From positions 1-61,612 of the IMG/VR virus record IMGVR_UViG_3300045972_000408: a DNA stretch of 61,612 bases; one strand, written 5' to 3'. The translations under genes were made by a program, and so were the position numbers. Below the pieces are notes generated by a model. The model saw nothing but the letters and a program-made list of their open reading frames with translations. It made no database searches and had not been told where the DNA came from. Shown here piece by piece: positions 1 through 61,612 of this stretch; positions within the stretch are counted from its first letter, which is position 1, and each line of letters begins with the position of its first letter. Origin of the DNA: a virus. Taxonomy: Duplodnaviria; Caudoviricetes.

Positions 1-62
1 CCGGTTAGCGCACTAGTCTGGGGGACTAGGGGTCGTGGGTTCGAATCCCGCCACTCCGACCA
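1..62 (+). tRNA. tRNA-Pro(GGG), 5'-truncated by window edge; prophage attachment site
   Basis: Anticodon arm CTAGT-CTGGGGG-ACTAG, T-arm GTGGG-TTCGAAT-CCCGC, ends ACTCCGACCA. Confidence 0.95.
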
Positions 63-85
63 TTCATCTTATTGATATTGCTGAT

Positions 86-117
86 AAAAAGCCGCGCCCC
101 TTGGGACGCGGTTTTTT
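86..117 (+). terminator. Intrinsic terminator after tRNA
   Basis: AAAAAGCCGCG...CGCGGTTTTTT hairpin with T tract. Confidence 0.8.
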
Positions 118-166
118 GATGAAATGGAACAAAACAGCCCCGAATCACCGAATTTGGCGCAAAAAG

Positions 167-188
167 TCCCGAAGTTTTCCCGAAGTTT
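167..188. repeat. Tandem 11-bp direct repeat, putative integrase arm-type sites
   Basis: TCCCGAAGTTT x2 about 105 bp from the tRNA 3' end. Confidence 0.6.
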
Positions 189-203
189 GTTCGCGGGATG
201 TTC
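189..203. promoter_or_regulatory. Alphaproteobacterial LexA box
   Basis: GTTC-GCGGGAT-GTTC matches GTTC-N7-GTTC. Confidence 0.55.
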
Positions 204-393
204 ACGGAGCAGATAGCGCCCATGCGATCTTTTGCGCGACCTCAAGCGCTTCGGGTTCCGTCAGGCGGTTTGTACTGTTCCTGCGCGCCGCTTCGTCCTC
301 GAAATAGACGTAGGCGAGGTTTCGGCCTTCGGCATCAATGATCCCGAAAGATTCTGGATGGTGTATGATTTTGAGGGGCGGTGTGATCGGCAT
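202..393 (-). CDS. Small hypothetical protein
   Basis: MPITPP...DAEGRNLAYVYFEDEAARR...LTEPEA; resembles a recurrent small alphaproteobacterial protein. Confidence 0.65.
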   Translation of the reverse strand: MPITPPLKIIHHPESFGIIDAEGRNLAYVYFEDEAARRNSTNRLTEPEALEVAQKIAWALSAP

Positions 394-539
394 GGACGCA
401 ATCCTACAGCTCCCCCGCCCATGCAAAAAGCGCCGAATTCATCGGATCGCGAGGTGCTTTTGCAAAAATTATGAATATTATAGTTGACACATCACACTCT
501 CAAGGTAGATTCGGCCACAGCCACAGAGGGAGTGAACCC

Positions 540-947
540 ATGATCAATTTTAGGGCGGCTGTTCTAGTTAGCCTCATTTTTTATACTATTGAATCTTATG
601 CCCAAGACGTACTTGTAAACTTGGAAACCAGCTCAGATCACCAGTCGTTAGTAATAAACAGCGCAAAGCCTGTAACCCAGATACAGTTTTCTGGGGAGGC
701 GCTAGATTCGGCGATTTCACAGATTGGGCAAATAAGAGCGCATATTACGCCGCCGATACCACAAGACCCAATGAATACTAAGGTAACTAGCCCAGGGCTA
801 CTCGATGTTACGCCTGATCCTGATCACAAAGGAGTTGTCGTGGCGGTATTTAATCCAGGGTTCGGCTGGATTGGCTCTCATATCACTATTAGTGAGGCAA
901 AGAGCCTAGACGAAAACCTGCAAAAGCTTTTGAGGGCCTTGCAATAA
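540..947 (+). CDS. AT-rich exported hypothetical protein (moron)
   Basis: GGGAG RBS, N-terminal hydrophobic signal-like segment ending SYA, low GC. Confidence 0.65.
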   Translation: MINFRAAVLVSLIFYTIESYAQDVLVNLETSSDHQSLVINSAKPVTQIQFSGEALDSAISQIGQIRAHITPPIPQDPMNTKVTSPGLLDVTPDPDHKGVVVAVFNPGFGWIGSHITISEAKSLDENLQKLLRALQ

Positions 948-994
948 TCGCATCATAATCGGCAAAGATCGCGGCGGCGCCAGCGTCGCGGCGA

Positions 995-2137
995 TCACGC
1001 AATTTTTGGCTTTTTCGTTTTAGCCTTTTTTCGGCGCCGGGCTCTCGCTTGGGCGGCCGCTTCCATTCCCGCTGCGACCTCGTCGTCCAGCACGTGGGCG
1101 TATTTGGTTGTCGTCTCAATTTTTGAATGGCCGAGGGCTTTCTGGACGAGTTTCAAGTTGCCTGTCGTTCGCAGGAGATTCGTTGCAAAGTCGTGGCGGG
1201 TGTCATGGAAGCGCAAGTCGGCAGGGAGTGCTGCTCCGGATTTGCGCAGGCGGGCGCGCCGCCAAATGGTTTTGAGTCCCGATGTCGTCACTGGGTAGAA
1301 TTGGCCTTTGATTCGGGCTCCTTCGCCGTTCGGTGATTCTTGACGGTTGCGCGCGGCTTTGTATGCAAAGACATAGTCGGTCGGGTTTTTCATCGCGACC
1401 GAGAGGATGGCGCGCATTTCGCTCGTCACGGGCTTGCGAATCGGCTTGTCACCCTTTCCAGTCGTCCAGATCGCTGCGCCAACGAGATCGACCTGCTCTT
1501 TCTTCAGCAGACATTCGGCCATGCGTAGGCCGCTGGCCCGGGCGAAGGCGACGACGGCGCGATATTCTTCCCGAATCGCCGCGTCAATCTGCTCTTCCTC
1601 GTGCGGCCGGACCTCTCTGACGCGTTCGATGGGCTCTTTGAGGATATGGACCTTCCAGTCGGGCTCGCGCACGAACTTCATTCCCCAAGCTCTCTTGGCG
1701 CGGTTGAATAGTTTTTGCAGCGGCTCGATGGTTGAACGATTGACCGTCGCGGGCTCCAGCAGCTTGGCTTTTTTTCTGCCCTTGACCGTCTGGCCGCGCC
1801 GCCATGCCACAAGGGCCGCGACGTCCTGATCCTTGATGTCGTCGAGGCGCCTGGCCGGGCCGAAATAAAGCACCAGGCGCTTCAAGTTCGCCATGGTCGT
1901 TTTTGGGGCGGCGTGGTGCTGGCCGACTTCGATCCAATAGCGATCGGCGGCGAGGTCCATTGTGACGGGATCGGCTTTGCCGGCGGCGACCTCGGCGCGC
2001 GCGCGCGTCTTGGCCTCATCCTCTACCGCCTTGGCCTTTCGTTTGTCTGTGCACTCAGTCGAGCCATGAAACCGACGACCACCGATCCGGAAGTCGAAGT
2101 GGTAGAAAGCCGAGGCTTGGTGCTTGTAGAGGGACAT
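995..2137 (-). CDS. int: Tyrosine integrase
   Basis: SGLR, FHDTRH, LGH..IETTTKY catalytic motifs. Confidence 0.97.
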   Translation of the reverse strand: MSLYKHQASAFYHFDFRIGGRRFHGSTECTDKRKAKAVEDEAKTRARAEVAAGKADPVTMDLAADRYWIEVGQHHAAPKTTMANLKRLVLYFGPARRLDDIKDQDVAALVAWRRGQTVKGRKKAKLLEPATVNRSTIEPLQKLFNRAKRAWGMKFVREPDWKVHILKEPIERVREVRPHEEEQIDAAIREEYRAVVAFARASGLRMAECLLKKEQVDLVGAAIWTTGKGDKPIRKPVTSEMRAILSVAMKNPTDYVFAYKAARNRQESPNGEGARIKGQFYPVTTSGLKTIWRRARLRKSGAALPADLRFHDTRHDFATNLLRTTGNLKLVQKALGHSKIETTTKYAHVLDDEVAAGMEAAAQARARRRKKAKTKKPKIA

Positions 2138-2319
2138 ATCGTTTCTTTCCGCCGAAGCTTGAAGTCTTCGAGGTCAGCCCGATCGAAGGCCATGCGGCGA
2201 TATTTCTTGCCGCGACCGATATTAATGAAGGTGATAGTGCCGTCGGCGACATGGCCGCGCAAGGTTTTCACAGAAATGCCGAGTTCTTGCGCCGCCTGGG
2301 CGGGCGAAAGTGTGCTCAT
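2023..2319 (-). CDS. HTH excisionase
   Basis: LSPAQAAQELGISVKTL MerR-like HTH, overlaps int start. Confidence 0.85.
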   Translation of the reverse strand: MSTLSPAQAAQELGISVKTLRGHVADGTITFINIGRGKKYRRMAFDRADLEDFKLRRKETICPSTSTKPRLSTTSTSGSVVVGFMARLSAQTNERPRR

Positions 2320-2960
2320 GGCGCGCCCCAGATGGTCTTGAAATTGGTGTCGAAACGGTCGCAGACGCCCGGTCCGCGCAAAAGGATCAAATCATTGTCC
2401 TGTTGCTTGAGGCCGCTCGCGCTGAAATTCGCCCCGCCGGTGCGAAGGGTCCGTTCGTCGATGCAGTAGGATTTCAGGTGCATCAGCGTGTGGTCATCCG
2501 CCTTGAAGCGAATCTCGACATTGCGGCTTTCGTTCAGCTTCCCGAGCGCCTCCTTCGGGCGTCCAAATGGCTCGGGGCCGCTGGAATCGCGATAGACGCG
2601 GATCTTGACGCCGCGTCCCGCCGCTGCGGTCAGGGCCTCAATGACGGCGACGTCGGTGAGGACATAGGCCGCCATGTCTATTTTTTCGCGCGCGGCCGTG
2701 AGTTGCGCGACGTCGATCTTTTCGAGGTTTTCGGTTGGGGCGTAATGGGTCTCGACTGTCAGCGGATCGGCCTGCGCCGCGCCGGCGGCTGCAAAAGCGA
2801 GGATTGTGGCGATCTGGATAGGCATGCGGGCCTTCATGATCTGTTCGTCCATGTCGAGCAGGGTTTCATAACGAGGGCCCGGCGGCCTGCGATTGGTTTG
2901 GCGCGGCGGGTTGAGGACGATAACGAACCAGCCAAAGACGGCAAAGGCGAGAAGTGGCAT
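2316..2960 (-). CDS. Phospholipase D-family (Nuc-like) nuclease, probably exported
   Basis: Single HLKSYCID (HxKxxxxD) plus GGANFS; hydrophobic/signal segments before catalytic domain; alternative start 2825. Confidence 0.9.
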   Translation of the reverse strand: MPLLAFAVFGWFVIVLNPPRQTNRRPPGPRYETLLDMDEQIMKARMPIQIATILAFAAAGAAQADPLTVETHYAPTENLEKIDVAQLTAAREKIDMAAYVLTDVAVIEALTAAAGRGVKIRVYRDSSGPEPFGRPKEALGKLNESRNVEIRFKADDHTLMHLKSYCIDERTLRTGGANFSASGLKQQDNDLILLRGPGVCDRFDTNFKTIWGAP

Positions 2961-2966
2961 GGCTGG

Positions 2967-4757
2967 TCACTCCGCTGCGAAAAGGGTTGCGATCGGCTCG
3001 CTCACGGGCTGGCGCTTGCGCGTCGTCGCGCGACACTCGTCCGGGGTGTAGTTCGCGGCGACAAGGGCCTTGGCCATGACGGGGCTGACGCTGTTGCCGC
3101 ACATGCGGACGGAGGCCGTTCCGGTCAGCTTTGTGCCGTCCGGGCGGCGGTCGATGACGTAGGAATCGGGGAAGCCCTGCGCGCGGAAAAGTTCGCGCGG
3201 ACGCAACATTCGCATGCCGATGTCGACGATCTCATAGGGCTCGCCGTGGACCATCACGAGGCCGAAGCGGTCGCGGGTCGGGACGGTATGCATCGGCTCG
3301 GCCGGGCTGACGCCGTCCTTGTCGTTGCCGTAATATTTGACCAGGAAGGCGCGCACCTCGGCGCTATGCGTCCCTTGCGCCGTCACGGTCGGATGCGGCG
3401 TCTCGATATCGCTGGCGCGGCGATCCGAGCCCTTGAGGCTCAAGAGGTGCGCCGAAACGACGCCCTGTTGCGCGCCGGTCGCGGTGACCGTCGAGACCGG
3501 TTCGTCCGCCGGTCGCGAGCCGGGGCATTTGCCGCCATTGTGCTGGGCGAGGAAGGCCGCGACGACGCCATGACGCGGCGCGCCAGCCATGACGGTGTGA
3601 AGGGGTTCGTCCGGCAGGTGGCCGACTGAGTTCTCGCTGAACTTGGTCAGGTGGACGGCGGCGAGGACAGAATCGGCCTTGGCCGTCACTGTCTGCAACG
3701 GCTCGTCCGCCGATCGTGGGCGCGATTGGCCGGCGCGACCGCCGCAACCGGCGATGACAGGAACAATGATCGCGTTCTGATCTTTTTTCGACGCCGTGAC
3801 GGTATGCAGGGGCGCATCGGCGGGGCGCGTCGCGCCGCCCTGCTGAGCATAGGTGACGACCGGGACGACGAGGCCGTGCGCGATCCCGCCGCCCGTAACC
3901 GTGCCGAGCGGCTCTTCCATCGGATACTCGCGGCGGCCGCCGGAAAACCCGTGCGCGACCGAAATAATAAACGGCTCGGCCGCGTCGATGACATAGCGCT
4001 GCACGCCCTTGGCGATGCGGGCCATCGTCGCCTCGGCCAGCGGGCGGTTGACGCCGACGGCGCGGCCTTCCTCTTTGGTCAAAAAGATTGAATGGCAGGG
4101 CAGCGTCCAGTCGATGATTTCTGCCGCGGTGCGCCAAGGCTGGAGCTTGCCGCTCTTGACCTCTTCGGATTTCGGATTGCCGTGCGTCGGCGTCGGCCAG
4201 ACGATGGGGCGGCCGTCGCAGCGGGCGACCAGAAACAGGCGCTTGCGGATGGTGGGCGCGCCATAGTCGCAGGCGCGCAGCTCGCGCCACTCGACCTTGT
4301 AGCCGAGCTTTTTGAACTCGCCGACCCATTTGCGGAAGGTCTCGCCCCGACGCCCAGCTGCGGGCCTATCTGTTTCGTCGAGCGGACACCAGTCCTGAAA
4401 CTCTTCGACGTTTTCGAGCAGGATCACGCGCGGGCGGCGCCGTTGCGCCCATAGTACGACAACCCACGCCAGGTCGCGGATGTTGCGCGACAGCGGCTTG
4501 CCGCCCTTGGCCTTGGAGTGGTGCTTGCAGTCCGGCGAGAACCAGGCGAGGCCGATTTGGCGGCCCGGCATGACCTCGTCGGGATCGATCTGCCAGATGT
4601 TCGAATTCAGGTGCAGGGTATCTGGGTGATTGACCTCGTGCATGGCGATGGCGTCGGCGTCGTGGTTGATCGCGACATCCGGCGAGCGTCCGAGCGCCAT
4701 TTCGATGCCGGTCGAGGCCCCGCCCCCGCCGGCGAAGGAATCGATGATGATTTCCAT
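2967..4757 (-). CDS. DNA cytosine-5 methyltransferase
   Basis: FAGGGG, SPDC, ENV, RKRLF, GNSV motifs. Confidence 0.95.
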   Translation of the reverse strand: MEIIIDSFAGGGGASTGIEMALGRSPDVAINHDADAIAMHEVNHPDTLHLNSNIWQIDPDEVMPGRQIGLAWFSPDCKHHSKAKGGKPLSRNIRDLAWVVVLWAQRRRPRVILLENVEEFQDWCPLDETDRPAAGRRGETFRKWVGEFKKLGYKVEWRELRACDYGAPTIRKRLFLVARCDGRPIVWPTPTHGNPKSEEVKSGKLQPWRTAAEIIDWTLPCHSIFLTKEEGRAVGVNRPLAEATMARIAKGVQRYVIDAAEPFIISVAHGFSGGRREYPMEEPLGTVTGGGIAHGLVVPVVTYAQQGGATRPADAPLHTVTASKKDQNAIIVPVIAGCGGRAGQSRPRSADEPLQTVTAKADSVLAAVHLTKFSENSVGHLPDEPLHTVMAGAPRHGVVAAFLAQHNGGKCPGSRPADEPVSTVTATGAQQGVVSAHLLSLKGSDRRASDIETPHPTVTAQGTHSAEVRAFLVKYYGNDKDGVSPAEPMHTVPTRDRFGLVMVHGEPYEIVDIGMRMLRPRELFRAQGFPDSYVIDRRPDGTKLTGTASVRMCGNSVSPVMAKALVAANYTPDECRATTRKRQPVSEPIATLFAAE

Positions 4758-5134
4758 CAGCGCGCCTCCGCCAAGAGGTCGGGCATGGGCGGCATCTCAT
4801 CCTTCTTGCGCCAGCTTTTGAAGAGCGTCTCGGTGGGTGTGACGATCGAGAACGACCCCTGGCAGAGCCTGACGCGCAACCGCTCGGCCAGCGTCTCCGC
4901 ATGGCCCATGATCTCGTGCGGCGTTCTTGGAAAGCGCGGATAATTGATCATGCCGACGCGCACGCCGACCTCTTCGCCACCTGTGTAAATGAAAGAGACC
5001 GGCTCGACGGTCACGCAAAACCCGACCTCGGCGCAATATTCGCGACAAACCTGCTTCGCCTGCTCAAGCGATCCGCCGATATAGATTTGCGCCGTAAACG
5101 TGTCGGCGCGCAAAAGCGCGGTTATGGCAGTCAT
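4757..5134 (-). CDS. Phage hypothetical protein
   Basis: Coupled to neighbours; YTGGEE.G..VG.INYPRFP motif. Confidence 0.75.
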   Translation of the reverse strand: MTAITALLRADTFTAQIYIGGSLEQAKQVCREYCAEVGFCVTVEPVSFIYTGGEEVGVRVGMINYPRFPRTPHEIMGHAETLAERLRVRLCQGSFSIVTPTETLFKSWRKKDEMPPMPDLLAEAR

Positions 5135-6344
5135 GATCCAAGCAACTCCCTGAAAATGATTGGTTGGACGGTGCCGTCCTGATTGACCGTATCGAGCCAC
5201 GATCCCGCGTTCGGCTCGTCTCCGGTCCATTTGTCGGGAAATGTGCGCGCCTCGATCAATTCCCGGATGCGCCGCTCTTCTTCGGCGTTGATGAGGTCGA
5301 CGCTGGCGCGCTCTTGAATATCGAGGATGATTTCCAGCGCCTCGGTTCGCGCCGCCAGGGTCAGCGGGCCCATGCGTTGCGGGTTTTTGGCGATTGTGCC
5401 GTCCTTCAATCGCTCGACGCCGGACTTGCGCAGGCGTTGGCGCGGCTCGCGCATCCAGCGATAAATCGGCTTCAATTCGAGAAGCGGCGCGAGATGCGCC
5501 CATTGCGGCAGGGCAATGACCGCCTTCAGCGCCGTGTCATCGGACGCGAGCGGGCATCCGACGCAACCGGTCCGGGCGTTGATCTCTTCCGCTTCGTCGC
5601 CGCCATAGGCGTCGGCAAGGATGCGCGTCGGCCAGCCGCCGAATTCGGGCTGCGGCGCATAGATTTTGAGCCAGTCCCAGACGATGCAGACGCGCCAATG
5701 GAGGATCGGGGCCAGTGTCGCGATGCGGCCTCTGATGCCTTTCGCGTCGGGAAGAACCTTTTGATACCACCCTGGCCGCATTCGGCGCCGTCCTTCGAAC
5801 AGGACATGGCGATGCGCCCGTCGCGGACCGCGCTTTCGCCTTCGCGGACGCCGGTAATCATCAGCGCTATGCCGGGAAGGTTGGCGATCGCGGATCCGAG
5901 CGCCGCCGACATGGGGTCGACCTTGATCTGGCGCGTACACCAGCGGAGCGTGTTGTTGTTCGGCGGCGGAACGCCTCGGCCAAGGATGTAGACCAGAAAT
6001 CGCTTGTCGAGCGGCGCGCGAACGACCTTCACCTCGATCCATGCGCGCTCGCGCAGTTTCGCCATGATGGCGTTTGCCGCTTCCTGCAGCGGCGGCAGCT
6101 CCAGGCGGGTGTCGGCGTAAAACACATAGAGCCGCTCGGGCTGGGGCAGTTCGCCGGCCTCGATGAGGTGGACGAGAAGGGTCAGCGTGGCCGTGCTGTC
6201 CTTGCCGCCCGACCATGCGATGGCGATGTGATTGTGCTGACCCCAGTAGGCGCGCAGCGACGCCAGCGTGAGTTCGACGGCCTCCTGGTGGACCATGCGC
6301 GCGCCTGCCGCGAAGAGGCTGGTTGTCGCCTGCCGGGCGGCCAT
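5131..6344 (-). pseudogene. DndC-like PAPS reductase family protein, single-base frameshift near 5771
   Basis: SGGKDS, RWCT..IK..P, GVR..ES..R in one frame; WYQ..., RTGCVGC in the other; join at CAG GG TGG. Confidence 0.85.
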
Positions 6345-6979
6345 CAGCGCGGCTCCGAAGCAGAGGATGCTTTGCGAGCGTCGATCTCGGACGCGCATTG
6401 CATCAGGGCCGCGAGTTTGTCGGGGTTGTTGGCGAGCCAGCGGATGGATTCCGCCGCGCCGGCAAGGACATGGTTGACCAGCGTCTGATCGAGCGGGTTG
6501 CTGCGGTAGCCGACGGCATTGAGCCAGTGGCAATGGTGCGTGTTGTGCTGGATTTTCCGCGCGGCGAAAAAGAGGGCGGCGACGGTCGAACTCTGGTTGG
6601 CCGCCTCGGCTTTTCGCGCGCGGTCGAGCAGTCGATTGTTGCTGGCCTGCAGGTCGCTGTTCTGGCGTTCGAGTTCGACAGTGCGGTGCGCGCTGATGTT
6701 GGCGAGATTGGCGGAAGCGGCGATCGTGCTTTTGTCCGCGTCGGACAGGCGAAGGACGGTGCGAAACTTATCGACGTCACGCAATTTGCCGACGACTGCG
6801 GTTTCGCCTCTTCGCCAGGCAACGAATGCGCGCAGCCTTTCGAGTTCCAGCCGAATCGGCCCAAATTCATAAAGCCATTGACGGTCGCTCTCGATCTCAA
6901 CGAGCAGCGCCTTCAGGGCGTCGGCGTCGCCGGCCATTTGCGGCGCCAATTTCCGGGCAAGCCAGGTGCGGATCGTCAT
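6344..6979 (-). CDS. Hypothetical coiled-coil protein
   Basis: TGATG coupling at both ends. Confidence 0.7.
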   Translation of the reverse strand: MTIRTWLARKLAPQMAGDADALKALLVEIESDRQWLYEFGPIRLELERLRAFVAWRRGETAVVGKLRDVDKFRTVLRLSDADKSTIAASANLANISAHRTVELERQNSDLQASNNRLLDRARKAEAANQSSTVAALFFAARKIQHNTHHCHWLNAVGYRSNPLDQTLVNHVLAGAAESIRWLANNPDKLAALMQCASEIDARKASSASEPR

Positions 6980-7479
6980 CAGCGCCACTCCATCGCGAAG
7001 GGGATGTCGTCGTCGAGGCCGCTCGATCCGGAATAGCCGCCGCCGCTGGGCGGGGCCGGGTCGCGCGCGATTGAATAGTCGCGCGTCGAGGTCGAGCCGT
7101 AACCTTCGGGATCGGGCGCGGGCTTTTGCGACGATTCGAGCAGGGTCAGTTCGCCGCGGAAGGCCTTGAGAACGACCTCGGTCGCCTTGCGCTGGTTGCC
7201 GTCTTTATCGGTGTATTCGCGCGTGCACATCGTGCCTTCGAGGTAGCAGCGCGCGCCTTTCTTCAGATATTGCTCGGCGATCTTGCCGAGGCCTTCGTTG
7301 AAGACGACGATGTTGTGCCATTCGGTGCGCTGCTTGCGCTCGCCGGTGGCCTTGTCGCGCCAGCTTTCGTCCGTCGCGAGGCTGAACGTCACCACGCGAC
7401 CGCCGGTCTGGAGCGATCGGCCTTCGGGATCGCGGCCGAGGCGACCGATCAGGATGACTTTATTGACGCTGCCGCTCAT
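6979..7479 (-). CDS. ssb: Single-stranded DNA-binding protein
   Basis: SVNKVILIGRLGRDPE, TEWH, DDDIPF tail. Confidence 0.97.
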   Translation of the reverse strand: MSGSVNKVILIGRLGRDPEGRSLQTGGRVVTFSLATDESWRDKATGERKQRTEWHNIVVFNEGLGKIAEQYLKKGARCYLEGTMCTREYTDKDGNQRKATEVVLKAFRGELTLLESSQKPAPDPEGYGSTSTRDYSIARDPAPPSGGGYSGSSGLDDDIPFAMEWR

Positions 7480-7847
7480 GCCGCGTTCCTTTCGGGCTCG
7501 GGGGCGGCTTCCTTGTCGCGCTTGCGGAGGAGGATGGCGGCGAGGCCCTCTTCGCTTTCGACCACGCCGGACAGGGTCCAGCCGTTGGGAATTTCGGGGT
7601 TCCAGAGATCGATCGCGATGGCGGTTTCGCCGTCCTGATAGGCCAGCGCGCAGGGCGCGTTTTCCGGCTCGACGTCTTCCATGGCGATCCATCGGATGTC
7701 GAAGCCGTTTTCGCCAGCGATGTGGGTCGGGTTGCAGCCCTCGGTCGCGTAGTGGAACATCATCGGGCCAAAAGTCCCGTCGCCACTCACGACGATGGTG
7801 TCGGGCGCCGGGACATGGGTTGCGATCTTTTCGGAGGGGATTTTCAT
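7476..7847 (-). CDS. Hypothetical protein
   Basis: ATGA overlap with ssb, RBS. Confidence 0.7.
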   Translation of the reverse strand: MKIPSEKIATHVPAPDTIVVSGDGTFGPMMFHYATEGCNPTHIAGENGFDIRWIAMEDVEPENAPCALAYQDGETAIAIDLWNPEIPNGWTLSGVVESEEGLAAILLRKRDKEAAPEPERNAA

Positions 7848-7859
7848 GCTTCGGCTTCC

Positions 7860-8162
7860 TTATGGCTGGAGGGGTTGAGCGCGGTTGGCCGCGCGGGGCA
7901 GCATCGCAGCGCCGAGCGCGGTGAGGCGGATGGTGCTGGCCTGGGCGTGTTTGGCGATGAAGCCTTTTTTCGCCAGCGCCAGCACGTGGGTGCAAACGCA
8001 TCCTCGCGACGAGACTCCGACGTAAAAGCCGATTTCCTCATAGGAGGGGATAGCGCCGGCGGTTTGCAGATCGTCGATGACGGCGAGGATCTTGCCTTCC
8101 ATCGGCGTCAGGGGCGGAGGCAGCGGCCAATCCTTGCCGCAGTTGGGACAGGGCGCGTTCAT
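7860..8162 (-). CDS. LexA-type winged-HTH protein without peptidase domain
   Basis: CPNC then LT..E.KIL...PSYEEIG..VGVSS......LAKKGFI. Confidence 0.75.
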   Translation of the reverse strand: MNAPCPNCGKDWPLPPPLTPMEGKILAVIDDLQTAGAIPSYEEIGFYVGVSSRGCVCTHVLALAKKGFIAKHAQASTIRLTALGAAMLPRAANRAQPLQP

Positions 8163-9280
8163 GCCGGGAATTCCTTGTGTTGAACGCCATCGAGGAGGGA
8201 GCCCGCGCGGCGCTTGCCGACGCGGTACAGGCTTGCGCCGTTGGAAAATTCAAAAAGCTTGGGGCGAGCGAAGGGAATTTCGCCGTTATCGTCGCCGGTC
8301 CAAAGCCATTCGCCATGCTGCTTGAAGAAAAACGGGACGCCAGCCGCCGCGCATTGGTCGCGCAGCGCGCGCGGCCAGTCGGGGTGCATCGGGCGCGCGT
8401 GCGGGCCGCTTTCGCCGCCAGCTATGACCCAGTCGAGGCGCGTGTGCACATAAGGCTTCTGCGCAAAGCCGCGCCCGGTGTCTTCGAATTCGGTCCATTG
8501 GCCGTCTTCCAAAAACTCCTGCCACCACCATCCTGACAGCGCATTGACCCGCATGCGGTAGGTTGGTGTGTCCCTGAAATCGAGAAAGGCGTTCTCCGCA
8601 GGGTGAATGGCGGCGAGATCGATTTCGCCAAGTTGAGGCTCGACGCTGATGAACCGCTTCGCCGCAGGTATCGCCAGAATATCGGGGATGCGTTCGTCGG
8701 CGCGGGGTTGGTCTTCGACCGTACCGCCGGCCCAGATGCCCGGCGGCGGGTTTTCGGCTGAATAATCGTCGCAGGTCGCGCGGGCGTCGCCCTGGCGCCG
8801 GTTCAGCGGATCGCAGCGGTCAAGAACTTCCTGACCGGCGACGTCGTTGACTTCGTCCCAAAACCCGCCATCGTTCAGGAGCTTGCGGGCGCGCGCGGGG
8901 CGCTTGGTGAGCCATTGAAAGGTATGGCCGCGCAAATGATGTGCGGCGATCATGAGGCCGTAGATTTCGACGATTTTCCAATCTTCGACGGCCTGATGAA
9001 ACAGGTCAGACATGGAATTGACGAAGATGCGGCGCGGCTTTTTCCAGCGCAGCGGCATGTGAAGCGCGTAGTCGGGCGCGTGCGCGATCTTGCCGGTCCA
9101 GACCGGGCCGGCTTTGCTCGGCTGGGTCAGGCCGGCGTAATGGCCGGTCGGCTGCATGCGCTCGATCCGCGCGGCCTGCGCCATCGCGTAACAATTGGTG
9201 CAGGCCGGCGAGACGATGGAGCAGCCCGCGAGCGGGTTCCATGTGGCATCGGTCCATTCGATTCCGGTTTTATCGGCCAT
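8159..9280 (-). CDS. Phage Gp37/Gp68 (DUF5131) family protein
   Basis: IEWTDATWNP..GC..VS..CTNCYA, FVNSMSDLFH, GGESG, FFFKQ. Confidence 0.93.
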   Translation of the reverse strand: MADKTGIEWTDATWNPLAGCSIVSPACTNCYAMAQAARIERMQPTGHYAGLTQPSKAGPVWTGKIAHAPDYALHMPLRWKKPRRIFVNSMSDLFHQAVEDWKIVEIYGLMIAAHHLRGHTFQWLTKRPARARKLLNDGGFWDEVNDVAGQEVLDRCDPLNRRQGDARATCDDYSAENPPPGIWAGGTVEDQPRADERIPDILAIPAAKRFISVEPQLGEIDLAAIHPAENAFLDFRDTPTYRMRVNALSGWWWQEFLEDGQWTEFEDTGRGFAQKPYVHTRLDWVIAGGESGPHARPMHPDWPRALRDQCAAAGVPFFFKQHGEWLWTGDDNGEIPFARPKLFEFSNGASLYRVGKRRAGSLLDGVQHKEFPA

Positions 9281-9671
9281 CGGATGCGCCCTCGGCTTTG
9301 TTGGCGAGCATCTTCAGGCGGATGTTGATTGTCGCCGCGCTGCGCTTGCGGCCGAATTGCGCGAGGCTGGCTTCGGCGATCTCGCGGCAGACCGCGCCGG
9401 TGAGGCGCGTCGATTCGAGCATGGCGTCTTCGGCGGCGTCGAACGAGTGGACGACCACGCCGTTCTTGCGAACGCAGGAAAAGGGCTTGATCGGCTTCGG
9501 CGCCTTCAATCCCATGCTGTGCATGGCGAAGTTGATCGTGCCGGGATGGCGGTTCAGCTTCTGCGCGATGCGGCCGGCTTTCCAGCCGCGTTGCGAGAGC
9601 TGCTCGACCGTAGCGAGTTCGTCGGGCGAGAGGCGGCCTTTGACGATGGCGGGGGCGTCTTGCAGGCTCAT
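9270..9671 (-). CDS. HTH hypothetical protein
   Basis: AGRIAQKLNRHPGTI and REIAE helix-turn-helix-like segments. Confidence 0.7.
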   Translation of the reverse strand: MSLQDAPAIVKGRLSPDELATVEQLSQRGWKAGRIAQKLNRHPGTINFAMHSMGLKAPKPIKPFSCVRKNGVVVHSFDAAEDAMLESTRLTGAVCREIAEASLAQFGRKRSAATINIRLKMLANKAEGASDGR

Positions 9672-9673
9672 GG

Positions 9674-10798
9674 TCAAACCCTCATCGGCATGAGGACGAT
9701 CAGCAGATCGGCGTCGGTGGCGGTGCGGAGGATGGTGGGGCTTTGGCTGTCGTTCAGTTCGATCCGGGCGTTGTCGCCGTCGAGCGCCGACAGGGCGTCG
9801 GCGAGGTAGCGGCTGTTGAAGCCGATCTCGATATGCGCGCCGGAATAGTCGCTCTCGACCTCCTCCGCCGCGCTGCCGACATCCGGATTGGCGACGGAGA
9901 GGGCCAGCGTCGGGCCTTCGAACACCAGCTTGACCGCCTTGCCGCGCTCGCTGGAGACGGTCGAGACGCGCTCGGCCGCGCTGGCGGTTTCTCCGCACGA
10001 GACCAGGGCGATGTTGACGTTCTGGGTCGGGATGACGCGGGTGTAATCGGGGAAGCTGCCATCGATCAGCTTGGAGAGGATGGTGGTTTCGCCCGAGCGG
10101 ACCATGATCTTGGTGTTGCTCAGTTCGATGTCGACGTGCGGCGCGCCGGCCTTGTCGTCTTTGGCGGCGGCCTCGGCGAGGCGCTGGATTTCGACGCAGG
10201 CGAGGCGCGGGACGATCACGCCGAAGCTGGATTCGATGCCGTCAGGCAAGGGCGCCGCTATGCGCGCGAGGCGGTGGCCATCGGTCGCGACCAGGCGCAG
10301 CTCGGTCTCGTCGGCGTGGAAATAAATGCCGTTGAGGTAGTAGCGGGTTTTCTCGGTCGATATGGCGAACGAGGTCTTCTTGATCGCCCGCGCGAGGCCT
10401 TCGGCCGGCAGGGTGAAGCGGTGGGTGATTTCGCCCTTTTCAAGCGTCGGGAAATCGCTGGACGGCAGGGTCGCGAGATGAAACTTGGCGCGGCCGGCGC
10501 GGATGACGAGGCGCGAGGTCACTGCGTCGAATTCGAGCGTGACCGCGTCGGCGGCGAGCTTGCGGACGATCTCGGCGAAGGTCGCGGCCGGGACGGTCAG
10601 GTCGCCGGGTGCGGTGATGTCGGCTTCGAGCGCGGTGTGCGCCTCGAGGTCGAGATCGGTGGCGGCAAGCGTGAGTTTTTCGCCGCTGGCGGTCAGGCGC
10701 AGATTGGCGAGGATCGGGATCGTGGTGCGCTTCTGCGCCACCCGGGAGACGAAATCGAGCGCTTTTCCGAGCGCGGCGCGGGAGAGGGTGAGTTTCAT
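9674..10798 (-). CDS. dnaN: DNA polymerase III beta sliding clamp (phage copy)
   Basis: TIPILAN, ATDLD, RYYLNG, VATDGHRL, FPDY, IGFN.RYL, LMPMRV. Confidence 0.97.
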   Translation of the reverse strand: MKLTLSRAALGKALDFVSRVAQKRTTIPILANLRLTASGEKLTLAATDLDLEAHTALEADITAPGDLTVPAATFAEIVRKLAADAVTLEFDAVTSRLVIRAGRAKFHLATLPSSDFPTLEKGEITHRFTLPAEGLARAIKKTSFAISTEKTRYYLNGIYFHADETELRLVATDGHRLARIAAPLPDGIESSFGVIVPRLACVEIQRLAEAAAKDDKAGAPHVDIELSNTKIMVRSGETTILSKLIDGSFPDYTRVIPTQNVNIALVSCGETASAAERVSTVSSERGKAVKLVFEGPTLALSVANPDVGSAAEEVESDYSGAHIEIGFNSRYLADALSALDGDNARIELNDSQSPTILRTATDADLLIVLMPMRV

Positions 10799-11181
10799 TT
10801 TTGGCTCCGTGAAAGAATGGCGAGCGCTTCGCCCTGGAGGTCGTGCGGCAGCGCGCGGTCAAGCACGTGCAGGAATTCGGGAAGGTCGCCCCGGCGAAGC
10901 GCGGTGCGCAGCGCTTCCATTTCGTCCGCGAAGGCGTGATCGATGTCGTCCTCGTCTTCGTCGGGCCATCCGCACGCGCGGCTGGCGACGATGCCCCGGA
11001 TCACCGCGCGCAGATCGCCGCGCGACTTGATCTCTTCGAGCAATTGCTCGGTCGAGATGTCTTCGCCGGTGATGACGATTCTCTTGGTGACGTGGATGGC
11101 GGGCCTGACCTGCTCGCTTGTTGGCGTGGGCCAGATGAATTGAGCGAGGCGCTCGCGGGCCGCGCGAATGATCTGATGCAT
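10795..11181 (-). CDS. Hypothetical protein
   Basis: ATGA overlap with dnaN; start uncertain. Confidence 0.65.
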   Translation of the reverse strand: MHQIIRAARERLAQFIWPTPTSEQVRPAIHVTKRIVITGEDISTEQLLEEIKSRGDLRAVIRGIVASRACGWPDEDEDDIDHAFADEMEALRTALRRGDLPEFLHVLDRALPHDLQGEALAILSRSQK

Positions 11182-11201
11182 CTTGGTCTGTTCCGGCGTG
11201 G

Positions 11202-11271
11202 CGTGGATGGCCGGCACATAGGGTGTCAGATAGGACGCCCGTCTTTCGACGGTCTATGCCCGGCCATGACG
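11202..11271. repeat. REP-like palindrome with nested insert
   Basis: Minus strand CGTCATGGCCGGGC...GTGCCGGCCATCCACG enclosing CATAGACCGTCG...CCCTATG. Confidence 0.65.
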
Positions 11272-11284
11272 ATGCGGCGTGGCG

Positions 11285-12211
11285 TCAGGCGGCCATTTCC
11301 GGCGTGGCCTCGAAGGTCGGCAGCGCGGTTTTTTCGGCGGCGATCGCGAGGTCTGCGCACACGCGGGTCGTCACCGCGAGGTCGGGGCGGTAAATCTGGT
11401 AGAACCAGAGGATCCCGCCGCCCTGGATGCGGTAGCGCAGGCGCACCGGGATGCGCGCCTTTTCGCCCAAGAAGAACGGCGCGATCGACAGCAGGAACAG
11501 GCCGGGCACTTTCAGCACGTTGCCGCCGGCGTCGCGGTGCTCTTCCTCGAACACGATCTGCGCTGCGCCGGTTTGCAGGACGCTGGCGTTTTTCACACGC
11601 GATTCGACATTGACCTGCAGGCCGCGCGACAGCGTCACCAGCTCGGCCGGCGTGGCGATTTTCGTGGCGAAAAGGTCTTCGTAATATTGGGCCTCGTCGG
11701 CGGTCGGCGCGGTCAGTTCGGCGATGCGGTCTTCGATGAATGCGGCAAAGTCGATCTGTTTGAACACTTCGCCATTGGTTTTGACCCAGGCCTTCCATTC
11801 CTCCGACAGCGGGAATTCATAGGCGATACGGTGCTTGCCGTTGTCGGGCTCGCCGGCGGTCTTGGCCTCGTGATAGTCGATCACGGCGGTGAGGCTGGGC
11901 TTGGTCCAGGTCGTGTCGGCGAAAATGGCCGAATGTTCGGTCTGGTGGCGGATGGTCAGGGCGATGAAGCTTTCGAGCGTCAGGGCCTTGGCCACGCCGC
12001 GCTTGGTCGCGGGTTTGGTGCGCCACGCTTCGAACAGGTGGGCGACACTTTCGAGCTTCGGGGTTTTGCCGGCGATGGTGAGCGCGGGAATTTGCGCGGG
12101 AATTCCGGCGGCGCCTATCGGCGCCTCGACATCAATGACTTCGGCGCCGCGCGATTCGGCGGCGAGGTCGATCAATTTTTCAAGGGTTTCTGCGTTGGCG
12201 AGTTCGGTCAT
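11285..12211 (-). CDS. DUF2303 (YfdQ-like) protein
   Basis: LTAVIDYH, HR..Y.FPLSEEW..W, FAAFIEDRI. Confidence 0.88.
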   Translation of the reverse strand: MTELANAETLEKLIDLAAESRGAEVIDVEAPIGAAGIPAQIPALTIAGKTPKLESVAHLFEAWRTKPATKRGVAKALTLESFIALTIRHQTEHSAIFADTTWTKPSLTAVIDYHEAKTAGEPDNGKHRIAYEFPLSEEWKAWVKTNGEVFKQIDFAAFIEDRIAELTAPTADEAQYYEDLFATKIATPAELVTLSRGLQVNVESRVKNASVLQTGAAQIVFEEEHRDAGGNVLKVPGLFLLSIAPFFLGEKARIPVRLRYRIQGGGILWFYQIYRPDLAVTTRVCADLAIAAEKTALPTFEATPEMAA

Positions 12212-12244
12212 GATTGGCCTCTTTGAAGTGCTGGGGGTGAAGGG

Positions 12245-12589
12245 TCAGGCGTTGGCGCGCGGCGCGACTTCGCGCGGGCCGTTGAACATGTCGGTCTGGC
12301 GCGGGTCTTCGTTGTGCAAGGCGCCCGAGCCGTCGACGAAGAAGAAGCTGCTTTCGCGGACCTTCTTCGGACGTTTGCTGTCGAGTTCGACGTCGATGGT
12401 GGTGCCGCCGCCCTGGCTGGTGAACTTGATTTTGAGGGTCACGCTGCCGGTGACTTTGGCCTTGACGCGGCCGGCGCGGTTTTCCTCCATCGCGGCAAGC
12501 GTTCCGGTGATTTCCTCGGTCAGATCGCTCGGCAATTCGCCGCCGGCGAGAAGGCTCATCAAGGTGTTGGCGTCTCTGATTTTGGCCAT
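12245..12589 (-). CDS. YfdP-like hypothetical protein
   Basis: GSVTLKIK...FFVD..G.L...DPRQTDMF; directly upstream of DUF2303. Confidence 0.7.
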   Translation of the reverse strand: MAKIRDANTLMSLLAGGELPSDLTEEITGTLAAMEENRAGRVKAKVTGSVTLKIKFTSQGGGTTIDVELDSKRPKKVRESSFFFVDGSGALHNEDPRQTDMFNGPREVAPRANA

Positions 12590-12600
12590 GGGGGGCTCTT

Positions 12601-13209
12601 TCAGGCGGCTCGGCGGCGCAGCGCCGGCAGGTGGGTTTTGAAGAGTTTGTAGAGGTCTTCCGCCACCACCGACGCGGGGCGCAGGCGGTAGGTTTTGGGC
12701 AGCGCGGCGTGAGCTTCGACGTCCGCCGCCCAGGGTTTGGGCGTGCGGGCGAGGAAGTCGCGGCGCTCGGTTTGCAGCGCGCGCAGGTCGGCGGTGCGGA
12801 TGCGGCGGCGGGCACGGGCGTCTGGCTGCGGAAGACCGGCAGCTGCATAGATGGCCACGTCGATTTGCAGTTTGAGGGTGACGATGGCGGCTTTGACCGC
12901 GCTTTCCGCCCTCTGTCCCTCGATCGCGCCGGCCATGGTGGCCAGCGCCTGGGCCGTCGGCGTACTGATGTCGCCGATAAAGGCCTCGTGCGCGTCATGG
13001 AGCAGCGCGTGGGCGCGGTCTTCGGGATCGGCGGCGTCGAACACGATGATCGTGTGTTGCGCGACGCTGATCGGCTTTTCGAAGGCGCCGTTGTAGCGGT
13101 TGATATAGGCCAGCGTTTCGGCGATCTCGGCGAAGTCGACCATGTCGGGGTCGGGCGCGAGCAGGTCGAAGGCCTTGCCGGTGCGGGTCTGGGTCCAGAT
13201 GTCAGGCAT
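12601..13209 (-). CDS. HD-domain phosphohydrolase (YfdR-like)
   Basis: SVAQH, ALLHDAHEAFIGD, ADLRAL.TERRD. Confidence 0.9.
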   Translation of the reverse strand: MPDIWTQTRTGKAFDLLAPDPDMVDFAEIAETLAYINRYNGAFEKPISVAQHTIIVFDAADPEDRAHALLHDAHEAFIGDISTPTAQALATMAGAIEGQRAESAVKAAIVTLKLQIDVAIYAAAGLPQPDARARRRIRTADLRALQTERRDFLARTPKPWAADVEAHAALPKTYRLRPASVVAEDLYKLFKTHLPALRRRAA

Positions 13210-13215
13210 GGCGCG

Positions 13216-13317
13216 TCACAATCCGATCAGAGAGCAAAAAAAGGCGAGGGTCAGGCCGAGGGCTGCGCCCGAAAGCGCATTGGCGGCGAAGTCGGCAAGT
13301 GTGGCGGCGCTTTCCAT
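13216..13317 (-). CDS. Small membrane peptide
   Basis: Coupled start, hydrophobic C-terminus. Confidence 0.45.
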   Translation of the reverse strand: MESAATLADFAANALSGAALGLTLAFFCSLIGL

Positions 13318-13550
13318 CACGGAATTTCCCTTGGCAGGTCGCGGGCGGCGCTGAGGAGATTTTGCGTCATCAGCCGGGTTTCGTTGGCGGCTTGCGCCAG
13401 ACGCTTCGCCGCCTTTTCGAGTTTTTGCGCATCGGGATTTTGGCGCATCAGCAGTCCTGACAGGTCGCTGACAGCGAGCGTCTGCGACACGCTGCATCGC
13501 AGGATGCCGTTCATTTCGGTGCGGATGCTCGACAGGTCAGCATCGGGCAT
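13317..13550 (-). CDS. Hypothetical protein
   Basis: Tightly packed in left operon. Confidence 0.55.
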   Translation of the reverse strand: MPDADLSSIRTEMNGILRCSVSQTLAVSDLSGLLMRQNPDAQKLEKAAKRLAQAANETRLMTQNLLSAARDLPREIP

Positions 13551-13551
13551 T

Positions 13552-13935
13552 TCAGCGGACCATCGCCGGCGAGCGGGTGACGGGAACGCCAAAATCCAGC
13601 GCCACCGCTTTGGCGACGATCTCGTAAAGCTCGGCCACGGTTTCGTCGCGCCGCAGCGCGAAACACGACCGCACGGCGGGCGGGTAGCGCCCTGCCCCGT
13701 CGAACGTCATGCCGCGCATGCGTTCGAGCAGCGCGAGCGCGTCTTCGTGCTGGCCGTCGGACACCGCGAAGCGCACCGTCTCGGCAAGCAGGTCGAGTTC
13801 GCATTCGATATGGGCCATGACGGCGGCGGCGGCGCGGCGGTCGGGCGCGGGCGCCTTGCTCAGCGCGCGGACCTGCGCACCGAGAAACCGGTCGGCCATA
13901 TCGACGATGCGGGCGGCGGGGTGAAGGTTCGTCAT
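13552..13935 (-). CDS. Hypothetical protein
   Basis: ATGA overlap, GAGG RBS. Confidence 0.65.
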   Translation of the reverse strand: MTNLHPAARIVDMADRFLGAQVRALSKAPAPDRRAAAAVMAHIECELDLLAETVRFAVSDGQHEDALALLERMRGMTFDGAGRYPPAVRSCFALRRDETVAELYEIVAKAVALDFGVPVTRSPAMVR

Positions 13936-14129
13936 GGCCGGGCCTCTTTGAAAGCGAGGCCGCGCGCGGCGGCGGGATGGGCCGCCGGCGATGCGGGGAG
14001 GCCGCAAGACGGCGCCGGCGTCGTGAAGGCGGCGTCAAGCGCGGCGTAAGTCCATGCCAGCATCACCGTGGCGAAAGCCAGGGTGAGAAAGGCGGCAGTG
14101 AAGGTGAGGTTGCCAGATCGACGGAGCAT
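13932..14129 (-). CDS. Small membrane protein
   Basis: One TM segment; coupled at both ends. Confidence 0.6.
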   Translation of the reverse strand: MLRRSGNLTFTAAFLTLAFATVMLAWTYAALDAAFTTPAPSCGLPASPAAHPAAARGLAFKEARP

Positions 14130-14896
14130 CAGGCTTCCCCTTCGATGTGGGGCGCATGCCTGTTGCCTTCGAAGCGCGCGAGGTTTTCGCGCATGACGGC
14201 GTCGAAAGCGACGAAGGGCTTGGCTTGCGGGCTTGACCGGTCAAAGACGCCCGTCGCGTCGCCGCGCGGATGGGCGGGATCAATGCCCCACTGGCTGGCG
14301 ACGGTGATCCGCTCGTCATCGGGCGCGCGGGTCTCGGACCAGGCGCGCGCCGCCAGCTCGCGGGCTTCCATCTGAAACTGGGTGATCTGGCGGCGGGACC
14401 AACCGCAATCGACCAGCGCCTCAAAACCGGCAAAGCAGTGTTCGCGCCTGAGATCGTTGAGGTCTTGAGCCATCAACGCAATGATTGCGCGCGGCTCCGT
14501 CAGCCCGCAGCGCGGGCCGGAAATGATGGGACATGGCCTTGCATATTCCAGGCTGGCGCCGGCATTGTCCGCGTTGGAGGAATCGACCCCATGGCCAGCA
14601 TGATCGCCCATTGGATTGTCGCCGACGCTTATCGTCGTCTGGCCGTCGCCGCTGCAGGGGAAGGGGGGCTTGACGATATTGCCATCGCCGCTATCGAGCA
14701 AAGCGCTGTGAACGCCGCTATCGAAGCGGCGCGAAGCGGCGCGCTGCCCGGCGGCAAGGCTGGCGCGCATGAAATTGCCGATGGGGTCAAGGTTGCGGGC
14801 GGGCTGTTCCGCCAGTTGCGTCTCATTCGGGACGGCGTCCACTGACGCGCGCGCATCCATCGGTCCCGCGCAGGGACCGGAAAGGCTCTTTGGCAT
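14129..14896 (-). CDS. First ORF of leftward operon, hypothetical
   Basis: GGAG RBS 8 nt upstream of ATG 14896; C-terminal half protein-like. Confidence 0.55.
   Translation of the reverse strand: MPKSLSGPCAGPMDARASVDAVPNETQLAEQPARNLDPIGNFMRASLAAGQRAASRRFDSGVHSALLDSGDGNIVKPPFPCSGDGQTTISVGDNPMGDHAGHGVDSSNADNAGASLEYARPCPIISGPRCGLTEPRAIIALMAQDLNDLRREHCFAGFEALVDCGWSRRQITQFQMEARELAARAWSETRAPDDERITVASQWGIDPAHPRGDATGVFDRSSPQAKPFVAFDAVMRENLARFEGNRHAPHIEGEA
14591..14845 (+). CDS. Nested antisense hypothetical protein
   Basis: GGAGG at 14576-14580, GNN-rich codons. Confidence 0.45.
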   Translation: MASMIAHWIVADAYRRLAVAAAGEGGLDDIAIAAIEQSAVNAAIEAARSGALPGGKAGAHEIADGVKVAGGLFRQLRLIRDGVH

Positions 14897-14932
14897 TGGC
14901 AAGGCTCCATCGGTGGGAAGGCCGATGGAGAG

Positions 14933-14982
14933 AACCTAATACGGTAATTTTACCGCGTCAATCATAATCGGTAAATTTACCG
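14933..14982 (-). promoter_or_regulatory. PL promoter with OL operators
   Basis: TTGACG-17-TAGGTT; CGGTAATTTTACCG (14942-14955) and CGGTAAATTTACCG (14969-14982). Confidence 0.85.
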
Positions 14983-15052
14983 CTTTTCCGCCGCTCGACG
15001 CTGTTTTAGTTATGGGCATTGGCGAAATTGTATTTTTTGGGCGCATTTACCG

Positions 15053-15898
15053 ATGGATTTCATTGCTTTGGACGTCGAGACCGCCAACGAGAATTTCGGA
15101 AGCATCTGCGCTATCGGCATCGCTGGCTTCAAGGACGGCGAACTCGTCAAATCATTAGAGTATCTGATTGATCCGCAAGACCATTTCTCTCAAATCAATA
15201 TCGACATTCACGGCATCACGCCGGCAATGGTTGCCGGCGCGCCCAATTTTGCCGGCATCCTTCCGCTCCTGACAGAGTCATTCGGCGCCATTCCTATCGC
15301 TTATCACACTCATTTTGACAGAGCGGCTGTCAACCGCGCGGCGGAAGCCGCTGGGTTGCCAGCTCCGCTATTCGCCTGGATTGACACTGCGCGCATCGCG
15401 CGTCGGACGTGGCCGAGATTCTCGCAACGCGGCTATGGCCTTAAAAATCTCGCCAAAGAGTTCGGGTTTAATTTCATCCATCACACCGCGCCCGAAGATG
15501 CTCGATGCGCCGGCCTCATTCTATTGAAGGCAATATCGGATAGCGGCCTCGGGCTCGCGGAATGGCAGGCTCTTGCGTCGCGACCTTTAACGCCGCGCCC
15601 GCGGGTCGCATTGGAGGGAAACCCAGACGGAGATTTGGCGGGAGAGGTCATCTGTTTTACCGGTGCGTTGACGCTCCCGCGAGCAACGGCGGCCGCGCTC
15701 GCCGCTGATTTAGGATGCGATGTCCGCGATAGTGTCACTACGGCGACGACCATTCTTGTCGTCGGCGAGCAAGATTTGCATAAGACTGCCGGCCAGCAAA
15801 AAAGTTCGAAACACCGCAAGGCAGAGGATATGATCGCCAAGGGGCAGGCTATCCGCATCGTCGGCGAGCACGATTTTCTTCAACTTGGCGTCAGCTAA
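15053..15898 (+). CDS. DEDDh 3'-5' exonuclease with C-terminal BRCT domain
   Basis: LDVETAN, FD, HTAPEDA; FTG.L..R..A..LG.....VT..T..LVVG...SSK BRCT. Confidence 0.93.
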   Translation: MDFIALDVETANENFGSICAIGIAGFKDGELVKSLEYLIDPQDHFSQINIDIHGITPAMVAGAPNFAGILPLLTESFGAIPIAYHTHFDRAAVNRAAEAAGLPAPLFAWIDTARIARRTWPRFSQRGYGLKNLAKEFGFNFIHHTAPEDARCAGLILLKAISDSGLGLAEWQALASRPLTPRPRVALEGNPDGDLAGEVICFTGALTLPRATAAALAADLGCDVRDSVTTATTILVVGEQDLHKTAGQQKSSKHRKAEDMIAKGQAIRIVGEHDFLQLGVS

Positions 15899-15905
15899 GC
15901 TGAAA

Positions 15906-16523
15906 TCATTTCGGGCAGATCGCCGTGATCGCCGCCACCCATTCGATTTGAGCATCGTAAATCGGCGGCTCGAATTGCGAGAGCAGCGTCCATCGCCCGG
16001 CTCTCTGACCTTTAGCCAAAAGTTTAATCAACACGCGTCCATCAACCAGCCCGACGACACAGACACGGCCTATGAATCGCGGCGACGCTGGCCGGCGCAC
16101 CTGATCGTACAGCGCCAACCACCCATTGAAAAATGGCCCTAGACTTTCGCCTCTGATTTCGACGGCGACCGTCAATAAGCTGATTTCCGGCCCTTTCACA
16201 TCGCCGAATGGGCCTTGTCCTTGATCAAACAAATGCGTCGCCGCGCCCGCTCCGACATGCCCGACCAGCGGGATCGCTAGCGGCTCCGCTTCGCTCGTTT
16301 CCTCAGGCCCTTTCCCCTCCATTAGCCACGTGACAGTTGTTTTCAGCACGGGCGCCAGCGCATTCAATGTTGTGATCGTCGCGCCGCGCCGCCCGGCGGC
16401 GACACCGCGCTTGATGTTGCGAATTCCGTCGGCGCTAAGGCCGGCCTGCTTCGACGCCGCAGTGGCTGAAAGGCCGACCACGTCGAGGCGCTTTTTAATC
16501 CGTTTGAGAATGTCGTCGAGCAT
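15906..16523 (-). CDS. CI-like repressor (HTH + S24 peptidase)
   Basis: XRE HTH, VGHVGAG cleavage region, GES..P serine, LIK lysine. Confidence 0.9.
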   Translation of the reverse strand: MLDDILKRIKKRLDVVGLSATAASKQAGLSADGIRNIKRGVAAGRRGATITTLNALAPVLKTTVTWLMEGKGPEETSEAEPLAIPLVGHVGAGAATHLFDQGQGPFGDVKGPEISLLTVAVEIRGESLGPFFNGWLALYDQVRRPASPRFIGRVCVVGLVDGRVLIKLLAKGQRAGRWTLLSQFEPPIYDAQIEWVAAITAICPK

Positions 16524-16527
16524 CGGG

Positions 16528-16604
16528 CAGCAAAATGACCGCTCATGCCTCCTTGGGCTATCGGTAATAAAACCGTTGACAAGCGCGGTAAAATTACCGA
16601 TATT
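16528..16604 (+). promoter_or_regulatory. PR promoter with three OR operators
   Basis: TTGACA(16576)-17-GATATT; 14-mers at 16528-16541 (degenerate), 16562-16575, 16586-16599. Confidence 0.85.
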
Positions 16605-16611
16605 CGGTTCC

Positions 16612-16857
16612 ATGAACAATATTCAACACCTTATTGCAGTGGCAGATGCCTATGCCCGACATCGGGGAATTGGGCTATCGGCTCTCTCGTCGAGAATCTT
16701 TGGTGACTCCAAAAAACTTCCAGCCCTCGTAGAAGGCCGCTGCGACATCTATTCGCGGCGCCTCGAAAGGGCGATTCTCTGGCTTTCCGATCATTGGCCA
16801 GACGGAGCGGATTGGCCGACTGACGTGCCGCGTCCTCAATCGGGAGGCGACGCGTGA
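16612..16857 (+). CDS. Cro-like protein
   Basis: Divergent from cI; LSSRIFGDSKKL...WLSDHWP.GA.WP..VPRP. Confidence 0.85.
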   Translation: MNNIQHLIAVADAYARHRGIGLSALSSRIFGDSKKLPALVEGRCDIYSRRLERAILWLSDHWPDGADWPTDVPRPQSGGDA

Positions 16858-17084
16858 TGGCGGGTTTAGAAGCGGCCTTTGCTTTTGGTTCAGTAGCAAC
16901 CATCGCTTTTGTATTTTGGGCGGAAAATTTCCGTTCGGATGTCACCCGCAGACTTAAGAAACTCGAAGAAAATCAGAAATATATTTTTGATTGGCAGGCC
17001 GCCGTCATAGCGCGCGAGTGCGAAAAACGCGGAATTCCATCGCCTCCTTCGAGGAACGGTGGCGGCAGTCTCAGGGGAGGATGA
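16854..17084 (+). CDS. Small membrane protein
   Basis: GTGA overlap, N-terminal TM. Confidence 0.6.
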   Translation: MMAGLEAAFAFGSVATIAFVFWAENFRSDVTRRLKKLEENQKYIFDWQAAVIARECEKRGIPSPPSRNGGGSLRGG

Positions 17085-17087
17085 GGG

Positions 17088-17261
17088 ATGGCTCAGGGCG
17101 ATCTTCCCTATCTCAAACAATTAGCGCGGTCCGGACTGCGTTTCGTCAAGAAGGGCTCGTCGGCGCAAGACGATTTCGTCGATGCCTTGGAAAAGGTTTT
17201 TGGTCGATCGCAAATCTCCGTTGTGGATGAGCGCGGCAATCCACACCGGAAGAACGTATGA
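17088..17261 (+). CDS. 57-aa hypothetical protein (below ORF-track cutoff)
   Basis: GGAGG RBS; MAQGDLPYLKQLARSGLRFVKKG... Confidence 0.5.
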   Translation: MAQGDLPYLKQLARSGLRFVKKGSSAQDDFVDALEKVFGRSQISVVDERGNPHRKNV

Positions 17262-17489
17262 AGGCGGACGAATGAGAATGACCGATCCGGTGGCCTCGTT
17301 TGCTCATAAATGGAGGATTCCCGACGCAAACGAACTGGAAGCTGATCGCCGTTGGCGCCTGCGGATGATGTTCGCTGGTCGACCCGAAAGCGCCAGCAGG
17401 GGTTGTGCCAATTGGGGGCCTCGTTGGCTTCGGCGCCTGCGGATGATTCCCGGGCGGGGCGACTTCGCGCTGATGACTTCGGCGCAAGC

Positions 17490-17786
17490 CTATCGTTTGG
17501 GAGGTCGGCGATGATTGTCGTATCGCGCTTGCCCATAAGTGGGTGGGTTTTTAAGGCGCTCGGCCAATTCGACATTTCCTTCGCTGAGGCGGCGCAGATC
17601 GATCATTTTCGCTTCGATCAGCTCTTTAAAAGGGTGATCCCGCGCCGGACCCATAATCTCTGCGAAAAACGCAGACTCTGCTGCCTGTACGTCTCCTTTG
17701 CGCCCCGCGAGCGCCAAGCGCGCAGCGAGCATCCGCGCCAGCTCGCACAGCGCGATGATCAATTGGCGGTCATTTTCGCTAGCCAT
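17490..17786 (-). CDS. Antisense hypothetical protein in right operon
   Basis: GAGGA RBS; helical protein-like MASENDRQLIIALCELARM... Confidence 0.55.
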   Translation of the reverse strand: MASENDRQLIIALCELARMLAARLALAGRKGDVQAAESAFFAEIMGPARDHPFKELIEAKMIDLRRLSEGNVELAERLKNPPTYGQARYDNHRRPPKR

Positions 17787-18070
17787 TTTCGCCGGTCCTC
17801 GAAATCCGGCGAGCTTAATCGTTGTTTCGCTTTTCGCCAATGCGGCGTTGAGCGCCGCGCGGGCCTTGCCAAGCCGCGCGGATCGCTCTGCCTCGGTTCT
17901 CATTTTTTGTGCGCCTGCGTTGTAAAATCCCTGCCCTTCGACGTGTTCCCGCACGTCTTGGGCTTCCATTCCCAGCGGAGCGTGTGATGTCCTCCGCTGC
18001 ATCTTTTCCGCGCTCCTTTGCTGTGGCCGATGAGGCCGCCCTTCTGTCCGACCCACAATCGGACAGGCGC

Positions 18071-18412
18071 ATGGAAAAGTCTAAGCGTTCCCTTACGCAA
18101 GTTTGCGGGTTCGATCCCGCAAAGATGGTGCAGTTCCTGCGGACCAAGTTTCCGCACGACACGGCCAAGCTCGCTGGCGCGGCGCTCAACCGGTCGCCGC
18201 GCACGGTCGAAAACTGGCTGGCCCAGCGGGTGAACCCAGATTTCGTCGCCTGCGGCGACATGATCGATCTTTGGGGGCCTGAATTTCTCTGCGCCGTAAT
18301 GACGTCACCGCCTGAGTGGGCGAACGAGGCCCTGGCGCGCCTCGAGCTCGAAGAACTGGAGCGGCGGTCCGCCGCGCTGAAAGAAAAACTGCGGTCGAGC
18401 AAAAAAGCATGA
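18071..18412 (+). CDS. CII-position HTH regulator
   Basis: TAKLA...LNRSPRTVENWL; WGPEFL; possible upstream start 17987. Confidence 0.75.
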   Translation: MEKSKRSLTQVCGFDPAKMVQFLRTKFPHDTAKLAGAALNRSPRTVENWLAQRVNPDFVACGDMIDLWGPEFLCAVMTSPPEWANEALARLELEELERRSAALKEKLRSSKKA

Positions 18413-18756
18413 TCGCCTTGGTTGGACGCTGTCGATGGGCGGGTTTTTGAGGATTTGGCATCGCTGGAGGGCGTTCGTGCTGCGCCGTCGGTCGCGGCGC
18501 TGTTTCGCGCTCGCTGAATGGGCGCACCGGCGTGGCGACGCGCTCGCGCTCCGCTCGCACGAGGCTTTGGTTTTGTCGCTGCCGGACGATGGCGCGGGCT
18601 GGCCCAAGGCCGCCGATCCGGTGAGGGAGCCGTGATTTTCGTGCGCTGGATTTACCTCAAGGGCGGTCGCCGCGTGGCGGTGTGGTCGCATCGCCGGCGC
18701 CGGCCGGAGGCGGACCGGATCTGGCGGGCCATTGTCGATGAAGTGCGGAGGGCGGC

Positions 18757-19578
18757 GTGAGCGAAATGTTTTCCCTTTCCATTGACGGGTTTGCCGCCGT
18801 TGCCGCGCCCGAGGCCGGTTCCGCGCCGCAACTCGCGTGGCTGCCTATTGCCGACCTCGTAACCGATCGCAGCTATCAGCGCGATGTCGTCGCATCCGGA
18901 CGCAAGCAGATCCTGCGAATCGCCCGGGCGTTCGACTGGGCTTTCTTCGCGCCGGTGATCATGGCGCCGGTCGAGGGGGGGCGGTTCGCCATCATCGACG
19001 GCCAGCATCGCACGCTGGCGGCGCTGCTGATCGGCAAGGATAAGGTTCCCTGCCAGATCGTGATCGCCGACCCGAAGAAACAGGCGCGCGCGTTTTCCGC
19101 CGTCAACGGACAGGTGACGCGCATGTCGGCGCTATCGACCTTCCGCGCCGCGCTGGCCGGAGGCGACGATCTGGCGGTTTCGCTCGATGCGCTGGCGCGG
19201 CGGGCCGGCATTCGCATCCTCGGCTATCCCATGCAGGCCAATCGCATGCAGCGCGGCGATTGCACCTGCCCGTCCGCGCTCGCGACCCTGCGCGGGCGCT
19301 TCGGCGATCATGTGCTGTTCCTGGCCTTGCTGGCGGTCGCCTCATCGGCTGGCGACATTCGCGGGTTCGTCAACCCGGTGATGCTGCGCGGGCTGTGCAT
19401 GCTCTTTGCGCAAAAACCGCTGTCGGAAGACACGGTGCGCGCCGTGTTCAAGACGATCTCGCTGAAGGACATCGCCGAGCGGGCGCGGCTCGGGGACGGA
19501 TTTACCGACGCCGACAATGTCAAGGAAGCGCTCGTCCATCGGCTGGCGCGGATTGCAGCGGCCGGGAGGGCGGCATGA
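18757..19578 (+). CDS. ParB-like (DUF6551-type) protein
   Basis: D.SYQR, FDW..F.P, IIDGQHR. Confidence 0.85.
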   Translation: MSEMFSLSIDGFAAVAAPEAGSAPQLAWLPIADLVTDRSYQRDVVASGRKQILRIARAFDWAFFAPVIMAPVEGGRFAIIDGQHRTLAALLIGKDKVPCQIVIADPKKQARAFSAVNGQVTRMSALSTFRAALAGGDDLAVSLDALARRAGIRILGYPMQANRMQRGDCTCPSALATLRGRFGDHVLFLALLAVASSAGDIRGFVNPVMLRGLCMLFAQKPLSEDTVRAVFKTISLKDIAERARLGDGFTDADNVKEALVHRLARIAAAGRAA

Positions 19579-19934
19579 GCGACGAATTCTCCGTTTTCAT
19601 TCCGCCGGCGCCGGCGTGGCTTTACGACATGGCGCTCGAAAAGCTCGGCGCGCTCCTGGCCGGCATTCCGGCGCATCAGCGCGAAAGCGCGGCGCGGCAA
19701 CTGGTGGAGGCGGTGGCGATGATCGCGGTCGCCGAGGCGCCGGGCAAGGCTGAGGCGTTCTGGCGCGCCGCCGCCGCCGACGTGCGGCTACGCCCGCATG
19801 AGGATCGCACCCCCCCGCCCGCGTCCGTTCCGCAGCCCGATCCGTCGATGGGATACCTGGCGTTCTTGTACGCAGTGCTGGGCGGCGCCGTGATTGGCGC
19901 GGCGGCGATGGTCTTTTTCCGGGGGGCGGTCTGA
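19575..19934 (+). CDS. Hypothetical membrane protein
   Basis: ATGA/TGATG coupling, C-terminal TM. Confidence 0.6.
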   Translation: MSDEFSVFIPPAPAWLYDMALEKLGALLAGIPAHQRESAARQLVEAVAMIAVAEAPGKAEAFWRAAAADVRLRPHEDRTPPPASVPQPDPSMGYLAFLYAVLGGAVIGAAAMVFFRGAV

Positions 19935-21118
19935 TGCGGCTGTCCGAGGCGCAAATCGAGGATCTCAAGTCGCGGGTCGATCTCGTCAAGCTGGCGACGT
20001 CGATGGGCGCCGAGTTGCGGCGGCATGGCCGGACCACGATGGGGACTTGCCCGCTGTGCGGCGGGTCGAAGAAGACCACGCGGTTCGAAATCAAGGATCA
20101 GAGCTGGATGTGCGCGGCCTGTTCCGAGGGCGGCGATGCGCTGGCTTTAGTGCAGAAGGTCAAGGGTCTGGATTTTCGCGCGGCGGTCGAGTTTCTCGGC
20201 GGCGCGCAAAAGATCGATCCCGAGGAAGAGGCGCGGCTGGAGCGCGAGCGGGAAGAGCGCAAGCGCCAGCAGGCCGAAGTCGCGGCGAAGATGCGCGCGA
20301 GCGCCATCGCGGGCGCGTGGCGGCTGTGGGAACAGTCCGAACAGTTTTCGCGTAGCGAGGTTGAGGCTTATTTGCGCGCGCGCGGGTGTTTGCTGCCGGC
20401 CTCGGCGGAAATTCGCGGCGCGCGGGCCGTCCCCTATTTTCATGGCGAGACGGTCGACGAGATGGGGCGAAAGTCGCCGCGCGTGTTGCGCCGGGGACCG
20501 GCCATGGTTTCCGCCGTGCGCGACAATGCCGGCGCATTCGTCGCCGTCCATCTGACCCATCTGAACGCCGAATGCTCGGGCAAGGCGAAGATCGAAAACC
20601 TGGATTTCAAGCCGGAAACCGATGACGAAAAGCTCCGTTTTCTTCCGGCCAAAAAGCAGCGCGGCGCGAAAAAGGGCGGGCATATCGTGTTGCGCTCGCC
20701 GACTGTCCCGACCCGCCTGTTCATGGGCGAGGGGATCGAGACGGTGCTTTCGGTCGCCACCGCCTTTTTGCGGGCGAAAAAGCTGCTGCCGAGCGACGCC
20801 TTCTGGTCTTCCTGCGACCTCGGCAATCTCGGCGGCGATTGTGTCGAGAGCGTGAAGCATCCGACGCTGAAATTGCGCAATGGAGCCGCGCAAAAGGTGC
20901 CGGGGCCGGTTCCCGACTTGTCCGCGCCGGGCATCGCGATTCCGTCCAGCGTGACGCGGCTGGTGCTGCTGGCGGATGGCGACAGCGACCCTTTCACGAC
21001 CGAGATGGCGATGCAGCGGGCGCAGGCGCGGTTTGCGCGCGACGGGCTGGAGATCGTGGTGGTTTGGCCGCCGCGCGACATGGATTTCAACGATGTGTTG
21101 ATGGAAGGGGCCGCGTGA
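19934..21118 (+). CDS. Primase: zinc-binding domain + Toprim
   Basis: CPLC...CAAC..GGD, GEGIET, ADGD, DFND. Confidence 0.88.
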   Translation: MRLSEAQIEDLKSRVDLVKLATSMGAELRRHGRTTMGTCPLCGGSKKTTRFEIKDQSWMCAACSEGGDALALVQKVKGLDFRAAVEFLGGAQKIDPEEEARLEREREERKRQQAEVAAKMRASAIAGAWRLWEQSEQFSRSEVEAYLRARGCLLPASAEIRGARAVPYFHGETVDEMGRKSPRVLRRGPAMVSAVRDNAGAFVAVHLTHLNAECSGKAKIENLDFKPETDDEKLRFLPAKKQRGAKKGGHIVLRSPTVPTRLFMGEGIETVLSVATAFLRAKKLLPSDAFWSSCDLGNLGGDCVESVKHPTLKLRNGAAQKVPGPVPDLSAPGIAIPSSVTRLVLLADGDSDPFTTEMAMQRAQARFARDGLEIVVVWPPRDMDFNDVLMEGAA

Positions 21119-21486
21119 TGGCGAAGCCTGGACCGCGGTGGACGGACGCCGAAATCGCGCTGCTGCGCGAAAAGGTCGGGATTGGCCTGACCTATGGCGA
21201 GATCGCCGAATATTTCCCCGGGCGCAAGCCGAAGGCGCTCGAAAGCAAAGCGTCGAAGATGAAACTGTCGAACGAGTGCGACGGCGAGGAAATGTCGTTC
21301 GACCGGCTGCTGCACGCCAACGCATGGCATCGCGCCGATCTGGCGCGCGGCTATCCCGATGGACCGCCGCCCGATGTGGTTTTGCCGGCGAGCGGGCACG
21401 CGCCGCGCCCGTTGCGCCCTGCCCTGCCGCATTCGGGCTATGGCTCGCCGGGCGCTCTCTGCGCCGAGTTGGGGGGAGCCCGATGA
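21118..21486 (+). CDS. GcrA/Myb-like HTH protein
   Basis: WTDAEIALLR.....GLTYGEIAE.F.GR. Confidence 0.7.
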   Translation: MAKPGPRWTDAEIALLREKVGIGLTYGEIAEYFPGRKPKALESKASKMKLSNECDGEEMSFDRLLHANAWHRADLARGYPDGPPPDVVLPASGHAPRPLRPALPHSGYGSPGALCAELGGAR

Positions 21487-21752
21487 GCCAGGAAACGAGC
21501 GGCGGCGTGACGTTTTTCGAGGGGTTCGACGGCGCGTTGCGGCGGCTAATCTCAGGGGCCTGCGACCTGGCGGGGCGCAAAGGCATCGCGCCGGATGATT
21601 TCACCGCCGCGCTGGTGACCAGCCTTGTCGGGCGCGCGTTCGACGTCGCCGAGACGCTCGTCGGCGCCGACAAGGCGGTCGAGATGATCTCGGCGCATGC
21701 GCGCGGCGCGCGCAGCGATCTGCAATTCGGCGAGCATGTGGGGGAAGTATGA
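21483..21752 (+). CDS. Hypothetical protein
   Basis: ATGA coupling. Confidence 0.6.
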   Translation: MSQETSGGVTFFEGFDGALRRLISGACDLAGRKGIAPDDFTAALVTSLVGRAFDVAETLVGADKAVEMISAHARGARSDLQFGEHVGEV

Positions 21753-22039
21753 ACGAGATCGTATTGAACGAGCGCGAACAGAAGTTCTACGCTGATCTGT
21801 TTGACGATCTTTGCGAAGTCGTCGCGCGCGCCGCTGGCAGAGCGGATCGCGAGGGTTTGCCGGTCCCGGATTTTTGCGGATCGATCTGCGCTGCCTTCAC
21901 CCAGTTGAGCTTTGAGGTGTTGGTCGAGGCGATGACCCCGGACCAGTCGCGCGCCGCCATCGTCAAGGCGGCCGACCACATGTTCGCCACCGCCGCTCTC
22001 GGCGAGACGAGGGGACCGCATGAACGCGCTGTCCTATGA
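21749..22039 (+). CDS. Hypothetical protein
   Basis: ATGA coupling. Confidence 0.6.
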   Translation: MNEIVLNEREQKFYADLFDDLCEVVARAAGRADREGLPVPDFCGSICAAFTQLSFEVLVEAMTPDQSRAAIVKAADHMFATAALGETRGPHERAVL

Positions 22040-24629
22040 CGAGTTCCTGCGCGCCAAGGTGCCGATTGCCCGGCCGGGGGATGTTTCGGTCGCGGCGATC
22101 GAGACGCATTTTTCCGCAAAACCGCATCAGGCCGCTTGCGCGCGGTGGATGATCGCGGGCGGGCGCCGGGCGCTGTTCGCCTCGTTCGGGCTCGGCAAGA
22201 CGCGCATCCAGCTCGACGTCATCCGCTGCCTGATCGCGATGCATGGCGGGCGGGGGCTGATCGTCATTCCGCTCGGGGTTCGTCAGGAATTTGTGCGCGA
22301 TGCGCTGGCCATGGGCGTCGAAGTCACATTCGTGCGGCGGATCGAGGAGTGCGGCGAGAGCGGCATTTATTTGACCAATTACGAGACCATCCGCGACGGC
22401 AAGATGGACCCGGCCGATTTCACCGCCGCGAGCCTGGACGAGGCGAGCGTGTTGCGCGGGTTTGGCGGCACCAAGACCTTTCGCGAGTTCATGCGGGCGT
22501 TCGAGCCGGTGCGCTTTCGCTTTGTGGCGACCGCGACGCCTTCGCCCAACGATTATATCGAGTTGCTGGCCTATGCCGCGTTCCTCGGGATCATGGATGT
22601 CGGGCAGGCCAAGACGCGGTTCTTCAAGCGCGATTCGACCAATGCCGACAAGCTGACCCTGCATCCGCACAAGGCGGAAGAGTTCTGGCTTTGGGTCTCG
22701 TCCTGGGCGCTGTTCGTGCAGCGGCCGAGCGATCTGGGTTTTGACGACGCCGGCTATTCCTTGCCTCCGATGGAGGTGCATTATCATTCGGTCCAGACCG
22801 ATCTGATCGGCAAGGACGCCGATCGCGGCGGGCAGATGATGCTGATCCGCGATCATGCCGTCGGCGTGCAGAACGCCGCGCGCGAAAAGCGCGAGACGCT
22901 GCCGGCGCGCATCGAGGCGATGAAGGCCATTCTCGCCGCCGATCCGGACAGCCATTTTCTGATCTGGCACGATCTGGAGGCCGAGCGTCACGCGATTGAA
23001 AAGGCGCTGCCGGGCGTCGTGTCGGTGTTCGGGTCGCAGGATCTTGAGGTTCGCGAACAGCGCATCGTCGATTTCTCGGATGGCAAGTTCAAATATCTGG
23101 CGGCGAAGCCGGTCATCGCCGGTTCGGGCTGCAATTTCCAGCGCCATTGCCACAAGGCGATTTTTCTCGGCATCGGCTTCAAGTTCAACGATTTCATTCA
23201 GGCGATCCATCGCATCCAGCGGTTTTTGCAGAGCGAGACCGTCGAGATTCACATCATCCACGCCGAGAGCGAAGAGGCCATTTTGCGCACGTTGCTGCGC
23301 AAGTGGGAACAGCACAAGATCATGGTGGCCAAGATGTCGCAAATCATTCGGGATTATGGGCTTTCTCACGCAAGCATGGCCGCCGCGCTCGAGCGTTCGA
23401 TGGGCTGCAACCGGATCGAGGTCGCGGGCGATAAATATAAGCTGGTCAATGCCGATTGCGTAGAAGAGACGCGGCGCCTGCCGTCCGACAGCGTTGGGTT
23501 GATCGTGACGTCCATTCCGTTCTCGACGCAGTATGAATATTCGCCGAGCTATAATGACTTCGGCCACACCGACGATGATGCGCATTTCTGGGCGCAGATG
23601 GATTATCTGATCCCGGAATTGTTTCGGGTGATGATGCCCGGGCGCGATGCGGCGATCCATGTCAAGGACCGGATCATTCCCGGCGGCGTGTCGGGCCTCG
23701 GTTTCCAAACGCTTTCGACCTTTTCCTATGACTGCATTTCCGCTTTCAGGCGGGCTGGTTTTGCCTTTCTGGGCGAAAAAACCATCACGACCGATGTGGT
23801 GCGCGAGAATAACCAGACCTATCGCCTCGGCTGGACCGAGCAATGCAAGGATGGCTCGCGCATGGGTTTTGGCGTGCCGGAAAAGCTGTTGCTGTTTCGC
23901 AAGCCGCCGTCGAGCCGGGATAATGGCTATGCCGATGTTCCCGTGGTCAAGGACAAGAAATGGCGCATGGACGCGGTTGGCGAGACGCGCGACGGCGGCG
24001 GCGAGATCGTCCAGGCGGCGACGCCGGGCTATTGGCGCAACGAGGGCGGTTATTCGCGGGCCCGGTGGCAATTGGATGCGCATGCCTATACGCGCTCAAG
24101 CGGCGACCGGCTGATCGACGCCGACGAGCTGCTGGGCTTTTCGGCCTCGGACGTGTTCAAGGTCTGGAAAAAGTTCTCTTTGGAGACGGTCTATAATTTC
24201 GAGCATCATGTGCGGATCGGCGAGGCGTTCGAAGAGCGGGGCCAGCTTCCCGCCGATTTCATGCTGATGCCGCCGCATTCGCGCCATCCCGACGTGTGGA
24301 CCGATATTACCCGCATGTTGAGCGTCAACACGCTGCAATCTGCCAAGGGGCGGGAAATGCACCTGTGCCCGCTCCAGTTCGACATTGTCGATCGCGCGAT
24401 CAACCAGTGGTCCAACCCTGGCGATGTGGTGTTCGACCCGTTCGGCGGCATGATGACCGTGCCGATGCGGGCGGTGAAATTCGGGCGCGTCGGCTGGGGC
24501 TGCGAGTTGAACCATCGCTATTTTCTCGACGGGGTCAAATATGTCGAGGCCGAGGCGCGGGCGCTGGACGCGCCGACGCTGTTCGACGCGCTTGAGGCGG
24601 AACAGGCGAGCAAGGTGGCTGCGGAATGA
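22020..24629 (+). CDS. SNF2-like helicase fused to N4/N6 DNA methyltransferase
   Basis: GLGKT, LDEAS, TATP, Q..HR..RF; TSIPF (motif IV variant), HLCPLQ, DPFGG. Confidence 0.92.
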   Translation: MNALSYDEFLRAKVPIARPGDVSVAAIETHFSAKPHQAACARWMIAGGRRALFASFGLGKTRIQLDVIRCLIAMHGGRGLIVIPLGVRQEFVRDALAMGVEVTFVRRIEECGESGIYLTNYETIRDGKMDPADFTAASLDEASVLRGFGGTKTFREFMRAFEPVRFRFVATATPSPNDYIELLAYAAFLGIMDVGQAKTRFFKRDSTNADKLTLHPHKAEEFWLWVSSWALFVQRPSDLGFDDAGYSLPPMEVHYHSVQTDLIGKDADRGGQMMLIRDHAVGVQNAAREKRETLPARIEAMKAILAADPDSHFLIWHDLEAERHAIEKALPGVVSVFGSQDLEVREQRIVDFSDGKFKYLAAKPVIAGSGCNFQRHCHKAIFLGIGFKFNDFIQAIHRIQRFLQSETVEIHIIHAESEEAILRTLLRKWEQHKIMVAKMSQIIRDYGLSHASMAAALERSMGCNRIEVAGDKYKLVNADCVEETRRLPSDSVGLIVTSIPFSTQYEYSPSYNDFGHTDDDAHFWAQMDYLIPELFRVMMPGRDAAIHVKDRIIPGGVSGLGFQTLSTFSYDCISAFRRAGFAFLGEKTITTDVVRENNQTYRLGWTEQCKDGSRMGFGVPEKLLLFRKPPSSRDNGYADVPVVKDKKWRMDAVGETRDGGGEIVQAATPGYWRNEGGYSRARWQLDAHAYTRSSGDRLIDADELLGFSASDVFKVWKKFSLETVYNFEHHVRIGEAFEERGQLPADFMLMPPHSRHPDVWTDITRMLSVNTLQSAKGREMHLCPLQFDIVDRAINQWSNPGDVVFDPFGGMMTVPMRAVKFGRVGWGCELNHRYFLDGVKYVEAEARALDAPTLFDALEAEQASKVAAE

Positions 24630-26380
24630 GTTCGGGTTCCGATCCATATCAGCGCATTGTCGCGATGGTGGAAGCGGCGTCTCCCGCGACCCCCGTGGAG
24701 GCTCTTGCCGGGGACCAACCGTCGCAGGAGGCGGGCGCCGATGCTTGCGCCGATCTGGGGCCTTCCGATGCGGAGGTTTCGGGCGGCGATCCGAAGATTA
24801 TCGCGGCCTGCGCCGGGCTGGATCATTCCGACACCGACAATGGGACTCGGCTAATAAAGCATTTCGGGCGCGATCTGATCGTGATGGCGCAGGGCGGCGT
24901 CGCCGGCGGCGACTGGCTCGCCTGGGACGGGCGGCATTGGGATTTGGACAATGGTCCGGCCTCGGCCGCGCTGCTGGCGCAAAAAGTTGGCGGGCGGATC
25001 GCGCTGGAGGCGGCGTTTCTCGATTTCACGCCCGCCGAGCGCGAGGCGGTCAAGGCGGAAGAGGCGTTTTCGGCGGATGACAAGAGCGCGCCGGCGGTGG
25101 CGGCTCGCGCCGCGGCCGAGGGCGCGCGGAAGACTTTGCAGGCGCGAAAAACGTCGCGCTGGCGGTTTGGCGTGTCGTCGAAAAATTCGGCGCGGATCAA
25201 GAACATGCTGGAGACGGCGGCACCGCATTTGCGCCGGGATGTGTCGCTGTTCAACACCGATCCATTGTTGGTGGTGACGCAGACGCATACGCTGATTTTT
25301 TCGCGCGAAATCGATCTGGAATGTCCCGATCCCGATGTGACGCGCTATGCCGGGCGCGTCGAGGCGCTGGCGGTGTTTCGGCGCGAGGATCTGGCGACCG
25401 GGCTGGTTCCGTGCGGTTACGATCCGCAGGCGGTTTCGGCCAAGTGGACGGCGTTTCTCGACCGATGCATGCCGGACCTCGAATTGCGGCGCACGGTGCA
25501 GCAATATTCGGGCATGGGCTTGCTGGGCGTTCTGGCGCAAAAGCTGATGTTTCATCATGGTTTTGGCGCGAACGGCAAATCGGTTTTTCTCGCGGTTCTG
25601 ACGCGGGTTTTGGGCAAATCCTATGCGGTGGGCCTGCCGGCGGAAAGCATCACCGGCGGGGCCGAGCGCGGGGCTGGCCAGGCGTCGCCCGATATCGTGC
25701 GGCTGCTCGGCAAACGCATGCTGCGCGTCGACGAGCTGCCGGAGGGGCAGAAGCTACATGAAGACCTGGTGAAGCGTTTGACGGGCGGCGACGAAGTCAC
25801 CGTGCGCAACCTGTTCAAGGGTTATTTCGATTTTCGCAATGTCGCGACGCCGCATATGAGCGGAAACGGCTTTCCGAAAATCGAGGGGACCGACAATGGA
25901 ATCTGGCGGCGCATGCTGGTGGTGCATTGGTCTGTGACCATTCCGCCGGAAGAGCGGCGCGAGTTCGATGAGTTCGTCGACGATCTGCTGACCGAGGCTT
26001 CGGGCATTTTGAACTGGCTGATCGACGGGGCGCTGGATTTTCTGGCGCACGGGTTGGTGGTCGCGCCGGCCATCGCCAATGCGACCGAGGCCTATCGCGA
26101 GGACATGGACCCGATCGGGCGGTTTGTCGCGGCCTGCGTCGAGGTCGCGCCGGGGCACAGCGAGGCGGCTGCGGCGCTTTATGACGCCTATCTGGCCTGG
26201 TGCCCGGGGAACAACGTCACGCCCTGCCAGCAGACGCGATTCGGGCGGGAAATGGCCAAGCGGTTCGTCAAGGCCAAGAAGCAGACCGTGAGCTATCTCG
26301 ACATTCGCCTGCATGACGTGCCGCCGCGGCCGGATGATGGGCGAAGCGGGTCGTCCTGGCCTGAGGGGTATGGGGGATGA
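24626..26380 (+). CDS. P4/D5-family SF3 helicase
   Basis: G.GANGKS, KRLTGGD, DNGIWRR. Confidence 0.93.
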   Translation: MSSGSDPYQRIVAMVEAASPATPVEALAGDQPSQEAGADACADLGPSDAEVSGGDPKIIAACAGLDHSDTDNGTRLIKHFGRDLIVMAQGGVAGGDWLAWDGRHWDLDNGPASAALLAQKVGGRIALEAAFLDFTPAEREAVKAEEAFSADDKSAPAVAARAAAEGARKTLQARKTSRWRFGVSSKNSARIKNMLETAAPHLRRDVSLFNTDPLLVVTQTHTLIFSREIDLECPDPDVTRYAGRVEALAVFRREDLATGLVPCGYDPQAVSAKWTAFLDRCMPDLELRRTVQQYSGMGLLGVLAQKLMFHHGFGANGKSVFLAVLTRVLGKSYAVGLPAESITGGAERGAGQASPDIVRLLGKRMLRVDELPEGQKLHEDLVKRLTGGDEVTVRNLFKGYFDFRNVATPHMSGNGFPKIEGTDNGIWRRMLVVHWSVTIPPEERREFDEFVDDLLTEASGILNWLIDGALDFLAHGLVVAPAIANATEAYREDMDPIGRFVAACVEVAPGHSEAAAALYDAYLAWCPGNNVTPCQQTRFGREMAKRFVKAKKQTVSYLDIRLHDVPPRPDDGRSGSSWPEGYGG

Positions 26381-26383
26381 GCG

Positions 26384-26770
26384 ATGACTGTTTTTGTTGA
26401 CGACGTTCGCCACGCTTTCGGTCGCATGGTGATGTGTCACATGTGGGCCGATAATCTCGAAGAATTGCTAGCGATGGCCGATAAGATCGGCGTTCAGCGC
26501 AAGTGGATTCAAGGCCATCCGACGCTTTCATTCGGCAAGCATCGTGAAGCGTCGTGGGTGCATTTCGACGTGAGCCTGGGCGCAAAAGCAAGAGCCATCG
26601 ATGCTGGCGCAGTCCTGACAGACCGCTTTGGTCCGGTTGAACATGCCGCCAAGCAAGATATCGCATCCGGCGACCCCGTTCTCATCCAAATCGGAGAGCG
26701 CCGCCTCGCGATGGTTGCCAAAGCCCGCGCTTATCGGTCTGACCGCCCGCAACCCGTTTTGGCGCGCTGA
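26384..26770 (+). CDS. DUF4031 protein
   Basis: VFVDD....GRM.MCHMWAD..EEL..MA..IG..RKW.Q...HFD. Confidence 0.88.
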   Translation: MTVFVDDVRHAFGRMVMCHMWADNLEELLAMADKIGVQRKWIQGHPTLSFGKHREASWVHFDVSLGAKARAIDAGAVLTDRFGPVEHAAKQDIASGDPVLIQIGERRLAMVAKARAYRSDRPQPVLAR

Positions 26771-26779
26771 TTTTGCCCG

Positions 26780-27048
26780 AACCGTCTCGTTTTTTAGACA
26801 GTTGAGACGGTTCGGGACAGTTGCCGAAAAACTGTCTAGGCGAGAACCGGCTTTGCGATCATGGGCTTGCTTGGCGAGTTAGACAGTTAGACAGTTTTTC
26901 GCGCGTATATGTAAGCAAATGGGGTTCGGGGTTTTTGCGATCTTTTACATACATATAGGCGTCAAAAACTGTCTAACTGTCTACAATGCCTCATAAGTGT
27001 TTGTTTTTTAATCGGCTTATGCCTTAGACGGTTTACAATGAACTGTCT
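26780..27048. repeat. Putative replication origin: AGAC(A/G)GTT octamer array with 20-bp inverted repeat
   Basis: About 11 copies in both orientations; perfect IR 26880-26899 / 26964-26983; AT-rich. Confidence 0.7.
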
Positions 27049-27088
27049 ATAACCTTCTAAACCCTCTCACCTTGGCAAGAGGCTGGAA

Positions 27089-28048
27089 ATGAGCGGCGAA
27101 AATGTGCGGCGGCAGGCGGTGATCAATATGGCTCTGGCCTGGACCGGATCGATGCGGGTTGTGGCTGCGCCGCCGGCGCGGCGACGCATCGCCATCGAGG
27201 ATTTGCTCGCATGGGCCTATCTGAAGGAACTCCCCAAGACGCCGCGCATCAATGCGCCAGACGGGTTCAAGGGCGCGTGGGACAAGGTGGCGGAATGGGC
27301 GGCTGAATTGTCGCTTGCCGGTCTGGCGGATAATCGGTTTGGGGTTGTGCCCGATCTGCTATCGCAGGCTCTGCCGCACGCCGATGCGCTGATCGTGCAC
27401 GAGGCGGTGTGCGCGCTCGACGAACTGGAGGTCGATGGTCTGGCGGAGTTCTCGCCGTTCGATACGCGCGACGATGTCGATCCGGCGCTGATCGCGCGCT
27501 ATGAGGGCGCTGTGCGCTCGCGGGTTGTGACGATCGGCAAGGATGGGCGCGCGCGGTTGCGCAAGCCGCTGCGCAATCTGGTGTTCAACGCGGCGATTTT
27601 AGGCCGCGCGCCGGAATGGCGGATAGATGCTTTTGGCCAGGACGTCGAGCGCTGGCCGAACGGGATGGTCAAATATTTCCGCAAATCGGGACAATGGGAA
27701 ACGAGCTTGAGCGGCGATATCTGGGTCGAGTTCGAGACGGCGGTATCGGCGGACCCGGACACCAAGCGACTGCCGGAAGGGGCGGAGCCTCACCCTGTCC
27801 TCGAACCCGACCCGACCGATGACGCGGTGTCGCGCATCCATCATGAGTTGTGGCGGCTGGCGCTCGATGTTCTGGCGGCGGACTTGCACGGTCGGCTGGA
27901 AAAGTGGGATGTGCAGCCTTGCGCTTTGCCGTTGCGGCCATGGATCGAGGGTGAACCGCCGCGTGGTCGCGTGTTGCGAGACCTGTCGCGCCCCGTGGCG
28001 GCGATTGAGGTGCGCGGCCGGCGAAAAAAGAGTGCAGGTAAAGCTTGA
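27089..28048 (+). CDS. Hypothetical protein at late-regulator position
   Basis: Long ORF, last gene before late promoter/terminator. Confidence 0.8.
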   Translation: MSGENVRRQAVINMALAWTGSMRVVAAPPARRRIAIEDLLAWAYLKELPKTPRINAPDGFKGAWDKVAEWAAELSLAGLADNRFGVVPDLLSQALPHADALIVHEAVCALDELEVDGLAEFSPFDTRDDVDPALIARYEGAVRSRVVTIGKDGRARLRKPLRNLVFNAAILGRAPEWRIDAFGQDVERWPNGMVKYFRKSGQWETSLSGDIWVEFETAVSADPDTKRLPEGAEPHPVLEPDPTDDAVSRIHHELWRLALDVLAADLHGRLEKWDVQPCALPLRPWIEGEPPRGRVLRDLSRPVAAIEVRGRRKKSAGKA

Positions 28049-28095
28049 CATGCGGAGTAGGCTTGGTGCAGTATCTGTCACGGTAAATCAGATTG

Positions 28096-28131
28096 AAAAG
28101 CCCGCTCGGAAACGACGCGGGCTTTTGCTTT
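28096..28131 (+). terminator. Terminator-like hairpin ahead of late genes
   Basis: AAAAGCCCGC...GCGGGCTTTTGCTTT; TTGACA at 28045. Confidence 0.7.
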
Positions 28132-28136
28132 GGGGG

Positions 28137-28451
28137 ATGTGGGTGGGGCGGCTGAAGCAGCTCTCTCCGGCGGTTCGGGACGCGAATGTCTCGGTCGCGC
28201 GGGTCGCGCCCAAGGTGGCGGACGATTTCTATCTCTCCTCCGACTTCAAGGCATGGTCGCGGGCAGTCAAGGATCGAGCCGGCTGGAAATGCCAGGCCCC
28301 TGGGTGTAGCCGCGCTGGCGTCCGGATGTTCGCGGATCATATTGTCGAGGTGAAGGACGGTGGGGCGCGGCTCGACGTGAAGAACGGGCAATGCCTATGC
28401 GGGTCATGCCATTCGCTCAAGACAGCAGCGGAGCGAGCCTCAAGGCGGTAG
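28137..28451 (+). CDS. HNH endonuclease (packaging-associated)
   Basis: C...GC, DHI, N..CLC..CH..KT; precedes terminase. Confidence 0.9.
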   Translation: MWVGRLKQLSPAVRDANVSVARVAPKVADDFYLSSDFKAWSRAVKDRAGWKCQAPGCSRAGVRMFADHIVEVKDGGARLDVKNGQCLCGSCHSLKTAAERASRR

Positions 28452-28588
28452 TGGTCGAGAGGGGGTGGGGGTTTAAATCCTCACCAATTTCCGTCTCTGC
28501 AACCGCACCCATCCTCATGCGCGCAAAAAATTTTGGCTGGCTAGAGGTTTGATTAGGCGGCTTTGAAAAGCGGAAATCAAACATCGCC
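28452..28588. other. Putative cos/packaging region
   Basis: GGGGGTGGGGG-containing spacer between HNH and small terminase, usual cos position in HK97-like phages. Confidence 0.45.
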
Positions 28589-29206
28589 ATGACCGAGCCC
28601 GAAAACAAATCGCGGCGTGGCGGCAAACGCCCCGGCGCCGGGCGCAAGCCGAAAGGCTACGTCAAGCCCTCCGCCCTGTCCGATCTCAACCGCGCGGCGG
28701 CCATCGACACCGCGCCGCCCGACGAGATCGACGGCCTGGCGCAAGGCCATGCCCGCGACGTCATGTCCGCGCTGGTCAAGGTGCTGACCCACGGACGGAG
28801 CGAAGCGGCCAAGATTTCGGCGGCCAAGGAAATTCTCGACCGCGGCTACGGCAAGCCGACGGTGGATATCGGCGGCGACGCGGCCATGCTGCCCTTCATG
28901 ATGGCCCCGCAACCTTCCGCCGCGCCCTCGGTCCATTCGGAAATCCGCACCGAGGCGCGCAAATACGCCACGCTCGCCATCGAGGTGCTGCGCAAGATCG
29001 CCATTGACGGCGCATCCGAAAGCGCCATCGCATCGGCCGCCAAAGCCTTGCTCGATCGCGGCCTGGGCACGGTCGGCAAGGCCCGCATGCCGGAAGAGCA
29101 GCGCGACCGTCCGCTCGGCAAGAAGGAAGAACTGGCCAAGGCGGCGGAGATCGCGGCCAGCGGCCCCTTCGCTACGCCGACGCCGCCCCGACAAAGGTTT
29201 TCGTAA
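28589..29206 (+). CDS. Terminase small subunit
   Basis: GG.RPGAGRKP, duplicated AA..LLDRG.G module, GKKE tail; position. Confidence 0.8.
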   Translation: MTEPENKSRRGGKRPGAGRKPKGYVKPSALSDLNRAAAIDTAPPDEIDGLAQGHARDVMSALVKVLTHGRSEAAKISAAKEILDRGYGKPTVDIGGDAAMLPFMMAPQPSAAPSVHSEIRTEARKYATLAIEVLRKIAIDGASESAIASAAKALLDRGLGTVGKARMPEEQRDRPLGKKEELAKAAEIAASGPFATPTPPRQRFS

Positions 29207-30982
29207 ATGCCGCCAGTCTGGACCACGGCGATCCCGGACTGGCGCGAACGCCTGATCGAGCGCCGCCCGATCATCCCCTTCGCCCCGCTCTTTCCGCAAG
29301 AGGCGGACGCGGCGAGCGAAATCTTCAACGATCTTCCGGTCGTGGACGTCGCCGGCAAGCCGCGCTTCGGCGACATCGGCCGCCCCTGGGTGTTCGACTT
29401 CGTCCGCGCCGTCTTCGGCTCCTATGACGCCGAGGCCGGGCGCCGCCTGATCCAGTATTATTTCCTGCTGATCGCCAAGAAAAACGGCAAGTCCACGCTC
29501 GCCGCCGACATCATGGTGACGGCGCTGATCCGCAATTGGCGCGAGTCGGGCGAATTCTACATCCTCGCCCCGACCAAGGAAGTCGCCGACAACAGCTACA
29601 CGCCGGCCGCCGACACGGTGCGCGAGCATCCCGTCCTGCGCAGCATTTTAAAACCCTGCGCCGGGCGCGTGATCGAACACCGCAACACTGGCGCGACGCT
29701 CAAAGTGGTCGCGGCGGACAGCGAAACGGTCGGCGGCAAAAAGACCATCGGCCTGCTGGTCGACGAGCTGTGGCTGTTCGGCAAACGCGCCAATGCTGCG
29801 AACATGCTGCTCGAGGCCGAAGGCGGCCTGGCGTCGCGCCCCGAAGGTTTTTCGATCTACCTGTCCACCCATTCGGACGGCCCGCCGCAAGGCGTCTTCA
29901 AGGATAAGCTCGAAGAATTCCGCGCCATCCGCGACGGAAAGATCGACGATCCGAAAAAGCTTCCGGTCCTCTACGAATTCCCGGAGCCGCTGCTGAAGGA
30001 CGACGCCTTCGGCGAGCGCAAGCACTGGTATATCACCAACCCCAACCTGGGCGCCTCGGTCGATCCGGAATACATCGCCGGCAAGATCGCCGAGGCCCAG
30101 CGCGCCGGCAAAGCCCAGCTCGCGGGCGTCTACGCCAAGCATCTGAACGTCCAGATCGGCAACGGCCTGCGCGCCGATGGCTGGGCTGGCGCCGAGCTCT
30201 GGCCGCGCCGCGCCGAAAAGCTGACGCTCGAAGACATTCTCGACCGCTGCGAACTGGTGACGGTCGGCCTCGATGGCGGCGGCCTCGACGATCTGCTCGG
30301 CCTCGCCGTCATCGGCCGCGAGCGCGGAACCAAGCGCTGGCTCGCCTGGGGCAAGGGCCTCATCTCGACCATCGGCGTCGGGCGGCGCAAAGGCAACGCC
30401 GTCGATTATCTTGAGTTCAAGAAGGCCGGCGAACTCACGGTTTTCCGCTTCGACCTCGACATCGCCGACCTGTCCGCCGGCGATGACGATCTGCGCGAGC
30501 TGATCGACGACGCCCTGCCCCCGCAAAAAACGCCGGAAGGCTGGACGCCGGACGTCGCCGAGATCGTCGGCGTCATCAAGAATATTCACGAGCGCGGCCT
30601 GCTGGCGAAAGTCGGCGTGGACGCCATGGGCATCGGCACCATAGTCGATGCGCTCGCCAGCGTCGGCATCACGCAGGACGAAGAGCTGCTGTTCGGCGTC
30701 CGCCAGGGCATCGGCCTCATGGGCGCCTTCAAGACCGTCGAGCGCAAGCTCGCCGACGGCTCTTTCGCCCACGGTGGCGGCCCGCTGCTGTCATGGAGCG
30801 TCGGCAATCTGAAGCTGATCCAGACGCCCACGGCGGTCCGCGTCGCGCGCGAGGAAAGCGGCTTTGGGAAAGTCGACGTGGCCATGGCTTTGTTCAACGC
30901 CGCCGCACTGATGACCGCCAACCCAGAACTGCCGGACGCCTCAGTCTATACCGCCGATCGCGGGCTGGTCGTGTTCGGCTGA
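29207..30982 (+). CDS. Terminase large subunit
   Basis: AKKNGKS Walker A, LVDELW Walker B, GLDGGGLDD, KVD nuclease. Confidence 0.95.
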   Translation: MPPVWTTAIPDWRERLIERRPIIPFAPLFPQEADAASEIFNDLPVVDVAGKPRFGDIGRPWVFDFVRAVFGSYDAEAGRRLIQYYFLLIAKKNGKSTLAADIMVTALIRNWRESGEFYILAPTKEVADNSYTPAADTVREHPVLRSILKPCAGRVIEHRNTGATLKVVAADSETVGGKKTIGLLVDELWLFGKRANAANMLLEAEGGLASRPEGFSIYLSTHSDGPPQGVFKDKLEEFRAIRDGKIDDPKKLPVLYEFPEPLLKDDAFGERKHWYITNPNLGASVDPEYIAGKIAEAQRAGKAQLAGVYAKHLNVQIGNGLRADGWAGAELWPRRAEKLTLEDILDRCELVTVGLDGGGLDDLLGLAVIGRERGTKRWLAWGKGLISTIGVGRRKGNAVDYLEFKKAGELTVFRFDLDIADLSAGDDDLRELIDDALPPQKTPEGWTPDVAEIVGVIKNIHERGLLAKVGVDAMGIGTIVDALASVGITQDEELLFGVRQGIGLMGAFKTVERKLADGSFAHGGGPLLSWSVGNLKLIQTPTAVRVAREESGFGKVDVAMALFNAAALMTANPELPDASVYTADRGLVVFG

Positions 30983-31004
30983 ACTACAAAAGAGAGATTT
31001 GTTC

Positions 31005-31478
31005 ATGACGACGACGATTACGGTGCAGTCGCACAATTACCCCGCCCGCGTGCGGACCGTCGATAGATGGGAAGGCAACGTTCGCGCCGACGATCTTGTG
31101 CTTCGTCCCGAGGACGGGGTCCGGACGTTCCATTGCACCACGACCCGCACCATCGAAGTCGTCGATCTCGAATATGGCGAAAAGATCGCCGAACACGAAA
31201 AGCGCCTGGCCTTTGGCGCCGCCGTCGAAGCCCTGAAAGCTGGCCAGCGGGTCGCTCGCGCTGGCTGGAATGGCAAGGGCATGTTCCTGTTTCTGGTCAA
31301 CGGCTCGCGCTTCAAGGTGAACCGCGAGCCTTTGCTTTCCATTCTCGGCGAAGGAACCGAGGTCGATTATCACGCGCACATCGATTTGAAGACGGCGCAA
31401 GGCTATGTCGTTCCATGGCAGCCGTCGCAGGCCGATGTTCTCTCGAATGACTGGCAGATTGTTTCTGCCGTAGGATAA
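31005..31478 (+). CDS. DUF2829/Tad2-family anti-defence protein with extra N-terminal domain
   Basis: FG.A.EALK.G.RVAR.GWNGKGMF...VPW.PSQ.DVLS.DW. Confidence 0.88.
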   Translation: MTTTITVQSHNYPARVRTVDRWEGNVRADDLVLRPEDGVRTFHCTTTRTIEVVDLEYGEKIAEHEKRLAFGAAVEALKAGQRVARAGWNGKGMFLFLVNGSRFKVNREPLLSILGEGTEVDYHAHIDLKTAQGYVVPWQPSQADVLSNDWQIVSAVG

Positions 31479-31537
31479 CCCGCTCTCGAAAAGGGCCGTC
31501 GACCACGGATGAACTGGCGACGCCCAGCAGGTCAAGT

Positions 31538-31637
31538 TTCGAGCGGCGGAAGCTGTGAACCCCGCGGCGTCACGTTGGGGAGAGCGCGGAAGTCATCACG
31601 ACGCTGGAATGACACCTACACGCCCGGCCCGCTCGAA
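31538..31637 (+). ncRNA. Candidate structured RNA
   Basis: 9-bp closing stem TTCGAGCGG/CCGCTCGAA with internal hairpins. Confidence 0.35.
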
Positions 31638-31663
31638 TTCACACCATCCCCCAGCGAGGCGCG

Positions 31664-32938
31664 ATGTCCAAGCATAAGCGCCAGTCCAAATCGGGCCAGC
31701 CGAAAAAGAAAAGCTGCGACGTCTCCGGCGTCGCCAGCCACGCCTTTTCCGCCCATTCGATCAGCGGAATCGACGTCAACCCCGCCACCGCGCTCAGCGC
31801 CACGGCGGTGCTCGCCTGCTTCCAGATGCTATGCGAGGATTTCGCCAAACTTACGCCAGTCCTTTACCGCAAGGACAAGGACGGAGGCCGCATCCCGGCG
31901 GTCGATCACGAACTTTACGACCTGCTCTACAGGCCCAATTCGTACCAGAATTATTTCGAATGGGCGGAGATGAAGCAGTTTTGGTTGCTCGCCCGCGGCA
32001 ACGCCTATTCGGTTAAAATCCGCAACGCACGCGGCAAGATCATCGCCCTCATTCCCGTCTCTTCCGATTGGGTGGCGATGTGGGAGGCCCCGGACGGCGC
32101 CCTGTTCTACCGCGTCACGCCCAACGGCCTGCACATGCGGGCGATGCTCGCCGACGAGCCCTTCCTGATCCCAGCCGAAGACATGCTGCATATCAAGGGC
32201 TTCAGCATGAACGGCCTGCTCGGCGCGTCGCGCCTCGTGCTGGCGAAGGAAGCCATCGGCCTGTCGCTGGCCTATGAGCGCCAGGCGGCGCAATGGATGG
32301 GCCAGGGCGCGAGCGTCAACGGCGTGTTGACGACCGACAAGAGCCTGACGCCCGAAGCCGCCAAGCGCATGGCGCAAGACTGGCGCGATACGAAAAGCGG
32401 CCTGCAAAACGCCGGCAAGGTGTTGGTGCTCGAACAAGGCCTGAAATGGCAGAACACGGCGATGACGGCGGTGGACGCCGAATTCCTCGCCTCGCGCGGC
32501 TTTGGGGTTACGGAAATCGCGCGTGTCTGGCGCGTCCCCGCGCACATGATCGGCGACCTGTCGAAATCGACCAACAACAACATCACCCAGCAGGCGCAGG
32601 AATATATCAACCTGACGCTGTCGAGCTACACACAGCGCTGGGGCTGGAAACTCGACGTGGACTTCGGCCTTCGCGCGCAGGGCATTTTCCTCGAATACGA
32701 CCTGTCGATCCTGACCCGCGCCGACGTCACCCAGCGCTACGCCAATTACGCGCGAGGCATCGCGGGCGGGTTCCTGACCCCCAACGAAGCGCGCGTCGAC
32801 GATGGCAAGAACCCTGTCGCGGGTGGCGACAAACTCCTCCAGCCGTCCAACCTCGCCGCCGCTGGCTCGCAATCGACCGGCGGCGCGGCGGACGGCGGCG
32901 GCAGGCCGGAAGACGGCAGCGCTGAACAGAAACTCTGA
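31664..32938 (+). CDS. HK97-family portal protein
   Basis: RPN.YQ, GNAY, LHIK, LEQG, EIAR..RVP, TPNEAR. Confidence 0.95.
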   Translation: MSKHKRQSKSGQPKKKSCDVSGVASHAFSAHSISGIDVNPATALSATAVLACFQMLCEDFAKLTPVLYRKDKDGGRIPAVDHELYDLLYRPNSYQNYFEWAEMKQFWLLARGNAYSVKIRNARGKIIALIPVSSDWVAMWEAPDGALFYRVTPNGLHMRAMLADEPFLIPAEDMLHIKGFSMNGLLGASRLVLAKEAIGLSLAYERQAAQWMGQGASVNGVLTTDKSLTPEAAKRMAQDWRDTKSGLQNAGKVLVLEQGLKWQNTAMTAVDAEFLASRGFGVTEIARVWRVPAHMIGDLSKSTNNNITQQAQEYINLTLSSYTQRWGWKLDVDFGLRAQGIFLEYDLSILTRADVTQRYANYARGIAGGFLTPNEARVDDGKNPVAGGDKLLQPSNLAAAGSQSTGGAADGGGRPEDGSAEQKL

Positions 32939-32945
32939 GGCCCCT

Positions 32946-34064
32946 ATGCCCAAAATGATGATCGACATCGGCGATTTCCGCCCCGCCCATTTCCCCGACA
33001 AAACGAAGGCCCCCGCCGTCCGCGCCGCCACTGTCGGCGACGTCGTCGCCACGGCCGAAGACCGCACCTTCACCTTCGTCTTTTCGGACGAATCGGTGGA
33101 CCGCTACGGCGACGTGATTTTCGCGCGCGGCTGGGACCTGGCCAACTTCAACGCCAACCCCATCGCGCTCGCCGTCCACGATTCGAGCGCCATCGGCAGC
33201 GTCGTCGGAAAGGCCAAGAACGTCCGCGTCGAAGGGTCGCGCCTGATCGGCGACATCGAATTCATGAGCGGCGAGATCAACCCGCTCGCCGAAACCGTCT
33301 ATCAGATGGTCAAGGGCGGTTTTCTCAAGACCGTCAGCGTCGGCTTCCAGCCGATCGAATGGGAACTGGCGAAAGACAAGGCCAGACCGCAAGGCGTCAA
33401 TTTCAAGAAGCAGGAGCTTCTCGAAATCAGCATCGTGCCGATCCCGGCCAACGCCAACGCGCTGGTGCAGGCCAAGGCCGCGGGCATCGCCATCGAGCGT
33501 CTGGGCCTCAAGATCGAAGCGACCGAGGCCCCTGCCCCGGCGGCCGTCAATTATCGCGCGCTCGCGAAGTCCTATCGCAAGCGCGGCCTGTACGAACTCG
33601 CCAGCCTCTGCGACCTGCTCAACTACGCCGATTATGTCTGCCGCTGCGTCGAGCAGGAAGCCATCGACGAGGGAGACAACTCGCCGGTTCCGGCCCGCAT
33701 GCGCGCCTGGATCGACGAAGGCAACAAGATTATCGCCGTCATGGCGGCGGAAGAAACCTCGGAAAACATTCAGGGCGCGCAAGACCCCGCCGCGACCGAA
33801 GACCAGATGGAGCGCGCGGTCAGTCGCGCCCTCGAGGCCGCCGGCCTGATCAAGTCCGGCAAGGCGATCAGCGCGGCCAACGAAAAGCGGCTGCGCGCCG
33901 CGCACGAACACCTGACCGCCGCGACTGAATGCGTGATGGCGGTCGTGGAGCCCGCCGACGACGGTCACGATCCAGAGCCCGACGACGACGAAGCCCGCGC
34001 CCTGCGCGCTCGCAAAGCCGCCGCCCGCGCCCGCCAGCAGGTGTTTATCAACGAAGCCATGTAA
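32946..34064 (+). CDS. HK97 prohead protease with C-terminal extension
   Basis: DRYGD, NPIAL..H, SVGF, LLEISIV.IPAN. Confidence 0.92.
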   Translation: MPKMMIDIGDFRPAHFPDKTKAPAVRAATVGDVVATAEDRTFTFVFSDESVDRYGDVIFARGWDLANFNANPIALAVHDSSAIGSVVGKAKNVRVEGSRLIGDIEFMSGEINPLAETVYQMVKGGFLKTVSVGFQPIEWELAKDKARPQGVNFKKQELLEISIVPIPANANALVQAKAAGIAIERLGLKIEATEAPAPAAVNYRALAKSYRKRGLYELASLCDLLNYADYVCRCVEQEAIDEGDNSPVPARMRAWIDEGNKIIAVMAAEETSENIQGAQDPAATEDQMERAVSRALEAAGLIKSGKAISAANEKRLRAAHEHLTAATECVMAVVEPADDGHDPEPDDDEARALRARKAAARARQQVFINEAM

Positions 34065-34234
34065 TGCGCGCCAGACCATTTTCCCGACAATGGCAAAATG
34101 GTCGGCCTGAACCCCTTTCCGCCCACGGCGGATCGCCCACACAAATTGAGGCTTTGGGCAAGCCGCAACCGCAGCGTCGCGAGACGCCGCATCCCGGAAC
34201 GCCGTGAGGCGCCCCATCAGATGGAGCCTATTTC

Positions 34235-35635
34235 ATGTCTCTGAACGCGCTGCGTAAAAAGCTCGGCGAACTGACCGACAAGTTGAACACCCCCGCCGTC
34301 ATCGCCGACGCCAAAGCCTTCGATGCCGTCGAAGCCGAAATCACCACGCTCGAAGGCGAAATCGCCCGGGGCGAACGCGCCCAGTCGCGCAGCGCCGCCC
34401 TCGCCCGCCCTGTCGCGCCGGGCAATGGCGATCCGGCCTCGGCCGAAGCAGCCCTCGCCGGCCTGCGCACGGCCCCAACCGTCAGCTCGATGGCGCGCGA
34501 GCTGCGCGCCCATACCCGCCGCGAAGGCGAAAAGGCCGATTTCTCCGACGCGCTCAGCATCGCGCGCAAAAGCCTCGGCTTCACGCCCGACGCCTCGACC
34601 CAGTTCCGCACGCTGGGCGAGCAGCTTCAGTCGATCCAGCAGCATTACGCCAGCAAGGGAACGACCACGGACTCCCGCCTCGTCCGCGCCCCCACCGGCG
34701 CCGGCGATGTGGACCCCACCGGCGGCGGCTTCCTCGTCCAGGTCGATTTCGCGGCCTCCATTTTCATGCTCTCGCATGACATGGGCGAAATCATCCAGCG
34801 CGTGAACAAGATCCCGATCAGCGCCACCTCGAATGGCCTGAAAATTCCCGGCGTCGATGAAACCAGCCGCGCCAATGGCTCGCGCTGGGGCGGTGTTTCT
34901 TCCAAGTGGGCGGCGGAAGGCACCTCGGGCGACGAGTCCAAGCCGAAGTTCCGCCTGATCGAATTCGATCTGAAAAAGCTCATCTCCAAGATGACGATCA
35001 CGGACGAATTGCTGGCAGATTCGACCGCGCTGACGAGCATCGCCGCGCTGGCGTTCTCGGAAGAAATCACCTTTATGACCGAGGATGCGATCTGGGAAGG
35101 CACCGGCGCCGGCCAGCCGCTCGGCGTCATCAATTCCCCGGCGACGATCCAGGTCGCCAAGCAGAACGGGCAGGCGACCGGCACCATCGTCAAGGAAAAC
35201 ATCGACGCGATCTGGGCGCGCACTTGGGCGCGCTCGCGCAAGAACGCGATCTGGCTCTACAACCAGGACGCCGACCCGCAGCTCAACCAGCTCAATCAGG
35301 CGGTCGGCGCCGGCGGCCAGCTGGTCTATCTACCGCCCGGCGGCGTCGCCAATGCGCCCAATGCGACGCTCTACGGCCGCCCGATCATCGCGACCGAATA
35401 TAACGCCGCAGTCGGTTCGCCCGGCGATCTCGCGCTGGTCGACCTCAGCCAGTACACCATCGTCGACAAGGGCGGCGTCCAGATGGCGACCTCGATCCAC
35501 GTCGCCTTCGACACCGACGAGATGCGCTTCCGCATCACCTATCGCGTCGATGGCAAGCCGATGTGGTCGAAGCCGCTGACGCCGTTCAAGGGCGGCCTGA
35601 CCAAGAGCCCCTTCGTCACGCTGGCGCAGCGCTGA
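34235..35635 (+). CDS. HK97-fold major capsid protein
   Basis: GGFLV, W..EG, GTG.GQPLG, LYGRP, FR...R.DG. Confidence 0.95.
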   Translation: MSLNALRKKLGELTDKLNTPAVIADAKAFDAVEAEITTLEGEIARGERAQSRSAALARPVAPGNGDPASAEAALAGLRTAPTVSSMARELRAHTRREGEKADFSDALSIARKSLGFTPDASTQFRTLGEQLQSIQQHYASKGTTTDSRLVRAPTGAGDVDPTGGGFLVQVDFAASIFMLSHDMGEIIQRVNKIPISATSNGLKIPGVDETSRANGSRWGGVSSKWAAEGTSGDESKPKFRLIEFDLKKLISKMTITDELLADSTALTSIAALAFSEEITFMTEDAIWEGTGAGQPLGVINSPATIQVAKQNGQATGTIVKENIDAIWARTWARSRKNAIWLYNQDADPQLNQLNQAVGAGGQLVYLPPGGVANAPNATLYGRPIIATEYNAAVGSPGDLALVDLSQYTIVDKGGVQMATSIHVAFDTDEMRFRITYRVDGKPMWSKPLTPFKGGLTKSPFVTLAQR

Positions 35636-35643
35636 TGAGCAAG

Positions 35644-35702
35644 CCCCTCTCCCCGCATAGACCGTCGTAAGGCGCCCTATGCGGGGAAAGGCAGGGTGAG
35701 GG
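35644..35702. repeat. REP-like hairpin with nested insert
   Basis: CCCCTCTCCCCGC[ATAGACCGTCG...CCCTAT]GCGGGGAAAGGCAGGGTGAGGG. Confidence 0.6.
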
Positions 35703-35771
35703 CTGGATCAAAAAACCGCGCCCGCGCAGATTTCCCACCATTCGGCCGCGCACCGGCCCGGAGACTTTTCC

Positions 35772-36257
35772 ATGGCTAAACAGTATTCGCTTGTTCAATC
35801 TTTCCCGCCCATCGCGCTTCTGGCTCCCGCCGCCGACGCCGCCGGCCGCACCTCGCCCTATCGCAGCCTCATCAATGCCGAGAAGGCTTATGTCATCGCT
35901 CGCGTCAACCAGGGCAACGCCGCGACCGTCGCGTTTTCGATCAAGCAGGCGCAGGACGTTTCCGGCACGGGCGCCAAGGCCATTGCGGCTTCGGCGCCGA
36001 TCTGGCTCCAGGCCGACACCAGCGTCTCCGATGCCAATGTGGCGCAGACCGCCGGCGCGAGCTTCACGACGGACGCGACCACCAAGGACAAGATCGTCAT
36101 TTTCGAGATTTTGCCCGAACAGGTGCTGGACATCGCCAATGGCTACAAAACCATCGCCATCACCACGGGCGCGTCGAACGTCGCCAATATCACGGCGGCC
36201 GAGCTGATCGTGCTGCGCAATTATCAGGGCGATTCCTCCCCCACCACCTACGCCTGA
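35772..36257 (+). CDS. Putative head decoration protein
   Basis: GGAG RBS, beta-rich, follows capsid. Confidence 0.75.
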   Translation: MAKQYSLVQSFPPIALLAPAADAAGRTSPYRSLINAEKAYVIARVNQGNAATVAFSIKQAQDVSGTGAKAIAASAPIWLQADTSVSDANVAQTAGASFTTDATTKDKIVIFEILPEQVLDIANGYKTIAITTGASNVANITAAELIVLRNYQGDSSPTTYA

Positions 36258-36388
36258 TCCTTTCGCAGATCCGGCCTTCCCGCGCGCGTTCGGAACGCGC
36301 TGCGGGAGGGTTTGGCCGGCGCGCCGGGCTGCTGCCCCGGCGCTTTCGCCAAGCTCTGTCGCCAGCCCCATCCGCTTAGGAGAATTCC

Positions 36389-37153
36389 ATGCCCGTAACC
36401 AACATCAAATCCGAATGGCGCGGTGGCGTCCTGCATCATTTCGACGTGGCTACGCAGGAAACGACCGTGTCCGCGTCCGCCTTTCAGTTTTCCGATGATT
36501 TCATTGACGCCGGGGCCGGCATTCCGGCCGCTGGTTCCCCCGCGACCGGATACGCCTGGGTCAAGAAAATCACCGGCGCGGCGCCGCCGACCTTGGGTCA
36601 GGTCGCCAACGCCGCCGCCGGCGCTCTCGCGGCCGCGCTCACCGCGACGTCGGAGGCGCAGGAATCCTCGCTTTATTTCAATGACTCGCTTGGCGTCGAT
36701 GTCTCCAAGATCGGCCAGGCCGAATGGCGCGCCGCGCTTTCGGTCGCGCCCTCGGCGGCCGGCGTTCAGGCGTTCCTCGGAATCGGGTCGGCATGGGTCG
36801 TCGGTCCGCAGAACCTCGCGCGCTACGCAGGTTTCGGCTGGACCGCCAACGGCAATCTTCTGATCTGGTCGAAGGATGGAACCAACACCTATTCCATCGC
36901 CGCCGCGCAGATCGGCGGCGCGGCCATCGTCTCGGACACGAACCAGCACATCTTCAGGATCGACTGGACCAATACGCCGACAGACCTTGCTTTTTATTAT
37001 GACGGCAACCGCGTCAATACGGTCGGCTCGATTACCTGGGCGGGCGTCGGAGCCAACGCGATCCTTCAGCCATTCGCAACGGTCTACAAGCCGAGCGGCA
37101 CGGGCGTCGCCACGCTGACGATCGACAAGATCGACATTTTCAACACCCGGTGA
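36389..37153 (+). CDS. Putative virion structural protein (ConA-like)
   Basis: AGGAG RBS; F.DDF, FRID...FY.DG. Confidence 0.75.
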   Translation: MPVTNIKSEWRGGVLHHFDVATQETTVSASAFQFSDDFIDAGAGIPAAGSPATGYAWVKKITGAAPPTLGQVANAAAGALAAALTATSEAQESSLYFNDSLGVDVSKIGQAEWRAALSVAPSAAGVQAFLGIGSAWVVGPQNLARYAGFGWTANGNLLIWSKDGTNTYSIAAAQIGGAAIVSDTNQHIFRIDWTNTPTDLAFYYDGNRVNTVGSITWAGVGANAILQPFATVYKPSGTGVATLTIDKIDIFNTR

Positions 37154-37163
37154 GGATCGGCAA

Positions 37164-37364
37164 ATGAGCAATATCCCGAACGTCGGCGACACGGTCGCCA
37201 CAAGCGACGGCGCCGTCGGCGCGGTCTGGGGCGTCCTCCAGAATGAGAGCGGCGTCTTTGTCCAGTTCGCGGCCGGTGGAGCCTGGCGCGCCGTCGCTCC
37301 CGTGCCCGCTGCCGAGCCCGCTCCTGCTCCCGCCGAGCCGCCGACTGCCGAGCCGGTTCAATGA
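37164..37364 (+). CDS. Small hypothetical protein
   Basis: GAGG RBS, Pro/Ala tail. Confidence 0.6.
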   Translation: MSNIPNVGDTVATSDGAVGAVWGVLQNESGVFVQFAAGGAWRAVAPVPAAEPAPAPAEPPTAEPVQ

Positions 37365-37424
37365 TGAACGCATACCACCATAGGGCGATGGACGCCCGCG
37401 ACCCTCGCCCGAAGGAACTGAACC

Positions 37425-37778
37425 ATGGCCTCGCAAATGGGCGTGACGACGCTTCCGGTCACGATCGCGTCGGGACAATCGCTGTCCGGGCAAGTGGACA
37501 TCGGCCCCAACACGCTGGTGGGGATCGTGATTCCTGCGAGTTGGACCGCCGCCGGCCTGACGTTTCAGGCCAGTCCTGACGGCGGAACGACCTGGGCGGA
37601 ACTGACCACGTCCGCCGGGGCGGCTGTTTCCTTCACCGTCGCCGGCAGCCAGTTCATCGCCGTCGATCCGACCACCCTGCGCGGCGTCCTCAGCCTCAAG
37701 ATTCGCTCCGGTACACCGGGCGCTCCGGTCGTGCAAACCCCGGCCGCGGTGCTGACGCTCGTTCTCAAGGCGCTCTGA
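37425..37778 (+). CDS. Putative virion protein
   Basis: P..WTAA.LTFQAS.DG. Confidence 0.75.
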   Translation: MASQMGVTTLPVTIASGQSLSGQVDIGPNTLVGIVIPASWTAAGLTFQASPDGGTTWAELTTSAGAAVSFTVAGSQFIAVDPTTLRGVLSLKIRSGTPGAPVVQTPAAVLTLVLKAL

Positions 37779-37779
37779 C

Positions 37780-38451
37780 ATGCCGCGCAACATCGTCACC
37801 ACCATCGTCACGGCGGCGACGGTGCGCGGCCTGACCGATCTTGCGACCGTGCAAGACGATTGGGGCATTTCCGGCACCGCTGACGACGGGTTTCTCTCAC
37901 GCGCGATCACCCGCTGCAGCCGAGCGGCCGAGCAATTCTGCAACCGCGTTTTTGCATTGGAAACCGTGCAGGACATGATTTCGCTTCGCCGCGACCCATG
38001 GCCCGGCGCCATCGTCGAGCGGCCAGACTTGCTCCAGCTCACGCGCTGGCCCATCGTCACGATCGCCAGCGTCACGGTCGATGGAACGGTCCTGACCGAA
38101 GGCGCCGATTTCGTCACCGATCAGGCCGCCGGCCAGTTGCAGCGCCTCGACGCGAACGGCAACGCGCGCGCCTGGACTGGCGTGACCATAGTCGCGATCT
38201 ATACCTCTGGCTATAACCTGCCTGGCGCGCCGGCCAACGCCGCCGCCGATCCTTTGCCAGACGACATCAATGACGCCGTCTCGCGCATGGTCTACACGCG
38301 CTACGCCGAGCGCCAGCGCGACCCGCTGATCAAAAACGAATTCGTCGATGGGGTCGGACGCATCGAATATCTGACGCCCAATACCGATGGTAATCTGAGC
38401 GCCGATATCGCCGATCTCCTCGAAAATTACCGCGTCCCGGTTGTGGTTTGA
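37780..38451 (+). CDS. Head-tail connector (gp6-like)
   Basis: EQFCNR.F, Y..GY, P.DI..A, L.NYR. Confidence 0.82.
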   Translation: MPRNIVTTIVTAATVRGLTDLATVQDDWGISGTADDGFLSRAITRCSRAAEQFCNRVFALETVQDMISLRRDPWPGAIVERPDLLQLTRWPIVTIASVTVDGTVLTEGADFVTDQAAGQLQRLDANGNARAWTGVTIVAIYTSGYNLPGAPANAAADPLPDDINDAVSRMVYTRYAERQRDPLIKNEFVDGVGRIEYLTPNTDGNLSADIADLLENYRVPVVV

Positions 38452-38453
38452 CG

Positions 38454-39188
38454 ATGGCGACCGTCGACATGCGTCTCCAGACGATGACGCGGCGCATGAT
38501 CGCCAAGGCCTCCGGCGGCGCGCAGGTCACGTTCCAGCGCTCCGTGGGCCTCGCGCCGAACATCACGATCGTGTCCGCGACCGTGACGGCGCTGGTCAAA
38601 AGCGCCCAACCCGGCGGCGACGCCCAAAAGGAAGCTGGCTACGCGGGGCGGGGCGCGCCCATCACGACCGCCCGCGAAATCCTTGTCATGGCGGACGATC
38701 TCGCCACGCAGGGCTTTTCTCTGCCGTTGGAAATGAACGATAGCGCCCTGATCATCGACACAGGCGAACGGCTCAAGATCATCCGCGTCGACATGAGCAA
38801 GCGCGCCATCGCGGGCTGTATCGAGGCCATGGGAGTGATCGACCATATTGGCGTCTTGCGTGACATGGTGCGGATCGACGCGCAATCGCAAAACATCGAC
38901 GATGCGCGCAATATCGTCACAACGTGGACGACTGTTTGCACGACCATGGCGCGGATGGCGCGCAAATCGGCGGAAACCGTCGAGCGCGCGGGCCGCGACG
39001 AAGGCCTGCGCCATTTCGAATGCGTTATCCCCTGGCGCGCCGACGTCGGCGCCAATAACCGGCTGCATTGGCTGGGCCGAAATTTTGACGTTCAAGGCGC
39101 GATCAACCTGGACGGTTTGCGTCAATACCTGACGCTTGACCTACTCGAGCGCGCCGCCGATAGCGACGCCGGCGCCTTGGATGTCTGA
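38454..39188 (+). CDS. Head-closure protein, apparently two fused domains
   Basis: C-terminal half is SPP1 gp16-like (IG.LR..V.I, W, R.DV....RL...GR.FDV). Confidence 0.75.
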   Translation: MATVDMRLQTMTRRMIAKASGGAQVTFQRSVGLAPNITIVSATVTALVKSAQPGGDAQKEAGYAGRGAPITTAREILVMADDLATQGFSLPLEMNDSALIIDTGERLKIIRVDMSKRAIAGCIEAMGVIDHIGVLRDMVRIDAQSQNIDDARNIVTTWTTVCTTMARMARKSAETVERAGRDEGLRHFECVIPWRADVGANNRLHWLGRNFDVQGAINLDGLRQYLTLDLLERAADSDAGALDV

Positions 39189-39202
39189 CGAAAGGGTGTG
39201 GC

Positions 39203-39631
39203 ATGACCGCGCTTGACGCCACCGCAGCGCTGCTCAAGGGCGTGAGCGCGGTCCTTCTTGACGATGCGACGCTCAACCCGCTTTTGGCCGGCAATAAAAT
39301 CATGGTGCGCGCGCCGTCGAACGCGCTGACGCCTTATCTTGAGCTCGATATTCGCGCGACCGATTGGTCCACTGCGACCGAAGACGGACAAGACTTTTCC
39401 ATCACGGTCCATGTCTGGCACCAGCCACCGTCGCAAACGCCCGAAACCGGAACCGCAATGGCCTTGATGGGCCATGTTCGCAGGATCCTCCATTGCGCGG
39501 CGCTCGCGCTCGATGCGCCTTTTAATTTGGTTCTCTGCCGCGTTCAGATGCAGCGCGGGCCGTACAACGACCCTGACGGGTCCACGCTTCATGGCGTCGT
39601 CATGGTGCGCGCCGTCGTCGATCACGCCTGA
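39203..39631 (+). CDS. Tail terminator (DUF3168)
   Basis: PY......DWST....G, HVW, HGV...RA. Confidence 0.85.
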   Translation: MTALDATAALLKGVSAVLLDDATLNPLLAGNKIMVRAPSNALTPYLELDIRATDWSTATEDGQDFSITVHVWHQPPSQTPETGTAMALMGHVRRILHCAALALDAPFNLVLCRVQMQRGPYNDPDGSTLHGVVMVRAVVDHA

Positions 39632-39658
39632 AACCCTTGAAATCCAGGAGAAAACAAG

Positions 39659-40063
39659 ATGGTCGCAACCGCAGGGCGCACATGGGCGCTTTCCATTTAC
39701 ATCGGCAATGCCTATGTGGCCATCGGCGGCCTGAAAACCCGATCGTTCACGGCGAATAACACCAACATCGACGTGACCACGGCGGACAGCGCAGGCCGCT
39801 GGCGCGAACTCCTTGGCGGCGCGGGCATCCAGTCGCTCGACATCGATTTTGCCGGCGCCTGTCAAACGGATGCGGCTTACAAGACGCTATTCACCGCCGT
39901 CACGACAAGCGCGCTGCAAACCATTCGCCTTGCCACCAACGGGATTCAGATCGACGGGACGTTCCTGGTCGATAACCTCAAGGCTGACGGCCCGTTCAAT
40001 GAGGCTGTGACCTTCGAGGGCAAGCTTTTGTCGTCCGGTCAGCCCACCTTCACCTATTCCTGA
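39659..40063 (+). CDS. Major tail tube protein (TP901-1 type)
   Basis: IGGL, DVTT.DS.GRWRELL.GAG, SSG. Confidence 0.9.
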   Translation: MVATAGRTWALSIYIGNAYVAIGGLKTRSFTANNTNIDVTTADSAGRWRELLGGAGIQSLDIDFAGACQTDAAYKTLFTAVTTSALQTIRLATNGIQIDGTFLVDNLKADGPFNEAVTFEGKLLSSGQPTFTYS

Positions 40064-40088
40064 TCCTGACGCCTAAGGAGCCATCCCA

Positions 40089-40460
40089 ATGTCCGCAATC
40101 GCCATCCAAACCCTTTCCGTTGCCGGCGTCACACCGACCTATCAGGCCGCGACCAATTCCGACACGATCCCCGGCGCCACAAACGACGAACGGCTGTATA
40201 TTCATGCCAAAAACAGCAACGCCGCAACCGCGACCATCACCATCCAGCCAGTTTCTCCTCTGACGGCCAAGGTTCCCGGCGTCGGCGTCGTCTCCGTCCC
40301 CCCCATCGCCGTGACGGTTCCGGCCACGACGGGAGACAAGTTGATCGGCCCGATCCCCGCCGCCTATATCGACGCGACCGGGACCATCACGCTGGCCAAT
40401 TCGGGCACCATCACCAACCTGACGGTGGCGGCCTTCCGCCTGCCGCCGCAATCGTACTGA
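40089..40460 (+). CDS. Putative tail-associated protein
   Basis: AAGGAG RBS, beta-rich. Confidence 0.7.
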   Translation: MSAIAIQTLSVAGVTPTYQAATNSDTIPGATNDERLYIHAKNSNAATATITIQPVSPLTAKVPGVGVVSVPPIAVTVPATTGDKLIGPIPAAYIDATGTITLANSGTITNLTVAAFRLPPQSY

Positions 40461-40470
40461 GGGCGCACGC

Positions 40471-40836
40471 ATGGTCAACAGGGCGCGTGGCGAGGCCAAG
40501 ATCACGCTTGGCGGCAAGGAATTTGGCGTCGCGCTCGGCATTGGCGCGCTTGCCGAGTTGGAAGATTCTTTCGGCGTCGAGAATTTTGAAGAGGCGCTGA
40601 ATTTCGAAAAGCTATCGGCCAAGCGGCTGAGGCTTTTCTTGCAGGCTATTTTGAAGGGAAACGATATTCCTTTGACGGAGGAAATAGGATTCTCCATCAA
40701 CCGCTTTTCGGTTCCCGACTTCATGGCGTTCGTCACAGACCTCATGGCCGCGTCGGGCCTGTCCGAGCGCGCTGAAAGCGAACCGGAGGTCGACGGCGCC
40801 CCTTTAGCGGCAGAGCGCGATGGCGAGCATGGATGA
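40471..40836 (+). CDS. Tail assembly chaperone (G)
   Basis: N.ARGE...L.G, L..GALAELE..FG. Confidence 0.85.
   Translation: MVNRARGEAKITLGGKEFGVALGIGALAELEDSFGVENFEEALNFEKLSAKRLRLFLQAILKGNDIPLTEEIGFSINRFSVPDFMAFVTDLMAASGLSERAESEPEVDGAPLAAERDGEHG
40800..40806 (+). other. -1 programmed frameshift site C CCT TTA
   Basis: X XXY YYZ in chaperone frame; -1 frame open into 40833 ORF. Confidence 0.8.
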
Positions 40837-41030
40837 GGCTTGGCCTCGGCGCGCTGCGCTATCCGCCTGATGTGTTCTGGCGGCTCACGCTGCCCGAATT
40901 TTTCGCCGCAGTCGACGGCTTGCTTGAGAGCAAGGGCGTCAAGCGCGGCCGCGTGCGAGACGCCCCGACCCGGGAAGAAGTTGACGCGCTGTTTGCTCAA
41001 TTGGACAGTGAAGGGAGATTGAAGCCATGA
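40833..41030 (+). CDS. Tail assembly chaperone T segment
   Basis: GLG.LR.PP..FW.LT..E, PTREE. Confidence 0.8.
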   Translation: MRLGLGALRYPPDVFWRLTLPEFFAAVDGLLESKGVKRGRVRDAPTREEVDALFAQLDSEGRLKP

Positions 41031-41428
41031 GCGCATTCATGCAATCGACTGGCTTCGATCAGGTCACGAAAGACCTTGAAGCCGCCATTTCGAGACTTGA
41101 CGCCGCCACGACCGCGGCGGCCCTCGAAGTGGCGGAAATGATGATCGATCGCGCCAAGGAGCTCGTCTCTGCGCAGGGAGAAAGCCAACCCGGCGCGCCG
41201 CCGAAAAATCTGACCGGTGAATTGCTCGCGTCGATGACTGCGAAGCCTGGCGACGTTCCTGGATCGGCCTCCGCCGTTGCGGGCGCATTTTACGCCAAGC
41301 ATCTTGAATACGGCACGCGCAAAATGCAGCCTCACCCCTTCATGCAGCCCGCCTCGCAAGACATTTTCAAGGATGGCCGCAAGGTGATGAAATCCGCCGC
41401 TGATAAAGCGCTCGGCGCAAGTTCATAA
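41027..41428 (+). CDS. HK97 gp10-family protein
   Basis: TG.L..S, YA.HLEYGT.KM...PF. Confidence 0.88.
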   Translation: MSAFMQSTGFDQVTKDLEAAISRLDAATTAAALEVAEMMIDRAKELVSAQGESQPGAPPKNLTGELLASMTAKPGDVPGSASAVAGAFYAKHLEYGTRKMQPHPFMQPASQDIFKDGRKVMKSAADKALGASS

Positions 41429-41452
41429 TTGGGTTTGACTTAGGGGCGGCAA

Positions 41453-43750
41453 ATGTCGAGCACTGACGGGGCCATTGTCTATCGGTTTTCTGCGAACTCC
41501 AGTGATCTGAAAGCCGGTCTCGCCGACATAAAGGCGCAGTTTGCGCAATTGTCGGATACGGGGAAGGCCAAGAGCGCGGAAATCGTGCAGGCGATGGGGG
41601 GCATGGGCGCCGCCTTTTCCAAACTGACGCCTGAGGTCAAGGATCTTGTGGCGCAGTTCAAGAACGTCGGAGCCACCGCTGTCCTGAAGTCCGAACTTGC
41701 GGCGCTGCAAGAAGAGCTCAAGAAAACCGCCAAAGAATTCCGCTCGACCGGATCGACTTACGATTCCGAGTTGGGAAAAAAGCTGAAAGACCTTTCGAGC
41801 AAGGTCCAGGAGGCCAAAAAACAGCTTCGATATTTGCAGACTCCACCGGAAGCCGCAAACACAAATCTCAATACGCCCGCGCTCAAAACCCATACGGAAG
41901 CCGTCGCCAATCTCGGGACCAAGGCTGAGCAGACCGCGGCGAAAATCCGCGCGTATGGAGAGTCTATCGGCAATGCGGCCTATGAATATGGGCCGTGGAC
42001 AGGCGCGCATGTGCAGGCGGCGCAGGTCATCGGGACGACGCTTGTGGAGGCGATGGCGAAGGCCAATCTCGCCGCCAAGGCGCTCTCGCTCGGCTTAACG
42101 GGAATCGGCGTTGCATTGGGCGCATCCCTGCTCGTGGTCGCGGTCGCGGGCGGCCGCCTGCGCGACCTGCAGGACACGGCCAGCGCGCTCAGCGTCAGCA
42201 TTCAATCGCTGAAGGACCTGGGAACAGCAGGCGCAGGCCTTGGCATCGACGCCAAGACGATGAACACGGAGATGACCGGCTTCGCCAAGAAGGTGCGCGA
42301 AGCGGCGGTCGCCGGCGGCGATCTCGCGGACTTCCTCGAGAAGAACAATATCAAGATCAAGGACTCGCAAGGCAATCTTCGCCCAGTTCAACAGATTTTC
42401 GGAGACATTGGGAGCCTTATCAAGGCCGATGGAAACGAACTCGACAAACTTGCCGCGCTGGATAAACTCGGGTTTGGCGCGGACATGCTGCGGATGTTCG
42501 AGCGTGGCTCGGACGCTGTGAAGCAATTTGCCGATACCGCCGTTACGACGCAAGACGACACGAATAACAAGCTGGCGCGCTATTACGAGGAGCTTTCCCA
42601 AGTGTGGCATTCCACTATGGAAAGCCTTGGGAATGCAGCAATCAGCATGTCCTATTCCGTCCTCTCGACGGTTGGCGACATGATGCACAAGATCGAAGCG
42701 TTTTTCACGCAAGCCATCGCTCAAGTTCGGTCGCAAATCGCTTCCCTGACGGGCGACATGAGCGCGGCGCAGAAATTCGCCAATGACGCGACGGCGGCGG
42801 CCAATGCCGAGCGTCAACGCCAGATGGCGCAAGACGTGAAGGACGGCAACGCCAACTATCTCGGCAAGCTGTACGACCCGAAGACCGGCGACGAGGTCAA
42901 GGGAACGCCGCAAATGACCGTGCGCGGTTCCGGCGCCCCGTCGATCAAGGGGCTTTACGACAAGGACAGCGGCGCGGGCTCCAAAGCCAAATCGCCAACC
43001 GACGATGCGAAGGACAGTATCGAACGCTATATCGACAGCCTGAAAAAGGCCAATGAAACGGCCAAGGCCGAAGCCGAGACGTGGAACCTGTCCAACGTCG
43101 AGCGCGCAAAGGCTGTTGCTCTAGCCCAAGCCACGGCGGCGGCGGATCGCGACGGCCTTACGCTGTCCGCCAAGCAAAAAGAGCAAGTCGCCGCGCTCGC
43201 GGTGCAGACACAAAACCTCAAAGACAAGACGGACGGCCTCAAGGCGTCGTCGCAGGCCCTTGGGGAGGCGTTTACGAGCGCGCTCGATCAGTTGATCGTC
43301 AAGGGCGGCAAGTTGAACGACGTGATGAAAAGCCTTCTGCAAAACATGGCGTCCGCGATCCTCAAGGGCGCGCTGATGGGCGAAGGCTCGTTCGGCTCGA
43401 TCTTCGGCGGCGCGGCGGGTTCGGGCGGCATTATCGGCGGCGCCCTGAAAAGCGTCTTCTCAGGCTTCAAGGCTGAGGGCGGCCCAGTTATGGGCGGCAA
43501 GGCTTATGTCGTGGGTGAGAATGGCCCGGAACTGTTTGCGCCGAACGGCGGCGGCTCGATCATCCCGAACGGCGGCAATGGCTCAGGCGGGAATTCGGGC
43601 GGCAACCATATCAACATCAACCTAGCTGGCGCGAACGGCGACGCGACGATTGCAAAAATCGTGACGCAGGCCGTGCAGGCGGGGCTTGGGCAGTTCTCCT
43701 CGCAGGTCCTGCCGGGACGCATCAATGAAATTCAGATGCGGGGCGCGTGA
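41453..43750 (+). CDS. Tail tape measure protein
   Basis: 765 aa Ala-rich helical, C-terminal GGPV....Y.VGE.GPELF.P. Confidence 0.93.
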   Translation: MSSTDGAIVYRFSANSSDLKAGLADIKAQFAQLSDTGKAKSAEIVQAMGGMGAAFSKLTPEVKDLVAQFKNVGATAVLKSELAALQEELKKTAKEFRSTGSTYDSELGKKLKDLSSKVQEAKKQLRYLQTPPEAANTNLNTPALKTHTEAVANLGTKAEQTAAKIRAYGESIGNAAYEYGPWTGAHVQAAQVIGTTLVEAMAKANLAAKALSLGLTGIGVALGASLLVVAVAGGRLRDLQDTASALSVSIQSLKDLGTAGAGLGIDAKTMNTEMTGFAKKVREAAVAGGDLADFLEKNNIKIKDSQGNLRPVQQIFGDIGSLIKADGNELDKLAALDKLGFGADMLRMFERGSDAVKQFADTAVTTQDDTNNKLARYYEELSQVWHSTMESLGNAAISMSYSVLSTVGDMMHKIEAFFTQAIAQVRSQIASLTGDMSAAQKFANDATAAANAERQRQMAQDVKDGNANYLGKLYDPKTGDEVKGTPQMTVRGSGAPSIKGLYDKDSGAGSKAKSPTDDAKDSIERYIDSLKKANETAKAEAETWNLSNVERAKAVALAQATAAADRDGLTLSAKQKEQVAALAVQTQNLKDKTDGLKASSQALGEAFTSALDQLIVKGGKLNDVMKSLLQNMASAILKGALMGEGSFGSIFGGAAGSGGIIGGALKSVFSGFKAEGGPVMGGKAYVVGENGPELFAPNGGGSIIPNGGNGSGGNSGGNHININLAGANGDATIAKIVTQAVQAGLGQFSSQVLPGRINEIQMRGA

Positions 43751-44325
43751 TGGGGCTGTTTTCCGACGCCATCAACGCCAAAATGGCCGGGCGGGCGATT
43801 GGCGCGGTCCCGCTGGTCTTCTTCGACTTTGCGGGCGATCCGAAACGCATGTGGCCCGGCTTCGGGCCTCTGACAGTCGGCGGCTATACCTGGGACGGCT
43901 CGGGCGACTTCGGCTCTATCGAGGGGCTTGCGCTCGCCACGACGGATGCGGCGCAGGCGGTGACTTTCACCTTGTCGGGCGTCACGGCGGAAATGCAATC
44001 TCTGGCGCGCCGGTCCGAAACGCTTGTGCGCGGGCGCGGCGTCACCGTCTATTGCCAGTTCTTCGACGTGACGGGGGACGTCCCCATGAATCCTCTTGGC
44101 GACATGCTGGCGATCTGGTCAGGTGTGATGGACGTGATGACGTTCAAAGCGAACGGGCCAAGCTCGCGCGTCATCACCCTGACAGCGGAAGGCGAGAACG
44201 CAGACCGGCGCCGCGCTCCCTTTGGCCTTCTGACCGACGCAGATCAACAAGCCCGGTACAGCGGCGACACGTCGATGCGGTTTCGCCCATCGATGAAATT
44301 CAAGACGCTGCGCCAGCCGTGGTGA
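43750..44325 (+). CDS. Tail tip protein
   Basis: W.G.G.L..GG..W.G.G, G.MD, TDADQ..R. Confidence 0.8.
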   Translation: MGLFSDAINAKMAGRAIGAVPLVFFDFAGDPKRMWPGFGPLTVGGYTWDGSGDFGSIEGLALATTDAAQAVTFTLSGVTAEMQSLARRSETLVRGRGVTVYCQFFDVTGDVPMNPLGDMLAIWSGVMDVMTFKANGPSSRVITLTAEGENADRRRAPFGLLTDADQQARYSGDTSMRFRPSMKFKTLRQPW

Positions 44326-44658
44326 TTACGAGCATTTTTTAACCGCTGCGGCATCCCGCAAAGCCCGGTCTTCGCCCTTGGCATCCGAAAGCGCAGCCTC
44401 GCTCGCGCCATTGTTTGTCATGCTGGCGACTGGAAGGCCCAACAGTAAAACGCCTACAGAATCATTGGCGCGCTTCTGCTCTTGCTCGGCGGTCGCGTTG
44501 ACGAGCGACGACGACACGCGGGCCTGTTCCGCCGCGATCTGGCCGCAGGAAAGCGCGGCATATTTAGAGGGCTGGATAGGCGCGGGCTGGATTTCGGAAG
44601 CGTGAGACGCACACCCAGCGACGGCGGCGGCAAGCAACAAAGCGGCGATCCTCTGCAC
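44326..44658 (-). CDS. Lipoprotein moron
   Basis: AGGAG RBS, GTG start, lipobox VAGC; opposite strand to tail genes. Confidence 0.8.
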   Translation of the reverse strand: MQRIAALLLAAAVAGCASHASEIQPAPIQPSKYAALSCGQIAAEQARVSSSLVNATAEQEQKRANDSVGVLLLGLPVASMTNNGASEAALSDAKGEDRALRDAAAVKKCS

Positions 44659-44698
44659 AAGCAATCTCCTAGAGAAAACGGCGAAAGCTTAAGCGTGA

Positions 44699-45058
44699 AT
44701 GGACGACCTGACAACATACCTTCGTGACGCAGCCGGGGCCGCTTTCGACTGGAATGGGCGCAATTGCATGATCTGGGTTGCGGATTGGGTCAAAGCCCGA
44801 ACGGGGATCGATCCTGCGGCGGGTTGGCGAAGCGGCGAATTCGATCCCGCGCGGGTCGATGTTCTGGCCTTGGCGACGGAAACCATGATGATTTTTGACG
44901 AAACGCAAGCCCCGAAGCGCGGCGACGTTGGCGTAGTGCTGACCGGCGCGCACGGCGCGGTGACGGCGGCCATCTGCACCGGGCGGAAATGGGCCGCGCT
45001 GGCTCCGCAAGGGCTTGCGGTCGCAGCGTGGCCCTGCGTTAAGGCGTGGTCGATCTGA
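44699..45058 (+). CDS. NlpC/P60-like tail protein (DUF6950 type)
   Basis: FDW...NC..WVADW....G.DP, RGD. Confidence 0.8.
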   Translation: MDDLTTYLRDAAGAAFDWNGRNCMIWVADWVKARTGIDPAAGWRSGEFDPARVDVLALATETMMIFDETQAPKRGDVGVVLTGAHGAVTAAICTGRKWAALAPQGLAVAAWPCVKAWSI

Positions 45059-46875
45059 TGCCCGAAGCGATTGCGATTGTTCCCCTGCTTGTTGGCGGCC
45101 CGCTCGAACTGACGGGCGCGACGCTTGGCGGGATCGGTGTTTTTGGCAGCCTTGGCCCTGCCGTGTTCGCCCTTGGCGGGATTCCGCTCCTGTCGTCCGT
45201 ATCCGGTCTCGCGCTATCTGTTGGCCTGTCCTACGCCGCGTCGCTGCTGGCCTCTAAGCCGGCGACGAAGAACCAGGACACACAGACGACGGCCAACGAG
45301 TCCGCAACGCCGCGCGTCCGAGGCTATGGCCGCGCGATGCTGGGCGGCGCGCGCATTTATTGGGATAACATCTACAACGGCGCGTCTTACCGCGCGGTCA
45401 TCATCGCGCATTGCCAAGGGCCAATTGACGCAATCGAAACCTATTATTTCAATGATGACATTGGTGTTTTTTCTACCACCGCATCCCTCGGCGCGTCTCT
45501 GACCGTCATCTATCCGATATCGGGCGGCCTCGCCACCATCCAGACGATGCAGGGGACCGGGACGCAAAGCGCGCCGATCTTGGCAACAGCCTTTATCCCC
45601 GGCTGGACGAGCGCGGATGCAATCAAGGGGATTTGCTGCACAGTCGCGCTTTATCGCGCGGTGGCGCAAAAGGACTTTTTGACCAATTACAAAAACGGCG
45701 AGCCGCTTATCCGCATTGTCGCGCGCATGTCAAAAGTGTGGGACCCGCGCAACGGTTCGCAGAACCCGGATGATACATGGGACAACCCTTCCACATGGTC
45801 ATGGTCCGACAACCCGGCGCTCTGCATCCTCGATTATCTTCGTCACCCTGACGGCAGGAACAAGGATCGCTCGCGCATCGACGTCTCGACCTTCATCGCC
45901 TTCGCCAACCTTTGCGACGAGTCTGTGCCGCTGGCGGCTGGCGGGACGGAGCCTCGATACCGTCTAAGCGGGACCTACACATTTTCCGACGAGCCGGCAG
46001 GCGTCATGCAGCGGATGCTCGCAACATGCGACGGAGAAATCTACCGCACGGCGGCGGGCCTGATCGGCATTCGCGGCGGCGAGTGGATCGACCCGACGTT
46101 GACCTTTTACGGAGATTCCATCCTTGCGTTTTCATTGACGCAGGGCTCTGGAAAAATGGTCACGTTCAACAGAACGACGGTCACTTTCACATCGCCCGAC
46201 CACGAATATCAGCTGATCGAAACCGAACCGTGGGTTGACCCTGTCTCGGAGGCATTTCTCGGAACGCTCTCGACCACGGTTCAGATGGACATGGTCTCAA
46301 GCCCAACGCAGGCGCGGCGGCTGGCGAAAATCAACGCGGCCAAGTCCAACCCGGATTGGAAAGGCCAAATCAGCCTCGATATTTCGGGGCTTAACGCGAT
46401 TGTCGAGCGCGTCATAACGGGTGTGATCCCTGACGACGATTTGGGCATCACGGAGACGTTTTTAATCACGAAGGCCAGCATCGCGGCGGATTATACGCGC
46501 GTCGATCTGGACGTGGTCTCGCTGTCGTCGGCAGCCTATGCGTGGACCACGGCAGAGGAAGGGGCAAACATTTCGACCCTTCCGGCTGGGTCGTCCACGC
46601 CGACAATCCCGGTTCCGTCGATCACGCTCGCCAACACCACGAACTCTTTCAGCATCACCGCAACCGCGCCCTCAGACACGAGCCTGCGCATGGTTGTCCA
46701 ATGGCGCCTTTCCGGGGCGGGAAGCTGGACCAATACGCTTTCCCCCGATCCTGGCATTTGGGCCGTTTCGTCAGGCTATGTCGCGACCGGCCACACCTAT
46801 GATGTTCAAGCGGAATTCGTCGCGACGAACTCGCTTAACGGCGGCTGGTGCTCTGTCCACAGCATCACAATTTAA
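45058..46875 (+). CDS. Tail hub/central fibre protein
   Basis: YGR..LGG, DPR, WSDNPAL..LDYL, N.CDE, QA.RLAK, FN3-like end. Confidence 0.88.
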   Translation: MPEAIAIVPLLVGGPLELTGATLGGIGVFGSLGPAVFALGGIPLLSSVSGLALSVGLSYAASLLASKPATKNQDTQTTANESATPRVRGYGRAMLGGARIYWDNIYNGASYRAVIIAHCQGPIDAIETYYFNDDIGVFSTTASLGASLTVIYPISGGLATIQTMQGTGTQSAPILATAFIPGWTSADAIKGICCTVALYRAVAQKDFLTNYKNGEPLIRIVARMSKVWDPRNGSQNPDDTWDNPSTWSWSDNPALCILDYLRHPDGRNKDRSRIDVSTFIAFANLCDESVPLAAGGTEPRYRLSGTYTFSDEPAGVMQRMLATCDGEIYRTAAGLIGIRGGEWIDPTLTFYGDSILAFSLTQGSGKMVTFNRTTVTFTSPDHEYQLIETEPWVDPVSEAFLGTLSTTVQMDMVSSPTQARRLAKINAAKSNPDWKGQISLDISGLNAIVERVITGVIPDDDLGITETFLITKASIAADYTRVDLDVVSLSSAAYAWTTAEEGANISTLPAGSSTPTIPVPSITLANTTNSFSITATAPSDTSLRMVVQWRLSGAGSWTNTLSPDPGIWAVSSGYVATGHTYDVQAEFVATNSLNGGWCSVHSITI

Positions 46876-46884
46876 GGGCCGGAA

Positions 46885-47703
46885 ATGACGACTCTCCAAT
46901 GGCCCGACAACGTCGTCCCGAACAGCATTGATTTCTGGCTGGACACGCCGACGCGATCGGGTGGCCCGTCGATCCTCGGCTCTGAGCGCATTGTTGGAAC
47001 GCCCGCCGCCCGCTGGCGCTGCACGCTGAATTTTCGGGTCTGGGGAAGGGGCGGAGACCCTTCGCGGCTGCTGTGGTGGCGGACCTTCGCCAGCATCATG
47101 GCGGGCCGGGCCGGCTCCGTCGCCATCGGGCCTTTCGACGCTCTGACGCCTTCGCGCATTGTCGCGGCGTCGGAACAAGCCGCTGTGGTGGCGATGGCTC
47201 AAGCGCAATGGGCGAGCACCAGCGTCTCGTCTGTCTTTGGCTCGACGACGCCGTTTGACGACATGGCGGCGGTCTCATCCAAGGCGCTTCCCATTGTCCT
47301 GCCGGCATCCGGGCAAATCGGGGAGTTCGTGATTGGCGAAAGCCCTATCGGCGGCGTGCTGGACCTTACGACAAGCGGGCTCGGCTCTGTCATGGAGGCG
47401 GCCTTGGCTGGGGCGAGAACGGTCACGATTGCTTATTCAGGCGCAGGCACACCGCTGGCGGGCATGTATTTCGGCATCGGCGGCGCGGCGCTCTATCTCG
47501 CCAACGCGATCACGGACAACGGCAACGGCACGCTGACTATTGGCTTTTCGCCGGGCCTGCGCTTTGCCGCGGCCATCGGGACTGTGGTGGATTTTGAAAA
47601 GCCCAAGTGCGTCATGCGACTCATGGCTGACGACGGCGCGCGTGCAAAGACCGGCGTCGATTGGACCGCAGATACCACGCTTGATCTAGTCGAGGTCTTC
47701 TGA
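46885..47703 (+). CDS. Distal-tail-like protein
   Basis: WP, RW...L, L.I...P.LR, F..P.C.MRL, EVF; out of usual order. Confidence 0.65.
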   Translation: MTTLQWPDNVVPNSIDFWLDTPTRSGGPSILGSERIVGTPAARWRCTLNFRVWGRGGDPSRLLWWRTFASIMAGRAGSVAIGPFDALTPSRIVAASEQAAVVAMAQAQWASTSVSSVFGSTTPFDDMAAVSSKALPIVLPASGQIGEFVIGESPIGGVLDLTTSGLGSVMEAALAGARTVTIAYSGAGTPLAGMYFGIGGAALYLANAITDNGNGTLTIGFSPGLRFAAAIGTVVDFEKPKCVMRLMADDGARAKTGVDWTADTTLDLVEVF

Positions 47704-48380
47704 TGCAGCAACTTAATTTGGTCGCGCTCAATAATTCGAGCTTCGTCCTGACGCTCGATTTTAGCCAGATCGCGGCGATTTACGGCAACCTCTCGGCTAT
47801 CGCCGTGCGGATGCAGATCAAGTCCGCCACAAGCGGCCTCATCCCCAAGGCGGATTTCACCGTTGGCGGCGCGGCGTTCTCGGCTGTGGTCGATGCAGGC
47901 GGGAACACGGTGCGGTTCCTGGCGCCCCAATCGGCCATTGCCGCGCTTTCGGGCGACTATGTCTTCGACGTCAGGATTGAAATAACCGGCGTTGGCGAAC
48001 GGGTCGTCGCGTTCGGCGTGGTCGAGTTCTTCCCCGGCGTGACGCAAACGACGCTCGGGACAAATCTTGTCGTCGGCGCGGGGCTTGGCGATACGGTTTT
48101 CGTGGTCTTTTCCAAGGTCGTCAACACGCCAGCGGTGTTCCCGTTCTCGATTGCGCAGATGCAAGATGCGGCGACGCGCGCGGCCGCCTCTGCGGCGGCT
48201 GCGGCTGCGTCCTATACCGCAACCGCCTCGGCAGGGACAACGGCGCTGGCGGCGGTCGCGTCAGCCGGTGCGGGCTATTCCAACACCGTCCTGACCACAT
48301 GGCTTGCGGGGCTCCCGACCACGCTCCCCGCCACGGCGGGCCTCTGGTGGGTCAATAACGGCGTCCTCTCGCAAAGCTGA
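47703..48380 (+). CDS. Fibre adaptor-like protein
   Basis: RMQIK, G.YVFD BppU-like N-terminus; LPTTLP..G.WW.N.G C-terminus. Confidence 0.7.
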   Translation: MQQLNLVALNNSSFVLTLDFSQIAAIYGNLSAIAVRMQIKSATSGLIPKADFTVGGAAFSAVVDAGGNTVRFLAPQSAIAALSGDYVFDVRIEITGVGERVVAFGVVEFFPGVTQTTLGTNLVVGAGLGDTVFVVFSKVVNTPAVFPFSIAQMQDAATRAAASAAAAAASYTATASAGTTALAAVASAGAGYSNTVLTTWLAGLPTTLPATAGLWWVNNGVLSQS

Positions 48381-48389
48381 GCGCATCCC

Positions 48390-48668
48390 ATGCTGATTGA
48401 CCAGAACACGGCGGCGCTCGCGGGCGTCCCGCAAGTCTTCGTGCTTTTCCAGCAAGCGGCGTCAATCTATGGGGTTGGCGCCATCAATAGCGCGGGCTCC
48501 GCTGCGTCGTCTGCGCTGGCGGCTGCGGCCTATAATTATGAAATTACCATTGCTCTGAACTATACCGCAGCAAATCCCGGCGCGGCATGGTTTGCAAATC
48601 TTCCGAAGACGCTGCCCGGTTCTTCCGGTGTGTGGTGGCTTAACGGCGGTATCGTTTCCAAATCCTGA
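48390..48668 (+). CDS. Short protein sharing C-terminal motif with upstream gene
   Basis: WFANLPKTLP...GVWWLNGG. Confidence 0.65.
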   Translation: MLIDQNTAALAGVPQVFVLFQQAASIYGVGAINSAGSAASSALAAAAYNYEITIALNYTAANPGAAWFANLPKTLPGSSGVWWLNGGIVSKS

Positions 48669-48683
48669 AAGGGACTTCATAAA

Positions 48684-49955
48684 ATGAAAATGACCTTTAA
48701 GGCGGCGCTTTCCGCATTGACGGCGCTTGCCCTTCCGGCTGGCGCATTGGCCGCCGGGAGCTACCCTTCTCCGACCTTCCAAAATTTGACGGTGAACGGG
48801 ACGCCGATTTTCCCGTCTGCATCTATCATGGAGTCGATGGTCTCTCATGCAACAATCAGCAAATCGTCGGCTTATACCGTGGCGTCTTCTGACGTTTGGG
48901 CGACCCTTATTCTGGGGGGAGCGACGTTTTACGCGGTGACATTCGGCGACCCGAGCGGGTACGCGGCGGGAAATTACAGGCTTCAAAATAACGACACCCG
49001 CGCGAAAAAGATCATCCTTTTTGGCGGCGCGACGTATATGCTTTGGCCGGGCCAAAGCGAAGTTATTTCTAATTTGAGCGGCGCATGGGTTCCGCTCAAC
49101 GGTCCGCGCCGCTACGTCAAGAACCCGCAAACTTGCTACGTTGATAATGTGCTTGGGCAGATAATCGGGAATACCGATGGGCTTGTCGCGGGCGCCGGCG
49201 CGTTCAGCACGTTCCAGGGCTGCTATCAAAACGCGTTGTCTTATTTCGATACGGCAGGCGGCCCGTTCAACGTCTATCTGACCGCCGGCCAAACCTATAC
49301 CCGCGTGGACGATTTCGCCTTTAATGGGCTCGTTTCGGGCTCCTATGGCACGACCGTCTACGGCAACGGCGCGTCCATCATCGTCGGCGGATCGACGACG
49401 CCGAGCGGACAGGCGGCAGTTTCCTATATCGGGGCAAGCGGGCAGGTCTCGGTTGGCAATCTGTCCACCGTGAGCTGCACGGCCCCGAACTGCTCCAGTT
49501 TCTCGATCTCCTATCCCGGCGAGTTGAATGTCTATGCCCCAGTGACTTACGGCACGACGACGCAGGCGCATAACCAGGCCAGCGGCCCCGGATCGGTGCT
49601 TTACATCACCGGGTTCAATTTTGCCGGGGCATCGACAGCAAACACGATTGCAGGCAACGCGCCCTATCACAATCAGGCAGCACAAGGCGGGTTTCTGATC
49701 GACTATAGTTCGAGCAATGTACTTTCCGCCAACGTGTCGTTCAGCGGACAGTTCGCGCTCGCTACCGTTGGCGGCATTCTTCAGGGTCCTAGCGGCTCAT
49801 CTTATCCTTTGACGCTCGGGGGGCATACTGTCACCGGGCAGCGCTGGTACTCAAACATGAACGGCATCATCAACAATACGTCTGGATGCCCGACGAATTA
49901 CTGGCCCGGATCGGTCAGCGGCGGCCCTTCCGCGACCGGCGGTCAATGCAATTAG
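48684..49955 (+). CDS. Fibre/spike-like protein with Sec signal peptide
   Basis: MKMTFKAALSALTALALPAGALA then YPSPTF; G/S/T-rich beta body. Confidence 0.8.
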   Translation: MKMTFKAALSALTALALPAGALAAGSYPSPTFQNLTVNGTPIFPSASIMESMVSHATISKSSAYTVASSDVWATLILGGATFYAVTFGDPSGYAAGNYRLQNNDTRAKKIILFGGATYMLWPGQSEVISNLSGAWVPLNGPRRYVKNPQTCYVDNVLGQIIGNTDGLVAGAGAFSTFQGCYQNALSYFDTAGGPFNVYLTAGQTYTRVDDFAFNGLVSGSYGTTVYGNGASIIVGGSTTPSGQAAVSYIGASGQVSVGNLSTVSCTAPNCSSFSISYPGELNVYAPVTYGTTTQAHNQASGPGSVLYITGFNFAGASTANTIAGNAPYHNQAAQGGFLIDYSSSNVLSANVSFSGQFALATVGGILQGPSGSSYPLTLGGHTVTGQRWYSNMNGIINNTSGCPTNYWPGSVSGGPSATGGQCN

Positions 49956-49992
49956 CCCGCTCTGAGCGGCCCTTAATCCAAAAGGAAATCCC

Positions 49993-51462
49993 ATGCTGAA
50001 GAAACTCGCGCTCGCGGGCGCCCTTTGCTGCGCTCTGGCGATCTCCGCTTGGGCGCAATCCGTCCCTGCGCAGGATGCTAACCCGGCTGCGTCGATCTTT
50101 GCTCACGGGCATATTACGACCGGCACGGAATGGCTGGAGTTTGCGAAGTCCAAGCAGGATTACGGTGGCGACGGTTCGGCGCTGACTGTGGGCGGCTTCC
50201 CGCTTGCCGTGATGCTGGCCAACGGCGGACTTTCGACAAATCAAACGCTGACCGGTTCGGGCTGGACAAACGCCTGCCCAACGATTTCGGCTAATTGCAT
50301 TTACATTGGCTCTGACAATTCCAGTTCTTCCGGCGGCGCGGGGCAGGTCGAAGCGCTTTCGATCTTTCATAATTACGGCGGAACAGGCACGGCAGGCGGT
50401 CGCAACTCACTGTCAATTTGGTCCCTTCTCACAGCGGCGACCGACTCCAGCAACACCAACCGCAATTATGTAGCGGGTCAATTCTACGCTAGAGCAATGG
50501 CCAGCGATGGCGGTACGGACACCGGATCCGGCGCAAAAGGCGCTATTTTTGGAATTAACCCCTATGGTATTCTCGATGGAACCGCGACCAATTTTGTAAA
50601 TGTCACGGGCGGCGAGGTCAACGTTGCGATTAAATCGGGCGGCTCATCAAGAATAAAAAGCGGCTGGTCGATTTCCGCGCTCCCTGTCGATGCAGTGCAA
50701 GGCACAAGCTACGACGCGGCGTTAATGGTCAGCAATCAAACGGGCGCTGTTGGCTGGAAAAACGGGATTTATTTTTCGGCGTCAAATGGTGTTTTCCCGC
50801 TTGATTCGACAGCTACGGTTTTAAAAACAAGCGGCGCTTCGTTTACCAATGGCATCGATTTCAGCAGCAATACTATCACCGGGTACGCTTGGCAATCGCC
50901 CGGCTTTACAGTGACTGGTATTGGTGTTGTCTACATTGGACAGCAATTACAGATGGGTTCCAATATTGGGATAGACTGGCAAGGCCGTTCCCTTCTGTCT
51001 TCGCCTGCCGATGGTAAGTTACTGATGACTAATCAGGCGTCGACCGGGTTCACTGGCTTGCAGCTTGGCGGGACAACCTCGTCTTTCCCGGGCCTGTTCG
51101 TCAATGGCTCCAAACTCGAAACGAAAGTGGCGGACGGAAGCGCCGACACCGGGCTTATCGTTGCATCGTTGTCCACAGCCATCGCGACCAAGACCGCCAG
51201 CTACACGGCGACGGCGACCGACAGCAGCCTGATTTTCAACTGCGCCGCGAGCTGCACGCTGACGCTGCCGAGCGCGTCGGCCAACACCGGCCTGATCCTG
51301 CGCGTCCGCACCATCGCCGCTTTCACAGTGGTGAGCGCGTCGGCCAATGTCGTCCCGCTCGCGGGCGGGTCGGCGTCGACCGCGATCCTCGCCGCGACCG
51401 CCGGCAAATGGGCGCTCCTGCAAAGCGATGGGACAAGCTGGCTGATCATGGAGGCGAACTGA
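49993..51462 (+). CDS. Fibre/spike-like protein with Sec signal peptide
   Basis: MLKKLALAGALCCALAISAWA; C-terminal TLTLPSA...LQSDG..W. Confidence 0.8.
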   Translation: MLKKLALAGALCCALAISAWAQSVPAQDANPAASIFAHGHITTGTEWLEFAKSKQDYGGDGSALTVGGFPLAVMLANGGLSTNQTLTGSGWTNACPTISANCIYIGSDNSSSSGGAGQVEALSIFHNYGGTGTAGGRNSLSIWSLLTAATDSSNTNRNYVAGQFYARAMASDGGTDTGSGAKGAIFGINPYGILDGTATNFVNVTGGEVNVAIKSGGSSRIKSGWSISALPVDAVQGTSYDAALMVSNQTGAVGWKNGIYFSASNGVFPLDSTATVLKTSGASFTNGIDFSSNTITGYAWQSPGFTVTGIGVVYIGQQLQMGSNIGIDWQGRSLLSSPADGKLLMTNQASTGFTGLQLGGTTSSFPGLFVNGSKLETKVADGSADTGLIVASLSTAIATKTASYTATATDSSLIFNCAASCTLTLPSASANTGLILRVRTIAAFTVVSASANVVPLAGGSASTAILAATAGKWALLQSDGTSWLIMEAN

Positions 51463-51546
51463 TGGCCGATCTACGCGCACATCGTCGGAGTCCTCGCCTT
51501 CCACAACTCATAGCGCGCCAATGCGCTCGCAAAAGGAGCTTGACCC

Positions 51547-52089
51547 ATGGCTGATTTTGACTGGAAGCAGATTGCCGGCCCGCTTGCCACGGCGGGCGGA
51601 ACGATCCTCGGCGGCGTGCTCGGCGGCCCTGCCGGAGCCATGCTTGGCCCGATGGTCGGGCATATCGTCGGGCAGGCGCTTGGCGTGGACCCGACGCCGG
51701 ACGCCATCGGTCCCGCGCTGCAACAGCCAGGCGCGGCGGAAAAGGTCGCGACCGCGCAGGCGCAAACGCAGGCCGCCGTTCTGTCGGCGCAGGACGCGTA
51801 TCTTGCCGATATTCAAAGCGCGCGACAGATGACCGTCGAACTGGTGCGCGAAAACTCGTCAATTGCATGGGGCGCCCCGGTCATTTCATTGGTCGTCGTC
51901 GTCGGGTTCTTCGCAATCCTCGGGCTGCTGATTTTTCATGGCGTACCGGACTCTCAAGCCGTTCTGATTTCGGTCGGGGCGCTCGGAGCCGCGTTTACGA
52001 CCGTGTTGGGTTTCTGGGTCGGCTCGTCCAAGGGGAGCGCCGACAAAACCGACGCGCTCACGACACTTGCGCGGCGCGCCGCCAAATAA
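51547..52089 (+). CDS. Holin-like membrane protein 1
   Basis: LGGP.G, D.QSAR, two TMs, FWVGSS.GS. Confidence 0.75.
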   Translation: MADFDWKQIAGPLATAGGTILGGVLGGPAGAMLGPMVGHIVGQALGVDPTPDAIGPALQQPGAAEKVATAQAQTQAAVLSAQDAYLADIQSARQMTVELVRENSSIAWGAPVISLVVVVGFFAILGLLIFHGVPDSQAVLISVGALGAAFTTVLGFWVGSSKGSADKTDALTTLARRAAK

Positions 52090-52180
52090 GCGACCGCGCG
52101 GACGATCGTAACGCCCGCGCTGCTCATCATGGGCATCACTCCGACGTCCTGATCCTCGCGCGAAAAAAAGGCAAAACCGC

Positions 52181-52594
52181 ATGTCCGTCGCCTACAATAC
52201 CGCTGCAAAAAACGCGCGGCTCGCCGCTGGCCTGATCGCCGCTGTTTCCGGGCAGTCCGTTGACGGCGGCGCCGGCGCCGGCAAGCTCGTCATCGGCACG
52301 GCTAGCATGGCCGCCGTACTGGCGACCATTCCGCTCAACAAGCCCTCTTTTACGATCAGCGCCGGGGCGGCGACGCTGATCGTGTCTCCCGCGCTTTCGG
52401 CGACCGCCGCCGCCTCCGGAACCGCCGCTGCGGCGCAAATTCAGGACAGCGCTGGAAATATCATCATTTCCGGCCTGACGGTCGGCGGCACGGCCGAGGG
52501 GACCGCAACCGGCAAAGATATCGTGCTCGCCGCGTCGACGATCGCGGCGGGAACGACCGTCAATCTCACCGGCGGCACGATTGCTCATTCTTGA
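52181..52594 (+). CDS. Putative virion structural protein
   Basis: Ala/Thr/Gly-rich beta; SGTA..A.I.D. Confidence 0.75.
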   Translation: MSVAYNTAAKNARLAAGLIAAVSGQSVDGGAGAGKLVIGTASMAAVLATIPLNKPSFTISAGAATLIVSPALSATAAASGTAAAAQIQDSAGNIIISGLTVGGTAEGTATGKDIVLAASTIAAGTTVNLTGGTIAHS

Positions 52595-52605
52595 GGCGCT
52601 GACAG

Positions 52606-54174
52606 ATGGCTGACAATACCCAACTCAATCCCGGCGCGCTCGGCGACACGATCCGCACCATTGCGAAAACCGAGAACGGCTCGGCCAAGACGCAGGTATT
52701 CGTTCCTGATGTCGGCGGTGGCGGCGACGCCAGTCCCGAAATCGCTTGGCAGACCGTCCAGGGCGACGCACAACCGGCCTCGGCAGGCATCCCGCCCGAC
52801 GCGCCCATGCTCTGGAACGGGACGACCTTCGACCGCTTGCGCGAGGGCGCGGCCATTGGCGCGGCGCTGGTTTCGCCCGTCGATAACGTCACTGGCATCG
52901 CGACCATCACGGCCATCGGCGTCGTTCTGGGCTTTCCGATCTCGACGGCGGGGCTTTCCAAGCTTTACGTCAATTTCACGGCTGCGACGTCATTCTTGGG
53001 AACCGTCAACTGGCAGGGCTCCAATGACGGCACGACTTGGACGCCGATTTACGCAGGGAATCTCACGGCGAGCCAGCTTGCTTATGGGCCAGCCCAAAGC
53101 ACGAACAATCCCGTGGCGGGGCTGGTTTTTGAAGTTCCGCTTACGCACATATTCGTCCGGCTGTACTGCTCGGCCTACACGTCGGGCTCGGTCACTGTGG
53201 AATGGGCCGGGAAGGCGGCTGGGACTTACAAAACGGTCGCCGACCAGGGTGCGCCAGGCGCGCTAAATGGCGGTTGGTATCAGCGCATCACGGATGGCGC
53301 CGGAGCCGCCGTTGCCGCCGTCAAGGCGGCCTCGACGGCCGCCACCGCGACCGACCCCGCGCTGGTCGTGGCGCTGTCACCGAATTCACCGCTCCCGGAC
53401 AATGTGCAGGGCGCGAGTGGGACGAATAGCGGCGGCGCCGCGCCCGGCGTGGTCGGAAACATCATCGGACCGCTTTCGACCACCGGCTTCGGAACCCTTT
53501 ACGTTCTTTGCTCGACCACTGGCGGCGGCTCGCTGACGTTCTACGGATCGAACGACAATTGGGCGACGCAATGGCCGATCTTCGCGTCGCGGCGCGACTC
53601 GAATGGCATTTGGTCGGCCTCGACGGCAGCATCTCCGGCGGCGGGCCAGATTTGGGAAGTCCCTCTCGTCACCGCGCAAATCAAGGTGGTCGGTACGGTC
53701 GCGACGGGCAATTTCCAATGGGTGCTCAAGGCCAACGGCCCGTCGCGCCTCATCGTTGAGCAAGGCGTGTCGAATTCCGCTTCTGTGGCGTGGCTTACCG
53801 CGGGCGTCGTCAATAGCGTCTCGACAACGAATGGTCTGACCCAGTTGGCGTCGGCCATCGCGCCGGCTACGCCCGCAGCCACGCCGATCAAGGGCGGCGC
53901 GGGGCGGCTCTATATGCTCGATGTCGGCAACTCTGGCGCCTCTGACGTATGGGTAAAATTGTTCAATGTCGTGTCCGGTTCGGTCACGCTCGGGACGACT
54001 TCGGCGACGACGAACCTTTATGTTCCAAAGGGCACGCGCCAGACGTTCGGCATTGCCGACATCGGCGATTATTTCTCCACCGCGATCACTTATGCCGTGA
54101 CCGGCGGCATTTCGCTGACGGACAACACGGCCATCACCGCCGGCGCCGTCTCGGTGAATGCTCGCTACGTCTAA
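52606..54174 (+). CDS. Putative fibre/appendage protein with duplicated domain
   Basis: Two GSND...W.PI.A...EVPL units. Confidence 0.75.
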   Translation: MADNTQLNPGALGDTIRTIAKTENGSAKTQVFVPDVGGGGDASPEIAWQTVQGDAQPASAGIPPDAPMLWNGTTFDRLREGAAIGAALVSPVDNVTGIATITAIGVVLGFPISTAGLSKLYVNFTAATSFLGTVNWQGSNDGTTWTPIYAGNLTASQLAYGPAQSTNNPVAGLVFEVPLTHIFVRLYCSAYTSGSVTVEWAGKAAGTYKTVADQGAPGALNGGWYQRITDGAGAAVAAVKAASTAATATDPALVVALSPNSPLPDNVQGASGTNSGGAAPGVVGNIIGPLSTTGFGTLYVLCSTTGGGSLTFYGSNDNWATQWPIFASRRDSNGIWSASTAASPAAGQIWEVPLVTAQIKVVGTVATGNFQWVLKANGPSRLIVEQGVSNSASVAWLTAGVVNSVSTTNGLTQLASAIAPATPAATPIKGGAGRLYMLDVGNSGASDVWVKLFNVVSGSVTLGTTSATTNLYVPKGTRQTFGIADIGDYFSTAITYAVTGGISLTDNTAITAGAVSVNARYV

Positions 54175-54191
54175 TTTGAAGGAGCGGGCGG

Positions 54192-56102
54192 ATGCTGCTC
54201 GTTTTTAGCTCGCTTCTGCAATCGTCGGGGGGCGATTTCGGCGCGATTGCCGCGACAGAGGCCCAGGACACGGCCGCCTTTGCCGGCTCGACAATAAACC
54301 CGGTCGCCGCTGTGGCCCGCGCCACGCTGGTCGTTGAGCCCGAGATTCGCGTGCTCCAGGTCGCGCCGGAAATTCGTTCGTTGAGGGCATCAGACATGGC
54401 ATTCGCGGGAGATTTCAAGCCTAAATTCGTGGCGGGCACGTCCGAGGTGTTTTCGCTCGACTTTGCGAAGGTTCTCGACACCGGCGACGCTATTTCGAGC
54501 GTGACGTCAAGTATTTCCGTGCACTACGGCGCCGATCCCGACGCGGCTTCGTGGTTGAGTGGCAGCGCCTACTTTTCTGGGACCGTTGTCAGCCAGAGGC
54601 TCAGCGGCTTGGTCGGGGGCGTGGTCTACGACCTCATTTTCACCGTCTCGACCGCGAACGGCAACACGATCATTAAATTCGGGCGCGTGACATGCGTCGC
54701 GGTCTCCGGTGTCACAGCCGCCGAGAGTGCGGCGCTCAACGCGGTTGTGAATCTGGAATCTCTCGTCGCGACCCTGGGGCAACTGCCGACGCCGCAACTG
54801 GTCGCGTTCGCGCAGGCTGTGACCGTCGCCAAGGAAAACAGCTCCAAAACGACCATTGTCGTTTTTTGTTCCTCGGGCGGCCTGGCGGGCAGCGGAGCGA
54901 CGCCGTCCGCCGCCAACAACTGGGCGCCGCCGACCGGGAACTGGTCTGGCCTGCTCGCTGCCGCGCTCGCGCCGTCCGGCTGGACGGTCTACAATCGGTC
55001 GATTTCCGGCACGAGCACAGCCCAGAGCATCGCGCGGTTCTGGACCGATGTCGCGCCGCATATGCCGTCTCATGTGATTCTGGCAACGGGGATCGCAAAT
55101 GACGGGTATAATATCCATGGCTATTTTTCGGGCGTGCTGGAGATTATCCGGCTGTGCAAACTGATCGGCGCCGTGCCGGTCATTAGGAGCGTTTATCCGC
55201 ATAACGCCATGACCGCGTCGCAATACGCCGCTGTGCTTGGCCTCAACAGGCAACTGGCGGGCCTCGGCTATCCGTTCATTGACCAGATGAGCATTTTTGA
55301 CGACGGAGCCGGCCATTTTATCGGAGGGACGACCTACACCAGCGACGGTCAGCACCTTGGTGATCCCGGCAACGCCGCGATGTTCTCGCAGATCGACCTC
55401 GGTATTTTCACTTCGTTCACAGGCGGCCAGTGGATCACGCCGAAAAAGGCCGGCGCGTGGCAAATGTCGATTTCCGATTTGAGCGAAGTCGGCATCTGGG
55501 CGCGGCCGACGACGGAGGGGCTGGGCGCGAACATCAGGTCTTTCACGCTGCGCGCGAGGGTCAAATCGCAGTCCGGCGTTCCGGGCACGCGTGGAGTCAT
55601 GGGCGTCACGTTCCCGGCCTACAACCTGCGACTGCGGCACACGGGGCCTTATAATCTGGCGGACAGCGTCGGATCGCTCGTGACCTCGTCGATTTCGCCG
55701 CAGAGTGATTTCTCGGTGCATGACCTCGCGATGACCTACAATCACATCACCGATACCGCGGCGCTGTACGCCGATGGCGCCCTGATAGGGTCTGGAACCG
55801 CGAACGGGGTGGAGGACGTCATAACCGCCCTGTCGTTCGGGTCTCCGGTCGGCGCGGGCCTCTGCGCGTCCGGGCTGACATTTGCGGACATCGGCGCGTG
55901 GCAGACGCCGCTTTCCGCGCGCGAGATCGCGGCGATGTATCTGAGCGGCTATCTCCCGCGCAGCAGCATGATCCTCGACGCGGACCTCAGCACGCCGCCG
56001 AATGGAACGCTCGACGCCTACACCGGCGTCTGCCCGAACGCAATCTGCAACGGGATGCTCCCTGTCATCGGCGGATCGTGGCTGCCAGTCGCTGCGATTT
56101 AA
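54192..56102 (+). CDS. Adaptor + SGNH hydrolase + LamG-like multidomain protein
   Basis: LDF...L..GD.ISS adaptor; N.SISG, GIAND, DGQH; LY.DG, W..PLS..EI. Confidence 0.8.
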   Translation: MLLVFSSLLQSSGGDFGAIAATEAQDTAAFAGSTINPVAAVARATLVVEPEIRVLQVAPEIRSLRASDMAFAGDFKPKFVAGTSEVFSLDFAKVLDTGDAISSVTSSISVHYGADPDAASWLSGSAYFSGTVVSQRLSGLVGGVVYDLIFTVSTANGNTIIKFGRVTCVAVSGVTAAESAALNAVVNLESLVATLGQLPTPQLVAFAQAVTVAKENSSKTTIVVFCSSGGLAGSGATPSAANNWAPPTGNWSGLLAAALAPSGWTVYNRSISGTSTAQSIARFWTDVAPHMPSHVILATGIANDGYNIHGYFSGVLEIIRLCKLIGAVPVIRSVYPHNAMTASQYAAVLGLNRQLAGLGYPFIDQMSIFDDGAGHFIGGTTYTSDGQHLGDPGNAAMFSQIDLGIFTSFTGGQWITPKKAGAWQMSISDLSEVGIWARPTTEGLGANIRSFTLRARVKSQSGVPGTRGVMGVTFPAYNLRLRHTGPYNLADSVGSLVTSSISPQSDFSVHDLAMTYNHITDTAALYADGALIGSGTANGVEDVITALSFGSPVGAGLCASGLTFADIGAWQTPLSAREIAAMYLSGYLPRSSMILDADLSTPPNGTLDAYTGVCPNAICNGMLPVIGGSWLPVAAI

Positions 56103-56256
56103 TTCACATCAACTTTGGCTGTATTGCCGCCGCGCTCGCCATTTCCTGAGCCCTGAGCGCTCTTTTCCTCACCCCGATCTAACCAGCCCCCAATCCGAAC
56201 GCCCCCCTGCGACCGATCTGTCGCAGCGGTGACGCTTGCGCACGAAAGGTTTTGAC

Positions 56257-57075
56257 ATGACCGATTGGAACAAGGTTCTCCTGGCCATTGCGCCGCACGG
56301 TAAAAAGGCGATCCGCGATGGCTTCGCCGCCTCGCTGGACGCCTCCGTCGCGCGAGCCGGTCTGTCGTCCAAGCTGCGGCTGGCGCATTTTCTGGCGCAA
56401 TGCGCGCATGAAAGCGATGGCTTCCGGACAACGACTGAATATGCCAGCGGCGCGGCTTACGAAGGGCGCCCCGACCTCGGCAACACTAGACCGGGCGACG
56501 GCCGGCGCTGCAAAGGGCGCGGCCTGATCCAGAACACGGGCGCGGCAGCTTATCGTTTGCTGTCCAAGGTTTTCGGGGTCGATTTTTACGCCAACCCTGA
56601 GAAGCTGGCGGAATTCCCGTGGGCTGCGCTCGCCGCCGCCCACTATTGGGCAACGCATGTTTGCCACGACAAAAAGCGCCTCAATGACCTGGCGGACGCG
56701 AACGACATCGTCGGCGTGACGCATGGCGTCAACGGTGGCGTCAACGGCTTGGCGTCGCGCAAGGTCTATTTCGCCAGGGCCATGCACGCCCTGTCCGATC
56801 TCAAGGGCGCGCTCGTCGCGCGGGCCGCCGAGGAAACCCATGCCGCGTCCGCGAAAGCGGCTTCCGCGACCGCCGTCGTTACCAGCGGCGCGGTGTCCGC
56901 CGTGCCCGTCATCGTACCAAATGAAGCGACCCACGCCGCGCTCGGCAGCGGCGGCCAATGGGCGCTGATCGCGCTCGCCGTCGCGCTCGCCGCCGCCGGC
57001 GTCGCGCTTTTCGTGTCCATCCGCAAACACAATAACGCCGCCGCCACGCTGACGGCCGCCGCGCAAGGAGCCTGA
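56257..57075 (+). CDS. GH19 endolysin with C-terminal membrane segments
   Basis: AHFLAQ..HES, YEGR.DLGN..GDG, GRG.IQ.TG, VNGG.NG. Confidence 0.93.
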   Translation: MTDWNKVLLAIAPHGKKAIRDGFAASLDASVARAGLSSKLRLAHFLAQCAHESDGFRTTTEYASGAAYEGRPDLGNTRPGDGRRCKGRGLIQNTGAAAYRLLSKVFGVDFYANPEKLAEFPWAALAAAHYWATHVCHDKKRLNDLADANDIVGVTHGVNGGVNGLASRKVYFARAMHALSDLKGALVARAAEETHAASAKAASATAVVTSGAVSAVPVIVPNEATHAALGSGGQWALIALAVALAAAGVALFVSIRKHNNAAATLTAAAQGA

Positions 57076-57078
57076 CCC

Positions 57079-57651
57079 ATGGCCTTCGATCTTTCCACAC
57101 TCGAACCGCTGGCCGCGCAGCTCGCCAGGGCTGGCGCGCCGATCCTCGCGAACACGCTCGGGACGGTGCTTCCCTTCCCCGCCAACCTCATCGCAAAAAC
57201 GGTCATCGGCTCGCTTGCCGCGGCTTTCGGCGCCAACGCGGACGACCCGCAAGACCTGGCGAACAAGATCGCGGCCGATCCGGATGCCGCGGCCAAGTTG
57301 CAATCCGTCACGGATGAGCACGCGACCGACATCGCGTCGGCGCTTGATTTTGCCCGGTTGCAAACCGACGCCACCGATCGCGCGCTGGCGCTCGAGCCGA
57401 GCTTCTGGGGGCGGCTCTATGTCGGCGGCGCTCGCCCGGGAATGATGTGGGTGGGCGTGTTCGTCGCGATTTACCAAATCGTCGCCGCCGCGCGCGGGGG
57501 GACCCTTATCCCGTTCGACGTCTATGCGGCGACGCTCGCAACATTTGGAGCCCTTGCCGGCGTTCGGGGCTACGAAATGGTCAAGGGCGTCGCGCGCACC
57601 TCGCTGGTCGCGCCCGCCGCCAAGCTGGCCCCGCCCGTTCGCGGCAAGTGA
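57079..57651 (+). CDS. Holin-like membrane protein 2 (3TM GTA-holin type)
   Basis: G.RP..MW, G.RGYE..KG; follows endolysin. Confidence 0.78.
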   Translation: MAFDLSTLEPLAAQLARAGAPILANTLGTVLPFPANLIAKTVIGSLAAAFGANADDPQDLANKIAADPDAAAKLQSVTDEHATDIASALDFARLQTDATDRALALEPSFWGRLYVGGARPGMMWVGVFVAIYQIVAAARGGTLIPFDVYAATLATFGALAGVRGYEMVKGVARTSLVAPAAKLAPPVRGK

Positions 57652-57661
57652 GGATCGAGCC

Positions 57662-58057
57662 ATGGGTTTCGATATCGATTCCGCATCGAAAATCATCGCG
57701 ATCATCACCGGCATCTTCGTCATCGCCGGAACGATTTTCGGCGTCATCATAGCGCTGCGGCTCTCGGCGCAAAGCGCGGCGACAAAAGCGAGCACGGCCG
57801 AGGCGACGGCAAAAGACGCCAAATTGATCGCGCTCGCCGCCGAGAAGTCGGTGATCGAGGTCGCCAAGGACCTTGCAAAATTCCGCGAGGAGGCCGCCAG
57901 GGAATTCGTCACCGGCGAGGCCATTCGCAGCATCGAAGGCAGAATCGAGGCGGTCGGGCGCGAGATGCGCGACGGGCTCGACGACATCCGCAAGTCGATG
58001 ATCGAATTTTTCAGCCGGCGCACGACGCCGGCGTCCCGCTCGCGCTCCGATACCTGA
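57662..58057 (+). CDS. Membrane-anchored coiled-coil protein
   Basis: N-terminal TM, F.EE.A.EFVT. Confidence 0.75.
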   Translation: MGFDIDSASKIIAIITGIFVIAGTIFGVIIALRLSAQSAATKASTAEATAKDAKLIALAAEKSVIEVAKDLAKFREEAAREFVTGEAIRSIEGRIEAVGREMRDGLDDIRKSMIEFFSRRTTPASRSRSDT

Positions 58058-58070
58058 CCCAGGATTTTCC

Positions 58071-59411
58071 ATGCCGATTTCAAAGAAGGACGCCCGCCTC
58101 CGCATCGCGGCGGTGGAAAAAGCCCTGCGCGCCGGTCACCGGCCGCCGGGCGTCGACCTGGGCCTGCGCGCGCCCGGCGCCATCGCCGTGGCGGCGGCGG
58201 CGCTGAAGGTCACCGCATCCAGCCTGCGCGCGTCGCTGGTAACGGCGGAGACGCTGTATGGCCTCAAACCCAACTGGAAACTCTACAAGCCGGTCCCTTC
58301 TGATCCGAATGGACCAACGAAAGCTGCGGCCAAACCCGAAGAGCCGCCGGTCGAGCCCCTGACCCTGCGTCGCATTGCCGACCAGCTCGCGCGCGAGCGG
58401 ACGTTGCGCGCCTCGGCCGAGCGCGCGGCCGTGACGGCGCAGGGCCTGCGCGAGGGCGTTTTCCGGCTGGCCGCGACGCCGCCGGAGCCCGAAAGCTGGC
58501 AAGCGCAAAGCGCCGAGGATGGGCGCCATCGCGAAGTGATCGTGCTGCCGATCAGCGACGTCCACATGGGCGAAGTAATCGATTTCGACCAGATGGGCGG
58601 GCGCAACGCCTATAACAAAACCATCGCCGCGCGGCGGCTGGAGCGGCTGTTTCAATCGGTGGTGAAACTCGGAACGACGCATTGGCGCGGCCCCGCGCCG
58701 GCGGCGATCTATGTCGTGCTGCTTGGCGACCTCATCACCGGCGAAATCCATGAAGAGCTGGCGAAAACCAACGATCTCTTGTCAATCCCCGCCGTGCGCG
58801 AGCTTTCGGGCCATCTGATCGCCGGCATGAACCTGCTGCTGGCGTCGTTCGAATGCGAAATCCGCGTCGTGAGCCTGCCGGGCAATCATGGCCGCACCAC
58901 GCGCAAGCCGGAAGCCAAAGGCTCCATCGTCAACAGCTATGACACGCTCGTCGCCTGGAGCGTCGAGAGCTGGTTTCGCGCGCGCGAGACGCCGAGGATC
59001 ACGTTCACCGCGCCGGCCAGCGGCGACGCGCTGATCGACATCAACGGCTGGAAAATCCTGTTCACCCACGGCAACAATATCGGCTCGCGCGGCGGCATGG
59101 GCTTCATCGGCCCGGCGGCGACCATCGCGCGCGGCATGCAGCGCGTGATCCAGGACTATGCCGCGGTCGGACAGATCGTCGACTTTGTCGTGACCGGCCA
59201 TTTTCACACGCCGATCGAGCTGGAGCAGGGATTCTGCAACGGATCCGTGCCGGGACCGTCCGAATATTCGATGCAGGGCCGCATGCGGTCGCATCCGGCG
59301 AGCCAATGGTTCCTGTCGATCCATCCCGAAATCGGCGTCGCGCGCCGCTGGAAACTGTTTCTGGGCCATCCGGACGAAGGCTCGATCTATCGAGGAAGGA
59401 CCGCGCCATGA
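58071..59411 (+). CDS. Calcineurin-like metallophosphoesterase with N-terminal helical region
   Basis: SDVH, GD, GNH, HG, GHFH. Confidence 0.9.
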   Translation: MPISKKDARLRIAAVEKALRAGHRPPGVDLGLRAPGAIAVAAAALKVTASSLRASLVTAETLYGLKPNWKLYKPVPSDPNGPTKAAAKPEEPPVEPLTLRRIADQLARERTLRASAERAAVTAQGLREGVFRLAATPPEPESWQAQSAEDGRHREVIVLPISDVHMGEVIDFDQMGGRNAYNKTIAARRLERLFQSVVKLGTTHWRGPAPAAIYVVLLGDLITGEIHEELAKTNDLLSIPAVRELSGHLIAGMNLLLASFECEIRVVSLPGNHGRTTRKPEAKGSIVNSYDTLVAWSVESWFRARETPRITFTAPASGDALIDINGWKILFTHGNNIGSRGGMGFIGPAATIARGMQRVIQDYAAVGQIVDFVVTGHFHTPIELEQGFCNGSVPGPSEYSMQGRMRSHPASQWFLSIHPEIGVARRWKLFLGHPDEGSIYRGRTAP

Positions 59412-59632
59412 TCGACCATAACAGGCTTGTCGGCGAAGCCGTGGCGCATGACGCCGCCTTGAAACTTGAAAAATCGGCGTGCGACCTTGCCCGCGTCGCT
59501 GGCCAGCTTGCGCCCGATCAGGACAACGAGCTGCGCCACATCGTGGCCAGGGTTCGCGCCATCGCGGCGGCGGCGAAGCCGCGCCCCGTCCCGCAACGGG
59601 TCGAGGTTCCCGGCGATGTGAGGGATTTCTGA
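59408..59632 (+). CDS. Small helical protein
   Basis: ATGA and TGATG coupling. Confidence 0.65.
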   Translation: MIDHNRLVGEAVAHDAALKLEKSACDLARVAGQLAPDQDNELRHIVARVRAIAAAAKPRPVPQRVEVPGDVRDF

Positions 59633-60015
59633 TGAAAATTTGCGATCTGTCATGGACCGGCGGCTTTTGGTATCTCGGCTCGCCCTATTCCAAATATCCA
59701 TCCGGGCCGGAAGCGGCGTTCTTGTGCGCCGCCGCTATCGCGGCAGAGCTGTTGAAACAGGGGGTGCCGATCTTCTGCCCGATCGCACATTCCCACCCGC
59801 TTGCGCAATACGGTCAGATCGACCCGCTCGACCATAAGATATGGCTTCCAGCGGATCGCCCGATGATGGATGCGGCAACGGGTTTGATCGTCGCTCAGAT
59901 GGAAGGGTGGCGCGAAAGCTATGGCCTGACGCATGAAATCGAGGTTTTCACAGCGGCTGGAAAGCCGGTGCTTTATCTCGACATGCGCGAATACACCCTG
60001 TCGGAGCGGCCGTAA
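59632..60015 (+). CDS. DUF1937 (nucleoside 2-deoxyribosyltransferase-like fold)
   Basis: YLGSPYS, PIAHSHP, GW.ES.G...EI. Confidence 0.88.
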   Translation: MKICDLSWTGGFWYLGSPYSKYPSGPEAAFLCAAAIAAELLKQGVPIFCPIAHSHPLAQYGQIDPLDHKIWLPADRPMMDAATGLIVAQMEGWRESYGLTHEIEVFTAAGKPVLYLDMREYTLSERP

Positions 60016-60452
60016 TGAGTGAGAGCAAGCCGACCAATCCCAAAGACCAGATCGCGGTGGCGAAACTGCCGCTGCACCTGGTCCCCTCGACGCTGCCGAT
60101 CTATGCCGCGCTGGCCTTCGCCGAGGGCGCGTCGAAATACGGCGCCTATAACTGGCGAGCGGCCGGCGTGCGCGCGAGCGTCTACAGGAGCGCGCTCGAC
60201 CGGCATCTGGCCAAATGGTGGAACGGCGAGGACGCCGACCCAGCCACCAACGTCCCGCATCTGGCCTCGGCGCTGGCCTGCATCGGCATCATTCTCGACG
60301 CCCAGCTTTGCGGCAAACTGACGGACGACCGGCCTCCGCCGGCGCCGATGGGCGAGCTGATCGACGACGCCGAACCGATCATCGCCGAACTTTTCCGCAT
60401 GTTCGCGGATCGGAAACCGAAGCACTGGACCACAGCCGACAAGATCGACTGA
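60015..60452 (+). CDS. DUF5664 dATP/dGTP diphosphohydrolase-domain protein
   Basis: TNPKD, K.PL.LVP, GA.KYG.YNWR, RH...W..GED.D, HL, DDR. Confidence 0.9.
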   Translation: MSESKPTNPKDQIAVAKLPLHLVPSTLPIYAALAFAEGASKYGAYNWRAAGVRASVYRSALDRHLAKWWNGEDADPATNVPHLASALACIGIILDAQLCGKLTDDRPPPAPMGELIDDAEPIIAELFRMFADRKPKHWTTADKID

Positions 60453-60453
60453 C

Positions 60454-60490
60454 AAAAGCCCCGCCGGAGCAATCCGAGCGGGGTGCTTTA
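60454..60490 (+). terminator. Terminator of late/post-lysis operon
   Basis: AAAAGCCCCGC...GCGGGGTGCTTT. Confidence 0.6.
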
Positions 60491-60571
60491 TGCGTTTTAG
60501 GCTCTAACAGTGCGGGAAGCGCGCAAAAAACCGTTAGCGTTCAAAGCCGCTCCGCCGAGCGTTGAAGACAA

Positions 60572-60597
60572 GTGGCGCGCGCCGGAACGCGCGCCAC
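60572..60597 (-). terminator. Hairpin downstream of KilA-N gene
   Basis: GTGGCGCGCG-CCGGAA-CGCGCGCCAC. Confidence 0.55.
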
Positions 60598-60601
60598 CAT
60601 G

Positions 60602-61378
60602 TTAGACAAGACGTTTTTTGCGGTCCGATTTATCAGCCTCAATTGCTTGGCGGATAAAACTGGCGCTGCGGCTTGTCGCCGCCGTACACTCTCGGTTCCC
60701 TTGGCTTTTTTCTTCCCGGATCCTGCCGGAGGCTAAAACTTCGGCCGCCATGGTTAGAACCAGTTCGTCAGTAGGCATATGTTCGCGAAGATTTTCATTC
60801 GCGGGTAAGTTGCGGCTAAGCTTCAGAGCCTTTGCGGTCCCTCCAAATAGCTGCCTGTAGGTCGCGTCAGTACATTGCGCATACCCAAAACCGCTCACGC
60901 CGTGATCGCGAAGGGTATCGGTGTATTGGTTTCTCTTGGCTCGCCCCAGCGCCCTTATTGCGGCGCGCTCATTGGCTTCCGGCGACGCGCGCTGGAGGAC
61001 GTCGTCCGCAAGGGAAGCGTCGCCAGACTTGAAGCGGAGGAAAACCTCGTTGACTTCGTAATGGAGCGCGTCAGAAAGGTATTTTGCGTAAGACAGCGCA
61101 ATAATCGGGTCCGCCCAGACGCCGCCACCCCGACCGTTGCGAACACAATATACTGATAATACGGCGTCTTTTGACAAAGGTCCGGATTTTCCGGACCTTT
61201 TTTCGGCGACAGTCGCGACAAATCGAACCGTATTTCCAAGCGCGCCCCAATCCTTTGGCTGCTGGTTGCTAGAGAATCCGCCCGCTTTGTGGATATCGTT
61301 CAGGCGAACGCGTCCCTTGTCATCAACCCCGATGTTGCGCCCGCGCAACTTCAGAAATGTCATTGCATTTTCGGTCAT
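60602..61378 (-). CDS. KilA-N domain protein
   Basis: LNDIHKA.G....P.DW, GRGGG.WA....A..YA.YLS. Confidence 0.9.
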   Translation of the reverse strand: MTENAMTFLKLRGRNIGVDDKGRVRLNDIHKAGGFSSNQQPKDWGALGNTVRFVATVAEKRSGKSGPLSKDAVLSVYCVRNGRGGGVWADPIIALSYAKYLSDALHYEVNEVFLRFKSGDASLADDVLQRASPEANERAAIRALGRAKRNQYTDTLRDHGVSGFGYAQCTDATYRQLFGGTAKALKLSRNLPANENLREHMPTDELVLTMAAEVLASGRIREEKSQGNRECTAATSRSASFIRQAIEADKSDRKKRLV

Positions 61379-61485
61379 TTTATATCCAGTTTATGCGACC
61401 AAATAACACTGGACGTCCCGCGCACATTCGGCATAGTGTGCAATTGCGAAATAGGACAAGCCAAGTGCTTGATCATAGGTTTAAG

Positions 61486-61518
61486 AGGGTCGTCGATTGG
61501 GGAATCGGCGGCCCTTTT
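61486..61518 (+). terminator. Intrinsic terminator antisense to KilA-N leader
   Basis: AGGGTCGTCGATT-GGGG-AATCGGCGGCCCT then TTT. Confidence 0.6.
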
Positions 61519-61612
61519 GATTCTGCCGAACCGCTCAAATCTAACACGTTAGTCCATCTGAGTCTCGGCTACTGATCACGAAAATTTGTAGTTTATCAAA
61601 GTAATCATTATT

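Follow-up and report, generated by a model that had tools for sequence, protein, structure and literature searches.

A Tad2-type phage protein with an N-terminal beta domain that recurs in fusions with three sponge families and is a candidate second anti-defence module

Fusions between the phage proteins Tad2 and Acb4 are frequent according to Tal et al., and Tad2-PF21825 and Acb4-PF21825 fusions have been published as well (10.1101/2025.07.12.664507), in line with the statement of the original prediction that anti-defence domains are often fused. In that work, Pfam was queried for families fused to Tad2 or Acb4, which led to PF21825, termed Sequestin and established by experiment as a 3'cADPR sponge. 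Sponges are described there as short phage proteins that form homo-oligomers and hold deep, positively charged pockets at the interfaces between protomers. Seven sponge families are counted in a review (PMC13712596). Further described proteins include TadIV-1, reported as a helical dimer (PMC13243611), and Tad3 to Tad8, which are summarized as binders of ThsB or ThsA (PMC13728456). For the Tad2 protein of phage SPO1, the main contacts to the ligand gcADPR are reported to be formed by W25, N26, W73 and D79 (10.1101/2023.05.01.538930).

The window, which is the whole stretch of DNA that was analyzed, is an IMG/VR virus record of 61.6 kb with an estimated completeness of 76%. Its early genes include an integrase, a PLD-like protein beside a C5 methylase, a LexA-like repressor, replication genes and a second methylase. 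The late block is co-directional and comprises, in this order, an HNH gene, a possible small terminase, the large terminase TerL, the open reading frame (ORF) under study, the portal and an S78 protease, followed 3' of the protease by an HK97-type capsid, head/tail completion proteins, a tail tube, chaperones and a long ORF of tape-measure size. The ORF under study covers positions 31005..31478 of the plus strand and encodes an N-terminal domain, a linker and a Tad2 domain in 157 aa plus stop. Its coordinates and its place between terminase and portal were as originally predicted: TerL (29207..30982, plus strand; PF03354 and PF20441) ends with a stop 22 nt 5' of the start codon, and the portal (31664..32938, plus strand; PF04860, E 1.7e-86) follows after a gap of 185 nt. 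Translation is assigned to the ATG at 31005 and stops at the TAA at 31476-31478. The longest ORF would start at a TTG at position 30999, but the M1 residues of the homologues align with the ATG at 31005 instead. A purine-rich, Shine-Dalgarno-like GAGAG motif, recognized by reading the sequence, lies at 30992..30996 on the plus strand, 8 nt 5' of this ATG. The proposal that the gene is expressed together with late proteins that trigger immunity gained no further support; its basis is the position of the gene only, and a simple scan of the plus strand around the gene revealed no promoter-like or terminator-like site.

Three parts of the protein could be delimited. The N-terminal domain (aa 1-57; 31005..31175, plus strand) is a five-stranded beta domain that belongs to an unnamed phage family and matches the profile of this family with an E value of 1.7e-28. 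It is followed by a linker of aa 58-67 (GEKIAEHEKR; 31176..31205, plus strand), in which pLDDT values fall below 50 at residues 59-64 and whose length and composition differ between the aligned fused homologues. The Tad2/DUF2829 domain (aa 68-157; 31206..31475, plus strand) completes the protein. In the whole window, the N-terminal domain and Tad2 were each matched only once, both within this ORF. The original prediction had raised the concern that translation might start internally. No in-frame ATG, GTG or TTG was found between codons 56 and 92, and the first in-frame start past codon 56 is an ATG at codon 93, which is located within the Tad2 domain and 3' of the ligand loop that contains W88 and N89. 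A start that yields Tad2 alone is thus ruled out. Among the best 120 listed Tad2 relatives, 32 keep the N-terminal domain in front of Tad2 at approximately 50-60% identity, and together with the lack of starts in codons 56-92 this argues for one protein rather than two.

The assignment of the C-terminal ~90 aa to DUF2829 was confirmed. The Pfam Tad2-like family PF11195 matched aa 70-153 with an E value of 4.9e-25 and 88.3 bits against a cut-off of 25; the match spans positions 3-73 of the 73 profile positions and was also confirmed on the DNA. Solved Tad2 chains were detected with phmmer, including ModTad2 (9eib_A, E 1.6e-19), the chain 8v3e_E (E 1.7e-19), SPO1 Gp34.65 (8sme_A, E 1.5e-14) and SptTad2 (8wjd_A, E 1e-12), with further matches to 8wje (SPO1 Gp34.65) and HgmTad2 (8kbi). 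The four main gcADPR contacts of SPO1 Tad2, W25, N26, W73 and D79, align with W88, N89, W138 and D144, of which W88, W138 and D144 are invariant among 31 fused homologues and N89 is nearly so. Minor contacts of the SPO1 protein are replaced (T78 by A143, D67 by Q132 and H71 by V136). In the full-length AlphaFold model, the Tad2 part reached moderate pLDDT values of 62-80. The AF2 elements of this part are helix 70-78, strands 81-85 and 93-104, helix 110-114, strands 119-129 and 135-138, helix 142-146 and strand 150-155, an order that fits the Tad2 fold with its N-terminal helix, five-stranded antiparallel sheet and two short loop helices. The C-terminal module therefore belongs to the Tad2 family and, by alignment, retains the main residues that contact gcADPR. 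Taken alone it is ordinary, and the interest of the protein rests on its N-terminal domain.

The N-terminal ~60 aa had been described as a separate beta-rich unit, and the structural models agree with this description. Five strands (residues 3-8, 14-22, 25-33, 39-44 and 48-54) make up an all-beta domain with pLDDT values of approximately 86-94 for residues 1-50 in the full-length model and of 93.3 when AF2 was used to fold the domain alone on an alignment of 95 sequences, and the disordered residues 59-64 follow it. Searches with the N-terminal unit alone, as had been suggested, yielded both stand-alone homologues and alternative sponge fusions. A word-based search with aa 1-62 identified eight stand-alone homologues of 66-74 aa that are 50-68% identical (E 1e-16 to 5e-8), some of them on contigs of 18-64 kb. 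When a profile built from these was run against 1.84 billion representatives, 130 clusters passed E <= 1e-3, of which 48 also passed E <= 1e-10. Most of these are stand-alone phage proteins of 54-110 aa, and the representative is no longer than 110 aa in 114 of the 130 clusters. Among the 169 proteins collected, the domain begins at residues 1-3 in 162; the rest look like mis-called starts or fragments. Some members carry long tails rich in Ala and Pro. A lack of homologues or of a fold, either of which would have spoken against a genuine domain, was therefore not observed.

The family is almost confined to viral sequence. Look-alike clusters in the Atlas are 62-83% viral and consist of hypothetical proteins, and among 401 sampled genomes of one bacterial class the profile matched none but the centre genome. 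A search of 50,697 phage records found the domain only in gp50 of Caulobacter phage Seuss, a hypothetical protein of 71 aa whose gene closes the late block, lying behind the lysis genes and directly in front of a terminator; a second subtype of the domain used as query gave no match in these records. The conserved positions are M1, T2 (94 of 94 sequences), T3, H10, P13, V16, D20, F42, Y/H43, T45, T47, R48 and D/E54, and 86 of 95 members have an aromatic-type residue (Y, W, H or F) at position 12. Conservation of basic or semi-basic residues is limited to R48, which is the one well-conserved basic position, and H10. The net charge has a median of -3, is negative in 93% of the 95 members and amounts to -2 in the window copy. 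The N-terminal domain is, taken together, an autonomous and conserved family of beta proteins of approximately 57 residues.

Several searches were directed at a known identity of this family. The N-terminal ~60 aa gave nothing at E <= 1 against Pfam and PHROGs, four stand-alone members gave nothing against PHROGs, and among the 95 members no Pfam family was matched by more than one member at E <= 10, the single matches being at chance level. The only PHROG match of the domain was a weak one, between a single member (P0207) and phrog_11999, a group of unknown function (E 4.9e-4). On these results, membership in a known Pfam or PHROG family is rejected. The same holds for Acb4 (PF13876), Sequestin (PF21825) and Acb2/Tad1 (PF24729), the profiles of which miss the residues of the domain; in the fused proteins, sponge profiles cover the C-terminal parts only. 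Searches against solved structures were likewise negative, with best E values of 1.1 for the profile against PDB sequences and of 0.2 for the model in Foldseek. VIA-align, run against 48,161 chains, left a single chain at Z >= 5 and nothing that reached Z >= 8; this best match was the TRAP chain 2zcz_A (Z 5.4, rmsd 2.6 A, 52 residues), with the next row at Z 4.7, and a Z of 5.4 is below the typical chance level of the tool. No named family other than TRAP/MtrB appeared among the language-model look-alikes in the Atlas, where it held rank 22 with a score of 0.83, which is below the trust level, and none of the 95 members matched the TRAP/MtrB family PF02081 at E <= 10. TRAP binds tryptophan between the subunits of a ring. 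As both signals are below the trust levels of the respective tools, the likeness is a lead only. Other weak fold matches were Ig/FN3-like or jelly-roll-like. In BFVD, only family members were retrieved, namely the phage Seuss protein (E 1.4e-5) and an unnamed protein (E 3.2e-4). The structure searches show neither a new fold for the domain nor the exclusion of any family.

Identity with recently described proteins was examined by text search for motifs. Eleven short motif strings were absent from six supplementary files of Tal et al., and six of the eleven were absent from three files of PMC12393519; as far as such a text search goes, this speaks against Lockin, Sequestin and Acb5 as identities of the domain. 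No description of the domain was found in the literature searched, in which Tad3 to Tad8 were represented by an editorial summary. The fusion screen of Tal et al., as far as its published description goes, could not have listed the domain because it queried Pfam, where the domain has no model. It is in this sense a candidate new family that is invisible to a Pfam-based fusion screen.

The partners of the domain point to a function in anti-defence. In addition to the 32 fusions described above, the best 120 listed Tad2 relatives contain 67 short stand-alone proteins (up to 112 aa) and 17 proteins with a different N-terminal module; this module was tried as Acb4 and gave no Pfam match at E <= 10 and no PDB sequence match. 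In IMG/VR, the fusion with Tad2 is present in three of the best 80 Tad2 loci. Fusions with two other sponge families were detected in a total of four proteins. The Acb2/Tad1-hairpin family PF24729 (cut-off 27) follows the domain in proteins P0142 (47.5 bits) and P0162 (33.9 bits) and in an uninterrupted ORF of 139 aa on a viral contig of 54 kb (L128:3878-4297, 38.7 bits), and Sequestin (PF21825) follows it in protein P0150 (57.4 bits, cut-off 24.8). The domain is always the N-terminal partner in these sponge fusions, and among the partners in phage-like N-terminal fusions no non-sponge Pfam family was found. In the other long matches, the tails are rich in Ala and Pro or lack annotation. Two of them were not counted as phage-type fusions, namely an epimerase-like protein with a partial match at its C terminus and a DUF7507 repeat protein of 1,620 aa with nine weak internal matches. 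The census of partners is incomplete, as a word-based search for fusions in the range of 86-275 aa retrieved only three proteins, and the library of representatives at 50% identity appears to hide Tad2 fusions, given that PF11195 was present in none of the scanned matches of at least 106 aa. The domain is nonetheless repeatedly joined to three unrelated published sponge families, Tad2, the Acb2/Tad1-hairpin and Sequestin.

Such a pattern could arise if the domain were unrelated to immunity, as a generic small accessory protein of phages whose sponge fusions are incidental joins of neighboring morons. In phages, small accessory genes occur in clusters, where the loss of a stop codon can fuse two of them, and one locus (L010) shows neighbors of this kind: a stand-alone gene for the domain lies 55 nt 3' of the end of an Acb2-like gene (74.6 bits), just after a lysozyme gene. 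This was the only one among 19 loci with a sponge gene beside a stand-alone copy, as a weak sponge match beside another copy (L018) received no confirmation from Pfam. The small number of non-Tad2 fusions would also fit incidental joining. This explanation is nevertheless judged to be very improbable, as the partners come from three different sponge families and from no non-sponge Pfam family in the phage-like N-terminal fusions, as the domain keeps its N-terminal position throughout, and as the Tad2 fusions are kept in 32 proteins over the identity range given above, with probably more than one origin. In a tree of 163 copies, those fused to Tad2 fell into two distant parts and the window copy grouped with stand-alone proteins. 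A single clade of Tad2-fused copies was rejected by an AU test on a subset of 57 rows (p = 0.012; the group was defined post hoc, once the tree was known), which suggests repeated fusion. Judged from these trees, the Tad2 fusions probably arose more than once.

An oligomer model of the domain was obtained, as had been proposed with the original prediction, by offering two copies for co-folding. The ipSAE, which scores model confidence, was 0.65 (median of three runs) in comparison to 0.01 for the best of three controls, and the runs shared at least 91% of contacts with a partner pLDDT of at least 81. In the calibration of the tool, the mark was reached by 20 of 30 solved homo-pairs and by one of 23 single chains; these counts apply here only approximately because a custom alignment was supplied for the domain. 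In the predicted dimer, strands 1 and 5 each pair with their counterparts in the second chain (1' and 5'), and the interface includes the loops 9-12 and 44-46 as well as D54, with T44-T46 of one chain contacting D54 of its partner. Conservation is higher at interface positions than elsewhere (mean entropy of 1.83 versus 2.61 bits, one-sided p = 0.001), and the predicted interface takes up nine of the 13 positions with the highest conservation. The model thus predicts a homodimer in which the most conserved surface of the domain forms the contact. This conservation would fit a sponge-like pocket between the chains and equally a plain conserved dimer contact. The net acidic charge of the great majority of members and the single conserved arginine speak against a classic sponge pocket.

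These surface properties bear on the possibility that the domain is an anti-defence module that binds a host immune protein, which could be a TIR protein or another sensor or else an effector, in the manner of Tad3 to Tad8, so that the fusion would couple a sponge with a direct inhibitor. The genomic and fusion evidence for such a protein binder is identical to that for a second sponge, and the fusions would fit both equally. A domain that is net acidic and bears no conserved basic cluster is better suited to a protein-binding surface than to a phosphate pocket, and homodimeric direct inhibitors are known with Tad3 and Tad8 (PMC13728456). On the other hand, the published sponge fusion partners named by Tal et al. 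are sponges themselves (10.1101/2025.07.12.664507), the most conserved surface of the domain is buried in the predicted dimer and not exposed, and the binder is without a known target. Binding of an immune protein is regarded as rather unlikely on balance.

The surroundings of the gene were compared with those of related phages. The GC3 value of the ORF (0.71) is lower than those of TerL (0.86), portal (0.84) and capsid (0.86). Of 18 loci retrieved with the portal as query, 14 were compared, and L022, L027, L030 and L037 were left out, in which the portal is preceded by hardly any sequence or by none. Homologues of both TerL and portal were present in 12 of the 14 compared loci, and none of these 12 carries an ORF for the N-terminal domain or Tad2 within 3.4 kb upstream of the portal; in most of the related loci, TerL and portal abut or are within approximately 30 nt of each other. 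With no such ORF in these 12 related loci, a conserved home of the gene between terminase and portal is rejected. No relatives of the structural genes of the window were found beside the fused homologues in loci L040-L042 or beside the Acb2/Tad1-hairpin fusion of L128. Stand-alone copies of the domain follow a P22-like portal in L005 and lysozyme genes in L010 and L018, while in L007 the copy is flanked by a Mu-like head gene and a tail gene, and their sites vary across the late regions of unrelated phage types. The absence from the junction in relatives and the lower GC3 value make the gene look like an inserted moron. In terms of gene order and composition, it looks like a mobile accessory gene and not a fixed structural gene.

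The same observations apply to the idea that the domain has no target of its own and is a dimerizing or scaffolding module that would cross-link sponge oligomers or position them, for example on or within virions, so that they would be delivered early. The confident dimer model with its conserved strands 1 and 5, the stand-alone copies within structural and lysis regions (P22-like portal, Mu-like head and tail genes, lysozymes), the weak Ig/FN3-like or jelly-roll-like matches and the long Ala/Pro-rich tails of some members are all consistent with such a module. However, members of at most 110 aa, which account for 114 of the 130 clusters, cannot scaffold a fused partner. In contrast to a fixed structural gene, the position of the domain varies with the phage type, and 12 relatives build the same head module without it. 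Tad2, Acb2 and Sequestin, moreover, oligomerize unaided and need no dimerizer (PMC13712596). A pure scaffold is consequently held to be improbable.

The explanation favored here is that a temperate tailed phage of HK97/GTA-like type carries the gene as a moron between terminase and portal, and that its product is a single anti-defence protein with two modules. The Tad2 part would assemble like the solved Tad2 tetramers and sequester Thoeris gcADPR and possibly other nucleotide signals. The N-terminal domain would dimerize via strands 1 and 5 and act as a second, independent anti-defence unit, most likely as a sponge for a different nucleotide signal that would be bound near the dimer interface, where two conserved loops, S-H-N-(aromatic)-P (aa 9-13) and T-T-T-R (aa 45-48), are predicted to come together from both chains. 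A single polypeptide may in this way blunt two signaling pathways, as has been published for Tad2-Acb4 fusions. This full account is given about an even chance of being correct. In more general terms, the protein is probably a bifunctional anti-defence protein with an undescribed second module that is a candidate sponge, and a sponge mechanism is plausible for this module.

A more specific and tentative version, for which the chances are put somewhat short of even, would make the domain the founder of an eighth sponge family. This family would be a minimal all-beta one of approximately 57 residues, possibly TRAP-like, with dimers or larger rings that trap a nucleotide between the chains via H10, the aromatic residue at position 12, T45, T47 and R48, and the domain would act alone or widen the range of signals when placed on Tad2, Acb2 or Sequestin. 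Of the generic traits that Tal et al. list for sponges, the domain shows a short length, a mainly phage origin and fusion to sponge families, and it is a homo-oligomer by prediction only. Points that speak against a sponge are the net acidic charge with R48 as the single well-conserved basic residue in addition to H10, the location of the conserved residues in the predicted interface, where dimerization alone could explain their conservation, the fact that no solved structure supports a ligand-binding fold (best Foldseek E 0.2, VIA Z 5.4) and the limitation of the non-Tad2 fusions to four proteins. Sponges have also been discussed as being needed early in abundance (10.1101/2023.05.01.538930), and the gene described here is part of a late operon. 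With regard to the original prediction of a new anti-defence or second-ligand sponge domain, support was obtained for an autonomous family that lacks a Pfam model and is fused to three sponge families, while a sponge, as opposed to a protein-binding inhibitor, is the more probable but putative mode of action.

The domain displays the sponge-fusion signature that led to Sequestin, with three sponge families as partners, yet it lies outside Pfam. It is also nearly absent from cultured phages, where the Caulobacter phage Seuss protein is the sole representative. Its small size, confidently predicted fold and clear conserved residues render the idea testable. If the proposal is correct, one more anti-defence family would be added, and the sponge modules would form a wider mix-and-match network than has been described. 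If the domain binds an immune protein instead, the protein would be a natural fusion of a sponge and a direct inhibitor, which apparently would also be new.

In comparison to known systems, the protein shares with canonical Tad2 proteins (e.g. SPO1 Gp34.65, PDB 8SME-8SMG, and ModTad2, 9EIB) the family match, the contact residues and the predicted order of secondary structure elements. Canonical Tad2 proteins are single domains of approximately 87-97 aa, whereas a folded N-terminal domain of 57 aa and a linker are added here. The published sponge-sponge fusions, including the Tad2-Acb4 protein of Pasteurella phage Pm86, are likewise described as combinations of Tad2 with a small, mostly stand-alone phage domain. 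Unlike in the published Tad2-Acb4 and Tad2-Sequestin proteins, the partner is neither Acb4 (PF13876) nor Sequestin (PF21825), and Acb4 is reported to be an alpha/beta protein of 96 aa (PMC11722364), which also distinguishes it from the domain. Lockin, reported as a hexameric and mostly beta sponge that acts on Thoeris I/II, resembles the domain in being small, mostly beta, without domain annotation and rare in model phages; it differs in its length of 97-112 aa and in its hexameric state from the predicted dimer of ~57-residue chains, and the motifs of the domain are absent from Lockin as judged by text search and not by alignment. Sequestin is described as alpha-helical (10.1101/2025.07.12.664507) and binds 3'cADPR by experiment, whereas the domain is all-beta and its role as a sponge is that of a candidate. 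Like Sequestin, it is a short and mostly stand-alone phage protein, predicted to form a dimer, that was recognized through its fusions to sponges.

The unnamed beta domain of about 57 residues (N-dom) that precedes Tad2 in the fusion protein is also found beside a gene of another phage immune-signal sponge family. On a contig holding a homologue (L010), an Acb2/Tad1-hairpin gene (PF24729, 74.6 bits; L010:5721-5945) lies directly after a phage lysozyme and is followed, after 55 nt, by its direct neighbour, a stand-alone N-dom gene (L010:6001-6240). This gene pair is the split counterpart of N-dom-Acb2 fusions. Some N-dom proteins carry low-complexity tails of 80-100 residues, rich in Ala, Pro and Glu, in place of a folded partner (L006:1324-1773, L008:6001-6477, loci L009, L015 and L016, and the homologous protein P0134). 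The N-dom profile also hit a large repeat protein with DUF7507, CARDB and DUF11 domains (P0184, 1620 aa), aligning to nine separate segments with an overall E-value of 1.7e-8. These matches may reflect either a remote link of N-dom to Ig-like surface repeats or a compositional effect of Thr-rich sequence.

Tad2 is also preceded by a different N-terminal module of 55-75 aa, which has a G-Y-x-S-W-S-P-K-like motif at its end. This arrangement was detected in 17 of the 120 best-listed matches to the whole fusion protein (including P0019, P0027 and P0038) and in 14 of the 80 best IMG/VR Tad2 loci (including L044, L049 and L054). A Pfam search with this second module gave zero matches even at E <= 10. 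Among the PHROGs, it matched the N-terminal parts of phrog_872 and phrog_9467; a further match was to phrog_32732, the C-terminal part of which is Sequestin-like. By the same fusion logic that is applied to N-dom, the second module would be another unannotated anti-defence candidate, unless it represents a divergent Acb4.

Close to the end of the record, an ORF (60015-60452, + strand) matches PF18909 (E 2e-23), the dATP/dGTP diphosphohydrolase N-terminal domain; this family is tied to phage nucleotide-pool or modified-base pathways. A PLD-like protein and an adjoining C5 cytosine methylase of 596 aa are encoded beside the integrase (2316-4757, - strand), and an 869-aa protein (22020-24629, + strand) has an N6/N4 methylase domain at its C-terminal end only; these genes are possible anti-restriction or epigenetic cargo. 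The phage also has its own gene for a DNA polymerase III beta clamp (9674-10798, - strand); the protein is full-length, and each of the three Pfam domains is present.

The Tad2 fusion gene is separated from the portal gene by a non-coding gap of 185 nt (31479-31663), in which a scan of the + strand found no promoter-like or terminator-like sites. In related phages, by contrast, the TerL and portal genes abut. The gap may be a scar left when the fusion gene was inserted.

Follow-up and report, generated by a model that had tools for sequence, protein, structure and literature searches.

An HTH-metallophosphoesterase cassette with predicted dNTP and dNMP enzymes behind the lysis genes of a temperate alphaproteobacterial phage

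The phage DNA analysed here raises the question of what a metallophosphoesterase (MPE), a small helical protein, a DUF1937 protein and a DUF5664 protein accomplish when their genes are packed end to end behind the lysis functions. The window (the whole analysed stretch of 61,612 nucleotides) is a linear record with a CheckV completeness estimate of 76%; the phage is temperate and its host is an alphaproteobacterium. The cassette comprises four genes on the + strand (58071-60452), placed after endolysin, holin-like and spanin-like genes and ending in a hairpin terminator. The region is organized as follows:

56236..58057, + strand: upstream lysis genes, the context and likely source of cassette transcription
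56236-57075, + strand: GH19-type endolysin (phrog_181, 5e-48)
57079-57651, + strand: holin-like 190-aa protein (phrog_1544; holin-like by reading of the sequence)
57662-58057, + strand: spanin-like 131-aa protein (likewise by reading of the sequence)
58071..59411, + strand: HTH-metallophosphoesterase (MPE), 446 aa
59408..59632, + strand: small helical protein, 74 aa; ATGA overlap with the MPE gene
59632..60015, + strand: DUF1937 protein, 127 aa; NDT superfamily
60015..60452, + strand: stand-alone DUF5664 protein, 145 aa; predicted dNTP pyrophosphohydrolase
60458..60498, + strand: intrinsic-terminator-like hairpin with U-rich tail, closing the operon (fold and sequence)

The first-pass annotation had described four genes joined by overlaps and closed by a terminator, and the ORFs, the overlaps (ATGA at 59408-59411, TGATG at 59630-59634 and TAATG at 60013-60017, read from the sequence) and the hairpin were found as described; the post-lysis position and the three domain calls (Pfam values below) were likewise borne out. 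The stop of the spanin-like gene (58057) and the MPE start are 13 nt apart, and a Shine-Dalgarno-like purine-rich run lies 6-16 nt 5′ of every cassette start. The genes for the 74-aa and 127-aa proteins begin at ATGs inside longer mechanical ORFs, and these internal starts were chosen because the homologues start at the same place. The terminator hairpin (60458-60484), followed by a broken U tract, folds with an MFE of -23.1 kcal/mol (z -2.18), and equally good folding was obtained in 5 of 200 shuffles; a simple terminator scan did not detect it on the + strand, which is attributed to the limit of that scan to 8 loop bases. No sigma-70-like promoter was found by scanning 55500-61612. The GC3 of the cassette (0.82-0.84) fits the range of the phage, and on this ground a compositionally foreign moron was rejected.

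The absence of a polymerase and of PurZ from the window, also stated in the first-pass annotation, was confirmed as far as the record goes: PF00709 (PurZ/PurA) and PF00476 (family A DNA polymerase) gave no six-frame match in this record, ~76% complete by CheckV. None of the scanned ORFs, in a record that may be incomplete, is annotated as a polymerase or base-synthesis enzyme, and there is no Dut among the annotated window ORFs. The search for att sites compared the first 1100 bases with the last 362 and gave no exact repeat of at least 10 nt; at least 60 direct-repeat families were listed across the window, and the 20 largest contained no candidate. The same phage encodes a Tad2-like domain protein. 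Contigs from three pond-metagenome DNA runs showed identical short pieces of the phage in two further samples, one of the pieces spanning 59579-60125. The PHROGs matches listed for the cassette are phrog_284 (‘exonuclease’, 1.7e-40, the MPE), phrog_355 (NDT, 2e-9) and phrog_2252/801; none of the four proteins matches NCBIfam, and no profile of PADLOC-DB 2.0 matches any of them at E <= 0.01.

The MPE consists of a three-helix N-terminal domain (residues ~1-75), a long helix (96-129) and the MPE core (~139-446). The match to Pfam Metallophos (PF00149) scores 21.9 bits, with the cut-off at 21.5 (E 2.7e-4), and 43 of 50 MPE homologues match the same family at E <= 0.01. Throughout these 50 homologues D163, D220, N272, H273, H333, H377 and H379 never vary, while H165 is conserved in at least 90%; we take these residues to represent the dimetal ligand motifs DxH, GD, GNH, H and GHxH, and the metal site is predicted to be intact, with all canonical ligands kept. 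The AF2 model has a pLDDT of 85. Structure search (VIA) matched PolD DP1 (5ihe; Z 15.2, rmsd 3.9, 240 residues aligned), the Pol delta B subunit (Z 14.5), the small phosphodiesterase 1s3l (Z 13.6) and SbcD/Mre11/LpxH (Z 12.8; 7dog and 3qg5, Z 12.8); 55 chains were matched at Z >= 8, and the best 50 of these 55 (Z 8.5-15.2) all belong to the metallophosphoesterase superfamily by title. Foldseek matches reached E about 1e-8, and PDB sequence search yielded nothing useful for the MPE. PolD DP1 and Mre11/SbcD, the best structural matches of the core, have the same dimetal ligand set at 12-20% sequence identity, whereas the N-terminal HTH and the long helix are particular to the phage family of the cassette MPE. 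The modelled fold suggests a nuclease-type branch of DP1/Mre11-like architecture. The fold matches are generic, with 1s3l and LpxH scoring near the nucleases, so the MPE may still act on a nucleotide substrate such as dNDP or NAD+, on which Calcineurin-CE acts (available text of bioRxiv 10.64898/2026.01.15.699771). A lambda-type protein phosphatase was rejected, as the best structures are of the DP1/Mre11/LpxH type and PP5 reached only Z 8.7.

A Rad50/SbcC partner was absent among the ORFs scanned with PHROGs and Pfam in this possibly incomplete record, and none of the scanned window ORFs is annotated as DP2 or a polymerase catalytic partner of the DP1 type. The model has no N-terminal OB fold, its N-terminal part being helical, and no OB or capping domain was matched. 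This helical N-terminus, earlier suggested to be a sensor, is instead modelled as a three-helix domain of HTH type, predicted to bind DNA; HTH Pfam families occur on some MPE homologues, e.g. HTH_8 on 7 of the 50. The Pfam labels YonJ_N and YonJ_CC sit on look-alike Atlas clusters, and nothing relevant on YonJ was found in the literature.

The 74-aa protein is helical with a conserved C-terminal PGDV(R/A) tail. No family was matched in Pfam, PHROGs, NCBIfam or PADLOC, and only 4 representatives were present among 1.84 billion proteins; its alignment (A4) has 14 invariant columns. Homologues lie directly 3′ of the MPE gene at loci L044 (42% identity) and L046 (45%), and from these comparisons the protein appears to be lineage-specific and encoded by a small partner gene of the MPE. 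The prediction of an MPE complex with the 74-aa protein scored 0.00, below the mark, and counts neither way.

The DUF1937 protein matches PF09152 (1.9e-23; 83.7 bits, cut-off 23), PF05014 below its cut-off (0.0019) and PDB entry 1t1j (PA1492) with E 7.6e-11. Among 41 homologues Y14 and D75 never vary, and at least 90% conserve E102. The matches to 1t1j and, weakly, to PF05014 and the conserved catalytic-type Tyr/Asp/Glu link the protein to DNPH1/Rcl, nucleoside 2-deoxyribosyltransferases and PA1492; unlike these, the DUF1937 protein has an extra conserved PIAHSHP motif, in which H53 and H55 are invariant. By motif position Y14/D75/E102 would correspond to Tyr6/Asn77/Glu103 of DmtZ, the NDT-like enzyme of phage Wayne, with which no relation is detectable in the sequence beyond the motif: hhalign of the DUF1937 alignment (A3) with Wayne DmtZ-DutZ gave E 0.15, aligned over the S-x-G...E motif only. 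The protein is likely a dNMP N-hydrolase, as predicted for a member of the NDT superfamily; the literature searched held no published activity of any DUF1937 protein.

The DUF5664 protein matches PF18909 (dGTP_diPhyd_N; 2e-23; 82.6 bits, cut-off 27) and, by BLASTP, Wayne gp51 with 43% identity over a 54-residue core only (E 5e-12). We found 1176 homologues of similar length; 40 columns of the alignment are invariant, including E37, K41, Y42, G43, N46, W47, R48 and R63 and further H64, D75, H82, D95, D104, D105 and R106. The model has a pLDDT of 74 and a best fold-search Z of 5.0. MazG-like or related pyrophosphatases (by title) make up 7 of the 50 fold matches listed (2p06, 4qgp, 7ody, 2yxh, 2a3q, 2oie and 3cra; Z 3.9-4.9, below the meaningful level for helical bundles). 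Foldseek gave no match at E <= 0.001, and PDB sequence search nothing useful for DUF5664. Family membership makes the protein a likely dNTP pyrophosphohydrolase (dNTP to dNMP and PPi). DUF5664 is present in 393 isolated phage records; in PHROGs and RefSeq phage records it is mislabelled ‘endolysin; inhibits RNA polymerase’. Profile comparisons by hhalign revealed no significant relation of DUF1937 to the PF05014 protein of locus L055 (E 0.12), of DUF5664 to the DUF6378 protein of L047 or the 88-aa protein of L055, or of the 74-aa protein to Wayne gp52.

The neighbourhoods of related genes indicate which of these associations recur. The 44 MPE-seeded loci (22 viral, 22 genomic) fell into 22 clusters at 80% identity, 21 of them assessable, with adjacency judged over the three downstream same-strand ORFs. 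A dNMP kinase was found in 7 of the 21 clusters (L022, L044, L045, L046, the L048 group, the L056 group and L058) and DUF5664 in 3 (L051, L055 and L061), so that one or the other lies just 3′ of the MPE in 10 of 21, at MPE identities of 29-74%; one cluster each had a sub-threshold DUF5664 (L052), a HAD phosphatase (L053) and DUF6378 (L047), and in 8 of 21 no nucleotide enzyme follows the MPE. The two closest relatives (MPE identity 72-74%) retain the MPE and small-protein pair, followed by a dNMP kinase in place of DUF1937 and DUF5664; the slot behind the pair therefore looks like a variable one for a dNMP-making or dNMP-consuming enzyme. Start/stop overlaps are preserved at L022, L044, L046 and L051. 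L018, L020 and L023 have HNH-AP2 homing endonuclease insertions immediately 3′ of the MPE, and in L008 and L017 a moron-like unit of MPE and small ORF stands between opposite-strand genes. In the Bacteroides phage BU2-2 the MPE lies beside SSB/PolA.

From the side of the other genes, the MPE is directly upstream in 3 of 14 DUF5664-seeded viral loci (L026, L027 and L030), where one to three ORFs separate it from lysis or tail-lysozyme genes on its 5′ side, and an NDT-like gene is directly upstream of DUF5664 in 2 of the 14 (L034 and L036). The T7-like contigs L028, L032 and L033 have DUF5664 between the genes for a DNA polymerase exonuclease subunit and for ligase/RNA polymerase. Among four DUF1937-seeded loci DUF5664 is adjacent in one (L043), and another (L041) has a nucleotide-kinase-DUF1937 fusion. 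None of the 22 viral MPE loci contained a relative of DUF1937, DUF5664 or the small protein. In its exact form the four-gene set was absent from the 22 + 14 + 4 viral loci, and the 22 genomic loci held one divergent instance: L055, with an MPE (32% identical), an NDT (PF05014), an 88-aa ORF and DUF5664, has the composition of the cassette. Co-occurrence elsewhere, to which the first-pass annotation had looked, thus failed for the complete set apart from L055 and held for gene pairs, which turn up again in unrelated lineages. Rather than a fixed four-gene system, the cassette is a mosaic in which two recurring sub-modules are combined, one made of the MPE and the 74-aa protein and the other of DUF1937 and DUF5664. 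Gene structure, family membership, catalytic-residue conservation and recurrent adjacency are directly established.

Several described systems invite comparison. Mycobacteriophages Bxb1 (gp47) and L5 (gp54) encode in their DNA replication region a metallophosphoesterase of the same superfamily, which unlike the cassette MPE has 255 aa and no HTH. This enzyme is required for replication of the phage DNA and also acts as an excision factor; hhalign with the cassette MPE gave E 0.011 at a probability of 3.8%, and therefore no specific relation is shown. The A1 protein of phage T5 is also a metallophosphoesterase. According to the T5 record, A1 and Dmp (5′-deoxyribonucleotidase) bring a nuclease function and a dNMP-destroying enzyme together in one operon; the T5 genes are pre-early, whereas those of the cassette stand at the late-operon end, and Dmp takes off the phosphate where DUF1937 would take off the base. 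No sequence relation between the MPE and T5 A1 was detected (hhalign of the MPE alignment profile, also numbered A1, E 0.64, with the single T5 sequence as template, which is a weak test).

The available text of Poubanne et al. (NAR 2026, PMC12884076) describes an NDT-like and DUF5664 (and Dut) set in PurZ0 phages, in which the stand-alone DUF5664 protein of Wayne turns dATP, dUTP and dGTP into dNMPs, and the NDT-like DmtZ, with a Tyr/Asn(Asp)/Glu catalytic triad, hydrolyses dAMP, transfers dR5P and loads 2-aminoadenine as a deoxyribose-5-phosphate transferase. This overtakes the earlier statement that no described system has such a composition; together with the nucleotide enzymes in the MPE neighbourhoods, the same biochemistry supports, in general terms, the suggestion of a pathway for degrading or remodelling nucleotide pools. 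The PurZ0 actinophages Wayne and Ghobes share with the cassette a stand-alone DUF5664 next to an NDT-superfamily dNMP enzyme, a homologous DUF5664 core and the Tyr/Asp-or-Asn/Glu triad; the gene order in Wayne is DUF5664, a 73-aa ORF and NDT-Dut. Unlike them, the cassette phage has no PurZ0, DpoZ-type polymerase or Dut in the window, its NDT-like protein belongs to another family than DmtZ (DUF1937), and the pair is coupled to an MPE after lysis genes, in a phage of an alphaproteobacterial host. The dATP/dGTP pyrophosphohydrolases of phage nucleotide pool control include the MazZ/DUF550-DUF5664 fusion of Acinetobacter phage SH-Ab 15497, with DUF5664 as the N-terminal domain (available text of PMC12884076), and MazZ of cyanophage S-2L; the cassette protein differs from the former in having no DUF550 domain and shows a weak structural likeness to the latter (7ody, Z 4.2). 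We read the cassette as a variant of the phage pathway described in 2026 and not as a new defence system.

Our preferred reading, for which the chances appear about even, is that the cassette forms a phage-side module for DNA and DNA precursors at the tail of the late/lysis operon, its two sub-modules meeting at dNMPs. On substrates, on the nuclease activity and target of the MPE, on flux direction and on timing we infer the following course. The cassette would be the last part of the late/lysis operon to be transcribed. The MPE and the small protein would cut DNA, be it that of the host chromosome or intermediates of replication/recombination, releasing dNMPs or processed ends. DUF5664 would hydrolyse selected dNTPs to dNMP and pyrophosphate, and the DUF1937 enzyme would then split or base-exchange the dNMP, giving free base and deoxyribose-5-phosphate, a route that the biochemistry in the available text of PMC12884076 makes the likely chemistry of the pair. 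The net effect would be control or sanitation of dNTP/dNMP pools and disposal of unwanted nucleotides in the lytic cycle, a logic comparable to that of T5 A1 (host DNA degradation) with Dmp (dNMP breakdown). The DUF5664 and MPE families occur in lytic-phage replication modules and the PADLOC comparison was empty, which argues for phage-side precursor handling and not for defence. Against this reading stands that the benefit of a dNTP-destroying pair in a late operon seems not obvious for a phage seemingly dependent on the host polymerase.

It is unlikely, yet deserves consideration, that there is no joint pathway, the four accessory genes having been acquired independently and packed where the late-operon end tolerates insertions; to the same limited degree the MPE and small protein may then work on DNA in replication, recombination or excision, the other two being separate house-cleaning enzymes. 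Free shuffling of the sub-modules, seen in the dNMP kinase carried by the closest MPE relatives, fits such a mosaic, as do the viral MPE loci lacking relatives of the other three genes, the many unrelated contexts of DUF5664 and the homing endonucleases right after the MPE; against it stand the dNMP-making or dNMP-using gene directly behind the MPE in 10 of 21 divergent clusters, the preserved start/stop overlaps and L055, in which the MPE-NDT-DUF5664 set appears independently. Very improbable is a synthesis of non-canonical nucleotides for the phage DNA, with DUF1937 as a dR5P transferase loading an unusual base onto a DUF5664-made dNMP. DmtZ does exactly this with 2-aminoadenine, according to the available text of PMC12884076, and the kinase-DUF1937 fusion at L041 suggests that the DUF1937 product can be phosphorylated onward; but neither a PurZ/PurA homologue nor a family A DNA polymerase occurs in the window, of a record perhaps 76% complete, none of the scanned ORFs is annotated as a base-synthesis enzyme, and DUF1937 is not detectably a DmtZ orthologue.

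Defence and counter-defence, both entertained in the first-pass annotation, lost ground with the empty PADLOC comparison (no component profile matching the four proteins) and with the presence of the DUF5664 and MPE families in replication modules of T7-like order and of a Bacteroides phage. The available text of a preprint (bioRxiv 10.64898/2026.01.15.699771) describes PUA-Calcineurin-CE-HAD, a defence system of bacteria that has a PUA sensor and assembles into filaments, in which m6-dAMP from phage-induced host DNA degradation triggers dNTP depletion; MazG-like proteins can stand in for the calcineurin domain. It resembles the cassette in combining a calcineurin-like enzyme with a second nucleotide phosphohydrolase and in its dNMP end products; unlike it, the cassette has neither PUA nor HAD, carries an HTH in the sensor's place and belongs to a phage late operon. 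We consider it decidedly unlikely that the cassette removes nucleotide-derived alarms, be they modified dNMPs triggering PUA-Calcineurin-HAD immunity or cyclic or ADPR-type signals: a dNMP N-hydrolase or dNMP kinase behind a nuclease could remove a signal such as m6-dAMP, and the phage encodes the Tad2-like domain protein, but the literature searched holds no known anti-defence protein of the MPE, DUF1937 or DUF5664 families, and expression at the late-operon end would come too late against an early alarm. In a narrower and highly doubtful form, the slot after the MPE would hold ‘dNMP erasers’ (an NDT-like N-hydrolase or a dNMP kinase) that hide modified dNMPs, e.g. m6-dAMP, from PUA-Calcineurin-type immunity; if true, this would be a new counter-defence class masking the metabolic footprint of infection left by the phage's own DNA degradation. 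The slimmest chance is given to prophage defence or superinfection exclusion, by purine dNTP depletion and cutting of incoming DNA on a second infection. Depletion of dNTPs is a known principle with calcineurin-like and MazG-like effectors (available text of 10.64898/2026.01.15.699771), and the MPE units of L008 and L017 look moron-like between opposite-strand flanks; against it stand the empty PADLOC result, the 13-nt gap to the lysis genes with no promoter-like site, the GC3 within the phage's range and the presence of the same families in T7-like and Bacteroides phages, where they belong to replication modules.

Under the preferred reading of a phage-side precursor module, three widespread and poorly understood phage families (HTH-metallophosphoesterase phrog_284, DUF1937 and DUF5664) are placed at one node, the dNMP, and the DUF5664/NDT-like chemistry is extended from Z-genome actinophages to ordinary temperate alphaproteobacterial phages. 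Should the proposed flux hold, active destruction or re-routing of purine dNTPs and dNMPs in late infection would be a trait of many temperate phages, with consequences for the recycling of host DNA, for nucleotide-sensing immunity and for the annotation of such genes.

The four cassette genes are coupled and closed by a terminator, as the first-pass annotation had stated from the sequence, and its domain calls are borne out by Pfam and PHROGs matches. The junctions are overlaps of the ATGA, TGATG and TAATG type, each gene is preceded by a Shine-Dalgarno-like run of its own, and the cassette ends in a hairpin (60458-60484; -23.1 kcal/mol, z -2.18) followed by a U-rich stretch. Since the gap to the preceding spanin-like gene is only 13 nt and a promoter search of 55500-61612 revealed no sigma-70-like site, the cassette is most likely transcribed as part of the late/lysis message. 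The window (61.6 kb, 62.5% G+C; classed as linear in IMG/VR, CheckV completeness estimate 76%) is laid out like a temperate siphovirus, and the two small proteins encoded after the endolysin gene are read here as probably holin-like and spanin-like.

Features of the window and of the cassette
995-2137, minus strand, integrase
after the integrase, PLD nuclease and C5 methylase
between C5 methylase and repressor, phage beta clamp
15906-16619, minus strand, repressor
19.9-26.4 kb, primase/helicase genes
structural genes: terminase, portal, capsid, tape measure, tail fibres
54192-56102, GDSL/tail-fibre protein
56236-57075, GH19-type endolysin
58071-59411, plus strand, cassette gene 1, HTH-metallophosphoesterase (MPE)
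59408-59632, plus strand, cassette gene 2, 74-aa protein
59632-60015, plus strand, cassette gene 3, DUF1937
60015-60452, plus strand, cassette gene 4, DUF5664

Several other genes of the record deserve mention. Next to the integrase, 2316-4757 (minus strand) encodes a protein with a PLD-family nuclease domain together with a C5 cytosine methylase of 596 aa; the two may form a restriction-modification-like or anti-restriction pair. The phage encodes a DNA polymerase III beta clamp with all three domains (9674-10798, minus strand) and a BRCT-containing exonuclease of the RNase_T type (15053-15898, plus strand); no polymerase was found in the window despite the clamp, which suggests that the phage borrows the host replicase. 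A Thoeris anti-defence 2-like domain protein (30999-31478, plus strand; PF11195, 5e-25) is encoded between the genes for the large terminase and the portal protein, and another Tad2-like gene occurs in a related locus, three ORFs past its MPE gene (L054, 7965-8300). Two phrog_1544 paralogues (7.9e-15 and 3.5e-4) are located among the tail-fibre genes (51547-52089, plus strand) and after the endolysin gene, as the holin-like gene (57079-57651, plus strand). Past the cassette, a convergent gene (60602-61378, minus strand) encodes a KilA-N domain (5.1e-11) and a DinD/DdrC-like C-terminal part, matches the PADLOC candidate systems PDC-S13 (3.2e-13) and PDC-S22, and has a strong GC hairpin just beyond its stop (60575-60592).

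The four cassette genes are no fixed set. In 22 viral contigs encoding MPE homologues (47-62% identity), no relative of DUF1937, DUF5664 or the small protein was present within 6 kb. The 44 MPE-seeded loci fell into 22 groups at 80% identity, 21 of them assessable; within three downstream same-strand ORFs a dNMP kinase was present in 7 of the 21 groups, DUF5664 in 3, a sub-threshold DUF5664 match in 1 further group, HAD phosphatase in 1 and DUF6378 in 1, and none of these was found in 8. Both closest MPE relatives, in Rhodoblastus sp. 17X3 (74%) and a MAG (72%), have the order holin/endolysin genes, MPE, 74-aa-protein homologue (42-45% identity, ATGA-type overlap kept) and dNMP kinase. The related locus L055 (MPE 32% identical) adjoins an integrase and encodes MPE, NDT (PF05014), an 88-aa ORF and DUF5664; it is the cassette composition built from other family members. 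Among 14 DUF5664-seeded contigs the gene directly upstream was MPE in 3, where one to three ORFs separate it from preceding lysis or tail-lysozyme genes, and an NDT-like gene in 2; among four DUF1937-seeded contigs DUF5664 was adjacent in one and a nucleotide-kinase-DUF1937 fusion occurred in another. Conservation thus fails for the four-gene set and holds for recurring pairs, which leads us to read the cassette as two sub-modules, MPE with a small protein and a variable slot of dNMP-making or dNMP-using enzymes.

The 74-aa protein matched no family, and a search of 1.84 billion proteins yielded no more than four representatives; it is nevertheless conserved, with a PGDV motif at the C-terminus among its 14 invariant alignment columns. 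In lower-GC phage contigs (L004-L019, e.g. L008:7326-7571) MPE is followed by another small ORF, conserved, acidic and 75-81 aa long (7 distinct sequences in one BLAST cluster), and in L008 and L017 opposite-strand genes flank the pair, so that it resembles a self-contained unit. A 73-aa ORF of Arthrobacter phage Wayne (16223-16444) echoes the cassette small ORF in lying between the DUF5664 and DmtZ-DutZ genes; no sequence similarity was found between the two proteins.

Gene 4 encodes a stand-alone DUF5664 (2e-23), a large and well conserved family (1176 near-length homologues, 393 isolated phage records). According to Poubanne et al. (NAR 2026, PMC12884076), the stand-alone DUF5664 of Wayne converts dATP, dUTP and dGTP to dNMPs, the NDT-like DmtZ releases adenine from dAMP and can move deoxyribose-5-phosphate onto 2-aminoadenine, and DutZ together with DmtZ and DUF5664-1 makes up the PurZ0 phages' nucleotide set. 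The window protein aligns with the assayed Wayne protein over the core only (43% over 54 residues, E 5e-12). DUF5664 proteins in phrog_2252 and RefSeq phage records are commonly labelled 'endolysin; inhibits RNA polymerase', which, given this enzymology, looks like a propagated mis-annotation.

Gene 3 encodes DUF1937 (1.9e-23; the unassigned structure 1t1j is a relative), of which no mention was found in the literature searched. Y14 and D75 never vary and E102 hardly does; their positions would make them the catalytic Tyr/Asp/Glu residues known from the nucleoside deoxyribosyltransferase / dNMP N-hydrolase superfamily. Orthology with DmtZ is not detectable by sequence (E 0.15). In the fusion mentioned above (L041:4617-5366), which adjoins a polymerase processivity factor gene, one ORF carries a nucleotide-kinase domain at residues 46-110 (phrog_236) and a DUF1937/NDT-like domain at residues 126-231; this hints that the DUF1937 product may be phosphorylated.

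MPE belongs to a widespread, functionally uncharacterised family of DNA-binding phosphoesterases. Its Pfam score is barely above the cut-off (21.9 bits), it matches phrog_284 'exonuclease' at 1.7e-40, and its canonical metal ligands are invariant or almost so in 50 homologues. The AlphaFold model (pLDDT 85) has a domain of three helices at the N-terminus, then a long helix, then the MPE core. The core best matches the PolD DP1 proofreading exonuclease (Z 15.2); the Pol delta B subunit scores 14.5, a small phosphodiesterase from an archaeon 13.6, and LpxH, SbcD and Mre11 score 12.8. These matches of a predicted fold lean, not decisively, towards a nuclease; by analogy with the calcineurin-CE precedent the substrate may be a nucleotide instead of DNA. 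The N-terminus, earlier taken for a helical sensor, is better seen as a DNA-binding domain because some homologues match the Pfam families HTH_8 (7/50) or HTH_30 (5/50).

The idea of a nucleotide pool pathway is reasonable, and the following scheme, whose substrates, nuclease activity and timing are all our inference, has about an even chance as a whole. DUF5664 would turn certain dNTPs into dNMPs, DUF1937 would split these or exchange their bases, and HTH-MPE would act on DNA, likewise supplying dNMPs. In relatives the slot of the DUF5664/DUF1937 breakdown pair is occupied by a dNMP kinase. The nearest functional analogy is the pre-early operon of phage T5, which encodes A1, for degrading host DNA, and Dmp, for breaking down dNMPs; no sequence relation between MPE and A1 was detected. 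That the cassette is a mere mosaic with no shared pathway is possible and rather unlikely.

Counter-defence, proposed earlier, is improbable; in its favour, a preprint (bioRxiv 10.64898/2026.01.15.699771) shows that a calcineurin-HAD defence, which depletes dNTPs, is triggered by m6-dAMP released when a phage causes host DNA to be degraded, and a dNMP eraser acting after a nuclease could mask that signal. The Wayne PurZ0 system (gene order PurZ0, DUF5664, 73-aa ORF, DmtZ-DutZ) shares with the cassette an NDT-like enzyme paired with DUF5664, so the claim that no such system had been described is outdated for this half. The window, whose record may be incomplete, yielded neither PurA/PurZ nor a family A polymerase; Z-type base replacement is therefore unlikely, in agreement with the first-pass annotation, and unusual base synthesis in the manner of DmtZ is very improbable. 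Prophage defence through dNTP depletion is the least probable reading: the cassette gave no PADLOC matches and has no promoter-like site, its codon composition is ordinary and the same families are present in lytic phages. Nothing marks the cassette as defence.

The cassette is not a categorically new system; what is new is how known phage nucleotide enzymes, partly characterised, are arranged next to an uncharacterised phosphoesterase. Its families are also found in replication modules of T7-like contigs and Bacteroides phages, which points to a function serving the phage's own cycle.
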